In this document: positions 1 through 64,000 of the stretch, piece by piece
How the letters are laid out: the number at the start of each line of letters is the position of its first letter
Numbering within the stretch: position 1 is the stretch's first letter
Assembly: GCF_964355755.1 (NCBI RefSeq)
Contig: NC_092673.1
Location: 18,473,648-18,537,647 of the forward strand
DNA: 64,000 nt
Origin: Antedon mediterranea
Lineage: Eukaryota; Animalia; Echinodermata
Reading direction: 5' to 3'
The notes under the pieces: generated by a model
Database searches by the model: none
What the model was told of the DNA's origin: nothing
The model's input: only the letters and a program-made list of their open reading frames with translations
Program-made: the position numbers and the translations under genes

Positions 1-860
1 TTGTTACAACATGCTACTATTAGCTGTGATATCTTCATTACTCTTACCAGTAGTAGTACTATCAGAATCATTATTGATAATCTATACATTGTTACAACAT
101 GATGCTATTAGCTGTGTTATCTTCATTCCTCTACCAGTAGTAGTACTATCAGAATCATTATTGACAATCTATACATTGTTACAACATGCTACTATTAGCT
201 GTGATATCTTCATTACTCTTACCAGTAGTAGTACTATCAGAATCATTATTGACAATCTATACATTGTTACAACATGCTACTATTAGCTGTGATATCTTCA
301 TTCCTCTACCAGTAGTAGTACTATCAGAATCATTATTGATAATCTATACATTGTTACAACATGCTGCTATTAGCTGTGCTATCTTCATTCCTCTACCAGT
401 AGTAGTACTATCAGAATCATTATTGATAATCTATACATTGTTACAACATGCTGCTATTAGCTGTGATATCTTCATTACTCTTACCAATAGTAGTACTATC
501 AGAATCATTATTGATAATCTATACATGCTACTATTAGCTGTGATATCTTCATTCCTCTTACCAGTAGTAGTACTATCAGAATCATTATTGATAATCTATA
601 CATTGTTACAACATGCTGCTATTAGCTGTGATATCTTCATTCCTCTTACCAGTAGTAGTACTATCAGAATCATTATTGATAATCTATACATTGTTACAAC
701 ATGATGCTATTAGCTGTGATATCTTCATTCCTCTTAACAGTAGTAGTACTATCAGAATCATTATTGATAATCTATACACTGTTACAACATGCTGCTATTA
801 GCTGTGATATCTTCATTCCTCTTACCAGTAGTAGTACTATCAGAATCATTATTGATAATA
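1..860. repeat. Minisatellite, ~88-bp unit, ~10 copies (intronic in gene 1; runs off the window start)
   Basis: Unit TTGTTACAACATGCTACTATTAGCTGTGATATCTTCATT...GATAATCTATACA recurs at 1, 89, ~177 and onward; the ORFs 11-286, 186-704 and 613-801 are repeat artefacts. Confidence 0.95.
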
Positions 861-907
861 GCTGTGACATCTTGTAAAGTGGATAAATATTTTTATTTTA
901 TTTGCAG

Positions 908-3900
908 ACGAAAGTGGGCCAAAAGAAAGGAAAGGAAGAAAAACGGATCAAGGTAATTGATTGAAATATGTTGGAAAATAAGAGAGAGAAAATAAAACAA
1001 ATTGAATATTTACAGCATCTCAAACTGGTTTTGGTCAGAATTGGGGGAAACAATAATGATATATATCTCTTGGTATCTTTATTTTATTTTATTCCAATCC
1101 AAAAAAGCTGAATTGGAGATTTTTTCCAAAGGCTAAATTTTTACAAATTATAAATTTCACATACTTTTTCAAATAAATATTATAAATTTTAAACAGTTTA
1201 AGAATTACACATAAAACAAGAAGAAAAAAAAACATTTAAAGTCATTATTATTTAAGAATTAAGCAGACAAGTGAGATATAGAAGAAGCGGTCATTTATTA
1301 TATCTGGATAATGAGACACCAAATTGTCCATATGCATTTTATCATATTTTAACTTTTAATCGCTTTTTAAAGATTTTGTGCAATAATGTATGTGTTCTAT
1401 ATTTTAATTTTTTGTTTATATTATATATTATATATATCGGTTTTTTATCGTACTAATATTTGCCAATCTTTAAGAAGAATTTCTATTGTTATGTTATTAT
1501 GATAATGGACAAATGAAGCTTTTCAATATTTCATTAATTTTTCATTTGCAGGAAATACAATGGCAGATTCTGAAACTTTGAACAGTTTCCAAGACCTAAA
1601 AGGTGGTCTCAGTGGGTACTTTGATGGTGAAAGATACCATTGGCTGAGGTTCCTACTATTTGATCAATTGGATGTCGGGGACCTTACAAATAAAGATTTC
1701 AATGGACATGACTTACTCAATACACTTGAAGACAAAGGTTTCATCTCACCAACCAATGTTAACTTGCTGTTAGAGATTACAAATACATCTGAAATCCAAC
1801 AGGCCAAAGATCTTGTATCAAAGTATATGAGAGACAACAACATTCAGGATAGACATACTGGTAAAGCTAAGTTGTCACCTTACAGAAAGCGACTGTTTAA
1901 GGCCCTGAAACAAGTTGACCGAGATGCATTACGTAATGTTACTGCTTACTATGACTTGACAAAATATAACTTCTCCAATGTATGGGATGCAGTTCTCTAT
2001 CTGGAGAATGATAAACAATTAGTAGATGATTTTGACAAAATACAGAGGTTTGCAGAACGTCTTGGTGGAATAGCAAGCAACACACTACTTGGTAATGGTA
2101 TTTAAAGACCCCTTCCCTGCAATTTTGGACGTTTTTTGGAAAATAATACATATATATCACTTTAAAAACATTAAACCATGTCATTCCTTGTCTTAAATGT
2201 ACGTTTTATGGTAAATTATGATAAAAAGTGAGAAACAATGCACTACCTAAGTAGCTCGCGGCGATCGAACTCTCGTGGACGGTCTCAGGCCTAGCCTAGC
2301 TAGGCTTAGTTTTGTAGGCCTAGCTGGTAAACATCGGTAACGTACGAACATCGTACGCTAGCTATATACCTAGCCTGACGTTGTATAGTTGCTGCATTAA
2401 TTGTCTTTCTATTTTTGCCAGACTCCGTTGATACAAATTGGGGAACACCCGGTATTTTCGCTGAAAAGTTAGGAGTCTTCCATTTGTTTTGGCTTCACGA
2501 TCGATCGAAAAGTGGGCGAATTACAGGTGAAAAACAAAAATATCAATCCGCGCGCAATGCATTTTGGGATTTATAGCGGGCCGCTATAATTATTAAAATC
2601 GATTTATTTTTCACATTTTTAACCGTTTAAAGACGAAAAAAGTTATCGCAATAGGACCATATAGTATTATTTTTACATTAAATATAGTTTGTGATCTTAA
2701 ATTAGATCTAAAAAACGTAGGGAATGGGGCTTTAATATTCTTACAAAACTATTCCAAAGTTAATTGTAATGTAACTATTCATATCTTTCATTTGTTTTAA
2801 AATTTTACATGATTTAATTTCAATCATTGTTTATATACTATACAAGTTGATAATGTATTGATTATTTTATTTATTAACTGATTATGTAATAGTGGGAAGA
2901 ATGAGACTGATGAATATGACAAGATAGTGATAATAAAGACATTGCAATACTAATATAGGATAATGTCATAAACACAAAAATATGAAGAATTTGGAATTTT
3001 GTAATTTGGAAAACTGATTATAGATATAGAAAATGTAACTCAAAATTGTGTTTGAAAATTGTAAATACTGGACTAACTAACAACAACAACCCCCCCCCCC
3101 CCCCACCTTTGGCTGGCTGACCCTCCCCTGGGGGTAATCTATAAGAAATTTAGAAAAATGAAGCTGCTAGGTCTCTGGAAATTGCACTTATACATTGATA
3201 TGATACAAAATTACCATGGTTGGGGGTGAGCTAAGATAAGAAAATTTTGAAAATTAGAGCTGTTAGGTCTCCGGAAACTCTATGGTTGGGTCTGAGCTAA
3301 GACAATTTTGAAAACTAGAGCTGCAGGTCTACAAAAATTACAATCATACATTGAAAATGGTGGAGGGAAAATTTGAAAATATGAAAAATTCATATTATTA
3401 AATTATCTGTTTTAAAAACAAATTCACTGAAATAAATGTAAATGTTTGTGTATAATAAATGATAAATAATTTATTGCCATCTGTCACAATTTAAATCCCC
3501 ATGTTATTAAAATAATACTAATGACAATGGCAGTAAAATAAGAAATAATTGATTATACTTACTTGGATAAAACATGCAAAATTGTATTATTTCACAAGAT
3601 TCCAAAAAAAACCCTACTTTTTTCACAGATGTGCAAGATGGTTCAGTGACCTCTGCATTACCACAGTCTGATATCCAAGGCAGTCAACAAGGTAGGATCC
3701 ACTGGTTAATTCCAGAGGTTAATCATCTAAGTGGTTACATTTTAAAATAAAACTTAATAGACATATTATAATATAACTGTAGCACATTTTGAGTTATTCA
3801 AACTGTATACATTTTAGATGAAAATGTATAGTTATGTTACTCTCCAAAATGAACATAAAATGTATAGTTATGTTACTCTCCAAAATGAACATAAAATGTA

Positions 3901-6239
3901 TAGTTATGTTACTCTCCAAAATGAACATAAAATGTATAGTTATGTTACTCTCCAAAATGAACTTAAAATGTATAGTTATGTTACTCTCCAAAATGAACAT
4001 AAAATGATGAACATAAAATGATGAACATAAACAGTCATTTATTTGTGTGTCACGCATACAAAATAAAAAGCTTTGTCATTAAAATGTGTAATGTATAACT
4101 GTCTTTTTTGTATTTTTGTTGAACAGAATTAACAAAGCTATTAGCATCAGATTCACCAGTTACTGTTAATGAGGAATTAAAAACACAAATGAAGAAAGTG
4201 ATGATTGAGGAACAGGAAAGAAAACTTGAAGCAGAGAGTGGTGAGTTAAGGATCATAAATTAATTTACTTTTTATTTCGTCACCACTCAACAGTGACACA
4301 AGTCAAGTCAATTGCAAAGTTCAACAATAGAAAATGATGAACATATTTAAACATAATTATATAAACAAAATCCAAAGCTCTGTCTTAAGCTGGCCTTTAA
4401 TATACTGTTCAACGTATACTAACAATAACTGTCTTTTCTGGATTTTTTTATTGAACAGAAGTGACAAAGCAGTTTCCATTGGATTCATCAGATACTCTTA
4501 GTGATGAATTTCAAACACAAGTAGAGGAAGAGGAAATTAAACCTGAACCAGAGAGTGGTGAGTCTCATAAAATATTAGTTCAGTTATTAATATGGTTAAA
4601 ATAACTTTAAATGTGATTTTATAGAATGGATTTCAGCTAAATTCTTTTTCATATCCTTTTTTTTATTTCAACATTTATTCAAAAAAAGAAAGTCTTTATA
4701 AACAGAAATATAAAGTGGTATTAGCTTTTAATTTTGTTCATACTTATTAGGCTAACATCATAATTTCATTCATTCATTTATTGCCAGGAAAAAACTACAA
4801 AATGACATTAACAATAGGAGGTTTAAAAAATAGAGAACATATAATGTAGTACTGTATATAAAAAACAAATACATTTTTATTTATATTGGTTGATCAGGTT
4901 ATAGTTTAAATTGTGTTTTAAATAACCAAATGTTTATTTTGTTCACAATATTTAATTCTTATTATTTCAGATCCAGAGCAACCACAAAATCAAGGGTAAA
5001 TGTTTATTGAGTTACACCAAAAATTTGACATTTATCATTATTTGTTTTAACAATAAATTTACAGCAATACTTAACTGCTTTGTACTTTTAACCAAATTAA
5101 TTATGTGTATAATTAATAATAAAACAGACAAAGTTCTTGTTTCTGCCTCAAAATAAAATATACCTGATGATGACCTATGGTCGAAAATACTAGTACAATA
5201 AATATTTTATTTTGATGCAGAAAACAAGAAATTTGTCTGTTTTATACATGATCTTGCCTATGCAGCACCTTTTTTTTCCCTAATTATGTGTATACTCTGG
5301 TATTAACTTCACTCAGTAACTTCATTTTTCATTCAGTACAAACACACTGCCAATTGGCTGCTGGTGTTGTATGTTTATACCAGAGAACTCCCTGTTTATA
5401 CCATAATCAATCAATAAATAAGTATTGCGCGTATGCATGTAAATTGGTAAACAAAGATACAATTGTAGCAATGTTAACTTACTGGAAATCTAATGATTTT
5501 TTTCACTGATTTAGAATAAACTAATGTTTTAAATGGTTATTTATGTTTATTCAATTTATTGATCGAAAATTAATAGCAAGAAGGAGTCTGAAAAAAGTAA
5601 CTTTAAGATTAATTATAACATTTTAATAATTGTTAGTTAGAATTTTAATAATAATTTGTGTACATTTTTAGTTCTAGACCGAGCCGAAAGAAATGTTTGT
5701 TGAAGTTTTTAAAAGGTATTTAACTATTCTATATTTCAGAGTCTCAAAAATTGTTTTTAAATTCAAGCATTGTTTTCAACCTTCTGTAGTTTCAATTTGT
5801 AAAAATTATTTTTGTATACCTTTTACCTATAAATATTTTTTTTTTGTCAATATAAAAAGTCAATAAAAACAAATATATTGATAGGTAGAAATTGTGTAAT
5901 TTTAAGAAAAATTCTTAATATAATTGTAAGAACCTTGAAACCTCTCAAGAATATATTTAAAACAAGATAAGGATTTATGACAAATTTTCTCTTTTAGATT
6001 ACCGGTGGATAGTTTTTGCATTTTGGTTAATTCTATTGGCAGCCTTTGTCATCTTAATTATTATACATGATGGCTTAGCAGCAAGAATTGGCATTGGTAT
6101 TGGATTGTTGGTAACTGTTGTTGGTGGCTGTATCTGGTGTGTACATAAGAAAGTCACCAAGTCTTGTACTCAGTCAACAAACGCAGCAGCAGACGGACAG
6201 AGAGCACGCTATTCAGAAATTTCCCAACAAGAGCAATAG
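908..6239 (+). CDS. Gene 1 (spliced, 5'-incomplete): tandem death-effector-domain protein with acidic linker and two C-terminal transmembrane helices
   Basis: Phase-compatible AG/GT exons 908-952, 1552-2091, 3629-3691, 4127-4240, 4459-4557, 4971-4995, 5672-5715 and 5998-6239 join into one open frame ending ...SEISQQEQ*. Confidence 0.8.
1552..2091 (+). CDS. Gene 1 exon encoding two tandem DED-like death-fold domains
   Basis: ttgcag|GA acceptor and G|gtaatg donor (phase 1-1, 540 nt); LRFLLFD...DLLNTLEDKGFISPTNVNLLLEI matches the DED pattern (L.FL...dLf..Le..g.i...nl.lL.el); a second unit begins SPYRKRLFKAL. Confidence 0.8.
2106..2731. mobile_element. Non-autonomous DNA transposon with TTAA TSD (Kolobok-like MITE)
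   Basis: TTAA|AGACCCCTTCCCT ... AGGGAATGGGGCT|TTAA imperfect TIRs; related partial copy at 57500-57829. Confidence 0.75.
3821..4030. repeat. Minisatellite, 36-bp unit, ~5 copies
   Basis: AAAATGTATAGTTATGTTACTCTCCAAAATGAACAT in tandem, intronic. Confidence 0.95.
5120..5243 (+). mobile_element. Penelope-like element remnant: inverted repeat enclosing a hammerhead ribozyme core
   Basis: CTGATGA-T-GACC-TAT-GGTC-GAAA at 5164-5186, flanked by ~42-bp inverted arms (5120-5161 and 5202-5243). Confidence 0.55.
5998..6239 (+). CDS. Gene 1 terminal exon: two hydrophobic transmembrane segments and a short tail
   Basis: cttttag|AT acceptor; DYRWIVFAFWLILLAAFVILIII-HDG-LAARIGIGIGLLVTVVGGCIWCV-HKK...*; in frame with ORF 6036-6239. 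Confidence 0.75.
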
Positions 6240-6694
6240 ATCACAAGGAAAGACACTGTAAACAGCCCTTGTATAAAGAATATCAAAGATAGATGTAAAA
6301 TGAAAAATATGTGAAACAAAATGGGAGTTTTTTTCACGATGATGAATGACTAGAGGTTTAGAGGGTGTTACTGTAAATTAAAGATGGCCATCCAAGGGTC
6401 AATATCACAATCCACACTCCATTCAAAATTATTTTCCGCTCAAGGAATTCAGCCTTGCTTGTCAAATCAAACTGCAACATTGATTTAAGGATTTGTTTTT
6501 GTAAAATACAATCAACTTTTTAAAATCAGAACTCTCATTAGAATTTTACAAATTTCAGTTTTTTTAACGTTCCGAATTCTATTATTGATTTTATGAAAAG
6601 ATTAAAATTAAAATTAGACTTTTTAGTTTAATAAAGTGGGTAATGCAATGCCAGTATTATGTATGTAAATAATATTAGTTTTATTAAGCTTAAC

Positions 6695-7312
6695 ATGCTG
6701 TAGTAGACAGTTGTAAACATATTGAAGCTGTAACTCAGTTGTCAATTGTGTACTCAATGCTGTAGTAGACAGTTGTCATCATATTGAAGCTGTAACTCAG
6801 TTGTCAATTGTGTACTCAATGCTGTAGTAGACAGTTGTCAACATATTGAAGCTGTAACTCAGTTGTCAATTGTGTACTCAATGCTGTAGTAGACAGTTGT
6901 CAAAATTGAAGCTGTAACTCAGTTGTCAATTGTCTACTCAATGCTGTAGTAGACAGTTGTCAACATATTGAAGCTGTAACTCAGTTGTCAATTGTCTACT
7001 CAATGCTGTAGTAGACAGTTGTCAACATATTGAAGCTGTAACTCAGTTGTCAATTGTCTACTCAATGCTGTAGTAGACAGTTGTCAACATATTGAAGCTG
7101 TAACTCAGTTGTCAATTGTCTACTCAATGCTGTAGTAGACAGTTGTCAACATATTGAAGCTGTAACTCAGTTGTCAATTGTGTACTCAATGCTGTAGTAG
7201 ACAGTTGTCAACATATTAAAGCTGTAACTCAGTTGTCAATTGTCTACTCAATGCTGTAGTAGACAGTTGTCAACATATTGAAGCTGTAACTCAGTTGTCA
7301 ATTGTCTACTCA
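6695..7312. repeat. Minisatellite, 62-bp unit (internally dimeric), ~10 copies
   Basis: ATGCTGTAGTAGACAGTTGTCAACATATTGAAGCTGTAACTCAGTTGTCAATTGTGTACTCA repeats at 6757, 6819 and onward. Confidence 0.95.
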
Positions 7313-7509
7313 TTTATTTGTCATTTCATATTGAAAAACAATTGCTCTTACTATTTGAAAATGGACAGATAGACATGCTTACTATTTTTATATGATTACA
7401 GTTTAGATATCTGAAGTTACATAATTAGCATACACATTTTGATTGGATATAGGAACAAAAAGTGGGTTTTTCAAATATTGATACTGTATTTAGTTAGATG
7501 GACAATTAA

Positions 7510-8039
7510 ACCCCTTTCACACCAAAAGCAAAACTCCGGAGACACCCCGGAGACACCCCGGAGTTGACGCCCCGCTGTTTGGTGTGAAAGGTAAAATCAA
7601 GCAACTCCGGAGTTTAAAACTGCGGGGTTGAACAGCTGAACATTCTCCGAAGAGCGAACTGCGGGGACACCCCGGTGTTTTGGTGTGAAAGGTACCAACA
7701 TCAAACTCAGGAGTGTTTTGGGTCAAACGGTCATCCTCACACGATCACTCATTGCTTTAGTTTTATTTCAAAATACTTTAAATATTTGTACAAAATATAT
7801 AGCGGGTCTAGAAAATGATATGTAGTATCAATAAAACATTATATTACTTCTGAGACTTTTGAAAGTAATTATTAAATTTAAAATATTATTAATTAAAATG
7901 ATTCTAATGATCGTCGCTATGTAAACAAACAAACTAGAGGGCGACATTTACAATTTTATTTTATGAACCCTGGTGTGGCTAGGTTGGTGTGAAAGGGGTG
8001 TCTCCGGAGACACTCCGGAGTTTTTGGTGTGAAAGGGGT
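7510..8039. mobile_element. MITE, probably PIF/Harbinger-type
   Basis: TIR ACCCCTTTCACACCAAAA ... TTTTGGTGTGAAAGGGGT; internal repeats of GGTGTGAAAGG and CTCCGGAG. Confidence 0.75.
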
Positions 8040-8215
8040 ATAGGTTACTACCGTGAGTATTGACCAATCACAAACTGTGTTTCATCACATTAGAGATGCC
8101 CCTACAATCTTATTGTTTCAAAGTGTATATTGCAGCTATAAACATGTAAAATAATATGTTGATAAATGAAGGAAATTAAAATTAATTAGGGGATGGGGTA
8201 TGGGGGCAGCAAATA

Positions 8216-8417
8216 GATGTTTGATAGTAATATAATGATACTGATGATAATAATGTTGTTTGATAGTAATATAATGATACTGATGATAATAATGTTGTTT
8301 GATAGTAATATAATGATACTGATGATAATAATGTTGTTTGATAGTAATATAATGATACTGATGATAATAATGTTGTTTGATGGTAATATAATGATACTGA
8401 TGATAATAATGTTGTTA
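8216..8417. repeat. Minisatellite, 39-bp unit, ~5 copies
   Basis: ATGTTGTTTGATAGTAATATAATGATACTGATGATAATA in tandem. Confidence 0.95.
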
Positions 8418-8549
8418 TTTGTTTTGTATTAATAACTACAGTAGTTATGATTAATGATGCTAAATTGTATTTTAAATCAAGAAATCATGTAATAATTAGA
8501 CTCATAACAATCTAAATGTATTGTGACCAAGACAATAATATTTTCCACT

Positions 8550-9375
8550 CAACAACACAATTTGTTGATAAATCTAAAAGCTGTAGGAATCACTGTATTT
8601 ATAGTACAGGGATTTTAACAACACAATTTGTTGTGGATAAATCTAAAAGCTGTAGGAATCACTGTATTTATAGTACAGGGATTTTAACAACACAATTTGT
8701 TGTGGATAAATCTAAAAGCTGTTGGAATCCCTGTATTTATAGTACAGGGATTTTAACAACACAATTTGTTGTGGATAAATCTAAAAGCTGTTGGAACCCC
8801 TGTATTTATAGTACAGGGATTTTAACAACACAATTTGTTGTGGATAAATCTAAAAGCTGTAGGAATCCCTTTATTTATAGTACAGGGATTTTAACAACAC
8901 AATTTGTTGTGGATAAATCTATAAGCTGTAGAAATCACTGTATTTATAGTACCGGGATTTTAACAACACAATTTGTTGTGGATAAATCCAAAAGCTGTGG
9001 GAATCACTGTATTTATAGTACAGGGATTTTAACAACACAATTTGTTGTGGATAAATCTAAAAGCTGTAGGAATCACTGTATTTATAGTACAGGGATTTTA
9101 ACAACACAATTTGTTGTGGATAAATCCAAAAGCTTTAGGGATCACTGTATTTATAGTACAGGGATTTTAACAACACAATTTGTTGTGGATAAATCCAAAA
9201 GCTGTAGGAATCACTGTATTTATAGTACAGGGATTTTAACAACACAATTAGTTGTGGATAAATCCAAAAGCTGTAGGAATCACTGTATTTATAGTACAGG
9301 GATTTTAACAACACAATTTGTTGTGGATAAATCTATAAGCTGTAGGAATCCCTGTATTTATAGTACAGAAATTTT
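8550..9375. repeat. Minisatellite, 69-bp unit, ~12 copies
   Basis: TTTTAACAACACAATTTGTTGTGGATAAATCTAAAAGCTGTAGGAATCACTGTATTTATAGTACAGGGA in tandem; source of the repetitive ORF 8516-9595. Confidence 0.95.
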
Positions 9376-9406
9376 TACAAAAAATGACCAAATTGATAAT
9401 GATAAC

Positions 9407-12400
9407 TGTAAGACACAAAAAAGAATACACTGCGTCCTCACTCTATCATCAGTACTTTGGTATGTTTCTGTTACCCTGCCTAATCTCCATTTACCTCTAA
9501 CTGCATTACTATCTTGTATCAACACAACGTCACCAGTCTTCACATCACGTCTTATGGTATGCCATTTCTGTCTTATAATCAATGAAGGAAAATAATCCCG
9601 CGTCCACTTCTTCCAAAACCCATTTACCAAGCATTGTATGAACTTCAGTCGATCCTTAATGCTTACGTTATCACCTCCATGGTTCATCTGGTACCTTTCC
9701 AGTAGATCTGCCCAACAATAAATCATTTGGAGACAGATATGACCCATCCTGTGGATCTGTAGGATGCTTTCCAATCGGCCTCTCATTTGTTAAATTCGCT
9801 ACTTCAAACATAACAGTCTGAAGTTCACTGAAGGCAAGCACCTGTCCACCGATTGCATGACTAAGCGCTTTCTTAATCCCTCTAATCAGACTCTCAGTCA
9901 CTCCATTCTGCCAGGGAGCATCAGGTGTAGAAAACTTCCACGTTGTGCCATGGTTTACCCCAAAACTCTTCAACTGTTTGGCTGCTGCACTCAGCTGTGT
10001 CCCAGCATCGCTGTATATTTCTTTGGGGTATCCTCGAAGTGAAACGAACTTTCTGAACACTTGCAGGAACGCGTCTGTACTATAGTCAGTGGCTATGTCG
10101 ATGTAGACTGCTCTCGTCACAAAACAATCAAAAACTACACCGTATGCCTTTCCTCGAGCTCGCTTGTTAACTTCACCTCTTGTTGTGAATGGCCCAAATA
10201 AATCAACCCCTATATACATCCATGGTGGTGATGGTTTCAGTCGAGTAATTGGTAACGGTCCCATTTTCTGAGCTGCAGTGTTTTTCTCAAACCGCCTACA
10301 AGTTACACAATGGTACTTAATGCTTTTGACCATTCTCTGTACGTCAATTATCCAGTATTTCGATCGAATCTTGGCAACGGTTGACTGCACTCCCAAATGC
10401 CCTTTACTATGGATTTCTTTAGCGTATAGTTTCGTAAAAGCGTTATCGTATGGCAACAAAGGTACTTCTTGCTTATTGTAGCTGAAATGTACGTTTCGAC
10501 TTATTCTTTCTCCCACAACAATTACTCCATCTTCACGAATCTTAGGCCCCAAGCGAGCGTATGTCTTGTCAAATTTAGTTTTATCTTTGGATAATAGATT
10601 TATCATTATTTTCTGCGATTCCTTTATCCAGAAATGTTCCGCACCTTTAGTATCCTTGACCTCGATCTCTTCTAATATACTCTTTAGTCTCCTTTTCTCA
10701 TACACTTTGAGAACTCTGGCAGTCACCCTTAACAACTTCTGATACTTGCTCTGCCGTCTAATTATTCTATCAGCTAATGAGTCTTCTTCTTCGATGTTCA
10801 CTGCCATGACTATCTTCACTCGTTCTGGAAGGGTCTTTATATTACAACTTTGTTCAATTGGCCAATTCTCAACTGGCTGTCGCAAAAACTCTGGTCCCCT
10901 TTGCCACTCACTATTTGGCCCAATCTGGGATGGATTCATTCCTCGTGTGATTGCGTCCGCTATATTAACCTCTCCTCTACACCACCACCAATCTTGAGGT
11001 TCCGTGTCTTGTTGTATCTCCCCGATTCTTGTGGCGGCAAATGTTTTGAACCCATAGCTTTGTTTTTGTACCATGGCTCGTACAATCTCGCTGTCTACAA
11101 TATAAAAAACTTGGTCAAACTTAATTCTCGTCTCATTTATGATATATTGTGCCAATCTCTTACTCATCACCGCTGCACTAAGCTCCAATCGCACCACGCT
11201 AATAATCTCTATTGGAGCAACCCTGCTTTTACTGGCAACGATTTGAGATGAAAATTGTCCGTCCCACTGTTCGTAACGGACGTATGCCACTGCGCCTAAC
11301 GCCTTCTCGGACGCATCAGAAAACATAATCAAACTTGGTAATATGCCCGGCTTTGCATCCAACGGTTTAACGCATCTCCTAAATTCGACGCTTGATGTTG
11401 TACTTAAATCTTCAAATAAATCTATCCACTCCGCTCTCTCACTCATGTTTATAGCTTCATCCCACTCTAATTTAGCTCCCCACAGCTTTCGAAGTAGAAT
11501 CTTTGCCCTCACGGTGATTGGAGTTATCAACCCCAAAGGATCATACACAGAATTGATTTTGCTTAGGCATATACGTTTGGTTAACACTTCTGGTATCTCC
11601 TTGAAGGTACGAACGTTGTCAGTGAACGCAAGAACGTCATCACCTGGTTTCCAACTGATTCCTAACACCTTCTCTTCCTTTGGATTCCATGTTTCTTCAA
11701 GCTTTTCTCTTCCCGAGAATATCCAATGCTTTATGGCGAAATTTCCTGGCTGTATTAATTTCTCTATTTCTTCCGCTCGTTGCCTTGCTTTCTTTGCGGA
11801 TTCTTCACACTCCAGAATGTCATCCACATAAACAAAACATTGTTTAAAACTGTCTCTGCGGCTTCAGGTGTTGACAGTTTCCCTGCTTCTGCCGTTTTCC
11901 TCAAAGCCACTGTTGCTATGGTGGCAGATGGACGGTCTCCAAAATTTACAGCAGTCACGCAATAGGTTTTTGGTAGGGTATTCTGGTTCAAATCTCTCCA
12001 GAGAAACCGATGACAGTGCTGGTCCAGCTGGGTGATAGCAACACTATGATACATCTTTCTTATGTCACCTACCAGTGCATGAGGTCTTTCTCTGAATCTC
12101 AGTAGAACAGCTAACAAGTCATTAACAAGGTCGGGTCCTTTGGCCCAATAGTCGTTAAGAACATTTCCCTTGTAGGCCGCACTGCTATTAAAGACGATTC
12201 GCACTGGGGTGCTGGAACTATCAGGCTTTTTTACTGCATGGTGAGAAATATAATGTATTGGTCCTTTGTATTCTTGCAATTCCGTTTCCTTTATTTCTCT
12301 CGCCACCCCTCGTTTCAACATATCTGCTATTTGCTCTTCGTATATCTTTTTCTTTGCTGAGTCTTTCATTAATCTTTTCTCTAGCGCTGCTAACTTCGCC

Positions 12401-15145
12401 ACCGCCACTTTTTTGTTATCTGGTAGATTGTTTGGGTCTTTGATCCAAGGGTACCTTGCGGTCCATTTACCTGCTTCATACAGTAAGTTGTCTTCTATCA
12501 ACTTTAATTCACGTTCTTCTTTCAAAGTGTACTTCTGCGCTCCACTGGGGCATTTGCCACATCGACACGAACCACATTTAGGCTGACAGTTAACCCCCAT
12601 ACTTTCTATCGTCAGAAAGTCGTCAAAGGACGTTGTCTTAACATAGTTCACTAGTATTCCTGCCCCTTCTTCCCATTCGATAGAAGGATGAGACCCTCCA
12701 ATACACTGACCAAACTGGTTTTTCAGTAGAACTAGATGACCACATGCCTTGATCTTCGTCGGATGGTAACCAGCATACTCGTATCCAATTAACAAGTCGA
12801 CCTCTCCAGTTGGTCTCTTGACCTGCTCAGGATATACATTAAGTATTTTGGCGAGGTTTTCTAAGTTCTGATTACCAATTTTTGCCGTTATCTTCGGAAT
12901 CCCATAGGCTTCTACTGCAACACAGTTTCCCATATTATCATTCAGTAATATTTTATATTTCATGCTGTCGATGCATTCGGTTTGCCCGCCTACTTTGTTC
13001 ATGCTTATTTTCACTGGCCTTCCCTTTGCCTTTATGCGTTTGGCCGCATCATGTGTGATTAACGACGCCGTCGCACAACTATCCCAAAGAGTGTTGAGCT
13101 CGTTCTTGCCGCTCCTCACTTTCATCAATTGTAACAAACAAGGGTCAGATTTCATCTGTAAGCTATTTTCAAGGGACGACACTGTCGAAATTGGTTCTGT
13201 GTTCTGAGTCTGCTGATGTAACAGCTTGTGATGAAGTCTCCTGCAACCATCCGTATCGCATTGCTTCTTCCCTTTACACTTAGCAATGATGTGGCCGGCT
13301 GTTAGGCAGCAGAAACATGCTCGGTTTTCTTTCAAGATGTTCAGCCTCTCATCCACAGATTTGTTCAAGAAGGTTCGACAATTCTTGGGTTCGTGTTGAC
13401 TTTCTTTGTGTAGAAGGCACTTTGGTCTGCTAGATATTTCTACCATGTGCATCGATGCGGCTGCTTTGGTGGGTTGGTTTGTCCGTATTTCCCCCATTGC
13501 GTATTCTACACTTCTTCTTTCTCTTGTCAGAAATTTCAGTAGTTCTGGGAATCTATCAGTTTTATCTACACCGTTGGCTTCTTCATGCATATGTCGGACC
13601 CATCTTCCAAACACTGATGGTGGTAGTTTCTTTTCTATCTCTCCCACCACCTTGGAATTAGATATTTCTCTTTCTAGTCCTGCTCTTTTCAGGTCGTGAT
13701 AACTTGCTTCCACTTTGTCGATATATGTCACTAGTTTGTTATCTTCGCCATCTTTAATTTCTCGCTTCTGTTCTAATTCACTTACAATTGTATCTACCAA
13801 TTTCACTTTGTCGCCATATCTCTCGTCAAGCCTTTCCCACATTAAATCAATATTATCTTCAACTGGTCCCAGAATTTTTAGCGGTGCTTGCCCTAGAGTT
13901 TGCCTCAAGGCAAACGACAATTGTTTAGGATGTGTCACAGGAATCACGAAAGTCTTGAAGTCCTCCTTAAATCTAGCGTATCTTCTAACGTTACCTTCAA
14001 ATCTAGGCAAATCCATCTTTTTTAGTTGCAGTGTTGATCGCTTTTCCTTTGGATCTCGTTCATCTTCCTGAACTTTCACTGGTGGGTTTACGTTAGCTTT
14101 ATATTTGATAACACCACGACGGACGTCGTTGAATCTGTTCTGTACCTCTTCTATCCATGCTGCTTGTTCAGCATCTTCTGGATCTTCTATTTTCATTTGA
14201 ATCTCTACATGTAAGTCTTGGATTTTCTTCCAGATCTCAGTCATATCTACAATCAGAATCTCTAGATATTCTACCGGACTGGATTCTTCCATTGCTTGCT
14301 GTATTGTCTTTATGACTCTGGTCATAGCACCTTTCTGCACACTACGTCTTCTTTTTATCTCATCCATTTCAATGGATTGTAGTAAAGATACGAATTTCGA
14401 ATGTAAGACACAAAAAAAAGAATACACTGCGTCCTCACTGTTGTTATACGACTCAATCTCAAACTTTAATGCAACGTAAAATATGGTACACACGAAACAT
14501 TAATTTGTATGGTATTTGGTTCGAAATCTGTAAGATATAATAATAATTACTCGCAAATTAAGCAATTGCTATAGCGCCATCTATAATGGAAATCACTCAA
14601 GCGTGACGACCGATCTACGCTACAATCAGTACGATCGGACAAAATGAGTACGCTATAAATAACCAAACTATAGGAATACCGTCAGCGGTGGTTCTAAACA
14701 ATGTAACTAACCACATAACATGTGAAATATAAACAATATGATTATCAAATTCTATGTCAATAAATCCAGGTGATCTGTAAATATATCTATGTTAACATGT
14801 TATTTCTGTATACTAGCTATCATTATACAAGTTTGCGTACGTAACATTTACACAAGATGGATGCCAAAGGCGAAAACTACATGCATCCTCATCAACACTT
14901 GTGCATAAACTAATTATTAAATATTATAACGTTGATTCTGATTATGATCTAACAATGATTAACTATACTAATACTCACTCTTGAGCTCTCAATTAACAAC
15001 CGAAAATTAAACTGTAGTTAACAATAATATGCCGTGTCTCAGAAAATCACACACGTGCGTCTATTACTGCTTCTCGTTACCAACATTAACATAAAAAATC
15101 ACAACATAAATATAGAGGGCGTACTTCAATATCCTAAACGATACA
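9407..15145 (-). mobile_element. BEL/Pao LTR retrotransposon (copy 1) with a full 5' LTR and a 35-bp 3' LTR stub
   Basis: TG...CA ends with 5-bp TSD ATAAC (9402-9406, 15146-15150); 5' LTR 14402-15145; TGTAAGACACAAAAAAGAATACACTGCGTCCTCACT shared at 9407 and 14402. Confidence 0.92.
9442..14367 (-). pseudogene. BEL/Pao gag-pol polyprotein (Gag with zinc knuckles, protease, RT, RNase H, integrase), frameshifted
   Basis: LPRFEG, CFCCLTAGH..C, LWDSCA protease motif, GDIRKMY, YVDD split by a frameshift near 11835, FSDASE RNase H, HLGV/CVTC and GVDLFGP/SDAGT integrase; second frameshift near 9675. Confidence 0.93.
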
Positions 15146-16799
15146 ATAACTATTAATGATGTGCAATTGTCAGTCTGTGTTAACTGTCACCATTTTTAAT
15201 TCATATTTTGCGATATCAATGTTGTCATTCTTCATGCTGCATTTTGGTTAAAGTGTGGCCTACTGTACTTAATAGGCCTAACAATAAATATAATAAGTCA
15301 ATTCACATTAATATTTTGTTCTTTCTTTTCTAAGTTTGCAAAATTACAAAAACAAAACATATCCGTGTTTGTTCTGTTTTGTTTTTGTAATTTTGAACAT
15401 ATTTACATTAATTATAAATAACTAACATGTGCAAATTATGCAAATTAGACCTGAGGTAAACGGAAGTACAGAACGATGTTTAAATATGATTTGAATAAAT
15501 AAATGTTTTTGTACAGAACTGAATTATATTTTTTATATGAATGAATTTTCTAATACCTATTTGTTAAAAATGAAATGTTTTATATTTTGATATTTTTCAC
15601 TTTTAATTCAATTTTGTAAATTAAAACTCAATTAAGTATTTATGCTGCTGTGTTTTAATGTTTATATTCATATATTCTTAAATAAATACTAATGAATGAA
15701 AAGCTTTTTGTGTGGATTGTGTGTTTGTTTGGAAGGGGGAGATTTTAACATCGGCGAGATCATTATACTGTATCAAAATGTACGTGGTTTGCTATTCATC
15801 GTATATTATACAAAATATCCATTCCACCAATCCAGAGAGTAATAAAGTTCTTCGATATTATACATTACACAGCGATGTTAAGTCGTAGGCAAAAATGGTG
15901 ATTGCGCCCTCTATAAAAAATAAAAGTTTATTCACCCAACAAACCACTCAACTCAACAACATGCATGGGATGCCGAAGAATGTCAAACACAAGAAGTAAG
16001 TTTTTGTTTCATTATTATCATTACTGTATCCTAGGCCTACAAACTTAGTACTATATTATATCGGCCTAAATAGGCCTATAGGCCTAGCTAGGCTAATTCT
16101 AACTAGCTAGTGCAGGCCCTACCTCTAGCTATCAAAGGCTTTTAGCCCTTATAGCTAGGCCTATTCTATATACTATAGTGGGCCTAAGAAGGCTAGGCTA
16201 GGCCCCTAGTAGAATAAAGACAGGCCTGCTGAGGGAGTCTCCACAACTTGTCGTTAGAGAACAGACATCAACTGCATTGTGATTGGTCCTAAGACGAACA
16301 TAAACACATGGATGGATGAGGATGTAGGGGGATTCTGGGTTTATAATTGCTTTTAAATATCGTTTTTTAGGCGCTAGGCCTTCTTCTAGTTCCGTTTCGC
16401 ACCTGTCGTTTATTTCGACTCAAAATTGGTTAAGTAACTTTATCGTGAGTACCACACCTTAGAATTAGGCCTCAAAAATACTTTTACAAAGGAGATCACA
16501 CAAAAAGTAAAAAATAAATCCTTTAAATTGATAAATTTACAGACGTGTTTCTCGCACATCAGTTTGTGAATTTCGCATACTCCATGTTCAATGTTGTTGT
16601 TTCTATGGAGCGCCAAAAGAGCAATCATAATAGAGGGCTAAAAACTCAGTAAATTGCGTATATTTAATGCATTTATTGGTGAAAATTACGTTCAATTTTA
16701 TCATATTTTGTCAATGTCAACGCAACAAAAATATTACTGTTGATACTGTACATGGTTTTTGCAGGAACTTTTATTTTAGGAATGAAAATCGACAAATTC

Positions 16800-18935
16800 A
16801 TTATTTATTTATTTATTTCGTTTTCTTTTAGTAGGGTAGCCCTCTCAGTAATAAAATAAAACTGCTCTTCCGTGGGGCCCTACGGCACATTTAAACAAAA
16901 TTTGAAAACAACTTAAACTAAACTTAAACTAAAACTTAAACTAAAACTTCAATGCATGTTCTCATTATTATTATACTTTTATACCATATTTAAATATATT
17001 TCACTGGAACCATCCTAGACCACCGGCAACAATAAATGAATCTTAACAAGTGATTTAAAACGGTTATAATTGTTTTGTTTTCTTAATTCATAAGGTAGGC
17101 CATTCCAGAGTGAACTTCCATAATAAACAAAACTACGTTTGTATATTTCGAGGTTACATCTGGGCAAATACAACAAATTATTTTCATAGTTTCTGGTTTG
17201 AATATTGTGTACACTACTAATATATTGCAAAACATCACATAAGTATGAAGGTACAGATTCTTGTAAACATCTAAATATTGTACAAATTGTATGATATTCA
17301 ATTCTTGTCTTAATTGTTAGCCAACCTAAATCATAATGCATTTGTCTAACAGGAGTTCGAATATCAGCACCTAGTATTAATCGTGCAGCTCTATTTTGTA
17401 CCCTTTGCAATTTTAAAATATGGGCGTTTGAACCAGTACCCCAGACTGTTGAACAATAGTCAATATGTGATAAAAATAGAGCATTGTATAATCTTTTAAT
17501 AATTTTAGGAGATGTAAAACTTTTCAATCTATAAAATAGATGTATAATTTTTGATAGTTTTGCACATATAGAATCAATATGTACTTTCCATGAGAGTTGT
17601 TCATCAAATGTAAGTCCCAAATATTTAAACGTTTCAACTTTCTCAATCGGAATGTTATCAAAAATTACTGTTTCATCTGTTGTTTTATTAACACGTGCAT
17701 GAGTACCAAAAAGAATGTATTTGGTTTTATCAATGTTTAGAGTTAATTTATGTTTATCTAACCATTGTTTTACATTTTCCAACTGTTCAGTTAAAACTGT
17801 TGTAAGCTCTTCATTTGATTTACATGCATAAAAAAGCGCAGTGTCGTCTGCATAGAGGACTGTTTTACAAATCCCATCAACACTATCATGTAAGTCATTT
17901 ATGTATAAAATAAACAACAAAGGGCCAAGAATTGAGCCTTGTGGTACCCCATAGTTGACATTTAAAATTTCAGATTTTTTTCCATTAAAATTAACAAATT
18001 GTTTGCGATTTTTTAAATAATTACTGAACCATGCAAGCTCAGTGTTTATCATTCCAAAGGTGCATAATTTACGTAATAAAATATCGTGGTCTACCGTATC
18101 AAACGCCTTTTTTAGGTCAAGAAAAATTGCTCCAGTTACCAAGCCATTATCAATATTTTTATATATATAATTGCATACATCTATCAGTGTAGTAGAAGTT
18201 GAATGTAACGACCTAAAACCAGATTGATTTTTACATAATAAATTAAACTCATTTATATGATTCATAACTTGATTATGGATGCATCTTTCAAAAACTTTCA
18301 TAACAATAGATATAACAGATATTGGACGGTAGTTGTTAAGTTCATGTTTACATCCTCCTTTATAAAGCGGAGTAACCTTAGCACATTTCCATTCACTTGG
18401 AATAACACCAGATCTTAATGACCAGTTAAACAAAAAGGCAAGACTTTGAGAAATTTGTGAAGATGCAATTTTAAGTAACCTAGCGGAAATCCCATCAATT
18501 CCAGTAGCTTTTCCAATTTCTAACTTTTCCAACAAAGCTTCAATTTCATTTCCATTAATATCTTTAAAGTTGAAACGTTGTTGAAATTGTGATAACGATT
18601 CAACGGTAATATCGTTTTGGTTGTCATTAAAATGGGATGCAAGTTCATTAGAAATTGAACAAAAATATTTATTAAAATGATTAGCAATATCAGTTGGCTT
18701 GTTTATTTCATTACCGTTTACATTGAGAGTTGTTTTAGTTTGTTTCTTTTTATTGGGTAAAAAGTCTTTCATGGTTTTCCATAATGTTTTAGTGTCATTA
18801 ACATTATCCTTTAATTTATTATTTATATAGTCGCGTTTTAGTGATTTAGACAAATTATTTAATTTATTTCTTGCCTTTTTGTAAGAATTCCAATCATCTA
18901 TGTTCTTAGTTTTTTCGGCTTTTTGTTTTAAATAT
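16800..18935 (-). mobile_element. 5'-truncated LINE (CR1/L2/Crack group)
   Basis: RT ORF plus 3' UTR ending in an (AAATA)n-like tail at ~16800-16820; no endonuclease region present. Confidence 0.9.
17015..18853 (-). CDS. Non-LTR retrotransposon reverse transcriptase (ORF2 C-terminal part, open)
   Basis: NYRPISVIS, QSGFR, FLDLKKAFDTVDH, GVPQGSILGPLLF, YADDT, FKYLG. Confidence 0.92.
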   Translation of the reverse strand: MSKSLKRDYINNKLKDNVNDTKTLWKTMKDFLPNKKKQTKTTLNVNGNEINKPTDIANHFNKYFCSISNELASHFNDNQNDITVESLSQFQQRFNFKDINGNEIEALLEKLEIGKATGIDGISARLLKIASSQISQSLAFLFNWSLRSGVIPSEWKCAKVTPLYKGGCKHELNNYRPISVISIVMKVFERCIHNQVMNHINEFNLLCKNQSGFRSLHSTSTTLIDVCNYIYKNIDNGLVTGAIFLDLKKAFDTVDHDILLRKLCTFGMINTELAWFSNYLKNRKQFVNFNGKKSEILNVNYGVPQGSILGPLLFILYINDLHDSVDGICKTVLYADDTALFYACKSNEELTTVLTEQLENVKQWLDKHKLTLNIDKTKYILFGTHARVNKTTDETVIFDNIPIEKVETFKYLGLTFDEQLSWKVHIDSICAKLSKIIHLFYRLKSFTSPKIIKRLYNALFLSHIDYCSTVWGTGSNAHILKLQRVQNRAARLILGADIRTPVRQMHYDLGWLTIKTRIEYHTICTIFRCLQESVPSYLCDVLQYISSVHNIQTRNYENNLLYLPRCNLEIYKRSFVYYGSSLWNGLPYELRKQNNYNRFKSLVKIHLLLPVV

Positions 18936-19561
18936 TACATGTACTGCTGTGATCTAAATAATATTCCTCTTAGTCTATATTCTTACTCTTAGTTAGGCCT
19001 AGGGTTGGTTGCTATTTGAAAACAGCAAATTATTAGCAGTAAAATGTTACAGCATTTTTATTGACAAAATATATTAAAATTAAACGTGTATTTCAATAAT
19101 AAATGCATTAAAAGATTAGACGCATTCCACTGAGTTTTTAACCATCTATTGTTGTTGCTCTTTTGGCGCTCCATAGAAACGAAAATATTGAACTTCGAGT
19201 ATGCTAAATTCGCGAACGGTATGCGAGAATCATGTCTGTAAAATCATCAATTTAAGGATTTATTTGTTACTTTTTATGTGATTCTTCTTCATAAAAGTAC
19301 TTTTGAGGCCCAATTTTAAGGTGTGGTATTCACAATAAGTTGCTTAACAATTTCGAGTCAAAAGGAAGTCGAAATAAAAACAGGTGCGAAACGGAACTAG
19401 CGCCGTTTTTTATTAAATAAAAAATATTATAACTAGGCTAAGCCTACAGTATATAGACATGTCAGAATGAAGAAGTAATATTAATAACGAGAAATTTAAA
19501 CAATTAAATTTCATATACATTTTAGGGTAAATTCATGGAGAGTCTGTTTTTCAGCAGCTTA

Positions 19562-21075
19562 AGCCTGGTTTCCAGTCGACGTAAGATTTGTTTCCGCTTA
19601 CGATTGCGTCGTTTTCTTACGATTACGCTTGCGTTCCGATCAGTTGACCAAAAACTAACGTCGACACAAAATTGTCATAATCACGTTGTACCGCAAAAAT
19701 TTAGATCATTACATGTGCTGATTCCGTCGTTACGAAAGTTGAATTTATCGCAAAGTCTGTCCTTCTTGCCCTTACGTCGAGTTGAAATTTTTCCTTGCGA
19801 TTTCAACACATATGACGTGATAACAAGAAATGATTTCTGATTGGCTCATAAATTCCGCGCGAAAAGAGGAGGCCATTTTCCAAAACATAAACAGTGCAGT
19901 GAGGCTATGACATATTTTTTACATAATCTTAATTAGTTATTAATTAAAATGTTTTATCAGTTCTTCTTTTGATAGTCGCCGACAAATTTAGTCTTTTTAT
20001 TCTGAGAATTATTTTATGAGCGGCTTAAACAATCCCATGATTTTACCCACCCGAGAGAGCTTGTTTATCGGAGTTTTAATTTTGTGTCTGCCGCCTTTTG
20101 TTTTGATTTTCTTTGTACCACCCTGCATGGCTTAATTATTGTTTATGATTAGACTGTTGTTATAACGTTGAATATCATGACTTGCCTACGATGTTATTTA
20201 CATATACATTTTATCTATTGGTTTTTTTTACCCGGTTTTCATTTTTTTATAAATAGATAATTCAAATGATGTAGGCTAATAATTATTTATTTTCATAATC
20301 AAATTATCATAGGCCTATAAATTGCAAACACTACGGTGAATTTAATAAATATATATTATTAATTTATTACCTAAACCTACCTTAATCCTACAATTAAAAC
20401 AAAATCATTATGTAATTTTTCCCCACCTGCTTTTGAATGCAAACTATATGCCAGGTGAACGTATTGTTATCCTGATGATCCTGATGATGACACTGTTCTC
20501 TAACATTTTATGACATTTTATTGCCATATAGTTTTTAATTTAGTCTGCCTATGTGTATTATTTTTACCCATTATATCGTATTTTGACTATGTTTATATAA
20601 TTATATTTAAGTAACAAGCAAGACAATTTTGTATAGTTCTCACATCTATTTTGTATTTCATCCACCTAAATTATTACATTCTATCACGAATTGAACAAAA
20701 TCGTGGTTTAGGTTTATTTACGTATCATTTATTGTCAACAATTCTTATATTATATATGGTACTTTCTACTTTATTTCACCTTTCCAAGCTTTAACCTTCT
20801 TGCCAACGTCACATAATCCTCGTCACTGATTGGCTGGTTCTCAAGTCAACTTTCGTAAGTTTTCCTGTCGAACCGTCGAATATCGACGTAACAGACGGAA
20901 GCTTCAGTCACCGGTTTCCTGTCAAACACTTGTACTACAGCGATTTCTACTTGCGTTACGTCGTTTTGACATTTAGCTTTTTTCAACCGGTTTCCTGTCG
21001 ATTTTCAATTTTCAATGTAAAAATGATGCAATCGTAAAGAAATTCTAATTTCTTACGTCGACTGGAAACCAGGCT
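19562..21075. mobile_element. Non-autonomous PIF/Harbinger element
   Basis: Perfect TIR AGCCTGGTTTCCAGTCGACGTAAGA / TCTTACGTCGACTGGAAACCAGGCT with 3-bp TSD TTA. Confidence 0.88.
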
Positions 21076-24000
21076 TTAGGAAAGCTCATTAATATTCATG
21101 AGATATTACAAAACACGTCATCAGTGGATTCCAAACTCGCGACGTCATGTACGTTGTGTTTGTCGACTAATTTACATCTCTCTCCCCTGTCAAACGACGA
21201 CCACCCGATCATTGTGAAATACATTTTTTGTAGATTTTCTAAGCTAGAAGGCCTAAAGTGTAATAATAACAGTAGTAGCATATATTTATTTGACATTTAA
21301 TGAAATACAAAATTTAGTACAGATCATAGAGTCATAAATTGTACTATTTTTACCTCTATAGTACAGATCGTATTATCGGCTTCACGTACTAGGCCTAGCC
21401 TAAATCATTTTTTTTTATGGGTGAGAGCCATTCTGACTACCGTAGGGATTCCATGTCATGATGGCTACGTTAAAACATTGGGGCCCGTGGGCCTAGCTAG
21501 CCTACTAGACGATTGGCCCATAAATAACAAAACTCAGTGGATTCCAAACCCATCCTATCAACCAAACTCCTAAACAATCTAAACCTAAAACGTTCTACAA
21601 AATCGGCTGTATGTAAATATTGAGGCAAAACAAGGTCCGATCGCCGTCCGCACGTTATGGTGTCCCGCGATCGTCTAAGTAGGCCTAAAATAGTTTACTC
21701 TCCAAAAAAGCGAATACTGCATCAAGCAAGTTGACCTAGTAGTAGGAAGGAGACCTAGCCGATCCAGCCCAGTTAAAAATTGAGCTAGCTAGTGTAGTAG
21801 ACCCTATGCGAATTGATACTACCAGGCCTTTTACTATAGGCTACACTTGTTAAAATTAGCAATACTATGTTCACCAATATTCCAACTCTCTCATTCGATC
21901 TCTATTATCTATAAGATACCACTCTGGTAGGTCGAGTCGACCTTCAATGAAATACTGTACATCGTTCATGTAGTGATTATAGATGGGGTATACTCGACCC
22001 GACCAGTTTGGTATTGTATACTGTACCTGCTTATCATGTGACGATGTCAGGCATGTGTATCGCTCCTCAGCAGCAGGAATGTACAGTATACGTTACGCTT
22101 CATTGATTTTGAAGGCTTTTCCCTAAGTCAGTGCGAAAATCGGCAAACGTAAACTGAATCTCCAAATGATTTGACACAATTGTGATGAATTTTCATAGAA
22201 AATTGACTTTATAAATGGGAAGACCGACTAAAATTACATCAGATAAGTATAATTTTACAAAAGTAATTGATATGGTTAATGATAACGAGTCGTCGGAAGA
22301 TTGACCATTTCACGAATTTCCTATTCTGTAACCACAGTGTGATTTTGCCGTAGCTGCACTTGTAATCTGGCCTCATTTCACAGCCTTCGTTCTGCTTCAC
22401 TGGGCGCTTATATAAATTGAAACTTTTACCGTTGAAGAGACAAACAAATATATTTTATATAATTTTAAACCGGAACCCCCCATTAATGTTCATGCTCGAC
22501 TCATTATTGAGGAGATCGGGCCTCCAGCCCTTGTAACCAAACATTTTTAAAAACCCATAAAAAAGGTAAAAAAGAATTGACAAGCAGAGATTCGACCCCT
22601 GCAACCCTGCCTCTAGGCCTATACCCTCATCAATACACCACCGATCCATCCAGCTTGTTTGATCGAATCAGGTTTTACTTTATATAATATGAATAGAGAA
22701 CAAATGTATTATGTAAGCATTTTAACCAACCAATCAGAACTGAGTTGACGTTGTTTCTATACTGGTGTCACCACATAACAAACAGGCCTTCCATGGGGTT
22801 TCCCTGATCTCACAGCATTCAAACACAGTGTTGTTGTCTTTCATTTTCAGAAAACACAGTGTTTCATTTTCATGATGTATTAAATAACTACAATGCACTG
22901 TAAAGTTCGATGTGATGTGTAAAAAATGACTAAACTTTTCTATTTAATAATGAAATTTGTTTTAACAATTTGAGAACTTGGAATGCACATAGCAGGGGCG
23001 GATGCAGGATTTTGTGAGAGGTGAGAGGTGGGGTGGGGGCGCAACTGTAGAAAGTCCACACCAACTCAGCCCCACTGTCACACAGCCGCAATTACGGCTC
23101 TTTCGGACATGTAATATCTGGTAACCACCGGTAAACAACGGTAAATAGCCACACCTGTACACATATAAATGTAAAAATAAATTTAATAATAATCTTTGAC
23201 CAACAATTCTTCCTTCTATAATCCAAACCCCCCCTAAAAAAAACCCCACAAAAAAAAACCCCCAAGCAATTCTCAAACAATGATACAGTATCCCTATTCC
23301 CACACAATTTATTAACTTCATATATACCACTTTACTTCCTTTCTGCTTCAACATAACATAACCCTCCTTCTCTGTCTCCTCTCAATTTTCATCTCCCTCT
23401 CAACCTTCCCTCAATTGCACACATACCACCACCTTATCCTTCTCAACCAATCAGCAACTCACACACCAACTCAACTCTTACACCTCTCCTCCAATCAGCA
23501 ACCTCCACACACTCCTTCTCTGCACACAAACACTCTGCTCCACTGGCTTCAAACAATAGTTTCCTAAAACAAAAGAAAGGTTCAAATAATGAAAACAAAA
23601 GGAAAAGTAAGCATGACTTGCACAATAAATGCAAAACTTATGTCACTTGTGACACCCACCATGGTTGGGGCTGAGGTGAGGCGATTTTGAAAATGTAACA
23701 CCTCTATGGCCGGAATAAATGGTACGCTCGCACATAAAATTCATGATAAATGGCACCTCTAATTTGCAGGAAAAGACACTCTTATATGTAGCATGCTACT
23801 TTTTCCCTCCAATAAACACATGTGACTAATTACAGGACGATATAACATTTTGTTGCAAATTTCATTCACTCAGTATTTTGTTTTGATTGTGTTGCGTTTG
23901 TTACATGCAAGGCACAAACAGAAGATAGGCAATACAATGGATAAGTTATATACTCTAGTCTACGTTTTATTCTTCAAACAGAAAAGCAAAAGATAACAAA

Positions 24001-24549
24001 ATCAATTAAAATGATTATCAAAGAAGAAGATGGTGGTAACACACAATCAAAATACATAAAGAAATTCAAGACTTACAAATATAGCTGAGCCCAAGGCTAA
24101 TATAAAGCTTTACTTCAGTTGTTCAAAACAGTCAAACAGACTCCTAGATACTTCAATAGACTTTAACAGCATTTAGTTTAGCTATGTCAGTATTCGTATT
24201 AGGACTGATTAAATATGGTTAATGTACCACTATTTATATTCTTATGCAGGATATGTGGGGTGATCATAATGATCTCATCAAATAACTTAAAGATGATGAA
24301 ATTGGTTTTAAGATGAAATTCAAATGACATCATCATCTTAGTATGAAGTTGTTGTAACAATTTCCTTATATGGAATATGAAACAAGTGTCTCTGACAACT
24401 TGAGTTATGAGCAGTCTCCTACAGGTACAATTACTAACAACCTGGTTACTGAACTTTGGTCTAGTCTACAACCAATATAATATATACAGTACAATACTAT
24501 CGTATGGTAAAGTGATAATAATATAATAGTATAAATGTATCTCCTAACA

Positions 24550-25428
24550 CATGGTTGTAATGCCTGCAAGCCATTCAGCTTCTACAACTCTGTCATGGTT
24601 GTATGCCTACAAACCATTCAGCTTCTGCAATTATGTCATGGTTATATGCCTACAAACCATTCAACTTCTGCAACTATGTCATGATTGTAATGCCTGCAAA
24701 CCATTCAACTTCTGCAACTATGTCATGGTTGTATGCCTGCAAACCATTCAGCTTCTGCAACTATGTATGTCATGGTTGTATGCCTACACACCATTCAGCT
24801 TCTGCAACTATGTCATGGTTGTATGCCTAAAAACCATTCAGCTTCTGCAACTATGTCATGGTTGTAATGCCTGCAAGCCATTCAGCTTCTACAACTATGT
24901 CATGGTTGTAATGCCTGCAAGCCAATCAGCTTCTGCAACTATGTCATGGTTTTATGCTTATAAACCATTCAGCTTCTGCAACTATGTCATGGTTGTATGC
25001 CTACAAACCATTCAGCTTCTGCAACTATTTCATGGTTGTATGCCTACAAACCATTCAGCTTCTTCAACTATGTAATGGTTGTATGCCTACAAACCATTCA
25101 GCTTCTTCAACTATTTCATGGTTGTATGCCTACAAACCATTCAGCTTCTTCAACTATTTCATGGTTGTATGCCTACAAACCATTCAGCTTCTGCAACTAT
25201 GTCATGGTTGTATGCCTACAAACCATTCAGCTTCTGCAACTATTTCATGGTTGTATGCCTACAAACCATTCAGCTTCTTCAACTATTTCATGGTTGTATG
25301 CCTACAAACCATTCAACTTCTGCAACTATTTCATGGTTGTATGCCTACAAACCATTCAGCTTCTGCAACTATTTCATGGTTGTATGCCTACAAACCATTC
25401 AGCTTCTGCAACTATGTCATGATTGTAA
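24550..25428. repeat. Minisatellite, 43-bp unit, ~20 copies
   Basis: CATGGTTGTATGCCTACAAACCATTCAGCTTCTGCAACTATGT in tandem; explains five overlapping ORFs. Confidence 0.95.
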
Positions 25429-25909
25429 TAGTTGTGAAGGTTATTGGTATGTAGGTTTCTTCTTCAGCAGGCCTACTTGTTGGCTCTTGTGAGTTGGTCT
25501 CAATAGAATCGCCCATTTGTCTAAAATAATGCTTATTACTGCCTGGAAACACACAGATGTGCGGCAAACTCAACTTTGTCAAATCGATTGATCGATGATA
25601 GTGATTACAATTTTTTAGTGTAAGAGGCCAATTGCGTCCTTAATGTTCCACTGAAAAATATCCGGAAATGCTATTTCTGCTGGGTTAGGAAAGAACATTT
25701 TCTGAAAAACAATAATAGCGACTACACAACGATCAGATGTTACTGAGCGTATGCAGAGTTTTTTTTTTACTCAATAGTTGCTAATGTTTAAGCAACAAAA
25801 ATAATAAATATTGTATATCAAAATATTTTTAAATTTTTTAAATCATTTGAATCAACATTTTTCTAATAAGAATAAAACTACATGATTCAAATAGTAAACA
25901 GGGAGTGCG

Positions 25910-26007
25910 ATTTTTAGTAGCGTGGACGCGACTTTATAGTTCACTATGTCAGTCGGTCTGTCGGTCTGTCTGTCGGTCTGGTATCACTATGCGTTTTAGC
26001 ACGCGAC
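25910..26007 (+). mobile_element. Short Helentron-associated (HINE/DINE-like) element
   Basis: TTTTTAG...ACGCGACT...(GTCG/GTCT)n microsatellite...CACGCGACT...GGCCTTGTT layout, inserted in a T-run. Confidence 0.6.
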
Positions 26008-29000
26008 TTATGGCTGTTGGCCTTGTTTGTTATGTTACATTGTTAGTTTTTGCCAAATCATTTTATTGGGTTTTCAAACAGCAGAAAGTCACATGATGGT
26101 GTGTGATGGCCTAGTGTATGTTTACTTGAGTTTTATTCACATGTATACAGACTTAAAAATGTTTTTAGACACGTACAATAAATTATCAATTCATCATAAT
26201 ATTCAAAACCATAACAATACCATTTTCTATTAAATAGGCTGTATGCTAGGTTGATTATTATGAAAGTCATGTGACACGCAGAACGCGGTAAAATGTGTGT
26301 TTGTAATTTGCATAACAATAAACATCTTCATTATACAGTTTGCATCCTTGCAATTATTACTACAGTATACCAGAGAGAGTCAAGACATACATAGCCTACT
26401 AGTACTAGGGTAATTTTATGGAGCAGTAATTTTGTTTTAGATTCAGTTGTAGCGTGAGTTATATCTATCATTATTTTATACTACAGTAATTTTATTTAAT
26501 ACAGACTGTTTTCTGTAATCAGAAATAGCCAGTAGATAGCCATTAAACAATGCTATACTGGTTTAGCATAGAATATCAACCAACAGTAAAAAATTTTAGA
26601 AATACAGTATTGTCCAATTAAAACTAAAAAATTGTAAATAATATTCAATTGCATAAATGCAAATATAGTTTATTTTAAAAAGTGAAATAATGGAGCAAAT
26701 TGCAGGCCGTAGTAGGCAGGCGGGTGGGGATTATGGTTTGGATGAACCCCTTTGTCTGCAAACCCTCATTTCACTGCAAACCCCTTCCCCACTAGCCCCC
26801 TATCTGAATTTGAAGTTTTCTCCGCATTTTCTCCTTCTTGGACTACCTAATGCCTGTGGTGCACCCTAACCTTGTGTTGCTCCCTTATGGGCCGGAATTG
26901 TAGTTTTAGTGGTTACATTCATACTTGGACAATGACTATAGTAACTATCTGTTGAAATTTCATGTTTAACTAAATTTGTTTATACCAACCTTTCATTTCA
27001 AAAGAAATACTATAATACAAACTGTGACATTTCTGGTTTATTTAAACATTTTAAGACACTGAAAATTATGTATGTGTGTGTACAAATGTTATAAAAATTA
27101 TAGGATTATTAGGGAATGAGTAAAATTTCCCCTGGATATATAATATGTAAAATTTGCTAACCAAGTATTGATTTTGTGTGTATTGTTCACCATCATGTAA
27201 CATTTGCTTTTGTAACCCATATTAATATTATAATATGTATTGTGCATGTGAGGTTCAACTAAGCTTATACAGAGACAAATAGTAATACAGCTTGTTGTAT
27301 TATAATAGTGAAAACAAAATAATTTATTGAAAAAAATGTTGGTATTAAATGTATATAGGTAAAATGTAATTTAATTTGTTTTATTTCTTTTGTTGACAAT
27401 TCTTTTGTTCTCTCTTATTTTAAACATTGACAACAGTTGCAATTGTTTGTACTGAACATTTTTTCATAATTCATTGTTTTTTTATTATACACAATGGCAC
27501 TGTAAATAGAATGGATACTCATGGTTACCTCCACATGGAGATTTTTTGTACCTCAATGGGATACTGATGTTTATCACCATGTATTTTGCTTTTTGCATAG
27601 CTGAATTATGCAAGGAGTCCAATCCTCTGTTAAATTGTTTTCCCAATTACTGGCTGCTGTTTAGGTGCTGTGATATACTGTTATGAAAACAGCGACATGT
27701 GAATGAACAAGTTTTTTAATAACTTATTTGATTTAATTATATGGCCCAACCTTGCAAATATTCTGGCCAGGATTGTTGAAGCAAATTCAAAATAGAATAT
27801 TTTATTGGTTGATTTAACTTGTACATAAAATAATCAGGCCTTTTTCAATTTGTATTGTTTTTTATATTTTTCTTATCGTGATTATATTGTATATATTTTT
27901 ATTAATTTTGGGAATTGTGAAATGTTTGCACTTCATATTGTTTGTTTATGCTTTATGTCCATAGTGTTTTTTTTTTTGTATCTTAAAGACAACTTTCCTC
28001 TTATTAAAATACTTAAATACTTTTATGCGACAATAGGAAATATTAATATACTGTAGTTGGAAAGTCACACAGAACGGTTTACTTCAGTTTACTTTTTTTT
28101 AAACGTCGGAGCTTCCAGGATCTGGCACTTCAACCTCTAAAGGGCTGCGAAGTGACTTGAGAAATTGAAAGAAATATATCAACGACAATATAGCTTAATT
28201 GAAATTTTCTTATTTTAAAGCAATAGTTAGTTTACAATAATCATTGAAGTCTGATGAATGTAACATTTGTATGTATTCTATATTATATTACTGTGCTATT
28301 CATCCTCGGATCAGGTCCTCTACGGACCTACCGCAGGGTGCAGCCTAGTGCAGTCAATCTGTAAAGTATTTTTGGGGTTGTTTTGTACATTTGTATTCAA
28401 CAATTTCAATTTTCAGCTCACCTCACCCGCTTAATGTATGTATGTATACATAATGTAAACGTACAACCATTGAGGAAAAATTCATCCATGGTACTGTACA
28501 ACAAAAATCGATGTACAGCCTTTTTCATTATTAATCAACACATAATTACTAGATGTAATGTAATATCTTTATTTTTCAAGAATAGTACTGTACGTAGGTG
28601 CTGTATTATAGCTACTGTCAGATCATTTTACAACTCCCTGGTCAGATATTCTACGTGTGGCCATACAGTATAGCTAAATCTGAATTAAGCATTAGTATTA
28701 GTATTTTTGTTTTTATTTACATTTATTCATTGTGCCTTTAAATTTTATTTAGCAACAAAAATAAAAATATAACAGTTTAATTTATTTGAATTGGCATAAA
28801 TTATAACAAAAAACAAACAAAATTAGTGTTTCTATACTCACAATGTATGTGTCTGTCACAAAATATAACTATGAAATTATGAATTTTGTATCTAGTTATA
28901 ACCAATAATAACATTTTATATAGCTTATAGGGCACTCTCCATACGAATGGAGGTTTTAAAAAATGCTTATAAATTAGTATTAATTGACCAAAATTCATAT

Positions 29001-29303
29001 AACCCAATATACATATACCTGCATAACTATATATCAAAATAAAGATAATTTAATAAGATATCATTTGATACTAAATAAAATGAGGTACATTTAAAATTTA
29101 CAACGTTATTAAAACAATAACAGGCGTATCTCTAATTTGACACCAAATGACCTTTGACCTCAAAATTACCCCCTTTCCCCAGCTCAAAATTCATCGAGGA
29201 ATTTTTTGGGATGACTTGGGATGCATTGGAACATGAATCCACTGAAAAACCTTTGTTAATAATTATTTCACAGATTTGCATTTTTTTGACCTAAAATTCC
29301 CTA

Positions 29304-32300
29304 ATACTCTAGTAGCTAGATCAACTTTCGTATGCACTTTGAGGTCCAGAGAATTTGACTTCAGAAATTGGTTTAGGGTGGTCAAACAATCATTATTGGA
29401 TTGGTTACACATTTTGAAAATGTGGCGAAAGGTCAAAAGGTCAGGGCGAAAGGTCATAAGACCAAACACCAATATGTCCTTAAATCTCGACAACCACTGG
29501 TCACAGCGAGGTAATTTTGGTCTCAAATTGATCAGAAGGTATACATTTATATTCAGTCTAATGGGACATTTTAGTTCAAAATGACCGGAAATGCCATTTA
29601 TGACCTTTGACCCACAACCCAGGGCATGTATTTATCTCCGTAACTACTGGTCGTAGACACCTGGATTTGGTTTTAAATTGTTCGAAATATATATTTTGTT
29701 ATTTGTTACACATTTTGAAAAATGTTACAAAGGTCAAAGGGTCAGGGTCAAGGGTTATATAAACAAATAAATAAAGGTACTTGTATCTCGGCAACCACTG
29801 GTCGCAGCAAGTCAATTTTGGTCTCAAAATGTTCAGAAGGCATGCCTTTATATTCCGTCTAATGGGGCATTTTAGTAAAAAATTATCAGAAATGCTATTT
29901 CTGACCTTTGACCCACATACCAGTGCATCTAGTACTGGTCGTAGAAACTTAAATTTGGTATCAAATTGTTCGAAATATACATATTTACATTCATTGTAAT
30001 AGAAAATGTGGTTAAAAGATGAACAGAAAATACTATTACTAATGTTTCAAACAAAAAACATATCTCTACACAGTAATGTTATGCAATAACTGATACCTTA
30101 AATTGTTTCAATTTCAAGTAATAGTTATTGCTGCGAGAACATTTTGATATAAACGTCAAGCTCAACAGTTCTTTTCAGAATGCTAGAAGTAACTTGCCAT
30201 GTGTATCCGATTAAACGCCCCGGATATTTATTGTTCAAAAGGGTTTTTAGGGGGAGGGGAGGCATCTTTAGTTGGGGTATAATAATATGTTATAAACATG
30301 TATAATCAAATAAATACCACCTAGATGTAAAAAAAATACAGCACAATTATTATCAAAAAATGATGTCAAAATGCTTGGTAAATTCTAGATGGTAGTTAAT
30401 GAAATGTGTTGTGATACAATTATTTTGTAAATGCATGTGGCAGAGCGTTTATTCCACATGATGTTCTATTGAAGGGAATGGTGGCGTTTTTTTTAGGGAG
30501 GCTTTTATTCAAAGCGGGTGTTAATTCGAATAAATACTCGAGCTCAACAGTTAAGAATGCTAGAAGTAACTTACCATAGTTACCCGAATAAAAGGCCCGG
30601 GCATTTATTTATTCAGGGAAGGCGTTTATTTTGTTTGGGTGTAATAATGGTAACATGTATAATCAAATAAATACACCCCAGATAACAAAAAAATTAATTA
30701 ATATAATTAATAACTGGATTAAACCTCATTCTATCCTGGTGCAAGTACAATCATGTAATAAAAGGTATCAGAGACAACTATAATAGATCAATTCATTGTC
30801 ATTATTCCGTAACACTGTTGCATAATATTTTTTAATGTTACCGACAAAACTTATACATAATATGTATAAGTGTTGTCGGTGTATATTATACACGTCTGTT
30901 CCCAGTGTAGATAATAAAACAATAATATGTTTCTGGAGATTTATTATCAATACCACTAGAAACTTTGACATGTTTTAGGTACTGAATGCATTGACAATAA
31001 AAGCATCAGAAGTTATCATGATAAAATCAGTACAACACTGTACTACAGTACACAAGGGTGTTTTCAGGAAAGCTGGACATATTGTACAATAGTAATGAAA
31101 CTATGTATTGGCATTTAAAAATATGCAAAAGACTGCGGAAAGATTGTTGTCAAATTGTAGTCACAAACAAACAGATGATAGAATGAAGATCCATTATGAG
31201 TGCAATTGTGTCAGGATAATGATATGTCATTGTTTTATATCATTATACTGTACTGGCACCTAGAGGAGAAGATCCATTTAATGTTATCTATGACAGTGTC
31301 ACTTTTATTCCAAAAGACAGAAACATTTCGTTAAAAAGCATAAAGAAGAAAAAGAATCTTGTAAAGTACAGTACCTTTTATCAGTTGAGAAACGAATTAT
31401 AATTATTAAAATTAGAGTATTTATTCGAATTAACACCCGCTTTGAATAAAAGCCTCCCTCAAATAAACGCCACCATTCCCTCCATCATGTGGAATACGCC
31501 CGCCACATGCATTTACACAATAATTGTATCACAACACATTACATTAACTACCATAATCTACAATTTACCAAGCATTTTTTTCACTTTTTGATATTAATTG
31601 TGCTGTATTTTTTTTTTTACATCTAGGTGGTTTTTAATTGATTATACATATTACCATATTATACCCCAAATATAGATGCCCCCTCCCCCTAAAAACCCCT
31701 TAGAACAATAAATGCCCAGGGCGTTTAATTGGATACACATGACAAGTTACTTCTAGCATTCTGAAAAGAACTGTTGAGCTTGACGTTTCTATCAAAATGT
31801 TCTTGGGGACAGCAATAACTAGTACTTGAAATTAAAACAATTTAAAGTATCAGTTATTGCATAACATTACTGTCTAAGGATAAGTTATGTAGAGATATGT
31901 TTTTTGTTTTAAACATTAGTAATAGTATTTCTGTTCATCTTTTAACCACATTTTCTATTACAATGAATGTAAATATGTATATTTCAAACAATTTGATACC
32001 AAATTTAAAGTTTCTACGACCAGTACTTACATGAAGATGCCATGATATGTGGGTCAAAAGTCAGAAATGGCATTTCTGATAATTTTTGACTAAAATGTCC
32101 CATTAGATTGAATATGAATGCATGCCTTCTGAACATTTTGAAACAAAAATTGACTTGCTGCGACGAGTGGTTGACGAGATACAAGTATCTATTTATATTT
32201 GTTCATATAACCCTTGACCCTGACCTTTTGTAACATTTTTTAAAATGTACAACAAATAACAATGTGTTTATTTCGAACAATTTAAGACCAAATTCAAGTG

Positions 32301-32654
32301 TCTACGGTCAGTAGTTACGGAGATACATACATGCCCTGGGGTGTGGGTCAAAGGTCAGAAATGGTATTTCCGGTCATTTTTGACTAAAATGTCCCATTAG
32401 ACTGAATATGAATGTATACCTTCTGATCAATTTGAGACCAAAATTACCTCGCTGTGACCAGTGGTTGTCGAGATTTAAGGACCTATTGGTGTTTAGTTTG
32501 ATAACCTTTCACCCTGACCTTTTGACCTTTCGCCACATTTTCAAAATGTGTAACCAAGCCAATAATGATTGTTTGACCATCCTAAACCAATTTCTGAAGT
32601 CAAATTCTCTGGACCTCAAAGTGCATACGAAAGTTGATCTAGCTACTAGAGTAT
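29304..32654. repeat. Large inverted repeat / foldback element: ~1.24-kb arms around a ~0.87-kb spacer
   Basis: 29304-30540 is the reverse complement of ~31416-32654 (e.g. TACTCTAGTAGCTAGATCAACTTTCG vs CGAAAGTTGATCTAGCTACTAGAGTA); ORFs 29263-29526(-) and 32408-32656(+) are near-identical. Confidence 0.92.
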
Positions 32655-33291
32655 AACTACAGTCAAAGAATATATATCACAAGAATGAGTATTCCGCGAT
32701 TTTTGCGTGAGAAATTTGTAACAGAGAGCTCCAGTGAGTGATGCCCGCCCTCATAAGGGCGGATGTATATGTTATGCGCGATTTGAACGATTTGCGCAAT
32801 TTGAAATTGCGCAAAAAAAATCCTTGCGCAATTTGAATTGAAACATGTGTTTCAAATTGCGCAAGCAACGTATTAAATTGCGCAAGTAATCTGCAAATTG
32901 CGCAAGGTTTTTCGACAGATTGTGAAATCATGCACACCCATATTTTTATAGTAATTTCTAAGAATGATTCAAAATTAAAGATAAATATCGCATTTCCTTA
33001 TTTTAGTAGTGCAAATATTGTTATAAGTTAGCATACCGACGAAGGAAAACGAAGCGGTGGTGTTCCACCAGGCGGGCGCGGCGCGGGCGGCCGGCTATAC
33101 TACTCTAGCCTAGCTATGGTCTGGACTACTAATACTGACTAGGTTACATGGCCTAGCTTAAACTTAAAAACTTAATTTTTACATTTATTTTGATTTATTT
33201 CAAGTTACAGTGATAATATTATTTAATTGTAATAATAAATGTTATGTATTTATTACACACATCTTCGCATTTATTATGTTAATTTCACCTA

Positions 33292-36044
33292 CTAGATGGC
33301 ACGCTCGCTTCGCTCGCGTACCATCTAGGGGTGCTCACAGATGGTTCTCGAATACAGTAGAATCCACGGACGGGGACTTTTTTGGGACACTAAACAAAAA
33401 CGGAAGTGTCCCCCTAATTGGGGTATTCAGAAATAGAGACAACAAAACCAATACTGGATTCCATAAAGGACAATTAATTTATGTGGATTAAAGAAATTAG
33501 GGAGAAATGGAAATGTATGTACGGGAATTGGGCGACACGTGGTGGTGGTGATGGAACCGCAGTAATAAAGTTGATTGTATTTATATATTATAAGAACCAA
33601 ACTAAATAAATAGACCTAGACATTCTGCGAAATGAAAATCGGAAATGCAAGCTCCGATCCTATTCAGTGAAAAATTAAACTGTAGTCTACTTAAATATTT
33701 AGGGCAAATCATCGGTTGTGGTGTTGAAATTCCTGTAAACATTTGTGTGAACCAAACTGGGTCGAATTTCTGTCATGAGTACTGATTTGTTGGCCTGTGA
33801 TTTATGACGCCTAAGGGATCTATCTAGACTTATTTTTTAGAATAATGTACGTACCTGTCAGATACAATTGTCTTGTGTCGTATAATAAATAAGTACTGTA
33901 ATAGTTACTGAAGTTACTATTACAATCTCGTCAATGAAAACACGAAAATGTATATGCACTTACTTATGAAAACGTATACAGTATTATACTCAGTTATTGA
34001 AACAGTAGGTTTAAAAGTTTCGTTTGTCTGTAAAATGATGTAATCAAGCTGTTTACATGAGTCTTAATTTATAAGCACATCAATAATAAAATAGTTTATC
34101 TATCCTGTAATTGGCGAGATTATGGTCGCTGTTGAATGAAATAAAGCCAATCGGTATCATATTTGTACAGAAACGTTTTCGCGGCCGAAGGGTGTAACCT
34201 AAATTCGTTGTATTATCGTCAAGAACTAACTGTAACTAAACTTACATAGAAAGTAGGGTATCATAAATTTGGCCTTAGCACTCGGGGGAGTGGCTAAGAT
34301 GAAGTCCGTGGGACTACTAAATATAAATTGTAATGAACCTCGAGGGACATAAATAGGAATATTTCATGTTTCATTATCAATGTATAATAAATGGAAACTG
34401 TTTACCGATTCAAATAATAGAAATTGGTTTTTAACATTTTCCGAACCTATTGCAAGTTTATTCTCAAAGGGCCCATATATTTACCTACCGTATGTGTTAA
34501 ACCAAGGGCTCATAACTTTACCTACAGTACTTGTGTTAAACCAAACTCTGGCAGACTGAGAGATTGGGATGTTCCATTCATCGCAAATCAATACATTTGT
34601 ATAATCGTATATTAAATCTATCAAAATAGTATTTTTTAAAGAAAATCGGCCTGTCTTCAACATTATGATGGTGTACTCTAGCAATCTATCAAAATAGTAT
34701 TTTTTAAAGAAAATCGGCCTGTCTTCAACATTATGATGGTGTACTCTAGCTGTTCAACCGGTTTTCAGCTATTAAAAACAATTATCGTAGGAGGAGGATA
34801 TATTAAATCTATCAAAATAGTATTTTTTAAAGAAAATCGGCCTGTCTTCAACATTATGATGGTGTACTCTAGCAATCTATCAAAATAGTATTTTTTAAAG
34901 AAAATCGGCCTGTCTTCAACATTATGATGGTGTACTCTAGCTGTTCAACCGGTTTTCAGCTATTAAAAACAATTATCGTAGGAGGAGATAGGAAAATGCG
35001 AAGCCTCCTCGCTATGTAACATTAGGGTTGAGGGATGGGAAAGCGGATAGGTACAAAGAGGAACAATTTTTAAATATATTCTTTATCCACTGAGTAACGA
35101 AATATTTTGTTCATGTTTTATAGGCCTATAAATAATATACCTCTAAATACAGTAGGCCTAAAACATTTGCGATTTAATACTTTGTTAAAACTGTCACTGT
35201 CATAATCAATTGAAATATTAAAGTACATGTCACGATACACCACTACGACGTTTATATTTTTGGTAATTATTAATTAATACAAACGTTGAGAAGGAACTGT
35301 CAGTATAAAGTTTATTTGTATATCTAACAGTAGAGCCTATCCACAGTCTCAGTAATAAAGTTTATTTGTATATATTTTTATATTACATCTAACAGTACGA
35401 ACATTCACAGTAAGAAATGTTCGATTCAAATGAAAAATAGTTAATAGGTATTTACAGTATTGTCAAAGTATTGCAAGTTTATTCTCAAAGGGCCCATATA
35501 TTTACCTACCGTATGTGTTCAAGGGCTCATAAATTTACCTACAGTACTTGTGTTAAACCAAACTCTGGCAGACTGAGAGATTGGGATGTTCCATTCATCG
35601 CAAATCAATACATTTGTATAATCGTATATTAAATCTATCAAAATAGTATTTTTTAAAGAAAATCGGCCTGTCTTCAACATTATGATGGTGTACTCTAGCT
35701 GTTCAACCGGTTTTCAGCTATTAAAAACAATTATCGTAGGAGGAGATAGAAAAATGCGAAGCCTCCTCGCATTTTTTTGGCGGGTATTTTTCAAGACGGA
35801 CATCCATTAGACAGTGTATACCACGATCGGAAAACACCCCTATTTGGGGCAAATCGTTTAACCTAAATTCGTTTTAATCGTCAATAACTAATTATTTAAC
35901 TCAATTTAATTAGTAAACAGGGTTACATCAGGCGGTTAAAATCAGTACCGAAAGTACGAACCAACTTTACATACCATCGAGTGAAAATTCTAGAAGTAAG
36001 GCGCGATTTACCGAATTTTGCCCTTACGTAAATTTATATATAGA
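33292..36044 (-). mobile_element. Non-autonomous Helitron copy A
   Basis: On the minus strand A|TCTATATATAAAT ... GC-rich hairpin ... CTAG|T; internal tandem duplications at 34610-35010 and 35465-35770; homologous to 45489-54652. Confidence 0.8.
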
Positions 36045-36199
36045 TTCTATGTATGTCACTGTATGTGATATGGATACAGATTATACTATATGAATTTAAA
36101 TAATAAAATTCAGCAATAACAACATATCATATTCTTCAGTTCAGGTCATAATGCCAACGTGAACACTTCCTTTTGTCCTCAACCTATCCCCTTAATGTT

Positions 36200-37615
36200 A
36201 ATGTTGCACCACTTGCGCGGCGGATAACCAAACTCGTCAAAGTGACGAGTTACATGTCTAGTTCTTTATTTCTCTCTGTACAGATTTTGTGTAACAATTA
36301 TCTCAAAAAGTTGAATGTTGAAGATGACAAAATTTTCACAATATCTTTCAAATACTGTAACTTAGTCCTAATAAGCTTTTCAGCGTGATCACTCATCCGT
36401 GACGTCATTTATACGCCATTTTGTGAAATCACATTATCAATCATATCGCCATAACTCTTTATCACATATCAATAAAATTCACTATACGTAAACTTCAGGT
36501 AAAAGGTAAATATATTAACCAATAAAAGGCACGCGCACGTAGGGTCATACGCGTGAAATCGCGCGTTAAAAATTAAAAAAGCTCAAAATTAAGTTTTGAT
36601 CAATTTAGAGCATGAATTAGGCTATTTGCGTGTTTCAAAAAATTACTGCGCAAAAATGCGTTTTTGCGCGCGCAATTCTTAAAAAAGGTAAAAATACGTA
36701 TTTTTTTGTAAAAATCGCATTCTACTCACCATTCTTAGTACATTCACCAAATTTGAGTCCGTTCCGACTTAAAATAACGCTATACGAGCATGTTAAAAAT
36801 GACAAAATGCGCACATCAATTTCACAAAAGTTCTGAAAATTGTGAAAAATATGTCTTTTTAAAATGAAAATAACTCTTCAGAATGCACGATGACCCCTAA
36901 GTTTTTTAACTTATTCGGGAAGCCATTGAGTTTTAGATATAAATGTATATACACATTAGACGTAAAAAATGGTATTACGTCATGAAATGGCCACTTGAAT
37001 ATAAAAATTAAGATTTTTTTCCGTTTTGTGTAGGTTATCACATTCAATAGAGCGCATCTCCGCTATTTGAGCTCGATTTTCGCACAAATTTCAGTGTGTG
37101 CTTGCTTAATTATTTATCTTTATCATAAGTTGTCAGTGTTTTCATTTTGATGACGTCATCACACGTAAAAACTTGAATAACGTAGGTCGTGTAATTTCAC
37201 CTTCGCCGTAAGTTTGAATATCTTACAGCTCTTCAGAATTGAAGGTTACCTTGATGATTATAATTTATTCTGAAAGCTGATGAAATTTATTTGCTCAATT
37301 CATTATCTTTCGAAATTGTCATCTTCGAGTATATTTTGATAATTCCATCATACCAAAAAATTAGAACATGTGTGTCCCGTAATTTCACCTATGCTACACT
37401 GTATATAGATATACAGTATATACTGTACATATTGTATATGGCATATAATAGGCACAACTCAGCACTATAAGCGTATGCATCATGTCATAGGATGGCGTAC
37501 ATCAACTTTTTACGATCATATGTTAACGTACGTGCATGTTTAAAAGTGTTAATTTCATTAAAATGATAAAAATGATCACCTATAATTCGTCAAAGTGACG
37601 AATTAAATTCTAGTT
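36200..37615 (+). mobile_element. Helentron/HINE-like non-autonomous element (left boundary approximate)
   Basis: Hairpin TCGTCAAAGTGACGA followed by TCTAGTT occurs at both ~36233-36262 and ~37587-37615. Confidence 0.5.
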
Positions 37616-37779
37616 GTTTTTATCATTGTTTAGAAACCTCTCAATCCTCGACCATACTCAAATTAAAGAAAGAAAGAGAAAATAATAAAGATACTTTGAC
37701 AGATTTATTACTGAGCATCGTGATTGTTGTTATCTGCCTGACTTATCCAGTACACCTGTTAACATTTCGAAACTTGACA

Positions 37780-40700
37780 ATGTCAAGCACACAGAGTTCG
37801 ACTAGAAGTAGCCAATTAGAGATATCAGCAGCAGAAGCAAGAGCTGAATTGGCGGTTGCTAAGGCGAGAGCTCAATATAATAAGAAAACCTTACAGAAAA
37901 GATTAGAACTTGAACAAATAGAAGAAGAGGGTAAATTAGCCGTAGCACAAGCCCGCTCAGATGCCTTGGACAAAGAGCTAGAACGATTGTCCATTACGGC
38001 TGAGGATACACCTCAGGTACCAAATACTGATGCGGTCGATAAGGTTAGTCAATACCTCGACTCATTAGACGAAAACGAAGCGGTACAGCCTGTCTTAGAA
38101 CCAGTACCACCTACACTATCACCTAATGCAACACCATGGTTTCCAAGGGCAAACCCAACTACAGATCAGACCACAGTTACACCTAAACCTGAAATAAGCT
38201 CTGCACCTTACCCGATTACACCTACTCCAGCCGTTGAACAGACCAATAATATACTACTACAAAATTTGATTGAAAAACAGGGAGAAGTACTGTCCCAATG
38301 GTTGATACAAACAAGTCTACCTAAAATGGGACTTACAAAATTCGACGGCAACCCAATGGATTATGGACGATTTAAGAGAGCCTTTGAGCACGAGGTGGAA
38401 GGCAAGGTTCGCAGCGAGAGAGACAAACTGTACTACTTAGAACAATATACAACTGGTGAGGTGAATAATCTGGTCAAGAGCTATTTAGCTATGGATCCTG
38501 GAGAAGGCTTTAGACAAGCGAAGCAGGCGCTAATAGATAAATACGGTAATCCATTCAGATTGGCGGATGCCTATATTACATCATTAAAGGACTTTCCTGA
38601 GATAAAGGCAGAGGATAAAGATTCTTTGTCCAGATACTCATTACTACTTATCGAATGTAAGAACTCCATGTCCAGTCTCGATCATTTACAAGAATTAAAT
38701 CATACAAGTAGCATACAGACACTCACGTTGAAACTGCCTTACCGCATGAGAGACAAATGGAGGACCAAAACAGACCAAGAAACCAGAAGGGTACAATTTG
38801 ACGACTTTGTACTATTCGTAGAAAAACAGTCCAGGATTCTTAGTAATCCTACGTTTGGGAACATTAAAGACGAAAAGGTATCTCAGCGCAAACCACCACA
38901 TAGACCAAAGGGAGCTTATGCTGCAGTCGAAGTACAAAGAGACTGTCTTTACTGCAGTAAAGGCGCACACAGAATAGAAGAATGCAGGAAATTCGACAAC
39001 CTGCAAAGACCAGAGAAACTAACCTACATTAAAGAACACAGATTATGCTACGGCTGCTTAACTACTGGTCACTTGGCTAAACATTGCAACAGTCGCCACA
39101 CGTGCACCAAATGTAAGAGGAGGCACCCAACCACGCTCCACCAAGACCCAGTTGTCAACACTGAAACGACAAACAAGAATAACGATAAGCAGCCTAACCA
39201 ACTGCAAGCTGCGTGTGCCAAGATAAATCAAGGAGAATGTGCCTTGGCAGTGATCCCAGTTCGCGTAAGCGTTGGATGCTCACACCAAGTAGAAACATAC
39301 GCCTTTCTAGATCCAGGGAGCACCATTTCGTTTTGCTCAGAGGCACTCGTAAAACAACTTGGCGTTGGTTGAAGGAATGAATGTATCACCATTGACACGA
39401 TGGGGTCTACGTACCGATTAACAACAAAGGCGGTAAAGGGACTAAAGGTAACTTCCCTAGACAACAGAAATATGGAAACTGTTATACACACTGCATATAC
39501 TAAGAGCAACTTACCTATTCAGAAGGCACACTTTCCTAAACAATCGGACATCGACAAGTGGCCACATTTACAAGGCGTACAAATACCCCAGATAGATAAG
39601 GGTAAAGAAGTGGGTCTACTGATAGGCATGGGTGTAGCAAGTGCTTATACACCTCTGGAAGTAAAAACAGGACCTATTGACGCTCCCCATGCAACCAGAA
39701 CTAACCTGGGGTGGATCGTTTGGAACTTGATTGGTAACCACAAAAGTAGTCACCCATACCCAGCAAACTTCGTTGGAAGAAATGTAGAAAAGTCTACTTA
39801 CAACACGTTGGAGAAGTTAGTAAAAAGGAGCACCGAGATTGACTTCCCAGAAAGTGGTTTGGATCTTACACAAAACCATTCTGTTGAAGATAAATTATTC
39901 CTCAGGAAAGTAAACGAAAGCATAGTGAAGGGACCCGACAATCACTTTACAATTAGCCTTCCCTTTAGACGCAATGAAGTGGTCATGCCTGACAACAGAC
40001 TACAAGCAGTCAAACGACTAGAGTCATTATGTCGTCGTCTGAAGGCAGATAAACCATATGCAATGGAATACACCAACTACATGGATGAATTGTTAACCAA
40101 GGGGGATATGCAGAGAGAGTACCACCTGACGAAATTATACAAGATGGACACAAATGGTATATCCCTCACCATGGCGTTTACAATCCCCAGAAACCTGGGA
40201 AATTAAGAGTGGTTTTCGACTGTGGAGCAAGATATCAGGGAGTAGCTCTTAATGATGTTTTTTTACCCGGACCAAACCTGACTAGCAACCTATTGGGGGT
40301 ACTCCGTTTCAGGGAAGAAGAAGTTGCCATAATTGCTGATGTGGAAAAGATGTTCCACCAAGTCAAAGTACCGGAAAGTGATAGAAACTTCCTCAGATTT
40401 CTATGGTTCCCAAATGGAAACATTTATGCTACTCCCATAGAATATAGAATGATCGTGCACCTATTCGGATCAACCTCGTCACCCTCATGTGCAAATAAGG
40501 CACTACAACAGACAGCAGCCGACTGTTCTATTTCAGAAATCCAAGAAAACACCAAGAAAACATTGTTACGTAACTTCTACGTAGATGATCTGTTAAAGAG
40601 TGTTGAGAATCCGGAGACAGGAGTGGAACTTATTAAGCAGCTGAGAATACTATGCCAAGATGGAGGATTTCGTTTGACAAAATGGACCAGCAATTCAAAG

Positions 40701-43119
40701 AAAGTAATAAACACTATACCAGAATCTGAACGGTCAAAGGAACTTCAGTCAATTAATCTACATGAAGAAACCATACCATGTGAAAGAGCATTAGGCATTA
40801 AATGGCATCCAGAAGAAGATTATTTATATTTCGAAGCTCCAACCAGAGAGCAAGCTGTCACAAGGAGAGGAATCTTATCTACAATAAGTTCTGTTTTTGA
40901 CCCAATGGGCTTAATAGCACCAGTTATCCTACCGACGAAGATATTACTTCAAGAAGTAATGCGAGATAACAAAGGCTGGGATGAACCCATTGACGGGGAA
41001 ATAAAACAACGCTGGCAGACCTGGTTGGAAGAATTAAAACTTATTTCTAACATCAAGATACCAAGATGCGTTAACTTGAATTGTGCAAACAGACCATGTC
41101 AACTCCATATGTTCGCAGACGCTAGTAAAAGGGGCTACGGAATAGTCGCCTACGTACGATGTGTAGTAGATGGAGCCATTACCTGCAACAATCTGTATAG
41201 CCGTTCAAGAGTTTCACCACTCAAGCGAATGACAATACCACGACTTGAGCTTACAGCAGCGACATTGGCGGTTAAGAGTGCAAGCTTAATCCAATCTGAA
41301 ATAGATTACAACCTTGACGATATCCTTTTCTGGACTGATAGCATGTTGGTGATGAACTATATTAACAATGTGAGTACAAGATTCAGTACCTTTGTTGCTA
41401 ATCGACTAAATGTCATACAAGAAGGATCTACTACGAGTCAATGGAGACATGTTGGTACTAAAGATAACCCTGCTGACATTGACTCAAGAGGACTGAAACT
41501 AGGAAAAATCGAAAATGAGAAAATGTGGTTACGAGGGCCGGAATTCCTCTGGCAGGAAACAAACCAGTGGCCTCAACAAATTCAAGGTAGCCATAATTTG
41601 AAGATAGATGATCCTGAAGTCAAGAAGGTTGCATGCCCAGTCTTGCCTTATGCTGATACATTAGAAACCTTGGCGAAACACTATTCATCTTGGAGTCGCC
41701 TACGTAGAGCCACCGCCTGGATGATAAAGTTAAAACAGGTTCTTCGCAAGAAGGATGTAGACAGAAAATATCTGACGGTATCCGAACTAAAAGCAGCTGA
41801 AGTGTCTCTCGTAAGAAATGTTCAAAGAAGGAGTTACATAGAAGATATTAAATCATTGGAAGCTGGTAATCAAATCAAGAAATCAAGTCCATTAGTAAAA
41901 CTTGATCCATTTTTGGAAAATGGCGTCCTAAAGGTAGGAGGTCGCTTTAGAAGGGCAGAGTTGGGTTCGTCTAAACACCAAATGATCCTGCCTAAGAACT
42001 CTCATGTTTCCCAGTTTATAATACGAGAGATGCACAGAAATCTTGGCCATTGTGGCAGAAACCAAATCATAACGCACCTGAGGAAAGAATACTGGATACC
42101 TCAAGTGGTCTCTGCTACCAGGAAATTAATCAGCAAATGCGTACTATGTAGAAGGTACCACAGAAGAGCGGAAAACCAGAAAATGGCCGAGTTGTAGAGT
42201 AACTGTTGGTGAAAACCCATTCTCGCATACTGGAATGGATTACTTTGGACCCTTCAATATAAAAAGGGGAAGAACTATACATAAGAGATGGAGTAATATT
42301 TACCTGTTTGAAAACTAGAGCAATTCACTTGGAAGTATTTCACTCATTGACGACCACTAGTTGCCTCAATGCTCTTCGACGTTTTACCGCAAGGAGAGGC
42401 CCAATACGCATGATTAATCTCAGACAATGGAACAAACCTCATTGGTGCCAAGAATGAGCTGAAAAGGCAATTAAGGAGCTCGACCCAAGGGAAATCCAAA
42501 GTAATATGCTTCGACAAAATATAGACTGGAAATTTAATCCGCCTTCCGCTTCACACTACGGTGGCACATGGGAGAGAATGATTCGTTCTGTTCGGAAGGT
42601 CTTATATAGTGTTCTGAAGGAGCAACCAATGGAGCTAGATGACGAAGGACTTCCAACAGTATTTTGTGAAGTTGAAGGAATTGTCAATAGCAGACCGTTG
42701 ACGATTATATCAGACAGTCCATAATAGATAAAGATCCGTTAACACCTAACCACTTTCTTGTGGGAAACAAGCAAACATCAATGGAACCAGGCGTGTTCGA
42801 AAGAAAGGAACTAGTAAAGGGATGGAGACAAATTCAGTATTTAACAAATCTCTTCTGGAGACGTTGGTCCAAGGAATATTTGGTAACACTTCAGGAACGA
42901 CAGAGATGGTTTCACCAGAGAAAAAATGTGAATGTAGGAGAAATCGTGTTGATATGCGACAACAACTCACCAAGAGGACAATGGCCAATGGGCAGAGTGG
43001 TGGAGGTATACCCTGATGAGAAAGGTTATGTTAGAGCAGTGAAGCTCAAGACAAGCACATCTGAACTGAAGAGACCAATTACTAAGTTGGTGGTGTTGTT
43101 AGAAGCAGATTCTCCATAA
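37780..43119 (+). pseudogene. BEL/Pao gag-pol polyprotein with stops and frameshifts
   Basis: KFDGNP, CYGCLTTGH..C, FLDPGS protease motif, ADVEKMF, FYVDD, FADAS, HCG/CVLC, FNPPSASHYGGTWERMI; in-frame TGA at 39370 and further lesions near 40105, 42197-42500 and 42722. Confidence 0.93.
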
Positions 43120-43589
43120 TTATTTATGTCATAATATAGCTAACAAGTAAATCTTACGCTATTTAGTTAACGATGATACAAATTTTTAAACGAGACTAAT
43201 TATTAAGATTACTAATTGTTTTGCAGTTTGCTAATGCTCATTTTATGTTATTCGCATTAGGAGGGCCGGTGTAAAGTTCATAAGATACATATAGATGAGG
43301 GCGCTAGATAATTATTTTAGATTAGCCCTCTAGCGATAACCTTCGACATGATCGGAGGATGATGGCAAAAAAACCATGTGCTAAGATGGTTTCGTAGTTC
43401 TATAGGGGAACTAAACATCCAAAGTGTAGTTTAAAGTATAGTTTCATAGGGAAACTAGATAGATACTTTAAGATAATATTGTTAATAGATAAAGGAAGAT
43501 TTCAAGTGTACTAGGAAGGTTCAGAAGTTTCGGTACGTTTTTTCTGATTGTAATATTGATCACTAGGCCTGTGTTAATTTCACTTTAAT

Positions 43590-44447
43590 TAACTACTAGC
43601 GGTTCATCATGGCGACGGCTTGGATTAGGCCAAGTTGAGCCGCCCGCCGCCAGAAAAACGTTATTTTCTATGAAACGCCAAATGCTTACTTTCGCCGGTG
43701 CTCGTTTCTATTTAATAGAAGTTCTATTTATATTAATTATTAGATATAACGATGTATATTCCAAAGTTTATATATCACGGTTTTTAGTATATATTATTAA
43801 ATATTATAATTAAAGAGAAATAATTATGGATATCTGACTTGTAGATTCCAAAATATAAGGCCTAAAACATGACCGAAAATGATCGTTTTTAGTCAAAAAT
43901 GACGTAAACATGTTGCCCCCTTAGGCGGCAGTTGTATGAACTAGGCCTACTCCATTTTTCGGTAAAATAATTGCATAAAATCACCGTTTTTTAGTAAAAT
44001 TTTGTGTATTAACATTGTAAATTTCAATAAAATATGATATTATTATTAAAAGATAGTAGATAAAAAACAATAATTATTTAACCTCATTCGAAGAGTATCA
44101 ATACTCTATTAGTCCTGAGAGACAACGTGATTTTACGCGAGAAAAATATTATGGAGTGCACTGCATTTTTACCTTGAAAGATTAAAAACAATTAAATTAT
44201 TAAATATGACTACTTTCCTTTGCTGTGTTGTTATGGCGGTTCAAACCGACAAAATTGTAGTATGTAATTATTATTTATTTTCATGACACAATAAACCTAA
44301 AGACCATGAACTTATGTACTAGGACACCCCTCTATCACTACGCGAAATGTCGTAAAAGACGCACTGGGCGTTTCATAGAAATTACCGGCGGCTCAACTTG
44401 TCGGCGGCCCAACCGGTCATATCCCGACGGCTTGTCGTCTCTCTGTT
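43590..44447. mobile_element. Probable Helentron/HINE-like insertion inside the 3' LTR of BEL copy 2 (boundaries approximate)
   Basis: Subterminal inverted repeat CAAGTTGAGCCGCC (~43630) / GGCGGCTCAACTTG (~44387); removing it leaves an LTR of ~750 bp, similar in size to the BEL copy 1 LTR. Confidence 0.5.
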
Positions 44448-47400
44448 CTTCATTATTGAAATTGAGAATGATCTCATTATATAACTTGTTGATGGCGTTA
44501 TGCCGACATATAATTGTTTGTTAAATCTTTATATTGTTAACGTTTATAGGCTGATTAGTATAAGCTACCGTCAGCGATCATAATATTGTATTATAGTAGG
44601 CCTGTATAGTTGACGTTGGTCAATTTAGACTAGCCACCACTCGGTGCATGGAGCACACGCTGTTCAGCTAGTTACGGTTGCCATGACAACAGGGATCAGC
44701 TCGATTCCTCAGTTTAGGCTAATTACGTTTGTTATTGTTTTTATCATTGTTTAGAAACCTCTCAATCCTCGACCATACTCAAATTAAAGAAAGAAGGAGA
44801 AAAGAATAAAGATACTTTGACAGATTTTACTGAGCATCGTGATTGTTGTTATCTGCCTGACTTATCCTGTACACCTGTTAACACCTAATTTTAATAAATT
44901 TAAAGACTAATAGTTATCAGGGGAAATTAATATTTAAACAAGTTTACCTTTTTTATATTTCAGAAGGGAAATCTAATTTGGGTTTTTTCACTATCGACAT
45001 GAATGATTGCTAAATGAAGATGCTGTATTTTATTTAATGGATAGGTATGTGTTTTTTTTATTATTTTCAAATATAATTTGGTATAGAGATAACTATTTCA
45101 AAAAATTCAAATTTTTAGCCAGATCTTAAAATTTAATAAAAGTGAAAATCTATTTTGATAGAATTTCGATCCAAGTCGGCCCTAAACCGTCTCGGCCAAA
45201 GTCAAATCGGCCCCAAAGTCAAGTCGGTCCCAAATCAAGTCGGCCCCAAGTCAAGTCGGCCTCAAGTCAACTCGGCCTCATTTCAACTCGGCCTCATGTC
45301 AACTCGGCCCTGTTAAAGTATGGAATGCAAGAAGTGCAAAGGAAGGGGATTGATATGAATGATTCTGAAAAAAAAAATAAGAATGATTTCACCAACTGTC
45401 CTTTATTCCGTTTAATAAAATTTCAAATTGTTCAAATTGCGCATAACAAACAATTTATTAATAAGCTTTCATACTATTATTAATGTTATCTATATATAAA
45501 TTTACGTAAGGGCAAAATTCGGTAAATCGCGCCTTACTTTTACAATTTTTACTCGATGGTATATAAAGTTGGTTCGTACTTTCGGTACTGATTTTAACCA
45601 CCTGATGTAACCCTGTTTACTAATTAAATTAAGTTAGATAATTAGTTATTGACGATTAAAACGAATTTAGGTTCAACAATTTGCCCCAAATAGGGGTGTT
45701 TTCCGATCGTGGTATACACTGTCTAATGGATGTCCATCTTGAAAAATACCCGCCACAAAAATGCGAGGAGGCTTCGCATTTTCCTATCTCCTCCTACGAT
45801 AATTATTTTTAATAGCTGAAAACCGGTTGAACAGCTCGAGTACAGTATCATAATGTTGAAGGCAGGCCGATTTTCTTAAAAAAATACTATTTTGATAGAT
45901 TTAATATACGTTTATGCAAATGTATTGATTTGAAATGAATGGAACATTCCAATCTCTGTTCCACAAGTGTCTATTCCCTCAGGCGTCGTAAAGGCAAGTA
46001 CTGTATACTCATAACAGAAATTCGATCCATTTTTTTTTCAATCTGTGCTGCAGAGGTTGGATATAGATTTTTTTTAACGGATAATGAGCTAGCGTTTTCA
46101 GTTGCCGTATATTATGTACAAATCTTTATTATTGCAGTTAAACCACCCACGTGACATGATCACCCTTCCCTCACTGGCATGAGTAGCGTTGTAAAGCCAG
46201 TAGAGGATACCCTTTGCAAAAAAACCGTATACGAACGTATACGATTTACATACGTTTTGTATATGTTTCGTATAGGAAGTCCACTTCGTATACGAAACGT
46301 ATACGTCAATTCGGAAGTTCCTGCCCGCATAATAAACATACGAACCGTATACGATCATTTATAAACAATTTCCTAATTATACGATCCGTATATGATCCGT
46401 ATACGACGACGCGTGTATACAAACTGCATCGTATTACCAAGCGAAAAGGGACTGTCCCTCTTTTTACAAGACGACGATAGCATACGTTTACGATCGCAGG
46501 AGCATCTTGACTTCAATAATTAGTGTACAATTTGTTTTTTTTTTCAGTTGGTATATGTACATTAAATTCCCTATGATGATTTAGTTCATAGTTTTCGCGA
46601 ATGAAAATTTGGTGCTGTATTTTACTAGACGTTGTTTTTCTAGCAAGCATAAAAACCCACCCAGGCTGTTCTGCCTTGTTTATCCCCTCTGCTATTTCTT
46701 TACCTTTTGTATGTTCCATTAATAAGTGAATCACACAAAATGTGCCTGTGTTTATGTGCGCTGCATGCATGCATCACATGGATGGATCAGATTTCATTCA
46801 TTTTCAATCATCATTGTTGATTTTTTGGCTACGGGTTTTGTTGACTCACCATAAAAAAAAAAAAAAAAATGGGATGTAGGCCTAGTTACAGTAGGCCCAG
46901 GTAGATAGTAAATTCGATGAATTCTAGCTAGCTAGGCTATAGGCATATTGTAATTGTATATATCGAATATGCAGTATATAGCTACTGCAGCAGCTCTAGT
47001 AAACTAAGAGTTAACTAGGCCTGGGGAAAATACGCCAAGGAAAAGAGTCTGTGGTACACTCATTGTGAAAATAAGCTAGCTAGCTTTCCCCCATATATTA
47101 GATTTGGTTATATTGTATTATTTTAATAACCTACTCTAGCTAGTAGTATATCAACAACAGTGAAATGGAAATACGATGCATTATGGATATCATCGTTGCA
47201 GAGTTAGGGGGTGATAACAAAACATTCAACAGCCAGAAATACAAAAAAGAAGCTCCGACGTTTTTATTTAGAGCATTTTACTATTTTAGGCATACAGAAC
47301 TAATTACTGTAAATTTCCTAGAGTTGTCACTGATAAATAAAATTTAACATAACCTACATATAACTTATAAAAATCCAAATGATAAATTGTACGCGAACGC

Positions 47401-47994
47401 AGTAAAACCAACCAGTTAAATGTTTGTTAAATAATTATTTTACATCTCCCTGGTAAAATGGTACCCCACGCCCCCATTTTTATGCCTCCATCATTGATAA
47501 GCCCCCTCTGTACACACGCCTGCCGGCTATTTGTTTATCATTTTAATGAATGTAGTACGAGTCTAACTCCAAATAAAGATATAGAAGACATTTTAAGAAT
47601 TCAAAGTGTTGATCTTTTTTAAGAATCTGATATATACCATGAATCATCTTTTTACATAATCAGGACTGTACATAATATACAGCATAAGCATGTACAATCT
47701 AATTTAATTGTCACACAATTGAATTAAACTGTTACAAATAAACAATTATTCATGAAATAGTTGGGGTATTGTTGGGTCCATGGGAAATCAACAATGTTTA
47801 GTAGACTTATTTAATTTGTTATTTAAAGTTGAGGGTAGTTATTTTTAAAACAATTATTGGAATACCATGAAAATAAAGAAAGATATGTTTTATGATTTCT
47901 TAATCACCAAGCAGAAATAATGAAAGCAATTCAATCTGTTCGCTACCGGGAATAAATTGATATTCGATATAATTGTATTTACTATCACCACTAA

Positions 47995-50900
47995 GGCCAA
48001 ATAAAAAAAATTACTTGTTAAGCGTCACACCCTCATAAATTTTCAGGGGAGAGGGGGAGGTTTTTTTTTAATTTTTTTTTATACTTTTTATGGAGATATA
48101 TTTTTGCGCGATCACCGCCTTTTTAGCATTTCTGCTAGTACAACATATATAAATGAACAAGTACATCATTTTAAACCTTCAGAAACACATTTATTGATCA
48201 TTGATAGTACAATATACACAGATATTTGAAGTTTTTTTTAAAATATTGCAAGTTTGTTTTTGGTAAGATGATTGTAAAGCAGCAGCAAAGTGTGGTATTA
48301 TTTACAGTATGTATTGTAAGGTACTGTTTAATATACAGTAGTAGAACATCAATGCTGACAGACTAAAATGTGATTCCTTATTTTCTATGTTTACTTAAAT
48401 TTTCTTCCTCTCCTATGCACCTTCTTACATCTCTGCTCATTACAACCTGAACACTGTGGGTAGTATTCATCCACTAGTTGCAACTCATCTAGTGTTCCGC
48501 AGTGGATGCAGACATCTTCATAACCTGCCGAATAAAAAGTGAACTCGATTAAAGTATTACATGTTAAGTTTTCTCTAACATACACTTTTTTAAGTGGATC
48601 GTCATCTGGCATTTCAATAGTTGTCAGGGTTGCCCCACAACTATAGAGTGCTGTCTCCATTAACAATTCCAGTGCTTGTCTTGTCTTTTTTGTCAACTTC
48701 TTCTTTGCATACAGACACCTCCACTTTTCGCATTCCTCGCACTGTATGATCACGCCAGCATTCTTAGCCGTTTGGGCTGATGGATTGAAAGGGCATCCAT
48801 GTCCTGTGGCTCTAGTAACTGTAAAAGAAGGCCTGTAATGTTCTGTAGTTTTCTGTGAAAAAAATAAATATATACATCATCATTCTGTGGTAGTATCATC
48901 ACTTCACCTTTAAATTAGCTTTACAATTGCTTTGATAAATTCTCCATGTTCTCTTTCAGATATTAGCCTGAAACCAAATACTCATAAAAGCAATGAACAC
49001 AAAGTTTACCTTTCCATAAAGTTCCTCAAATGAGTAATATTTGTCTCCATCAGGCATAGGGTCTGGAAGATGGTGAACTTCACTGAAGACCTTGATTGGA
49101 AGTCTGGGAGGCTTACATACACCACACTCTGGCGAGGTACACTTCAATATCGAGAACATGTAGTTTCGAATTTGGCAATGGTTATCTATAAACTGCTTTA
49201 GCTGCTCTTGGTTCTTTAGATGCTGTTGGGTTTTAACTTCTGGAGTCAAAGAGTCATCAACCTTTAAAAGAAATTTAAAAAGTCAATATAGATACCTGTA
49301 GTTGAAACAATTAAATAACAGAATATCATATAGAGACAAGAGTATAATTTATTTGAAAAATTTACAATTTACCTGTAAAACATTACTCCATAAGTCAGCC
49401 ATTTCATCAATATCAGCAGGACCAAAAGTTTTAAAGCCCTGATCCTTTAATTTGAGACGCTCCATAACATTTCTCAGTAACTCGATGCAGGGCTGCACTG
49501 ACTCTAGTACCTCTTCTTTGAGTTCCGGGATAGTTTTAGCCATTTCCCGAGTATCTTTTAGGCCTCCACACTTAGTTAACTTGTCCTCATGTGTTATAGC
49601 TTTCTCCCTCATCACACCAACACCCTGTAGTCCAACATTAATTATTGACATTATGCGCTCAACTGGGTTTTTCCAACTGCGTTTTGGGGGTGTTCTCACA
49701 GCACAGAGGAAGTCAAGGTCTAAGTTAACAAACATGGCAATCAGTGATAACTGAACAGAAAGATATGTAACTCTATGGTCTGGACCTCCATCTGTATAGG
49801 CCAAAAGCATCGGCTTGTTCAAGTTCAAGTTGGTCATCTCCTGTCTAAGTTCAGTCATGTGCCGTATAGGTGAAGATGGCTGGAAGCAGTTCTCCTTAAA
49901 TGAAATGCAAACTTGACCTACATGAAACGAGTCATCGATATGGTCAGGAACGTCAATAAACAGATTAACACTTGGTGTTAGACTCAGCCGTGTGAAGTCA
50001 TGGTCTGCCACAACAAACTTCTTCCCCATGGCTACAAGAACTTGTTTGCCACGCTCAACAGCTGCCACTGGACAACCTGGCTCACCCACCTTGATAGTAT
50101 GCTTGTCATCCATGCTGACAAATACTAGATGCTCTTTGAACCGGATACTGAATTTCTTCTGGTAACGAAAAAGTGCTGAAGCATAATGGGAGTCTACATG
50201 ATGAGCTCGAAATTGCCTTGCCTGAACCATAAACTTGATCTTTAACTTTCCAGTGAAACGAGCAGCAGCCTTAGCAGTTGGTCTGCGTGGCCAAAACTGT
50301 AACCTCAACCATTGAAGACTTGGTATTTTGGTGCCCTCATCACATCGCTCTATCACTTGATCGTAGAGGTCTCTAACACTAACAGCTGTTGCTAAGTGTG
50401 TGATTACCTCGTTTTCTGACACTTGATCATGACGTCTGTCGTCAACAGCTGTCTCAATACCTGCGTTGATAGTTTCCCGACATTTATTCAGGAAAGTGTC
50501 ATACTCTAATGGCCGTCCAGGGTTACAGTGTCGTCTGTCCCAAAGCAATTCGGGGTCTTGCTCATCAAGGACTTGTTCTAAGCGTCGATCAACTTCAGCT
50601 TCATCTAAAGTTTCAGACGAAGAACAGTCACCTAAATTTTAAAAAAATTGAAATTGTGTAGAATAAGTTAAAGAGCTTTTGGGTCTGTAAAGGTCACTAA
50701 GAAATAATCAAAACTGAGGAGACCAGACTGACAAATAGTTGGAAAATAAATAGAAACAAACCTGTCAAACTTCGGTAAGCACTCCGCAAAACTGCCTTGT
50801 TAGCAACAAGTCCAAATGACTGCACAAATTCTCGCTTCATTGATCTGGAGTGGTATTTTGGTACTGTTGCCCGTACATGTTTACACACATCATGAGCACG

Positions 50901-52962
50901 GTTAATTACATCATCAGAGCTCATTATTTCGTCAATCTTGCATGCAAAATACAAAGTTTGGGATCCACTGCTTTCTGAGATCAGCAAACATCTCATTGGT
51001 AGCTTCAAATCTGAAAAGAATCTATATCTTTTCTTTCTGTCTACTGGAGAGTAATCATTCAGAAATAGACAATCCCAACATTCCCTTTCCATCAACTCTT
51101 GAACTATATATTTATATTCTTCAATTTCTGTTTCTGTCTTTTCCATGATATTTATGGTTTCACTCTCTTTCACAACCATCATTGATTGGTTATCTTTCAC
51201 CTGGAGATTAAATTAGATGTGTTAACATACAAAAAGGGAAATGACATACAATTTATAACCTATTGGAAAGTTAATGGTTGTATAGATTGTTTGCATAAAA
51301 GTAGAGAAAAATAGTATATACAATTCTTGACTTAAATGAAGAAAGTGATTTCACTTGCCAAACTTGGAAGGTATCACAAAAATGTGACTTGTTCATTTTT
51401 AAAGCTGCAGGCCATATGAGAAGGCACCAAATGGCAATGGCCATGGTTTAACAAATGTCATCAGTATTGAAAAGTATACAGCATACAATCAATATACATG
51501 ACCATGAATATGCTAAAAACACTTACCTTCCTAGCTATATACTATAGGCAGTTAGTTGCTCATTAAAAATGAAAGAAAACTCACCCTTTTTGTCTGTGAC
51601 TTCATGTAGTCAGCATATTTCAACAAAGCTTCAGAAAGTGTGCCAATAGCGTCAGAAATATGTCTCCAACATTCCTTCTTTAGAAAGGGCATAGACATAA
51701 GATTATAGAGTGCTGACGTGTGTTGTCTTAAGGCATTCTCGGAAAGGAACGATTCATCTATTTTCCTTTTTTTTGCCTCCACATCTTTCTTAAAATTGAC
51801 AAAAGTTGAGAACATTTCCGGTATTTTGCAACCTCGTTGATTTAAAGAGTCATGATTTTTGTCAATGTGCCACAATGCCTCGGCTAAAGTATTGATGAAT
51901 GTCCACGCACTCGCCTGGTTTTCTTGCGACCATCCCAGGCCCTCCTTTTCTATCCAATCCATGATTGCATTTTTTAACTTTGATAAGCCTGGATATCTTC
52001 TTGTCATCAGCCTTTGTGGAACGCTAACGGCTCCTCTTTCATCCATCATCATAGTGAAGGCATTTTTGCTTTGTGGTTTATTAAGTTCCATCTCTTTGGC
52101 AGGTACTGTGAATTGGATAAAATTTCCTAACGTTTCCACGACATCTTGCACCAAAACGGGACTCTCGCGTGAACACATGACCTCCGTCATTTGTGTCTTC
52201 GATTTCCCAACCGAAACCAAAAAAAAAAATTGCTGTTGATCATCATCAATATTAAATTTATGAAAAAGATCGATCAAACTCAGGTTTTCAAGAACTTTCG
52301 TACCACACCAATCCTTTATTGGACTGTTCCTACCTGTTTGAACAATTTGCAATACGATAAACTTGTGTTTAGGAGGCCCACTCTTGGCTTCGTCCCCCAT
52401 CATGATGCAGAAACACAAAATGAATAAGTAATTAGATACGCGCGCTGCGCTGTCATTAAACCGCCCCCCCCCCCCACAGCAGCTAGCTCAGGCGCTAGCG
52501 CCACATGCGCGCCTAGGAGAGAAAAGATAAACAACAAACATTTTGAAATCGCTGGGAGCGTGCTTTATTCTGGTTCCCGGTCGTCGCGAGCGGGCTAATT
52601 TGTGCCACTGAGTTGTTCGCGTTTCGCAGTAGAATATTAAATAAACAAGAGAAGAGAAGTATATCATTTATTCAAAACATTTAATATCGCAAATACAATT
52701 TATTAATTGTTGGTACCGCTACCGTTGATATATTTGTTTGCACTTTAAAACACGATCGAATTGGCTGCAGCAGGGAATCAGGGTAAAAAACGTCTCATGG
52801 GACGAAACGTCTCATGAGACGAAACATCCCTCTGGGGCTGGGCCGGGCCGCCAAACTTTTCGTCGTATATATATGGTGAAAAAAAATTTAAAAAATAAGA
52901 GAGGCGGCTGGATAATCAGGAGCGGGCGGTGACGCTTAACAAGTATGTTTTTTTATTTGGCC
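47995..52962 (-). mobile_element. Zator-type DNA transposon, full length (~4.97 kb)
   Basis: TIR GGCCAAATAAAAAAA...TACTTGTTAAGCGTCAC at both ends, GG termini, 3-bp TSD TAA (47992-47994, 52963-52965); encodes a spliced DDE transposase. Confidence 0.85.
48391..52403 (-). CDS. Zator-type DDE transposase, 5 exons, one apparent 1-bp frameshift
   Basis: Exons 52403-51585, 51200-50762, 50631-49373, 49261-49010 and 48852-48391 with GT-AG introns; motifs SMDDKHTIKVGEPG, DHDF, YTDGGPDH, SWKNPVERIMS; Cys-rich C-terminus (CEEC, CIHC, CSGC); frame break at ~50580 (CGC TAG AAC for R-[VL]-E-Q). Confidence 0.85.
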
Positions 52963-54757
52963 TAATTGTGTTTTTTTTTTATTCATATATAATTCATAAT
53001 TCATAAAATTTATATATATTCAAAATCCGAATGTATTCATCGTTAAATATTAATTATTATAATGACCTTACTTCTGTTTTGGGTCATGGTTTTCCTCTTC
53101 GGCATTGCCGAATTATTGTTTACTCCATCTCCATTGCTACAACACACGTCGCGGAATAATATCGCTTAACTTAACGATGTAATTTGACCACCCAAAGCTC
53201 GCACGTGGCGTGACGAATTGAGAACGACGAACCCGATGATTCACCCGATGATATGCATGATTGGCCACCAGGGAGCCGAGTCGACCACGAGTTGGAACTG
53301 TAGGCAACCGAGCGACGCTCGGTCGTCGTCGGCGGCTGCACTTACTGACCTCTGTCATATTTTATAAAGGAAAACTGCAAACAACATCGTCGATTTGTGA
53401 AAATGGCCCCTTGTTTTTTCTAGGCCTACGTAGTAGTATACCTGTTTAGCGTACTTTATTTACTTGCGAAAAACGTTGTTTGAATTTTATCGGTAGCCTA
53501 GGCTATCTAATAAATATAGAAATAAATATGATCTTATGTTCTAGCTCCTACTACTTATTAATAATTAATACTACTAGACTAGACCTATCTAATGGCTGGT
53601 GCTAGCTAGAGGCCTAGCCCTAGGCCAGAGCCTACGTACGTATTTGTTGTAATGACAATTTAAATGTTTTATTTAGCTCTATTCTACTCATTACTGCTAT
53701 TATAATTTATAAAATGGCCTAGTTTGTTCGTATATGATTCGTATACGTCCCGTATACGATATTCTTATCATGAATAAACAACGTATACGTTACGTATGCT
53801 AAACGTATACGACACCAACTCTTTGTGGAGCAACAGAGTGGAAATAATGTAAACAGTGAAATCGTATACGATCCGTATACGTTTTCAGCGTATACGGATT
53901 GTATACGGCTTTTTTGCAAAGGGTAGGCCTACGGTGCATCACATGCCCTAAACGCAGAACAACTTTGGTGGGTAGGGTTAGGAACCAACTTAAGTATGAA
54001 TTGGCTCTAAGAAACAATTGAAAACCATTAGGCCTACTAATTAAGTTGAGTTAGATAATTTAATATTTATTGACGATTAAATCGAATTTATGATTTGCCA
54101 CGAATAGGGATGGTTTTCACAAATTGTTTTACATTATATAAACATATTATACACGTCGTAGTGATGTGTCGTAGTGATGTATCGTTACATGTACTGTACT
54201 ATTTCAATCGACTAGGACGGTGATAGTTTCAACAAAGTATTACATCGCAATGTTTTACTGTGCTTAGTGGTATATTATTTGTAAAACATGAAAACAATTA
54301 ATATTTCGTTACTACATGGATAAAGAATATATTTAAAAATTGTTCCTCTTTGCACCCATCCTCTTTCCCATCCCTCAACCCTAATGTTACATACAAAACA
54401 AATTTGACTTAAACAATTGGTCTCATTTTGTGACAAGTTTCTCTTTCGGAAGTAATTCCCAGGGTGCTAATTTTAGTTCAGTACATAAATCACAGTGTCT
54501 ATTTATTCGTTCCCGTAAACGACATGTATTATTGTCCTGTGGTACGTACATTTGAAATCGCCAGTTTTTTAACGCTGAAATTATTATGTATTCGAGAACT
54601 ATCTGTGGGCACGATCTAGATGGTACGCGAGCGAAGCGAGCGTACCATCTAGTTATTACAATGAACCTTTGGATAATAATTAGGAACACATTGTACGTGG
54701 GCGCCTATGTTCGTTCGTGCGTCAAAATTCAATGAACATGCCCGATATGCGAGGATA

Positions 54758-55427
54758 TTTTACCTCCGCCAAGGAGGTATATGTAATCGGTAGCGTGTGT
54801 TTGTTTGTTTGTTTGTTAGCAGGATTACTTAAAAAGTAATTACAAGATCTTTACCAAAATGACTAGACAGATAGATGTGGTCAAGGACCATTCCATTAAA
54901 ATTTGGGACCACAGTCCCAATTCTGGACCACTTTTTAGTATACTTTTTTAGACCTGCTAGTGTTAAAAGATAGGACAGAATTTTTCAAAAGCCGGCCAGC
55001 AGTCTTAAAGTAACAAGTAAACTGAAATTGCATTTTCTCGAGAGCTACTTGTCCAAAAAACTTCATTTTTTAACAAGAGGCAAGAGTTATAATTTGTGAT
55101 TTGTAATTTTAAAACATAATTTGATTTAATGTGCACTTTTTTTGATGCGAGTAGTTTAAAAAACCTATTTCTTTTCAACTTAACTCGTTTGATTTTCGCG
55201 TTGCTGTTCTATTGTTAGTCAACTGAAGCTATTGTTAATTGAAAGGCTTTTTACATAACCATTACACCAAACTCGCATACACATGCTTGTAATGAAATTA
55301 GCCTAAATCACAAAGAGCATTAAGACACACACAAATATATATATATATTTTTTTTAACCGGAGAAATCTTATGTAGGAGAATTTTACAGTAGGCGGAGGT
55401 ATGCCCTCTCGGAGTGGCTTTCTAGTT
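54758..55427 (+). mobile_element. Helentron-associated HINE-type element
   Basis: TTTTACCTCCGCCAAGGAGGT, then (GTTT)n, then GGCGGAGGT-hairpin-TTCTAGTT: typical sub-TIR, microsatellite and stem-loop layout. Confidence 0.8.
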
Positions 55428-56172
55428 ATTAGATGTAATAAGATTATTTGGTGGTTTGAATCGTGGAGGTAGAAAATAATGTTAACTCCATGGTTGAATC
55501 GCGCGTAGATTTCTTCAGTGTATGCATTAGGCATCTGAAACCAATTCGTAGCTGTTTCGATATCTACAACTGCTATATTTTTTTGCTGACCGGGGATTCT
55601 CCTTTTTGTGAAACGCGCACTTATTCTCAAATCAAAAACAATATGTATGATCATTTTTCCAATGGCCAAATGGTGGAAAATCTTCGATTTACTAAAATGC
55701 GGTACCTGCACATACTTGTTTTTGTAACACGCAGGTACTTCTAATCATATCGGCAATGAGATCATTTGAGTATTACGTATTTCTTCATTTTTTTTAAAGT
55801 GTGGATAGTCATAATCGTAATAATATTAAATAATATAGACAGCATTTTTTGCGTTCTATACTTTATTGAGGCCGAGTTGACCGATTAGTTTTTGGCCGAG
55901 TTGACGTGAGGCCGACTTGACGTGGGGGCCGACTTGACTTTGGCCGAGACGGTTTAGGGCCGACTTGACCTGCACCCTTTAAGAATGATTAAATAACTTA
56001 CCTAAAAGATAATGAAAATCATGAATATAATTTTTTATCAATGGTTATTTTCATAAATACACAGGTAGTGATGCATTATTACAATTAGGAATAAGCTTTC
56101 AACAGAAATGATTTACAAACAATTGGGCAAATTTATAGGACACAACCAGATCTTCTGAAAACTAACCGTACA

Positions 56173-59100
56173 ATGAGGTATTGAAAAAGATATACAGTAC
56201 AGTATTTTTATAATATTTATCGATTGACAAGAGCCATATAATGTATTTCCCCAGTCTTAACATATTAACTACCTATTTATCCATCCATTTATAAAAAATT
56301 ACACAAAATGTGGCCAACACAATTGTTTGTCTTTATGAATTGAAACAAATGGCATTGAAGATTGATGAAAAGGACATACTGTATTGTGTCTAATAAATTC
56401 CCCCTCCCTAATAAATGTCCCCTCTGAGATTTTTTTTCAATATTGTAATGAGTGCTCATGTATCCAGTTCATAGAAACCTTGCGCCCTTAAATTATTAAG
56501 GGCAAATATTAAATTTGATATGCTACGATAAATTACACCGACCATGAATTAAATTGTCAGACAGTTACACCTTGTGTATGTATGATGGTGGTAAAAACCA
56601 ATGTTCTGAAAATATTGCAGGGATAATGTCTATTGATATTACAGCAGTGATAAACGTGTGCATGGACCAGTGCGATAGAATATTGAATTATTGCTGTTGA
56701 AAAAAGGAGGCAGGCTAGAGATAACTTGCACATTACCTTTTTCCTCAACAAATAAAGAACTTATTACATGCTTTAAAGCAGTTTGTTAGTTATTGGGTGT
56801 TAAAATTTACCTCTTATAAATGACCCCCTTTTTGGAAAAATTAAACACAATACAGTACATTTCATTTTAAACATTGGTCAATGTTGTATTTAACTTTAAT
56901 CATTTCAGTTCACTAAAGGATCGTCTTGTAAGAAATGTCATTCGAAGGGCATTTCGTGGTAAGAAAAGAATGTTATTATCAGTTTTTGGAAAGATGCTTG
57001 CAAATGATGAATATCAACTTACAACAATATTTTGTAAGCCGGCAGATAGAAAGGTTAATTACTATTTGTTGTTAAACTGTATTTGAATAATGTAGTTTTT
57101 ATTTACTTACAGCTGTTTATAGATATAATAACTGTTCAATACAGTAGTTGCTTTTTTCCCAATTTCTTCAATAAAGGATATTTGTTACTGAGTTGATCTT
57201 GTATTTGATTGATAATCATGTTAGCTTAGAGCAAACACTGAATTAAATTGGCATAATGCTTCTCTTATTTTTATCAATTTTAAAATGGTGCAGTATGAAA
57301 AGGGCACGATCAAGTGGAAAAAATGCATTGTGAAAAACCCATTCAAACTTCAGACCAGAGTATTCACAGGCACTAAATTTAAAATTAATATTGAAGACAG
57401 AAAATAGTATATTTGCTAAAACTTTTAGCATCATGGTTCTAAAGTTTGCTTCTGTTACAGTTAAAAATTTGTAGTAATTGTGTACTGTACATAATTAAAT
57501 ATTAAACCAGGTCATTCCTTGTGTTAAATGTACGTTTTATGGTAAATTAGGATAAAAAAAAAAGAGAAACAATGCATTACAGTAGGCGGAGATTTGTACT
57601 CTCTGAGTACCCTCTTCCATTTGTTTTTGGCCCACGATCGATCGAAAAGTGGGTAAATTACAGAAGATAAAAAATATCAGTCCGCGCTCAATGCATGTTG
57701 GGATTTATAGCGGGCCACTTAAATTATTAGAATCAACTTATTATTTAACCATATAGTATTTATTTTTACATTAAATGTAGTTTGTGACCATAAATTAGAT
57801 CTAAAAAAATGTAGGGAATGGGACTTTAATTACACTGTCAAGATGTAAACATGACCAATAAATAACTATTATTTAAAATACGTTGTTTGTACAGTATTAC
57901 ATGTATATTTCAGAATATAGAACAAGATCATATACAAAATGGTGAGCAGATGTTAATACCACCTATAAAAATACTCTGTCTGTATAAGGACATGGAAATT
58001 ACTGTTGAAGTATTAGACCAGCAATGGAAAATCCAGGAAGGATCTAAAATATCACGGGTAAAAACATTTGTTGAATAAAAATGTATTACTGTACACACTA
58101 TTTAATATTAAATTATACAAATTATAGACATTATATAATGCTGTGGTAGGTTGAAATGGTGATGAATATAATTATATTAAAACTCCATTGCTATCCAAAG
58201 CATACTATAAACACAGTGTATATTATTTTATTTGACGATTTTGTATCACAATGCTGTGTATTATTTTTTTAATGTAAATGAATTAGCTTTTCGTAAACAT
58301 TTTGAGAATTTTGTTGAAGAATACTGCGCATTGTAGTAGGCTATGTGCCATCTATAACTACTCATCGAACAAAATCCAAGCGCCATCTTCGATATTTGGT
58401 TCAAGATAGAAATAGTGGATTAGTTGAATAAAAGAACTGTAGAACATTAGGTGTGTTATAAAACAAATAATGTTGTTGAGGATGCACACTTTTATTTGCA
58501 GTATAGCCATTTTTCTATTTCTCATTGAGACAAAAAACTCTTTGAGTTGAATGAAAGCATTACCAGTATAAACAAAAATTATTTGAAAAAATGTATTCAC
58601 CAAAGCAATCAATTTAACTACAGTGCCTTTCAGCTGTAACTTTTTATCTGAGTATGGCTTCTCTTTTTTTCCTAGATTGTCATTGCTGAATACCTATGGC
58701 GTGGAACATCATTAAAGAAATTTTTTTTAAAAAGAGGTAATTCATCAGCAAATGTCCTAAAGGCAACAGTATTACTGTCACAAATGTCAAATGATATTGA
58801 TCCTGTGGAAGTGTATTGTAAGTATTTAAAATGCAACAATAAGTCTAAATTTAGAATGATGATTGTAATAAATAAAATGTAGTATTTAAATACGGTAATA
58901 AGACATTAACCATCCATGACAATAACTAGCTAACCATTGTTAGAGTATGGGGTGGAAACAATGTAGGTGTTGGCTTGGTTTTTATCTAGCACTACAATAC
59001 ACTTTGGTTACGTTGCTAGTTCCTAAAACACCTTAATTCCTCCACATATCAAGCAGATGATTCTAATTATTTCGAATGTCGGTTGGATGTTTTTTTTCTC

Positions 59101-62100
59101 ATTCTCACAGATTTCCTCATTTAAATTTTTTTTTTGTATTATTTAATTTCCAGAATAATAATCAAGTTTTTCTATACATCTATATCTGGTTTCTTTTTTT
59201 ATTGAAATAATGGTTATATGTTTTATTTGTTATAGGCAATTTTGAGACATCAAGGTATCATCTAGGTATGCCATCCCTCCTCTTAATTTAAACGATTTGC
59301 CTGCTTATCTCCCAGCCCCTGGGCCACCACCTTTAATATATGCTGGTCAGGTCCTAAAAGCCCTTTGTAATCTTAAGCCTAACAAAGCTGGCCATCCAGA
59401 TGAACCTCCTATTAAACTATATAGAGATTTTGCTCCTGAACTTGCTGAACCTGTTGCGGATATCTTCAATCATGCATTGAAGGATGGTGTTTTTCCCGAC
59501 CTTTGAAAAAGGGCTACTGCAGTTCCCATTCCTAAAACTGTGAATGCTAGTTCTGTCTCTGACCTTAGACCTATTTCCCTTACCTATGTTCTTGCCAGGG
59601 TATTTGAATCTTTTATTGTTAAGTGGATTCTTGAAGATATTAAGGGTAAATTAGATTCTCGTCAATTTGGTAGTAGGAAAAAGGCTTCCTCAACTCAATG
59701 TTATTATTATAAAGTTGATTGAACTGGGTGTGAGGTCGTCCATAATTCCCATCGTCTGCAGCTTTCTCACTTCCCGTTCTCTCAACACCAAGTTTGCTGG
59801 GATTTTGTCATCTTCAAAGTCACTGACTTGTGGTGTCCCACAGGGGACATTGCTTGGCCCTGTACTTTTCCTAGTACTTATTAACGATGCTTGTGTTGAT
59901 TGCTGCAGACGATGGAAATATGTGGATGACCTCACCCTTGGGGAGGTCGTTCGCAAAGGTGATTTGCCTTCCATGCAATCCCTGTTAGATGATCTGAGTG
60001 TTTGGTGTTCATCCAATAATATGATACCCAAACCCTCCAAATGCCATATCTTGGTTGTCAATTTTCTTAAGGACAAGTCGGATGATATTATATCGCCTTC
60101 TTTTAGTCTGAGTGGTTCCATTTTACAAGTAGTTGATCACATGACGCTTCTTGGTGTAATCATTCAAAATGACCTGAAATGGGAACTTAACACTAATAAT
60201 ATTGTGTCTAGAGCTTCTAGACGTTTATTTTCCTTGTGCATTTTGAAGAAAGCAGAAATCTTAATTAATGATCTGTTGACTGTTTATATGGCGTATATAA
60301 GACCTATTTTAGAATATGCTGCCCCTGTTTGGCATGGCGCTATCACTAAGGACATGTCCAAGTCTATTGAAAAGGTACAAACGAGAGCATTGCGTATCAT
60401 GCTAGGTAACAACTATTTGTGCTATGATCATGCATTGTCTGTTACTGGTTTACCTACTCTTGTTGAGAGAAGAAACAAACTTGTGTTGTCTTTCGGGGAA
60501 GGCTTATTAAAATCCGAGCTGTTTAAAGAAATACTTCCCCCTCTTCATAAGCCAGCTCGGTCTCTCAGAGTCAACCGCTTTCTAGAAGTACCTCTTTGTA
60601 AAACCAGCAGACTTAGGTCGTCTCCAGTTCCCACCATGGTGGATATAATTAATAGGCACCACTAGCTTTTTTTTATAGATGTAATAAGTGAATGTTTTAA
60701 GGTTTTTTATTCATGTATGTTTTTAATTGTATGGTACGATATCTAATTTTATTAAGATGTTTCTATTTTTATAGCAATTTTAACTAATTTTTAGTCATTT
60801 GTAATACATTTCATTTCAGTCCTTGACTGTCGTTTTGTAATATATTTTTATATACCGAATAAATAAAAAAAAAATGTTGTAATGTTAATTATGGTAATGA
60901 TGTAGGTTAAGTACGTTTTCACTTGACCAGAGAAATGGCATGAGCCAATACGTCTGAGGCAGATACAGTAATAGATGAAGCGGCTGTCATAAGGGTCAGC
61001 CCCTGTGTTGATTTCAAATGCATGATGGAACCCCAGCTTCATATATACAGCTATGATATTCCTAGATGGTCTCCCATCCAAGCTCCAACCAGGTCCAACA
61101 TTGCTTAACTTCGGTGATCAGACAAGAAAACCAGTGTTTCAATGTGACAAGCCCATATTATATTATATGTAGTAAACAAACAAAAACAGACTACAATTTT
61201 TAGAATTTAATTAATACAATATAGGTTATATTCCGGCCAATGTGAAAAGTTTTATGGTAAGTTCCGGCAAAGTTGCAGGCATCTATAACTACACTTTGCC
61301 AGCATGCCTATAAGAAAAGGACTCTTAAACCATGATACTTTATAGCAAATATATTTACTGTAATTTTTAGCTAATTTGTTTCATCTCATGCCTGTACAGG
61401 TGTTCCTTCCAGTACAGGTGTTTCTTCTGGTATTGGTGTGTCTTCTGGTACAGGTGTGTCTTCAGGTGTAGGTGTGTCTTCAAGTGCAGGTGTGTCTTCT
61501 GGAGCAGGTATGTCTTCAGGTGCAGGTGTGTCTTCAGGTGCAGGTGTGTCTTCCAGGGGTGGCGCCAGGATCTTCCCGACGCGGGGGCTACATTCTCCGA
61601 CGAGGGGGCTATGCGAGCGAAGCGAGCATCACTAGGCTGGAGGCCAGGGGGCCGCCAAGGGCCCCCGGTGGGGGTGCAGGGGGCTAAGCCCCCGGAAGCA
61701 ACTCGTTCTAGCGTCATTTGAGGTCATTTTAATCAGATTTAGGGTAGCAATTTTTTCCATTTTTTATAATGCATAAATAAAATACTGCGTGCAAAAAAAC
61801 GATGCGCGATGACTGTTTCAATCCATATTTTTCAATTTAGAAAATAAAAGTTCAAAGAAAATTTAGAAAAATAGAGTTGGAGGTCCCGGAAATTGGACTT
61901 ATTATACTTCAAAACATGAAACAAAATATATAAGTCCCTATCATGGTTGTGACTGAGCTAAGAAATGTTTGAAAAATAGAGATGTTAGGTCCCGGAAAAT
62001 GCACTTCTTGTACTTCGAAATATGACCAGCTTTATTGTTGGGGCTGAGCTAAGAAAATCTTTAAAACTAGAGCTGCAAGTCTTCAAAAAATTGCATTTTA

Positions 62101-64000
62101 TACTTTGGAAACATCAGGCCTAGAGGCTTAAAAAAACGCAAGTAGACCTTTTTCAGTCGGGGAAATAAGTTTATTCCTCCCAAGTGTATGCGTGCGTACC
62201 ATCTGGACTTCCGAGTGGTGAGAAATTCATGACATAGGCCTACAGGTCATTGAAAATGTAATAACTTAGCTATAGTAAGATGTTTGCTAAGCGAAAATGG
62301 CACGTTTTTTTTGTTTAGTAATGGATGAAAAATTTATTTTAGGTGCCCCACGGTACAGAAGGTTACTTGTAAATTAAAAAATTGGTGAACATACGAACAA
62401 TTAACTTAATTCGTTTTTGCTGTAGTGTAGCGTACGTCGACACAGTACACGACGTAACCGTCGGTAAACTTCGCCTGGAAAATAACTACAGTACACATTT
62501 TGGTCCCTGGATGGAACATGATATCACGCGTCTCGACCCAACGTTGAACGATTCGTACAAAGGGATACTGCCAGACAAGTGCGTACCTAGCTATTGTTTA
62601 GTAGTAAGTTAGATCGCTGGCAATAATGAATGCATATCGAGTGCATAATATCACTCTGACGTACTCTCACGGTCAATGAAACGTCGCGGTTTTGTAGGCG
62701 CTGAAGCTAGCTACGAAGTGAACGCGAACGCTTTTTACTGTATATTATATTCCCCGACAAAAAGTACCCGTGTTCCCTTCGGTAACCGTCGGTAAACTTC
62801 GCCTGGAAAATAACTACATTACACATTTTGGTCCCTGGATGGAACTTGATATTACGCGTCTCGACCCAACGTTGAACGATTCGTACAAAGGAATACCGCC
62901 AGACAAGTGCGTACCTAGCTAATGTTTAGTAGTAAGTTAGATCGCTGGCAATAATGAATGCATAAAAGTGCATAATAGCCCTCTGACGTACTCTCACGGT
63001 CAATGGAACGTCGTGGTTTTCTAGGCGCTGAAGCTGTATGAAGTGAACGCGAACGTTTTTTACTGTATATTATATTCCCCGACAAAAAGTACCCGTGTTC
63101 CCCGACGCGGGGGCTAGGCTCCCCGACGAGGGGGCTAGAGCCCCCGTAGCCCCCCCGCTGGCGCCACCACTGGTGTCTTCTAGTACAGGTGCATGCAACC
63201 AAGGTATTAGGCAAGGTTAATACTCTTTAGTAGTACATATATAAATATATATAATAAATTTAGGTTTTTTTAATACAGATACAATGCAACATTTTCACCG
63301 GAAATGTTTTGAATATGTGACCTACTATTCCCTACTATTCTACTCACAGACTAGAATCGTCATGGTCAATAAAAACAATAACATCGTTGTATTGTCACGA
63401 TATTATTGCTCTTACTGACCATAACGTCATTTGATTGCACATGTGAAAATATTATTTTCATCAAAGGCAGCATATGTGGTTATCCTATAGTTCTAGTATT
63501 AAAACTTTTTAGATTTTCTTTGTTTTATGTATAAAAAATGCACATTTACCTAATTATCGTCGATTGTTATCGTCCTAGTGTAAATGGGCCTTTATTTCGA
63601 GTTTAGGGTGATAGAAGATTTTTTTTTATCATTGTCAGTGCTGTCATAGTTTTGCACAATATATATTTTAAATCAAACTCATTTTGATTTGAATCAGTGA
63701 AAATAATCATTGTCCAAATAATGGCCAGTAATTTTATTTGCAGATTCTAAAACCTACAACAATTTCCGAATTCTAAAAGCTAGTCTTGGTAAATGCTTTG
63801 TCGGTGAAAGATACCGTTGGATAAGGTTCCTACTATTTGATAAGTTGGATGTCAGTGAAATTACAAATATAGATTTCAATGGATATGACTTACTCAATCA
63901 CCTTGAACACAAAGGTTTAATCTCACCAACTAATGTTAACTTGCTGTTAGAGATTACAAATACATCTGAAATCCAACAGGCCAAAGATCTTGTATCAAAG
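56173..64000 (+). CDS. Gene 2 (spliced, 3'-incomplete): UPA-like domain, Gly/Ser linker and DED; paralog of gene 1
   Basis: Phase-compatible exons (ATG AG 56173-56177), 56909-57053, 57914-58057, 58676-58817, 59236-59265, 61400-(MITE)-63203/63215 and 63744-end; start codon uncertain. Confidence 0.7.
56909..58817 (+). CDS. Three exons encoding an UNC5-type UPA-like beta-sandwich domain
   Basis: KRMLLSVFG..EYQLTTIFC..GEQMLIPP..ITVEVLDQQWK..IVIAEYLWRG..FFLKR..LKATVLLSQ aligns by eye with UNC5 UPA motifs recalled as KRLQLAVFA, EYSLRVYC, GGYLVEEP, EIPFYHIWSG, FTLER, CKICVRQ. Confidence 0.72.
57500..57829. mobile_element. Partial copy of the Kolobok-like MITE found at 2106-2731
   Basis: Shared GTCATTCCTTGT..TAAATGTACGTTTTATGG, CACGATCGATCGAAAAGTGGG and the end GTAGGGAATGGGACT|TTAA. 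Confidence 0.75.
59270..60874 (+). mobile_element. 5'-truncated, inactivated LINE (CR1/L2-group RT) in an intron of gene 2
   Basis: DLRPISLT, QFGSR, GVPQGTLLGPVLF, YVDD, LLGV, RPILEYA; in-frame TGA at 59504; internal deletion near 59697 removes the DxxKAFD motif; A-rich tail at 60858-60874. Confidence 0.9.
60900..61155 (-). mobile_element. 5S rRNA-derived SINE (SINE3-like) or 5S pseudogene with a 3' extension
   Basis: Minus strand TCTGATCACCGAAGTTAAGCAATGTTGGACCTGGTTGGAGCTTGGATGGGAGACCATCTAGGAATA matches the 5S rRNA A-box/IE/C-box region with substitutions; followed by a non-5S body. Confidence 0.75.
61400..61553 (+). repeat. Coding 18-bp tandem repeat (GVSSGA)n, a linker exon of gene 2
   Basis: GVPSST GVSSGI GVSSGT GVSSGV GVSSSA GVSSGA GMSSGA...; the frame resumes after the MITE at 63181 (SSTGACNQG). 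Confidence 0.75.
61554..63172. mobile_element. Non-autonomous hAT element inserted into an exon of gene 2
   Basis: 15-bp TIR CAGGGGTGGCGCCAG / CTGGCGCCACCACTG; 8-bp TSD GTGTCTTC (61546-61553, 63173-63180); internal ~328-bp tandem duplication at 62454-63102. Confidence 0.9.
63744..64000 (+). CDS. Gene 2 DED exon (runs off the window), paralog of 1552-2091
   Basis: ttgcag|AT acceptor; DSKTYNNFRILKASLGKCFVGERYRWIRFLLFDKLDVSEITNIDFNGYDLLNHLEHKGLISPTNVNLLLEITNTSEIQQAKDLVSK, open to the window end. Confidence 0.85.

What the first reader, a model, noticed from the sequence alone, without database searches (positions are those of the whole stretch)
908..6239. Membrane-anchored tandem-DED protein: candidate death-fold signalling adaptor
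Seen: eight phase-compatible exons give DED-DED, then an acidic/coiled linker, a basic patch (RPSRKK), two hydrophobic helices and a short tail. Known: tandem DEDs are typical of soluble caspase-8/10 and FLIP and nucleate DED filaments, while membrane-tethered death-fold adaptors such as MAVS use a CARD and a single tail anchor. Inference: a TM hairpin would keep both termini cytosolic and create an organelle-anchored platform or decoy for DED caspases. I do not recognise this as a named architecture.
Basis: partly seen in the sequence, partly recalled or inferred. Interest (0 to 1): 0.8.

Follow-up and report, generated by a model that had tools for sequence, protein, structure and literature searches.

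The report
Feather-star membrane-anchored Roco death-effector gene
These eight exons of a feather star encode a predicted caspase-8-like double death-effector domain joined to a likely membrane anchor, and they are likely the tail end of a larger GTPase (Roco) immune-type gene that starts before the window, one of many exon-shuffled relatives rather than a stand-alone adaptor.

Summary
The eight exons are real: all seven introns are GT-AG and the frame is open (372 aa from Met1560). The big exon folds as a caspase-8-type tandem DED (pLDDT 93; Z 15.1). But the first exon (908-952) has no ATG and is the family's COR-to-DED linker. An Antedon mediterranea RefSeq model (P0004, 966 aa) matches all eight exons at 85-100% and carries Roc-COR in front. 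The hydrophobic last exon was found in only three other proteins, all with COR upstream; one (P0092) has no DED. The locus is therefore most likely the 3' third of a chimeric Roc-COR–tDED–linker–membrane-hairpin gene cut by the window start, in an expanded crinoid cluster. A stand-alone form from Met1560 is not excluded: crinoids do have Roc-less membrane tDED models (P0002, P0071). No RNA contig was seen joining this DED to this anchor. Likely role: a membrane-tethered, dimer-controlled DED platform or decoy for a crinoid tDED caspase; binding is untested and the DED2 FL motif is replaced. Roco plus death-fold and Roco plus C-terminal anchor are each in print; their union with a true tandem DED was not found in my searches. 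New variant, moderate interest.

The parts
1..859 (.). 88-bp minisatellite, 9.9 copies, in the intron upstream of the first visible exon; no Roc/COR coding DNA in the window before 908
   Evidence: TRF; tblastn of P0004 and P0013 gives no hit before 898
908..952 (+). Internal 45-nt exon, phase 1/1, no ATG; the COR-to-tDED linker exon of the family
   Evidence: 12 of 14 residues identical to P0004, P0007, P0008, P0093, where it follows COR; spliced to 1552 in 2 contigs of run X1, shorter side 52 letters
1552..2091 (+). Tandem-DED exon (540 nt, phase 1/1); in-frame ATG at 1560 in a good initiation context
   Evidence: AlphaFold pLDDT 92.7; caspase-8 tDED Z 15.1, 156 aligned, rmsd 2.7; Pfam DED E 2.4e-4, below gathering score
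1569..1835 (+). DED1 (residues about 4-92); FL motif kept at F31-L32 (1650-1655)
   Evidence: helices H4-H92; FADD DED Z 12.5, 87 aligned, rmsd 1.6; motif table
1878..2090 (+). DED2 (residues about 107-177); the caspase-8 F122-L123 position reads Ala-Tyr (1944-1949)
   Evidence: helices H107-H176; register from the phmmer alignment with caspase-8 (E 0.17, weak)
3629..3691 (+). Linker exon, phase 1/1
   Evidence: 20 of 20 residues identical to P0004 and P0002
4127..4240 (+). Acidic, predicted helical linker exon, phase 1/1
   Evidence: 36 of 37 identical to P0004 and P0002
4459..4557 (+). Acidic linker exon, a duplicate of the previous exon
   Evidence: 113 of 144 nt identical to the previous exon with flanks; 32 of 32 residues identical to P0004, 28 to P0002
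4971..4995 (+). 25-nt exon, phase 1/2
   Evidence: 7 of 7 whole codons match P0004
5672..5715 (+). Basic juxtamembrane exon, phase 2/1
   Evidence: 14 of 14 identical to P0004; 6 K/R, no D/E; aligned counterpart in P0092
5998..6239 (+). Last exon: hydrophobic segment 1 (6009-6065), 7-residue loop, hydrophobic segment 2 (6087-6143), 31-residue tail, stop
   Evidence: 63 of 79 residues identical to P0092, 39 of the first 41 to P0004, 37% to P0008
6630..6635 (+). Candidate polyadenylation signal
   Evidence: only AATAAA in 6240-7000; not tested

Best explanation
The eight exons encode a predicted tandem death-effector domain, an acidic tether and a likely membrane hairpin, and they are likely the last third of a Roco-family gene (Roc-COR–tDED–linker–anchor) whose product would hold its DEDs on the cytosolic face of a membrane and would likely recruit or sequester a crinoid tDED caspase when the Roc-COR part dimerises. 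Shown: exon structure, fold, exon-by-exon match to a Roc-COR-bearing model, the anchor exon's link to COR in three models. Inferred: that this copy has Roc-COR upstream (about 0.65); that it arose by inserting a phase-1 tDED-plus-linker block between COR and the anchor of a P0092-type gene (about 0.6); two-pass topology with both ends cytosolic (about 0.6); nucleotide- or COR-dimer-controlled DED clustering acting on a tDED caspase such as P0074 in innate immunity or cell death (about 0.35, activating or decoy not resolved).
For: P0004 (XP_071948758.1) maps on all 8 exons in order, residues 598-952, with Roc (30.2 bits) and COR-A (49.8 bits) above Pfam cut-offs in front. Exon 908-952 has no ATG and follows COR in 4 of the 5 models that match it best (P0004, P0007, P0008, P0093; P0003 starts just before it). 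The last exon was matched by 3 proteins only, P0004, P0008, P0092, and 3 of 3 have COR upstream; P0092 has no DED. The window tDED nests among Roc-COR-tDED units, sister to P0004's (SH-aLRT 88; quick tree). The Met at 1560 is missing in 6 of 10 COR-tDED paralogues, so the exon works as an internal one. One X1 contig spliced 952 to 1552 has 89 letters before 1550 of which at most 52 lie on the window, so at least 37 come from further upstream. Basic residues flank the hydrophobic pair on both sides. A caspase with the same kind of tDED exists in the genus (P0074) and shares the Ala-Tyr at the DED2 motif. Roc-COR dimerises through COR (PMC4104024, passages).
Against: The upstream exons lie outside the window and no genome was held. 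P0004 is a computed model and could fuse neighbours; it also ends differently after residue 41 of the last exon. The window tDED is a mosaic: of 18 variable sites 9 side with P0002, a model that starts at this Met and has no Roc, 7 with P0004, 2 with neither, so the spliced X1 contig may come from a P0002-type gene and its upstream letters may be untranslated. X1's variants over the last exon are largely P0092's residues, so that cover belongs to the DED-less paralogue. 0 of 3 anchor-bearing models contain the P-loop (8 of 16 relatives examined have one) and the cluster's G4 reads THKG rather than having the usual Asp (the usual Asp is recalled, and seen in P0030). The DED2 FL motif needed for caspase-8 chains (PMC3477315, passages) is not kept. 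The low-confidence model of P0004 (pLDDT 48.8) draws the anchor as one long helix, not a hairpin, and P0092's second segment falls under the hydropathy threshold.
Confidence: 0.55

Rival explanations
1. Stand-alone membrane tDED adaptor or decoy: translation starts at Met1560 and the upstream exons are untranslated, or carry only ankyrin repeats without the GTPase; this could also be a short isoform beside the long one.
For: Met1560 has A at -3 and G at +4. P0002 (168 of 177 identical in the tDED, same first three linker exons, single tail anchor) is modelled from this Met. P0071 of Anneissia is tDED-linker-two hydrophobic segments-tail in 315 aa with no Roc.
Against: Exons 4459-6239 match the Roc-COR model P0004 better than P0002, and the last three only P0004; exon 908-952 is conserved as coding linker (12 of 14 residues) and the anchor exon is otherwise seen only behind COR.
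Confidence: 0.27
2. GTPase-dead scaffold: COR is present but the P-loop exon is lost, so the protein is a constitutive membrane-bound dimer that sequesters soluble Roc-COR-tDED paralogues or caspases (dominant-negative decoy).
For: 0 of 3 anchor-bearing models have G1; G4 is non-canonical; DED2 lacks FL, which in caspase-8 blocks chain growth.
Against: 3 of 7 non-anchored COR models of the same cluster examined also lack G1 (P0007, P0009, P0090), so 5'-incomplete models are common; small-plus-aromatic at the DED2 motif is family-wide and includes the caspase, so it does not mark a decoy.
Confidence: 0.1
3. Recent non-functional chimera or relic of unequal crossing-over in a birth-and-death cluster.
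For: Mosaic tDED, many partial models in the cluster, different C-terminus in P0004, no RNA contig seen joining DED to anchor (27 joints not shown).
Against: No stop or frameshift in any of 8 exons, all splice sites canonical; none of 38 listed variants tested creates a stop; a second sequence (P0004) has the same exon chain.
Confidence: 0.08

Closest known systems
Brown-algal LRR-ROCO proteins with one or two C-terminal TM segments (Ectocarpus; PMC3341825, passages)
   Same: Clustered, fast-turnover Roco family; C-terminal anchor recruited behind COR, bulk predicted cytoplasmic; exon shuffling; proposed immune role.
   Different: No death-fold domain described there; here a tandem DED sits between COR and the anchor, in an animal.
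Invertebrate Roc-COR-death-fold proteins (Trichoplax CARD/DD Rocos, PMC11378527 and PMC4104024 passages; Aplysia TIR/Death Rocos, PMC9334734 passages; mollusc Roc-COR-Death clusters; DAPK1)
   Same: Roc-COR followed by a death-superfamily adaptor domain.
   Different: The adaptor here is a caspase-8-type tandem DED and a membrane anchor follows; no kinase.
Caspase-8/10 prodomain, cFLIP-S, viral FLIP
   Same: Same two-DED fold over about 156-162 residues (Z 13-15); DED1 FL kept.
   Different: 18-19% identity; DED2 FL replaced; no caspase domain; linker and membrane segments follow.
BAP31 (PMC2139787 search listing; PMC3742741 abstract) and BAR/BFAR (recalled, no call)
   Same: Membrane proteins reported to engage procaspase-8 through a DED-like region.
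   Different: BAP31's vDED is a coiled coil with no DED fold; here the DED fold is supported by the model.
Oyster single-pass DED-TRADD-N expansions and amphioxus shuffled DED proteins (PMC8195603 and PMC2575513 passages)
   Same: Lineage-specific expansion in which DED is fused to varied sensors and to a membrane segment.
   Different: Those have one DED behind an ectodomain and a TRADD-N domain; no Roc-COR, no hairpin.
MAVS (recalled, no call)
   Same: Death-fold domain on a long tether to a C-terminal anchor.
   Different: CARD and one helix there; tDED, two hydrophobic segments and probably an upstream GTPase here.

Membership tests
Tandem-DED proteins (caspase-8/FLIP type) | Two death-fold helical bundles packed as in caspase-8 tDED | tested here: met
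   pLDDT 92.7, 11 helices; Foldseek E 1.8e-4, TM 0.69; Z 15.1, 156 aligned, rmsd 2.7, above the helical-bundle caution of about 13 and with the top 5 rows all tDEDs
Tandem-DED proteins (caspase-8/FLIP type) | Pfam DED above gathering score | tested here: not met
   21.7 bits against 35.9, DED1 only, E 2.4e-4
Tandem-DED proteins (caspase-8/FLIP type) | DED1 FL motif | tested here: met
   F31-L32
Tandem-DED proteins (caspase-8/FLIP type) | Exposed DED2 FL motif for chain growth | tested here: not met
   Ala-Tyr at that register; register rests on a weak sequence alignment; 0 of 37 aligned relatives show FL in those columns
Tandem-DED proteins (caspase-8/FLIP type) | RxDL charge triad in DED1 (motif recalled) | tested here: not met
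   A-K-D-L; Arg absent
Caspase-8/10, cFLIP-L | C-terminal caspase domain | tested here: not met
   none in P0004 or the window exons
Roco proteins | Roc and COR in the same chain as these exons | tested here: inconclusive
   Outside the window; met in the closest model P0004
Roco proteins | Intact G1 P-loop | tested here: inconclusive
   Absent from models P0004, P0008, P0092; present in 5 cluster paralogues; models may be 5'-incomplete
Roco proteins | G3 and G4 motifs | tested here: inconclusive
   G3 present in P0004; G4 reads THKG in 9 of 16 relatives examined
Roco proteins | GTP binding and COR-mediated dimerisation | not testable with these tools
   needs biochemistry
MAVS-like adaptors | CARD plus a single tail anchor (recalled) | tested here: not met
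   best CARD match Z 6.8 against 15.1 for tDED; two hydrophobic segments
Two-pass membrane hairpin proteins | Two membrane-spanning helices, both ends on one side | tested here: inconclusive
   hydropathy and flanking charge fit; low-confidence model shows one helix; second segment weak in P0092

The most novel reading that the evidence does not exclude
Feather stars have built a death-receptor-independent, organelle-bound DISC: a Roco GTPase switch, likely fed by variable ankyrin sensor exons, carries a true caspase-8-type tandem DED on a membrane hairpin and nucleates caspase filaments in a GTP-dependent way, while anchor-only, DED-only and soluble paralogues made by phase-1 exon shuffling tune it; membrane anchoring of the same tDED cassette arose several times in crinoids.
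Probability: 0.2. Interest if true: 0.75.

Novelty: new variant of a known kind. Interest (0 to 1): 0.45.

Why it matters
It links two open topics: what the expanded invertebrate Roco GTPases signal to, and how DED caspases are activated in animals with heavily shuffled death-domain networks. A Roco chain that ends in a real tandem DED and a membrane anchor gives a direct, testable output (DED clustering and caspase activation under nucleotide control), with natural controls in the same cluster: Roc-COR-anchor without DED (P0092), Roc-COR-tDED without anchor (P0006, P0013), tDED-anchor without Roc (P0002). It also parallels the anchored ROCOs of brown algae. The interest is limited because each pairwise combination has a precedent, the protein is already in RefSeq as an uncharacterised model, and no function is shown.

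Tried and rejected
Own genome: none held, so the DNA upstream of base 1 could not be read. Sequencing runs: no RNA holder listed on record; X1 is only guessed to be RNA. In X1 the joints 3691-4127 (sides 21 and 25 letters) and 4240-4459 (side 30) are under the 31-letter bar, so they are not counted as bridges; joints 2091-3629, 4557-4971, 4995-5672 and 5715-5998 were not among the 15 rows shown, 27 were hidden. Contig depths were not used as copy number or expression. Complex prediction of the tDED with the caspase P0074 tDED was not available, so no verdict. A profile of alignment A1 found 0 solved-structure sequences at E 0.001; phmmer with the single exon reached only E 0.17. The full-length model of P0004 was too poor to use and was not searched. 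Hydropathy hits rejected: P0017 (inside Roc) and P0079 (no tDED unit; looks like a chance hit); those in P0057 and P0067 are repetitive and may be model artefacts. Pfam hits on the last exon (NEDD4_Bsd2 and two DUFs) are under their cut-offs and treated as hydrophobicity. The careful tree did not finish; the quick tree was used, 5 isoform units were dropped and P0058 was left unlabelled by a slip. Literature on BAR/BFAR gave one irrelevant paper. Earlier-finding look-ups by sequence and by nearby place were empty. Supplements were not read; domain-architecture tables in those of PMC8195603 or PMC11378527 could list a Roc-COR-DED-TM protein.
Full report
Observation. The window is AT-rich animal DNA; the nearest proteins are from the feather star Antedon mediterranea, so it comes from that species or a close relative. 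From Met1560 the chain is open for 372 residues. Because most exons are phase-symmetric, 40 of 120 combinations tried were open, so the frame alone proves little. The real support is RefSeq model P0004, which matches all eight exons in order at 85-100% identity; exons 3629-5715 differ from it at 1 of 110 whole codons.

The DEDs are real. Sequence evidence is weak (Pfam DED 21.7 bits against a cut-off of 35.9; caspase-8 E 0.17), but a model built on 37 relatives has pLDDT 92.7 and matches the caspase-8 tandem DED over its length (Foldseek E 1.8e-4; Z 15.1, 156 aligned, rmsd 2.7). The DED1 FL motif is kept; the DED2 position reads Ala-Tyr, and no FL is seen there in the 37 aligned rows, the crinoid caspase P0074 included. 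In caspase-8 that motif is needed for chain growth (PMC3477315, passages), so any filament here would use a changed surface.

The gene is cut by the window. Exon 908-952 has no ATG, starts with a split codon and its frame is closed upstream; bases 1-859 are an 88-bp minisatellite. In P0004, P0007, P0008 and P0093 the same small exon links COR to the tDED. P0004 carries Roc and COR-A above Pfam cut-offs in its first 600 residues. The Met at 1560 is lost in 6 of 10 COR-tDED paralogues. In run X1 (guessed RNA) two contigs splice 952 to 1552, and one has at least 37 further letters from outside the window. That shows an upstream exon in this gene or a near-identical paralogue, not what it encodes.

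The anchor is a Roco module. A search with the last exon returned 2 proteins among 394 candidates, P0092 and P0004; tblastn added P0008 at 37%. All three have COR upstream. P0092 is Roc-COR, a short linker, the basic patch and the same anchor and tail (63 of 79 identical), with no DED. The simplest history is that a phase-1 block of linker exon, tDED and acidic exons came to lie between COR and the anchor. The window tDED nests among Roc-COR-tDED units in a quick tree of 112 units and is a patchwork of P0002-like and P0004-like sites (9, 7 and 2 own of 18), as expected under gene conversion. Of the 15 hits lie on contigs of the same length, 36.19 Mb, that is, one chromosome.

The wider family. 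A scan of 1.84 billion representatives gave 76 hits; the 12 of them whose names were looked up, and the 4 already named, are all crinoid. The same tDED cassette is fused to NACHT-LRR, Roc/COR, ZU5-UPA, kinase, TRIM-NHL, PARP14-like, URGCP-GTPase, TIR and caspase domains (71 proteins scanned; P0084 left out for size). Of 91 proteins screened by hydropathy, 14 were flagged and 12 kept. On the tree the membrane label (13 units) needs 10 changes, at least 7 forced by well-supported branches, with 8 of 500 shuffles as low, so anchors were gained or lost repeatedly.

Results against my reading. The upstream DNA could not be read. P0004 is a prediction and ends differently after residue 41 of the last exon. 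X1's variants over the last exon match P0092 at seven residues, so they show the DED-less paralogue, not this copy. None of the three anchored models has a P-loop and G4 is unusual. The long model gave no hairpin.

Mechanism. Roc-COR units dimerise through COR under nucleotide control (PMC4104024, passages). I infer that the anchor confines the protein to a membrane with Roc-COR and tDED in the cytosol, that the acidic tether of about 100 residues spaces the DEDs from the bilayer, and that dimerisation clusters tDEDs so that a crinoid tDED caspase such as P0074 is recruited, either activated or held. Earlier unchecked notes place ankyrin-cassette Roc-COR-DED genes 0.77-1.9 Mb before this window; such exons would supply the sensor, but nothing here shows them in this gene.

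Known systems and novelty. Anchored Rocos are described in Ectocarpus (PMC3341825, passages); Rocos with CARD, Death or TIR in Trichoplax and Aplysia (PMC11378527, PMC4104024, PMC9334734, passages), and Roc-COR-Death clusters are common in molluscs (atlas score 0.93). Single-pass DED proteins occur in oysters (PMC8195603, passages). BAP31's DED-like region is a coiled coil (PMC3742741, abstract). Searches showed no paper, by listing or passages read, describing a Roco with tandem DED and anchor or crinoid membrane tDEDs; the library lacks most subscription journals and I read no supplements. Verdict: observation confirmed, interpretation partly supported, new variant of a known kind, interest 0.45.

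Noticed in passing
window 56813-64000 (+): A second family member: ZU5/UPA-like exons (56889-58834) and a tDED exon from 63744 running off the window, like P0005, P0012, P0022, P0042; its tDED is 223 of 256 nt identical to exon 1552-2091, rising to 30 of 30 at the 3' side, which suggests a conversion tract.
   Followed up: partly
window about 2102-2735: Very high-copy short repeat element in the intron behind the DED exon; contigs of X2-X4 skip 2100-2731, so some copies or alleles lack it.
   Followed up: no
window 9358-14499 (-) and 37576-43119 (+): Two BEL/Pao LTR retrotransposons with stops or frame breaks (DUF1759, Peptidase_A17, integrase zinc finger).
   Followed up: partly
window 17015-18934 (-) and 59655-60665 (+): Two LINE reverse-transcriptase ORFs, the second inside the ZU5/UPA-tDED gene.
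   Followed up: partly
window 48391-52487 (-): Four ORFs of 161-429 aa; the three scanned have no Pfam hit at 1e-5; they look like a DNA transposon (impression, untested).
   Followed up: partly
P0004, P0006, P0009, P0013, P0016, P0089, P0090, P0092, P0093: Roc G4 motif reads THKG throughout this cluster, without the Asp that usually selects guanine (role recalled).
   Followed up: partly
P0039, P0041, P0058, P0061: Crinoid models with kinase and/or tDED, a hydrophobic segment and a C-terminal MAM domain: possible type II receptors with cytosolic kinase-tDED.
   Followed up: no
P0033: Antedon model with an N-terminal tDED and five hydrophobic segments.
   Followed up: no
window 6184-6213: An X1 contig of the P0092 type lacks 30 nt in frame in the cytosolic tail.
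   Followed up: no

What the first reader, a model, noticed from the sequence alone, without database searches (positions are those of the whole stretch)
56173..64000. UPA-like domain fused to DEDs with no visible ZU5, in a tandem paralog family
Seen: three exons encode a UPA-like domain, followed by a Gly/Ser linker and a DED exon paralogous to gene 1. Known: UPA normally sits in the ZU5-UPA-death domain supramodule (UNC5, ankyrins, PIDD, UNC5CL). Here no ZU5 exon is recognisable upstream and the death-fold partner is a DED. Inference: genes 1 and 2 are opposite halves of one family architecture, UPA-linker-DED-DED-linker-TM-TM, arrayed head-to-tail about 62 kb apart. This would be a lineage-specific cell-death or immune adaptor cluster and is the best candidate for an undescribed system in this window.
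Basis: partly seen in the sequence, partly recalled or inferred. Interest (0 to 1): 0.85.

Follow-up and report, generated by a model that had tools for sequence, protein, structure and literature searches.

The report
Damaged feather-star ZU5-UPA death-adaptor gene
This stretch is a damaged copy of a feather-star gene family that joins a predicted self-cleaving ZU5-UPA switch to caspase-8-type death-effector domains: the 'missing' ZU5 part is present but broken, and the intact relatives are likely a little-described kind of cell-death or immune trigger.

Summary
The UPA exons, Gly/Ser linker and DED exon are real. The headline 'no ZU5' is wrong: the last ~35 codons of ZU5 lie just upstream (56337-56909), split by a 479-bp inverted-repeat element and ending in a stop and a one-base frameshift before the His-Phe-Ser motif; the rest of ZU5 is absent from the window. 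A second element with an 8-bp target duplication interrupts the linker exon. Gene 1 is not the other half: it is 335/351 identical to the tail of a Roc-COR (Roco) GTPase model. Antedon relatives mix ZU5-UPA, tandem DED, Roc-COR and transmembrane modules; one predicted model matches UNC5B ZU5-UPA (Z 25.1) and caspase-8 tandem DED (Z 14.9). Best reading: a decaying copy of a ZU5-UPA-tandem-DED gene whose intact relatives likely work like PIDD1/CARD8 with DED output. An 825-nt UPA-linker-DED frame can still be spliced open, so a live ZU5-less form is not excluded. The scan noted this genome's Roc-COR-DED genes before on other DNA, but not ZU5-UPA-DED.

The parts
908..952 (+). Gene 1: 45-nt linker exon that follows COR in Roco-type relatives
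   Evidence: 75-87% identical to P0001, P0004, P0005; AG/GT borders
1552..2091 (+). Gene 1: one phase 1-1 exon encoding a tandem DED
   Evidence: 94% to P0001; model pLDDT 92.5; caspase-8 tandem DED, TM 0.70, E 4e-4
3629..5715 (+). Gene 1: five short linker exons (3629-3691, 4127-4240, 4459-4557, 4971-4995, 5672-5715)
   Evidence: 97-100% to P0001; open frame and GT-AG sites
5998..6239 (+). Gene 1: last coding exon with two hydrophobic stretches and the stop codon
   Evidence: translation; 91-93% to P0001 over 44-47 residues
56337..56378 (+). Gene 2: ZU5 remnant, part 5' of the inserted element; homology stops abruptly at 56337
56379..56857 (.). 479-bp non-coding element with 18-nt terminal inverted repeats and a TA duplication (Tc1/mariner-type MITE; class name from recalled knowledge) inside the ZU5 exon
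   Evidence: arms 56377-56394 / 56840-56857, 94% complementary; diverged pieces elsewhere in the DNA runs (table 8)
56858..56909 (+). Gene 2: ZU5 remnant, 3' part; stop at 56891-56893, one extra base, then the His-Phe-Ser codons at 56901-56909
   Evidence: DNA contigs identical to the window over 55953-57010
56909..57053 (+). Gene 2: start of UPA; in relatives this is the 3' end of the ZU5 exon, so the AG at 56907-56908 is at best a cryptic acceptor
   Evidence: paralog contigs continue upstream in coding sequence like P0014 (table 7)
57914..58057 (+). Gene 2: UPA exon 2
58676..58817 (+). Gene 2: UPA exon 3
59236..59265 (+). Gene 2: 30-nt phase 1-1 micro-exon
   Evidence: AG/GT borders, matches P0163 after its UPA
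61400..63203 (+). Gene 2: Gly/Ser linker exon built of 18-nt repeats, interrupted at 61554; in-frame cryptic donor after 61507
61554..63172 (.). 1.6-kb element with 15-16-nt terminal inverted repeats and an 8-bp target duplication (hAT-type; class name from recalled knowledge)
   Evidence: arms 61553-61568 / 63158-63173; duplication read from the sequence
63744..64000 (+). Gene 2: first DED of the tandem-DED exon, cut by the window end
   Evidence: Pfam DED E 3.1e-5, below the curated cut-off; family profile i-E 1.5e-34

Best explanation
Gene 2 (56337-64000) is a 5'-truncated, twice transposon-interrupted copy of a feather-star ZU5-UPA-linker-tandem-DED gene and is likely a decaying pseudogene in a fast-turning cluster, while gene 1 is likely the tail of a Roc-COR-tandem-DED-transmembrane gene that shares only the DED exon. 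Shown: the domains, the ZU5 remnant and its lesions, the two insertions, the match of gene 1 to a Roco model, and the mixed architectures of the relatives. Inferred: intact relatives cut themselves at His-Phe/(Ser, Cys or Thr) at the end of ZU5; ZU5 keeps holding the UPA-DED fragment quiet; removal of the N-terminal part frees UPA to cluster and the tandem DED to polymerise and recruit (or, like cFLIP, jam) a DED-bearing caspase or FADD. The modules are probably reshuffled through phase-1 exon borders.
For: ZU5 remnant. Lesions also in DNA contigs, 0 differences over 55953-57010 (these runs may be the source sample). No ZU5 positions 1-110, Roc-COR or DED match between 6.3 and 56.3 kb, and 55975-56336 resembles no family protein (best score 42, null mean 46.4). 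ZU5 precedes UPA in 10 of 13 family models with a UPA; the other 3 begin inside UPA, and one of them, P0009, starts in sequence matching the window's intron and carries the accession number next to P0018, which ends in ZU5 plus the first UPA exon. The remnant is no more diverged from P0014 than the UPA is (16/25 vs 79/124), and dN/dS between the two DED1 copies is 0.91. Mechanism: P0019 model (pLDDT 88.8) matches UNC5B (Z 25.1, rmsd 2.4, 274 aligned), CARD8 and NLRP1 FIIND (Z 16.4, 15.9) and caspase-8 tandem DED (Z 14.9); Ser, Cys or Thr follows the Phe in 12 of 12 ZU5 copies from 10 proteins, with His-Phe in 9 of 12, where non-cleaving UNC5B lacks the motif.
Against: The 825 nt from UPA to DED1 can be spliced with no stop, either through a strong in-frame donor after 61507 (top 0.7% of GT sites) or by skipping the linker exon. 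Under neutral decay that frame stays open 38% of the time at 1% divergence but 0.8% at 5% (assumed indel rate), and the element in ZU5 looks old (nearest listed pieces differ at about 10 of 77-86 bases). DED1 keeps 30 of 30 family-invariant residues and UPA 10 of 11. Model P0002 begins at the first Met of UPA and has two accession numbers. Gene 1's Roc-COR exons lie outside the window, so that assignment rests on P0001. Self-cleavage, filament formation and caspase binding are untested.
Confidence: 0.64

Rival explanations
1. Gene 2 is alive as a ZU5-less, 'pre-released' UPA-linker-DED-DED protein: after ZU5 was destroyed, a cryptic acceptor inside the Ser codon of His-Phe-Ser (or the Met at 56970) gives a product that starts where self-cleavage would, and a cryptic donor bypasses the element in the linker. 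It would act as a constitutive DED nucleator or a cFLIP-like decoy.
For: Open 825-nt frame; acceptor at 56909 scores 5.4 (true sites -0.9 to 14.2; top 4.4% of AG), donor after 61507 scores 8.4 (true sites 3.1-9.3); invariant residues kept; P0002 is a similar ZU5-less UPA-DED model; free UPA-CARD fragments are the active form of NLRP1/CARD8 (bioRxiv 2020.06.27.175497, abstract and introduction).
Against: No upstream coding exon or family-like 5' sequence was found; two independent insertions plus a truncation hit this copy; an open frame is expected if the decay is recent, and a 69-nt identical tail between the two DED1 copies (p 2.8e-5 if differences were uniform) suggests gene conversion, which can keep a dead copy looking intact; splice scores come from only 12-13 training sites.
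Confidence: 0.2
2. The UPA exons are dead, but the DED exon at 63744 still serves a live gene that starts elsewhere (a DED-first gene, as in P0011, or one spliced from further upstream).
For: The DED exon is phase 1-1 and is used behind several different modules in relatives; DED1 keeps all 30 invariant residues; all lesions found lie upstream of it.
Against: No other family exon was found between 6.3 and 56.3 kb; gene 1 ends with its own stop at 6239; nothing beyond 64000 could be read.
Confidence: 0.12
3. One reading: genes 1 and 2 are opposite halves of one ZU5-less architecture UPA-linker-DED-DED-linker-TM-TM.
For: The DED exons are paralogous; P0019 shows UPA-DED-DED-TM in one protein.
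Against: ZU5 remnant at 56337-56909; P0019 has ZU5 (Pfam E 6.5e-21); gene 1 is 335/351 identical to P0001, whose N-terminal part is Roc (E 5.7e-7) and COR-A (E 4.3e-13); gene 1's 45-nt exon matches only Roco-type relatives.
Confidence: 0.04

Closest known systems
UNC5CL / UNC5 / ankyrin ZU5-UPA-DD supramodule (PDB 3G5B, 4D8O; PMC10084454 and PMC9162469, passages read)
   Same: ZU5-UPA fold and order, death-fold domain behind it; NCBI already names some relatives 'UNC5C-like protein' or 'netrin receptor UNC5B-like'.
   Different: The death fold is a caspase-8-type tandem DED, not a DD; among 49 non-family ZU5 hits scanned, 34 had a Pfam Death domain and 0 a DED (Pfam DED is insensitive here), and 0 of 129 matched the family DED profiles. 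In gene 2 ZU5 is broken.
PIDD1 (His-Phe-Ser self-cleavage; PMC9162469, passages read)
   Same: His-Phe followed by a nucleophilic residue at the end of ZU5; one relative has two ZU5-UPA units (P0015).
   Different: No LRRs seen; DED output; Cys or Thr replaces Ser in 8 of 12 copies; cleavage not tested.
NLRP1 / CARD8 FIIND-CARD (PDB 7CRW, 7JN7; PMC3210808 passages; bioRxiv 2020.06.27.175497 abstract and introduction)
   Same: Same fold (Z 15.9-16.4), flexible linker between UPA and the death fold. PMC3210808 lists a dog FIIND protein labelled 'death effector domain containing' in a figure legend, so FIIND with DED may have a precedent.
   Different: 7-8% identity, no Pfam FIIND hit; tandem DED instead of CARD; no NACHT-LRR seen.
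Roco GTPases with death-fold domains (DAPK1-type Roc-COR-DD, recalled; Roc-COR-DED genes noted earlier in this genome)
   Same: Gene 1 matches the tail of a Roc-COR-DED-DED model; 10 of the 13 DED-exon hits carry Roc-COR sequence.
   Different: C-terminal transmembrane tail; one relative fuses both switches, Roc-COR-DED-DED-ZU5-UPA-DED-DED (P0016), a computed gene model without transcript check here.
Domain-shuffled immune and death genes of amphioxus and sea urchin (PMC2575513, passages read)
   Same: DD, DED and CARD are swapped freely as connector domains in invertebrate deuterostomes.
   Different: That paper's text does not mention ZU5 (0 occurrences).

Membership tests
ZU5-UPA-death-fold supramodule (UNC5/UNC5CL/PIDD1/ankyrin) | UPA domain | tested here: met
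   Window exons 30.2 bits vs 6.4 best shuffle; P0019 Pfam UPA E 6.5e-5 over positions 1-138 of 140, below cut-off; fold match to 3G5B
ZU5-UPA-death-fold supramodule (UNC5/UNC5CL/PIDD1/ankyrin) | ZU5 directly N-terminal to UPA, in the gene family | tested here: met
   10 of 13 family models with UPA; Pfam ZU5 above cut-off
ZU5-UPA-death-fold supramodule (UNC5/UNC5CL/PIDD1/ankyrin) | Intact ZU5 in gene 2 itself | tested here: not met
   Only the last ~35 codons, with an insertion, a stop and a frameshift
ZU5-UPA-death-fold supramodule (UNC5/UNC5CL/PIDD1/ankyrin) | C-terminal death domain of the DD class | tested here: not met
   All listed fold matches of the DED exon are caspase-8, cFLIP or vFLIP tandem DEDs; no Pfam Death hit
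Self-cleaving ZU5 proteins (PIDD1, UNC5CL, CARD8, NLRP1) | Phe followed by a nucleophile at the end of ZU5 | tested here: met
   Ser/Cys/Thr in 12 of 12 copies, His-Phe in 9 of 12; His-Phe-Ser codons at 56901-56909
Self-cleaving ZU5 proteins (PIDD1, UNC5CL, CARD8, NLRP1) | Actual self-cleavage with fragments staying associated | not testable with these tools
   Needs expression and immunoblot or N-terminal sequencing
FIIND-CARD inflammasome sensors (NLRP1, CARD8) | Pfam FIIND sequence match and C-terminal CARD | tested here: not met
   No FIIND or CARD hit; fold similarity only
Tandem-DED proteins (caspase-8, cFLIP type) | Two rigidly packed DEDs | tested here: met
   Gene 1 exon: TM 0.70 to 4ZBW over 180 columns; P0019 310-483 Z 14.9; gene 2's second DED lies beyond the window
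Roco GTPases (gene 1) | Roc followed by COR in the same protein | tested here: inconclusive
   Met in P0001, 335/351 identical to gene 1; the exons themselves lie upstream of the window and no genome was held
Pseudogene (gene 2) | No translatable product | tested here: inconclusive
   ZU5 dead and linker interrupted, but an 825-nt bypass frame is open

The most novel reading that the evidence does not exclude
Feather stars run an inflammasome-like switch with DED output: self-cleaving ZU5-UPA-tandem-DED proteins, shuffled with Roc-COR GTPase and membrane modules, that feed DED caspases directly; and gene 2 is a living, genetically 'pre-cleaved' member in which transposon damage removed the ZU5 brake and splicing now starts the protein at the cleavage-site serine, giving a constitutive UPA-DED-DED nucleator or decoy.
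Probability: 0.17. Interest if true: 0.8.

Novelty: new variant of a known kind. Interest (0 to 1): 0.45.

Why it matters
The locus itself is most likely debris of gene birth and death. The family is the interesting part: the ZU5-UPA release switch is known with DD (PIDD1, UNC5CL) and CARD (NLRP1, CARD8) outputs; an expanded tandem-DED version would link that switch to caspase-8-type filaments and is directly testable by expressing one intact relative. It also shows two different switches (Roc-COR and ZU5-UPA) sharing one DED exon in one cluster. Eight literature searches (open-licence papers and preprints only) listed no paper describing it, though the proteins are annotated in NCBI and a dog FIIND-DED label exists in PMC3210808.

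Tried and rejected
No genome was held, so the window could not be extended. No RNA holder was listed; the one run guessed as RNA (X5) gave no splice joints among the rows shown and covered intronic repeats, so splicing is untested; its lack of cover on the unique parts of gene 2 is no evidence. Single UPA exons gave no Pfam hit at E 0.5, too short to be informative. The candidate upstream exon 56065-56177 with the ATG at 56173 resembles no family protein and changes frame internally; I do not count it as an exon or as a lesion. An early idea that the domain was a COR C-terminal part was dropped once P0014 showed ZU5-UPA. The first run of the exon script had off-by-one borders (its joined frames and gene-2 DED rows are invalid; its UPA conserved-column and upstream-stretch results are not affected) and was repeated. 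The ESM Atlas listed ZU5-UPA clusters with DD, CARD or PYRIN and none with DED among the rows shown; it searches only clusters of 50 or more, so this shows no absence. Only 60 of the 145 new hits were scanned against Pfam. Two papers on ZU5 and UNC5CL self-cleavage were not held. Depth of contigs was not used as a copy number. No complex was predicted, since no partner caspase from this animal was in hand.
Full report
Question. No genome was held, so I worked from the window, homologous proteins, DNA contigs and predicted folds.

Organism and family. The gene 1 DED exon found 13 proteins among 979 candidates, all Antedon mediterranea models; the UPA and ZU5-UPA searches added four and a profile-free search of 1.84 billion representatives gave 322 hits at E 0.001, 150 listed. 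The close ones named are from Antedon and Anneissia. The window is therefore from a feather star close to Antedon (inference). Fifteen of the 17 proteins list the same 36,192,472-base contig, which fits a cluster.

Gene 1. Its eight exons splice with GT-AG borders into 389 codons and a stop, 335 of 351 aligned residues identical to P0001 positions 602-952. P0001 carries Roc (E 5.7e-7) and COR-A (E 4.3e-13) in front of that part. The 45-nt exon at 908 matches only Roco-type relatives. Ten of the 13 DED-exon hits contain Roc-COR sequence. Gene 1 is thus likely a Roc-COR-DED-DED-TM gene; its Roc-COR exons are outside the window and were not seen. Earlier scan notes describe Roc-COR-DED genes elsewhere in this genome (AI notes, not used as evidence); none matched ZU5-UPA-DED.

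UPA and DED. The three exons, joined by coordinates in a script, score 30.2 bits (E 1.9e-11) against a profile of 24 distant Pfam-UPA-positive proteins, against 6.4 for the best of 500 shuffles (those proteins were found with a paralog as query). They are 61-67% identical to the UPA of P0163, P0014, P0018 and P0002. The model of paralog P0019 (pLDDT 88.8) matches UNC5B ZU5-UPA at E 2.9e-22, Z 25.1, rmsd 2.4 over 274 residues, CARD8 and NLRP1 FIIND at Z 16.4 and 15.9, and caspase-8 tandem DED at Z 14.9 for residues 311-486. The gene 1 DED exon alone (pLDDT 92.5) matches caspase-8 tandem DED with TM 0.70, and all rows listed are caspase-8, cFLIP or vFLIP. Pfam DED scores stay below the cut-off. 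The linker is real: with a 30-nt micro-exon at 59236 it matches P0163 at 26 of 37 residues.

ZU5 is there, broken. An element with 18-nt inverted ends (56377-56394, 56840-56857) and a TA duplication sits there. Left out, the flanks give ZU5-UPA profile positions 103-134 at i-E 4.8e-7, against 0.0077 with it in place; the 25-codon remnant scores 70.8 against eight family ZU5 sequences, null 18.7 +/- 2.6, maximum 36.8, 0 of 3000. A stop (56891-56893) and one extra base precede the His-Phe-Ser codons (56901-56909). Upstream of 56337 homology ends: no ZU5 positions 1-110, Roc-COR or DED hit between 6.3 and 56.3 kb, a span largely filled with Pao/BEL, non-LTR and other elements. DNA contigs of three runs of one sample agree with the window without a difference over this region, so the lesions are not assembly noise, though the sample may be the source.

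Second lesion. A 1.6-kb element with inverted ends and an 8-bp target duplication interrupts the linker exon at 61554-63172; read-through stops at 61633.

Family architectures. P0019 ZU5-UPA-DED-DED-TM; P0163 DED-DED-ZU5-UPA-linker-(truncated); P0015 (ZU5-UPA)x2-DED-DED; P0016 Roc-COR-DED-DED-ZU5-UPA-DED-DED; P0017 DED-DED-TM-ZU5-UPA-TM; P0001 Roc-COR-DED-DED-TM. ZU5 precedes UPA in 10 of 13 models with a UPA. The three exceptions start inside UPA: P0009 starts in intron-like sequence and is numbered next to P0018, which ends after ZU5 and the first UPA exon (likely one split gene); P0044 is a fragment; P0002 (UPA-DED4) starts at the first Met of UPA and is the one possible ZU5-less protein. 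All are computed models. Outside the family, 34 of 49 ZU5 hits scanned had a Pfam Death domain and none a DED (60 of 145 new hits scanned, of which 11 were family members), and none of 129 matched the family DED profiles; both tests have low sensitivity for foreign DEDs.

Dead or alive. For dead: truncation, two insertions, stop and frameshift; remnant and UPA equally diverged from P0014 (16/25, 79/124); dN/dS 0.91 between the DED1 copies over 85 codons. For alive: an 825-nt frame from UPA to DED1 is open through an in-frame donor after 61507 or by skipping the linker exon; the acceptor in the Ser codon scores within the range of true sites; 30 of 30 invariant DED1 residues and 10 of 11 UPA residues are kept; neutral decay would leave the frame open 38%, 16%, 6% and 0.8% of the time at 1, 2, 3 and 5% divergence under an assumed indel rate. 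The age of the lesions is unknown and gene conversion (69 identical bases at the end of DED1) blurs it. I put pseudogene at 0.64, live ZU5-less form at 0.20.

Mechanism of the intact family (inferred). PIDD1 cuts itself at His-Phe-Ser (PMC9162469, passages), CARD8 and NLRP1 at Ser-Phe-Ser within ZU5 (PMC3210808, passages), UNC5CL keeps this activity while canonical UNC5 does not, and ZU5 holds UPA and the death fold in a closed state (PMC10084454, passages). Freed UPA-CARD fragments form filaments promoted by UPA (bioRxiv 2020.06.27.175497, abstract and introduction; PMC11874512, passages, which also covers tandem-DED filaments of caspase-8 and cFLIP). In the family Ser, Cys or Thr follows the Phe in 12 of 12 ZU5 copies from 10 proteins; that Cys and Thr can serve as nucleophiles in such reactions is recalled knowledge. 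The likely working is therefore self-cleavage, ZU5-held autoinhibition, release, UPA clustering and DED-mediated recruitment or blocking of a DED caspase. None of these steps was tested.

Novelty. The switch and the DED module are known kinds, and swapping of DD, DED and CARD is documented in amphioxus and sea urchin (PMC2575513, passages); UPA-ZU5 fusions in invertebrate immune proteins are mentioned in PMC8195603 (passages). Eight searches (listings read) showed no description of a ZU5-UPA-tandem-DED family or of this crinoid cluster; subscription papers are not covered, and a dog FIIND protein labelled DED-containing appears in a legend of PMC3210808 (supplementary figure not seen). Verdict: new variant of a known kind; the flagged feature, absence of ZU5, is damage in one copy. 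Interest 0.45.

Noticed in passing
P0016 (Antedon mediterranea model): One model carries Roc-COR, a tandem DED, ZU5-UPA and a second tandem DED in one chain; P0015 has two ZU5-UPA units, P0017 has DED-DED-TM-ZU5-UPA-TM, P0024 four tandem DEDs before Roc, P0029 and P0039 join the DED pair to ubiquitin or RING/NHL domains.
   Followed up: partly
window 1755-1823 and 63932-64000: The two DED1 copies differ at 36 of the first 186 bases and at none of the last 69, which suggests gene conversion.
   Followed up: partly
window 55953-57010: One unbranched DNA contig without any other letter spans 1058 bases, at one of the lowest depths among family contigs; this copy may sit on one haplotype only. Not tested.
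   Followed up: no
window 9358-14499 (-) and 37576-43119 (+): Two Pao/BEL-type LTR retrotransposons (Peptidase_A17, DUF1759, integrase), each in several reading frames.
   Followed up: partly
window 17015-18934 (-) and about 59270-60870 (+): Non-LTR reverse-transcriptase elements; the second is a broken fragment inserted just behind the micro-exon donor of gene 2.
   Followed up: partly
window 48391-52487 (-): Five open frames of 108-429 codons that look like one spliced transposase-like gene; only a weak zf-CW hit (E 2.5e-4, below cut-off) in Pfam.
   Followed up: no
window 61042-61160 (-): Degenerate 5S rRNA copy, 40.7 bits against a gathering score of 38, in an intron of gene 2; a 5S pseudogene or 5S-derived SINE.
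   Followed up: no
   Followed up: no
window 29304-30539 / 31415-32654 and 35576-36045 / 45488-45957: Large inverted repeat pairs (89% over 1.27 kb; 95% over 470 bases), probably transposon ends.
   Followed up: no

What the first reader, a model, noticed from the sequence alone, without database searches (positions are those of the whole stretch)
63744..64000. DED paralogs differ almost only at amino-acid-changing sites, with a charge shift, then become identical
A by-hand codon comparison of 63744-64000 with 1567-1823 (86 codons) gives 22 amino-acid-changing codons, all within the first 59, and only 3 purely synonymous codon differences. The last 27 residues are identical and the last ~65 nt are identical. 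Many changes remove acid or add base (E>K, Q>R, D>I, G>K, D>V, H>R, Q>K, D>H). Inference: diversifying selection on the DED interaction surface (partner specificity or pathogen antagonism), with gene conversion or constraint on the distal part.
Basis: partly seen in the sequence, partly recalled or inferred. Interest (0 to 1): 0.75.

Follow-up and report, generated by a model that had tools for sequence, protein, structure and literature searches.

The report
Feather-star death-domain paralogs, near-neutral drift
Two copies of a feather-star exon predicted to encode a caspase-8-like cell-death module differ at about the amino-acid-changing rate expected without selection (dN/dS near 1), so the apparent sign of an immune arms race is likely a counting effect in a large, recombining gene family.

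Summary
The counts are right: 22 amino-acid-changing and 3 silent codons, and a 69-nt identical end. The inference from them does not hold. Corrected for available sites, dN/dS is 0.86 (Nei-Gojobori) or 1.09 (ML; about 0.45-2.9; p=0.85 against 1). A site model finds a fast class, but only through three triple-change codons (p=0.001 with them, 0.37 without). 16 of gene 2's 22 residues also occur among 13 Antedon mediterranea paralogs, and both net charges (-7, +1) lie at the ends of the paralog range. The identical tail is conserved across the family, with a modest conversion signal. Both exons encode a tandem DED predicted to fold like the caspase-8 prodomain. Gene 1 is the open tail of a likely Roc-COR-tDED-membrane gene. 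Gene 2 is UPA-like + linker + tDED, and its linker exon is split by a 1,619-bp hAT-like element, which in-frame splicing could bypass. The scan had already noted this tDED/Roc-COR family elsewhere in this genome.

The parts
63744..64000 (+). Gene 2: 5' part of the tandem-DED exon (DED1 helices 1-6), phase-1 acceptor; runs off the window end
   Evidence: Pfam DED E=3e-5, below the curated cut-off; 86% identical to 1563-1823; AG acceptor
63932..64000 (+). 69 nt identical to 1755-1823 (helices 5-6 of DED1); a family-wide conserved stretch, possibly also converted
1552..2091 (+). Gene 1: 540-nt phase 1-1 exon carrying both DEDs
   Evidence: AlphaFold2 pLDDT 92.6; caspase-8 tDED TM 0.69-0.74, Z 14.9, rmsd 3.0-3.4 over 159-161 residues
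908..6239 (+). Gene 1, 3' part: 8 exons, open to a stop, encoding linker, tDED, acidic linker and a hydrophobic membrane-hairpin-like tail; matches the end of the Roc-COR-tDED protein P0003
   Evidence: 0 internal stops, AG/GT at all internal junctions; tblastn 85-100% per exon to P0003; P0003 has Roc and COR-A
56909..58817 (+). Gene 2: three open exons (56909-57053, 57914-58057, 58676-58817) of a UPA-like beta domain
   Evidence: 45-73% identical to the part of P0016 that follows its ZU5 domain; in frame; the name UPA is inferred from position after ZU5, no Pfam hit
56831..56908 (+). Relic of the ZU5 end, out of frame with the UPA-like exon
   Evidence: weak collinear tblastn hit to P0016 200-212, E=0.04; frames; no hit to the rest of ZU5 in the window
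61400..63203 (+). Gene 2: Gly/Ser linker exon built of 18-nt units, split by a transposon
   Evidence: the 18-nt array resumes after a 1645-nt step; the two flanks sum to 177 nt, phase 1-1
61554..63172 (.). 1,619-bp non-autonomous hAT-like DNA transposon with 8-bp target duplication and 15-16-nt terminal inverted repeats; puts a stop in the reading frame after 26 codons
   Evidence: its end has several hundred times the summed contig depth of the flank in run X1; hAT assignment from the 8-bp duplication is recalled knowledge

Best explanation
The two stretches are paralogous copies of one exon predicted to encode a caspase-8-like tandem death-effector module; their differences fit near-neutral divergence (dN/dS about 1) and likely reflect ordinary birth-and-death evolution in a large feather-star family. 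Shown: the counts, dN/dS, shared residues, exon frames and the transposon. Inferred mechanism: the in-frame exon was duplicated and attached to many sensor scaffolds (Roc-COR, NACHT-LRR, ZU5-UPA, kinase, caspase). Purifying selection holds the helical core and the FL motif, which would pack against DED2. Exposed positions on helices 1, 3 and 4 drift. Exchange between tandem copies homogenises patches such as the helix 5-6 tail. Gene 1 would tether its tDED to a membrane behind a ROCO GTPase and nucleate DED filaments that recruit a caspase. Gene 2 is likely damaged or shortened by the transposon, which would relax selection on it further.
For: dN/dS 0.86 by NG86; ML 1.09 (F3x4), 1.25 (equal frequencies), 1.20 (first 59 codons), p=0.85, 0.61, 0.71 against 1. 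Paralog-pool variants 30 N: 10 S, ratio 0.86-1.15. 16 of 22 gene-2 residues are shared with at least 1 of 13 paralogs; 6 are private. Invariant columns are 55 of 174 against 29-37 in neutral simulations, while columns with 4 or more states are 30 against 24-34: constraint without excess hypervariability. The site-model signal vanishes without 3 triple-change codons, the artefact described in 10.1101/165969 (abstract). Tail residues 59-85 match in 24-27 of 27 for 9 of 13 paralogs. Transposon in a coding exon.
Against: An average dN/dS near 1 with a constrained core implies that some sites run above 1; values of 0.4 or less are rejected and the interval reaches about 2.9. Differences cluster in codons (p=0.01). 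Sites 4, 16 and 52 vary repeatedly across paralogs. 16 of 31 positions on helices 1, 3 and 4 differ against 2 of 29 on helices 2, 5 and 6 (post hoc, confounded with the tail). The transposon need not kill gene 2: an in-frame donor after 61507, or skipping the exon, gives an open frame. Only two DNA sequences could be modelled.
Confidence: 0.65

Rival explanations
1. A few exposed DED1 sites (such as 4, 9, 16, 37, 52) are under diversifying selection, which would set which paralogs co-polymerise or evade pathogen DED mimics; the gene-wide dN/dS near 1 is an average of a fixed core and selected surface.
For: M2a vs M1a p=0.001; excess invariant columns with mean omega near 1; changes on helices 1, 3, 4, which form type I and III surfaces (PMC7156525 passages); charge changes 8 up, 1 down.
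Against: The M2a fit is degenerate (omega at the bound of 149, distance 3.1) and p=0.37 without three codons; no excess of hypervariable columns; surface sites also drift fastest without positive selection.
Confidence: 0.25
2. Gene 2 is a pseudogene and neutral decay on its branch alone lifts the pairwise dN/dS to 1.
For: Transposon with an in-frame stop; out-of-frame ZU5 relic; private changes at mostly conserved positions such as D19V and G13S; flat codon-position profile.
Against: All UPA-like exons and the DED exon are open with canonical splice sites; only 6 of 22 changes are private; the FL motif and core are intact; the paralog pool shows the same N:S ratio with gene 1 as reference. This can add to the best explanation but does not replace it.
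Confidence: 0.1

Closest known systems
Caspase-8 / cFLIP / MC159 tandem DED
   Same: Predicted fold (TM 0.69-0.74, Z 14.9); FL-type motif in DED1 helix 2, invariant in the family
   Different: 18-20% identity; no RxDL arginine in DED1; here C-terminal to Roc-COR or UPA-like domains and encoded by one phase 1-1 exon
Invertebrate death-fold domain shuffling and lineage-specific expansions (amphioxus and sea urchin DED-NACHT, PMC2575513 passages; marine DED/TRADD-N expansions, PMC8195603 passages)
   Same: A DED module joined to many sensor or effector scaffolds in an expanded family; seen here with NACHT, LRR, Roc-COR, ZU5, kinase, caspase, TPR, NHL
   Different: The passages read do not describe this crinoid tandem-DED exon family or its Roc-COR fusions; no TRADD-N was tested here
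DAPK1-type ROCO proteins (Roc-COR-death domain) and UNC5/PIDD-type ZU5-UPA-death domain proteins (recalled)
   Same: GTPase or ZU5-UPA scaffold followed by a death-fold domain
   Different: Tandem DED in place of a death domain; gene 1 ends in a membrane-like tail; gene 2 lacks an intact ZU5 in this window

Membership tests
Tandem DED (caspase-8 type) | Two six-helix death folds in tandem | tested here: met
   Gene 1 model pLDDT 92.6; best matches caspase-8, cFLIP, vFLIP tDEDs over 152-169 residues. Gene 2's second DED lies beyond the window.
Tandem DED (caspase-8 type) | Pfam DED above curated cut-off | tested here: inconclusive
   21.7 and 24.6 bits against 35.9; E 2.5e-4 and 3e-5
Tandem DED (caspase-8 type) | FL hydrophobic motif in helix 2 | tested here: met
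   F28-L29 in both copies and all 13 paralogs; FADD F25 maps there by the 6-7 residue offset
Tandem DED (caspase-8 type) | RxDL motif (PMC7156525 passage) | tested here: not met
   No arginine in residues 59-85 of DED1 in either copy; the motif is not universal, caspase-8 DED2 has Asn168 there (PMC6233201 passage)
Tandem DED (caspase-8 type) | Filament formation and caspase recruitment | not testable with these tools
   needs experiment
Positively selected gene pair | dN/dS significantly above 1 | tested here: not met
   0.86-1.25, p at least 0.6
Positively selected gene pair | Site class with omega above 1 robust to multi-nucleotide changes | tested here: inconclusive
   p=0.001 with and 0.37 without three triple-change codons; two sequences only
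Gene conversion tract | Local identity beyond constraint, with a switch of phylogenetic affinity | tested here: inconclusive
   27/27 tail against at most 26/27 in 9 equally distant paralogs; affinity switch 14:5 to 0:3, p=0.036; synonymous contrast p=0.24
ROCO protein (gene 1) | Roc-COR in the same gene | not testable with these tools
   Upstream exons lie outside the window and no genome is held; inferred from P0003
hAT-like non-autonomous transposon | Short terminal inverted repeats and 8-bp target duplication | tested here: met
   no transposase partner was sought
Pseudogene (gene 2) | No open spliced product or no transcription | tested here: inconclusive
   Stop if the element is retained; open if bypassed; no usable RNA data

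The most novel reading that the evidence does not exclude
Crinoid tandem-DED paralogs carry a selected surface code: the outward helix 1/3/4 faces diversify while the FL face and helices 5-6 are kept uniform by constraint and conversion, so dozens of immune sensors sharing one shuffled exon form paralog-specific death filaments or outrun pathogen DED decoys.
Probability: 0.2. Interest if true: 0.55.

Novelty: new member of a known kind. Interest (0 to 1): 0.22.

Why it matters
As it stands this is a caution: codon counts such as 22:3 look like selection but match neutral expectation once sites are counted. The family is a usable system for asking how many death-fold paralogs in one cell avoid cross-talk. 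If the surface-code reading held, it would show natural specificity tuning in DED filaments, of which mammals have only a handful. This pair alone does not show that.

Tried and rejected
No whole genome is held, so paralog DNA and the rest of gene 2 could not be read. No RNA holder was listed; run X9 (RNA guessed) showed only paralog-like DED pieces with 18-23 differences among those listed, which says nothing on expression. The first AlphaFold2 run on 15 sequences failed (pLDDT 48). A profile search of alignment A3 against PDB sequences found nothing. The ESM Atlas search of the UPA-like part gave only generic beta-sandwich matches. Candidate exons at 56065, 56621 and 59237 had no homolog support and were dropped. 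Whether alleles without the transposon exist was not tested; both read-laying runs went to other questions. Two exon-boundary tries for gene 1 were off by one and were corrected. No complex prediction was run. A sequence look-up in earlier findings and a look-up near this place returned nothing. Dropped rows: P0014 (two distant copies) and P0015 (no first DED) were left out of the 13-paralog counts.

Full report
Observation. The two stretches align without gaps. In 85 whole codons there are 36 base differences in 25 codons: 22 change the residue, 3 are silent; the last 27 residues and 69 nt are identical.

The ratio is not unusual. About four in five sites are nonsynonymous, and eight codons carry two or three differences, which hides silent changes. 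Nei-Gojobori gives 27.5/200.7 against 8.5/54.3, dN/dS 0.86, Fisher p=0.83. A maximum-likelihood codon model gives 1.09 (profile interval about 0.45-2.9; p=0.85 against 1), 1.25 with equal codon frequencies and 1.20 for the first 59 codons. Differences fall 12/11/13 on the three codon positions. A second sample agrees: contigs of run X1 laid on gene 1's exon gave 261 variant rows, of which the tool showed the 40 best supported; scored singly, 30 are nonsynonymous and 10 synonymous, a site-corrected ratio of 0.86-1.15. That sample is biased towards common variants.

Site-level signal. Differences cluster in codons (p=0.01) and a two-sequence M2a model beats M1a (p=0.001), but the fit is degenerate and p=0.37 once the three triple-change codons (D9I, G16K, T52H) are removed. 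The abstract of 10.1101/165969 reports that such codons supply most false support in branch-site tests. Across 14 proteins, 55 of 174 columns are invariant against 37 +/- 4 and 29 +/- 4 in neutral simulations bracketing the observed identity, while columns with four or more residues number 30 against 24 and 34. So a core is constrained and there is no excess of hypervariable columns. A constrained core with a mean near 1 does leave room for some sites above 1; the data cannot settle that.

What the genes are. The closest proteins are from the feather star Antedon mediterranea: 15 hits in two searches, 14 of them on contigs of one length, 36.19 Mb. A wider search found 76 clusters; all 10 looked up are crinoid. 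In the 41 scanned, the module is joined to NACHT-LRR, Roc-COR, ZU5, kinase, caspase, TPR, NHL and other domains. With a 44-sequence alignment AlphaFold2 models gene 1's exon at pLDDT 92.6, and its best matches are caspase-8, cFLIP and vFLIP tandem DEDs. Gene 1 (908-6239) has eight open exons ending in a hydrophobic hairpin-like tail and matches the end of P0003, a Roc-COR-tDED protein. Gene 2 has three open exons homologous to the part of P0016 after its ZU5 domain, then a Gly/Ser linker exon, then the DED exon.

Gene 2 is hit by a transposon. A 1,619-bp element (61554-63172) with an 8-bp target duplication and terminal inverted repeats splits the linker exon and puts a stop in frame. Its end is highly repeated in all four runs laid.

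Charge shift. Net charge of residues 1-85 is -7 in gene 1 and +1 in gene 2; the 13 paralogs span -7 to +1. The pair sits at the two ends of an existing range. Sixteen of gene 2's 22 residues occur in at least one paralog, four of them (Y4, I9, G15, K16) only in P0011, its nearest relative; six are private (S13, V19, I42, Y47, H52, H55). Most differences therefore separate subclades and are spread over both lineages.

Identical tail. Residues 59-85 match at 24-27 of 27 in 9 of 13 paralogs, and none of the 40 top variants of run X1 falls in 1755-1847 (short collapsed contigs may hide some). Constraint explains much of it. Conversion is suggested: gene 2's front half groups with P0011 (14 sites to 5) and its tail with gene 1 (0 to 3; p=0.036), and none of 9 equally distant paralogs reaches 27 of 27. 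The silent-site contrast alone is weak (p=0.24).

Where the changes sit. Using the model's helices, 16 of 31 positions on helices 1, 3 and 4 differ, 2 of 10 on helix 2 and 0 of 19 on helices 5 and 6 (post hoc). Only 2 of 22 changed sites are core-like, against 20 of 63 unchanged (p=0.048). In tandem DEDs the DED1 FL motif fills a pocket on DED2 and the DED1 pocket is free to bind the next molecule (PMC3477315 passages); type I contacts use helices 1 and 4, type III helix 3 (PMC7156525 passages). By the offset, FADD's type IIIa and IIa residues (PMC11074299 passages) fall at or beside changed sites 37, 38 and 55, and its F25 on the invariant FL motif. That helix 5 packs against DED2 is recalled, not checked.

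Comparison with what is known. DED modules shuffled onto immune sensors are described for amphioxus and sea urchin (PMC2575513 passages), and expansions of DED-bearing proteins for marine invertebrates including echinoderms (PMC8195603 passages). Four searches (listings only) showed no title or abstract start on this crinoid family; most subscription papers and supplements were not covered. Earlier scan notes already describe Roc-COR-tDED genes elsewhere in this genome; these are unreviewed and I tested only the domain layout.

Verdict. A real observation with an ordinary cause: two members of an expanded tandem-DED exon family, diverging at close to the neutral rate on exposed sites, partly homogenised, one copy damaged by a transposon. 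Selection at a few surface sites stays open at about one in four. Interest 0.22.

Noticed in passing
window 9361-14499 (-) and 37576-43116 (+): Two Pao/BEL-type LTR retrotransposons (DUF1759, Peptidase_A17, integrase domains), each broken into several frames
   Followed up: partly
window 17018-18934 (-) and about 59256-60875 (+): Two non-LTR reverse transcriptase elements; the first has a 639-codon open frame, the second lies in a gene 2 intron
   Followed up: partly
window 48394-52487 (-): Five open frames of 108-429 codons with no clear Pfam family (one weak zf-CW hit); looks like a spliced DNA-transposon gene
   Followed up: no
window 61042-61160 (-): Full-length diverged 5S rRNA copy (40.7 bits) in a gene 2 intron; pseudogene or 5S-derived SINE
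   Followed up: partly
window 63358-63594: A second high-copy short element with fold-back joints in the intron before gene 2's DED exon
   Followed up: no
window 63660-63840: Runs X1 and X4 (one sample) hold one contig identical to the window and one with 10 differences and 3 gaps, each at low depth: two alleles or a very close paralog
   Followed up: no
window 1998-2057: Second DED, residues 144-163: very variable positions alternate with invariant ones across paralogs; a better candidate for selection than the stretch in the finding
   Followed up: partly
window 63730-63750 vs 1540-1570: Gene 2's acceptor lies 15 nt further into the exon than gene 1's, at a repeated GCAG; paralogs differ in this start too
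   Followed up: no
window 1-859, 6695-7312, 8218-9380, 24550-25429: Tandem repeat arrays with units of about 60-90 nt
   Followed up: no
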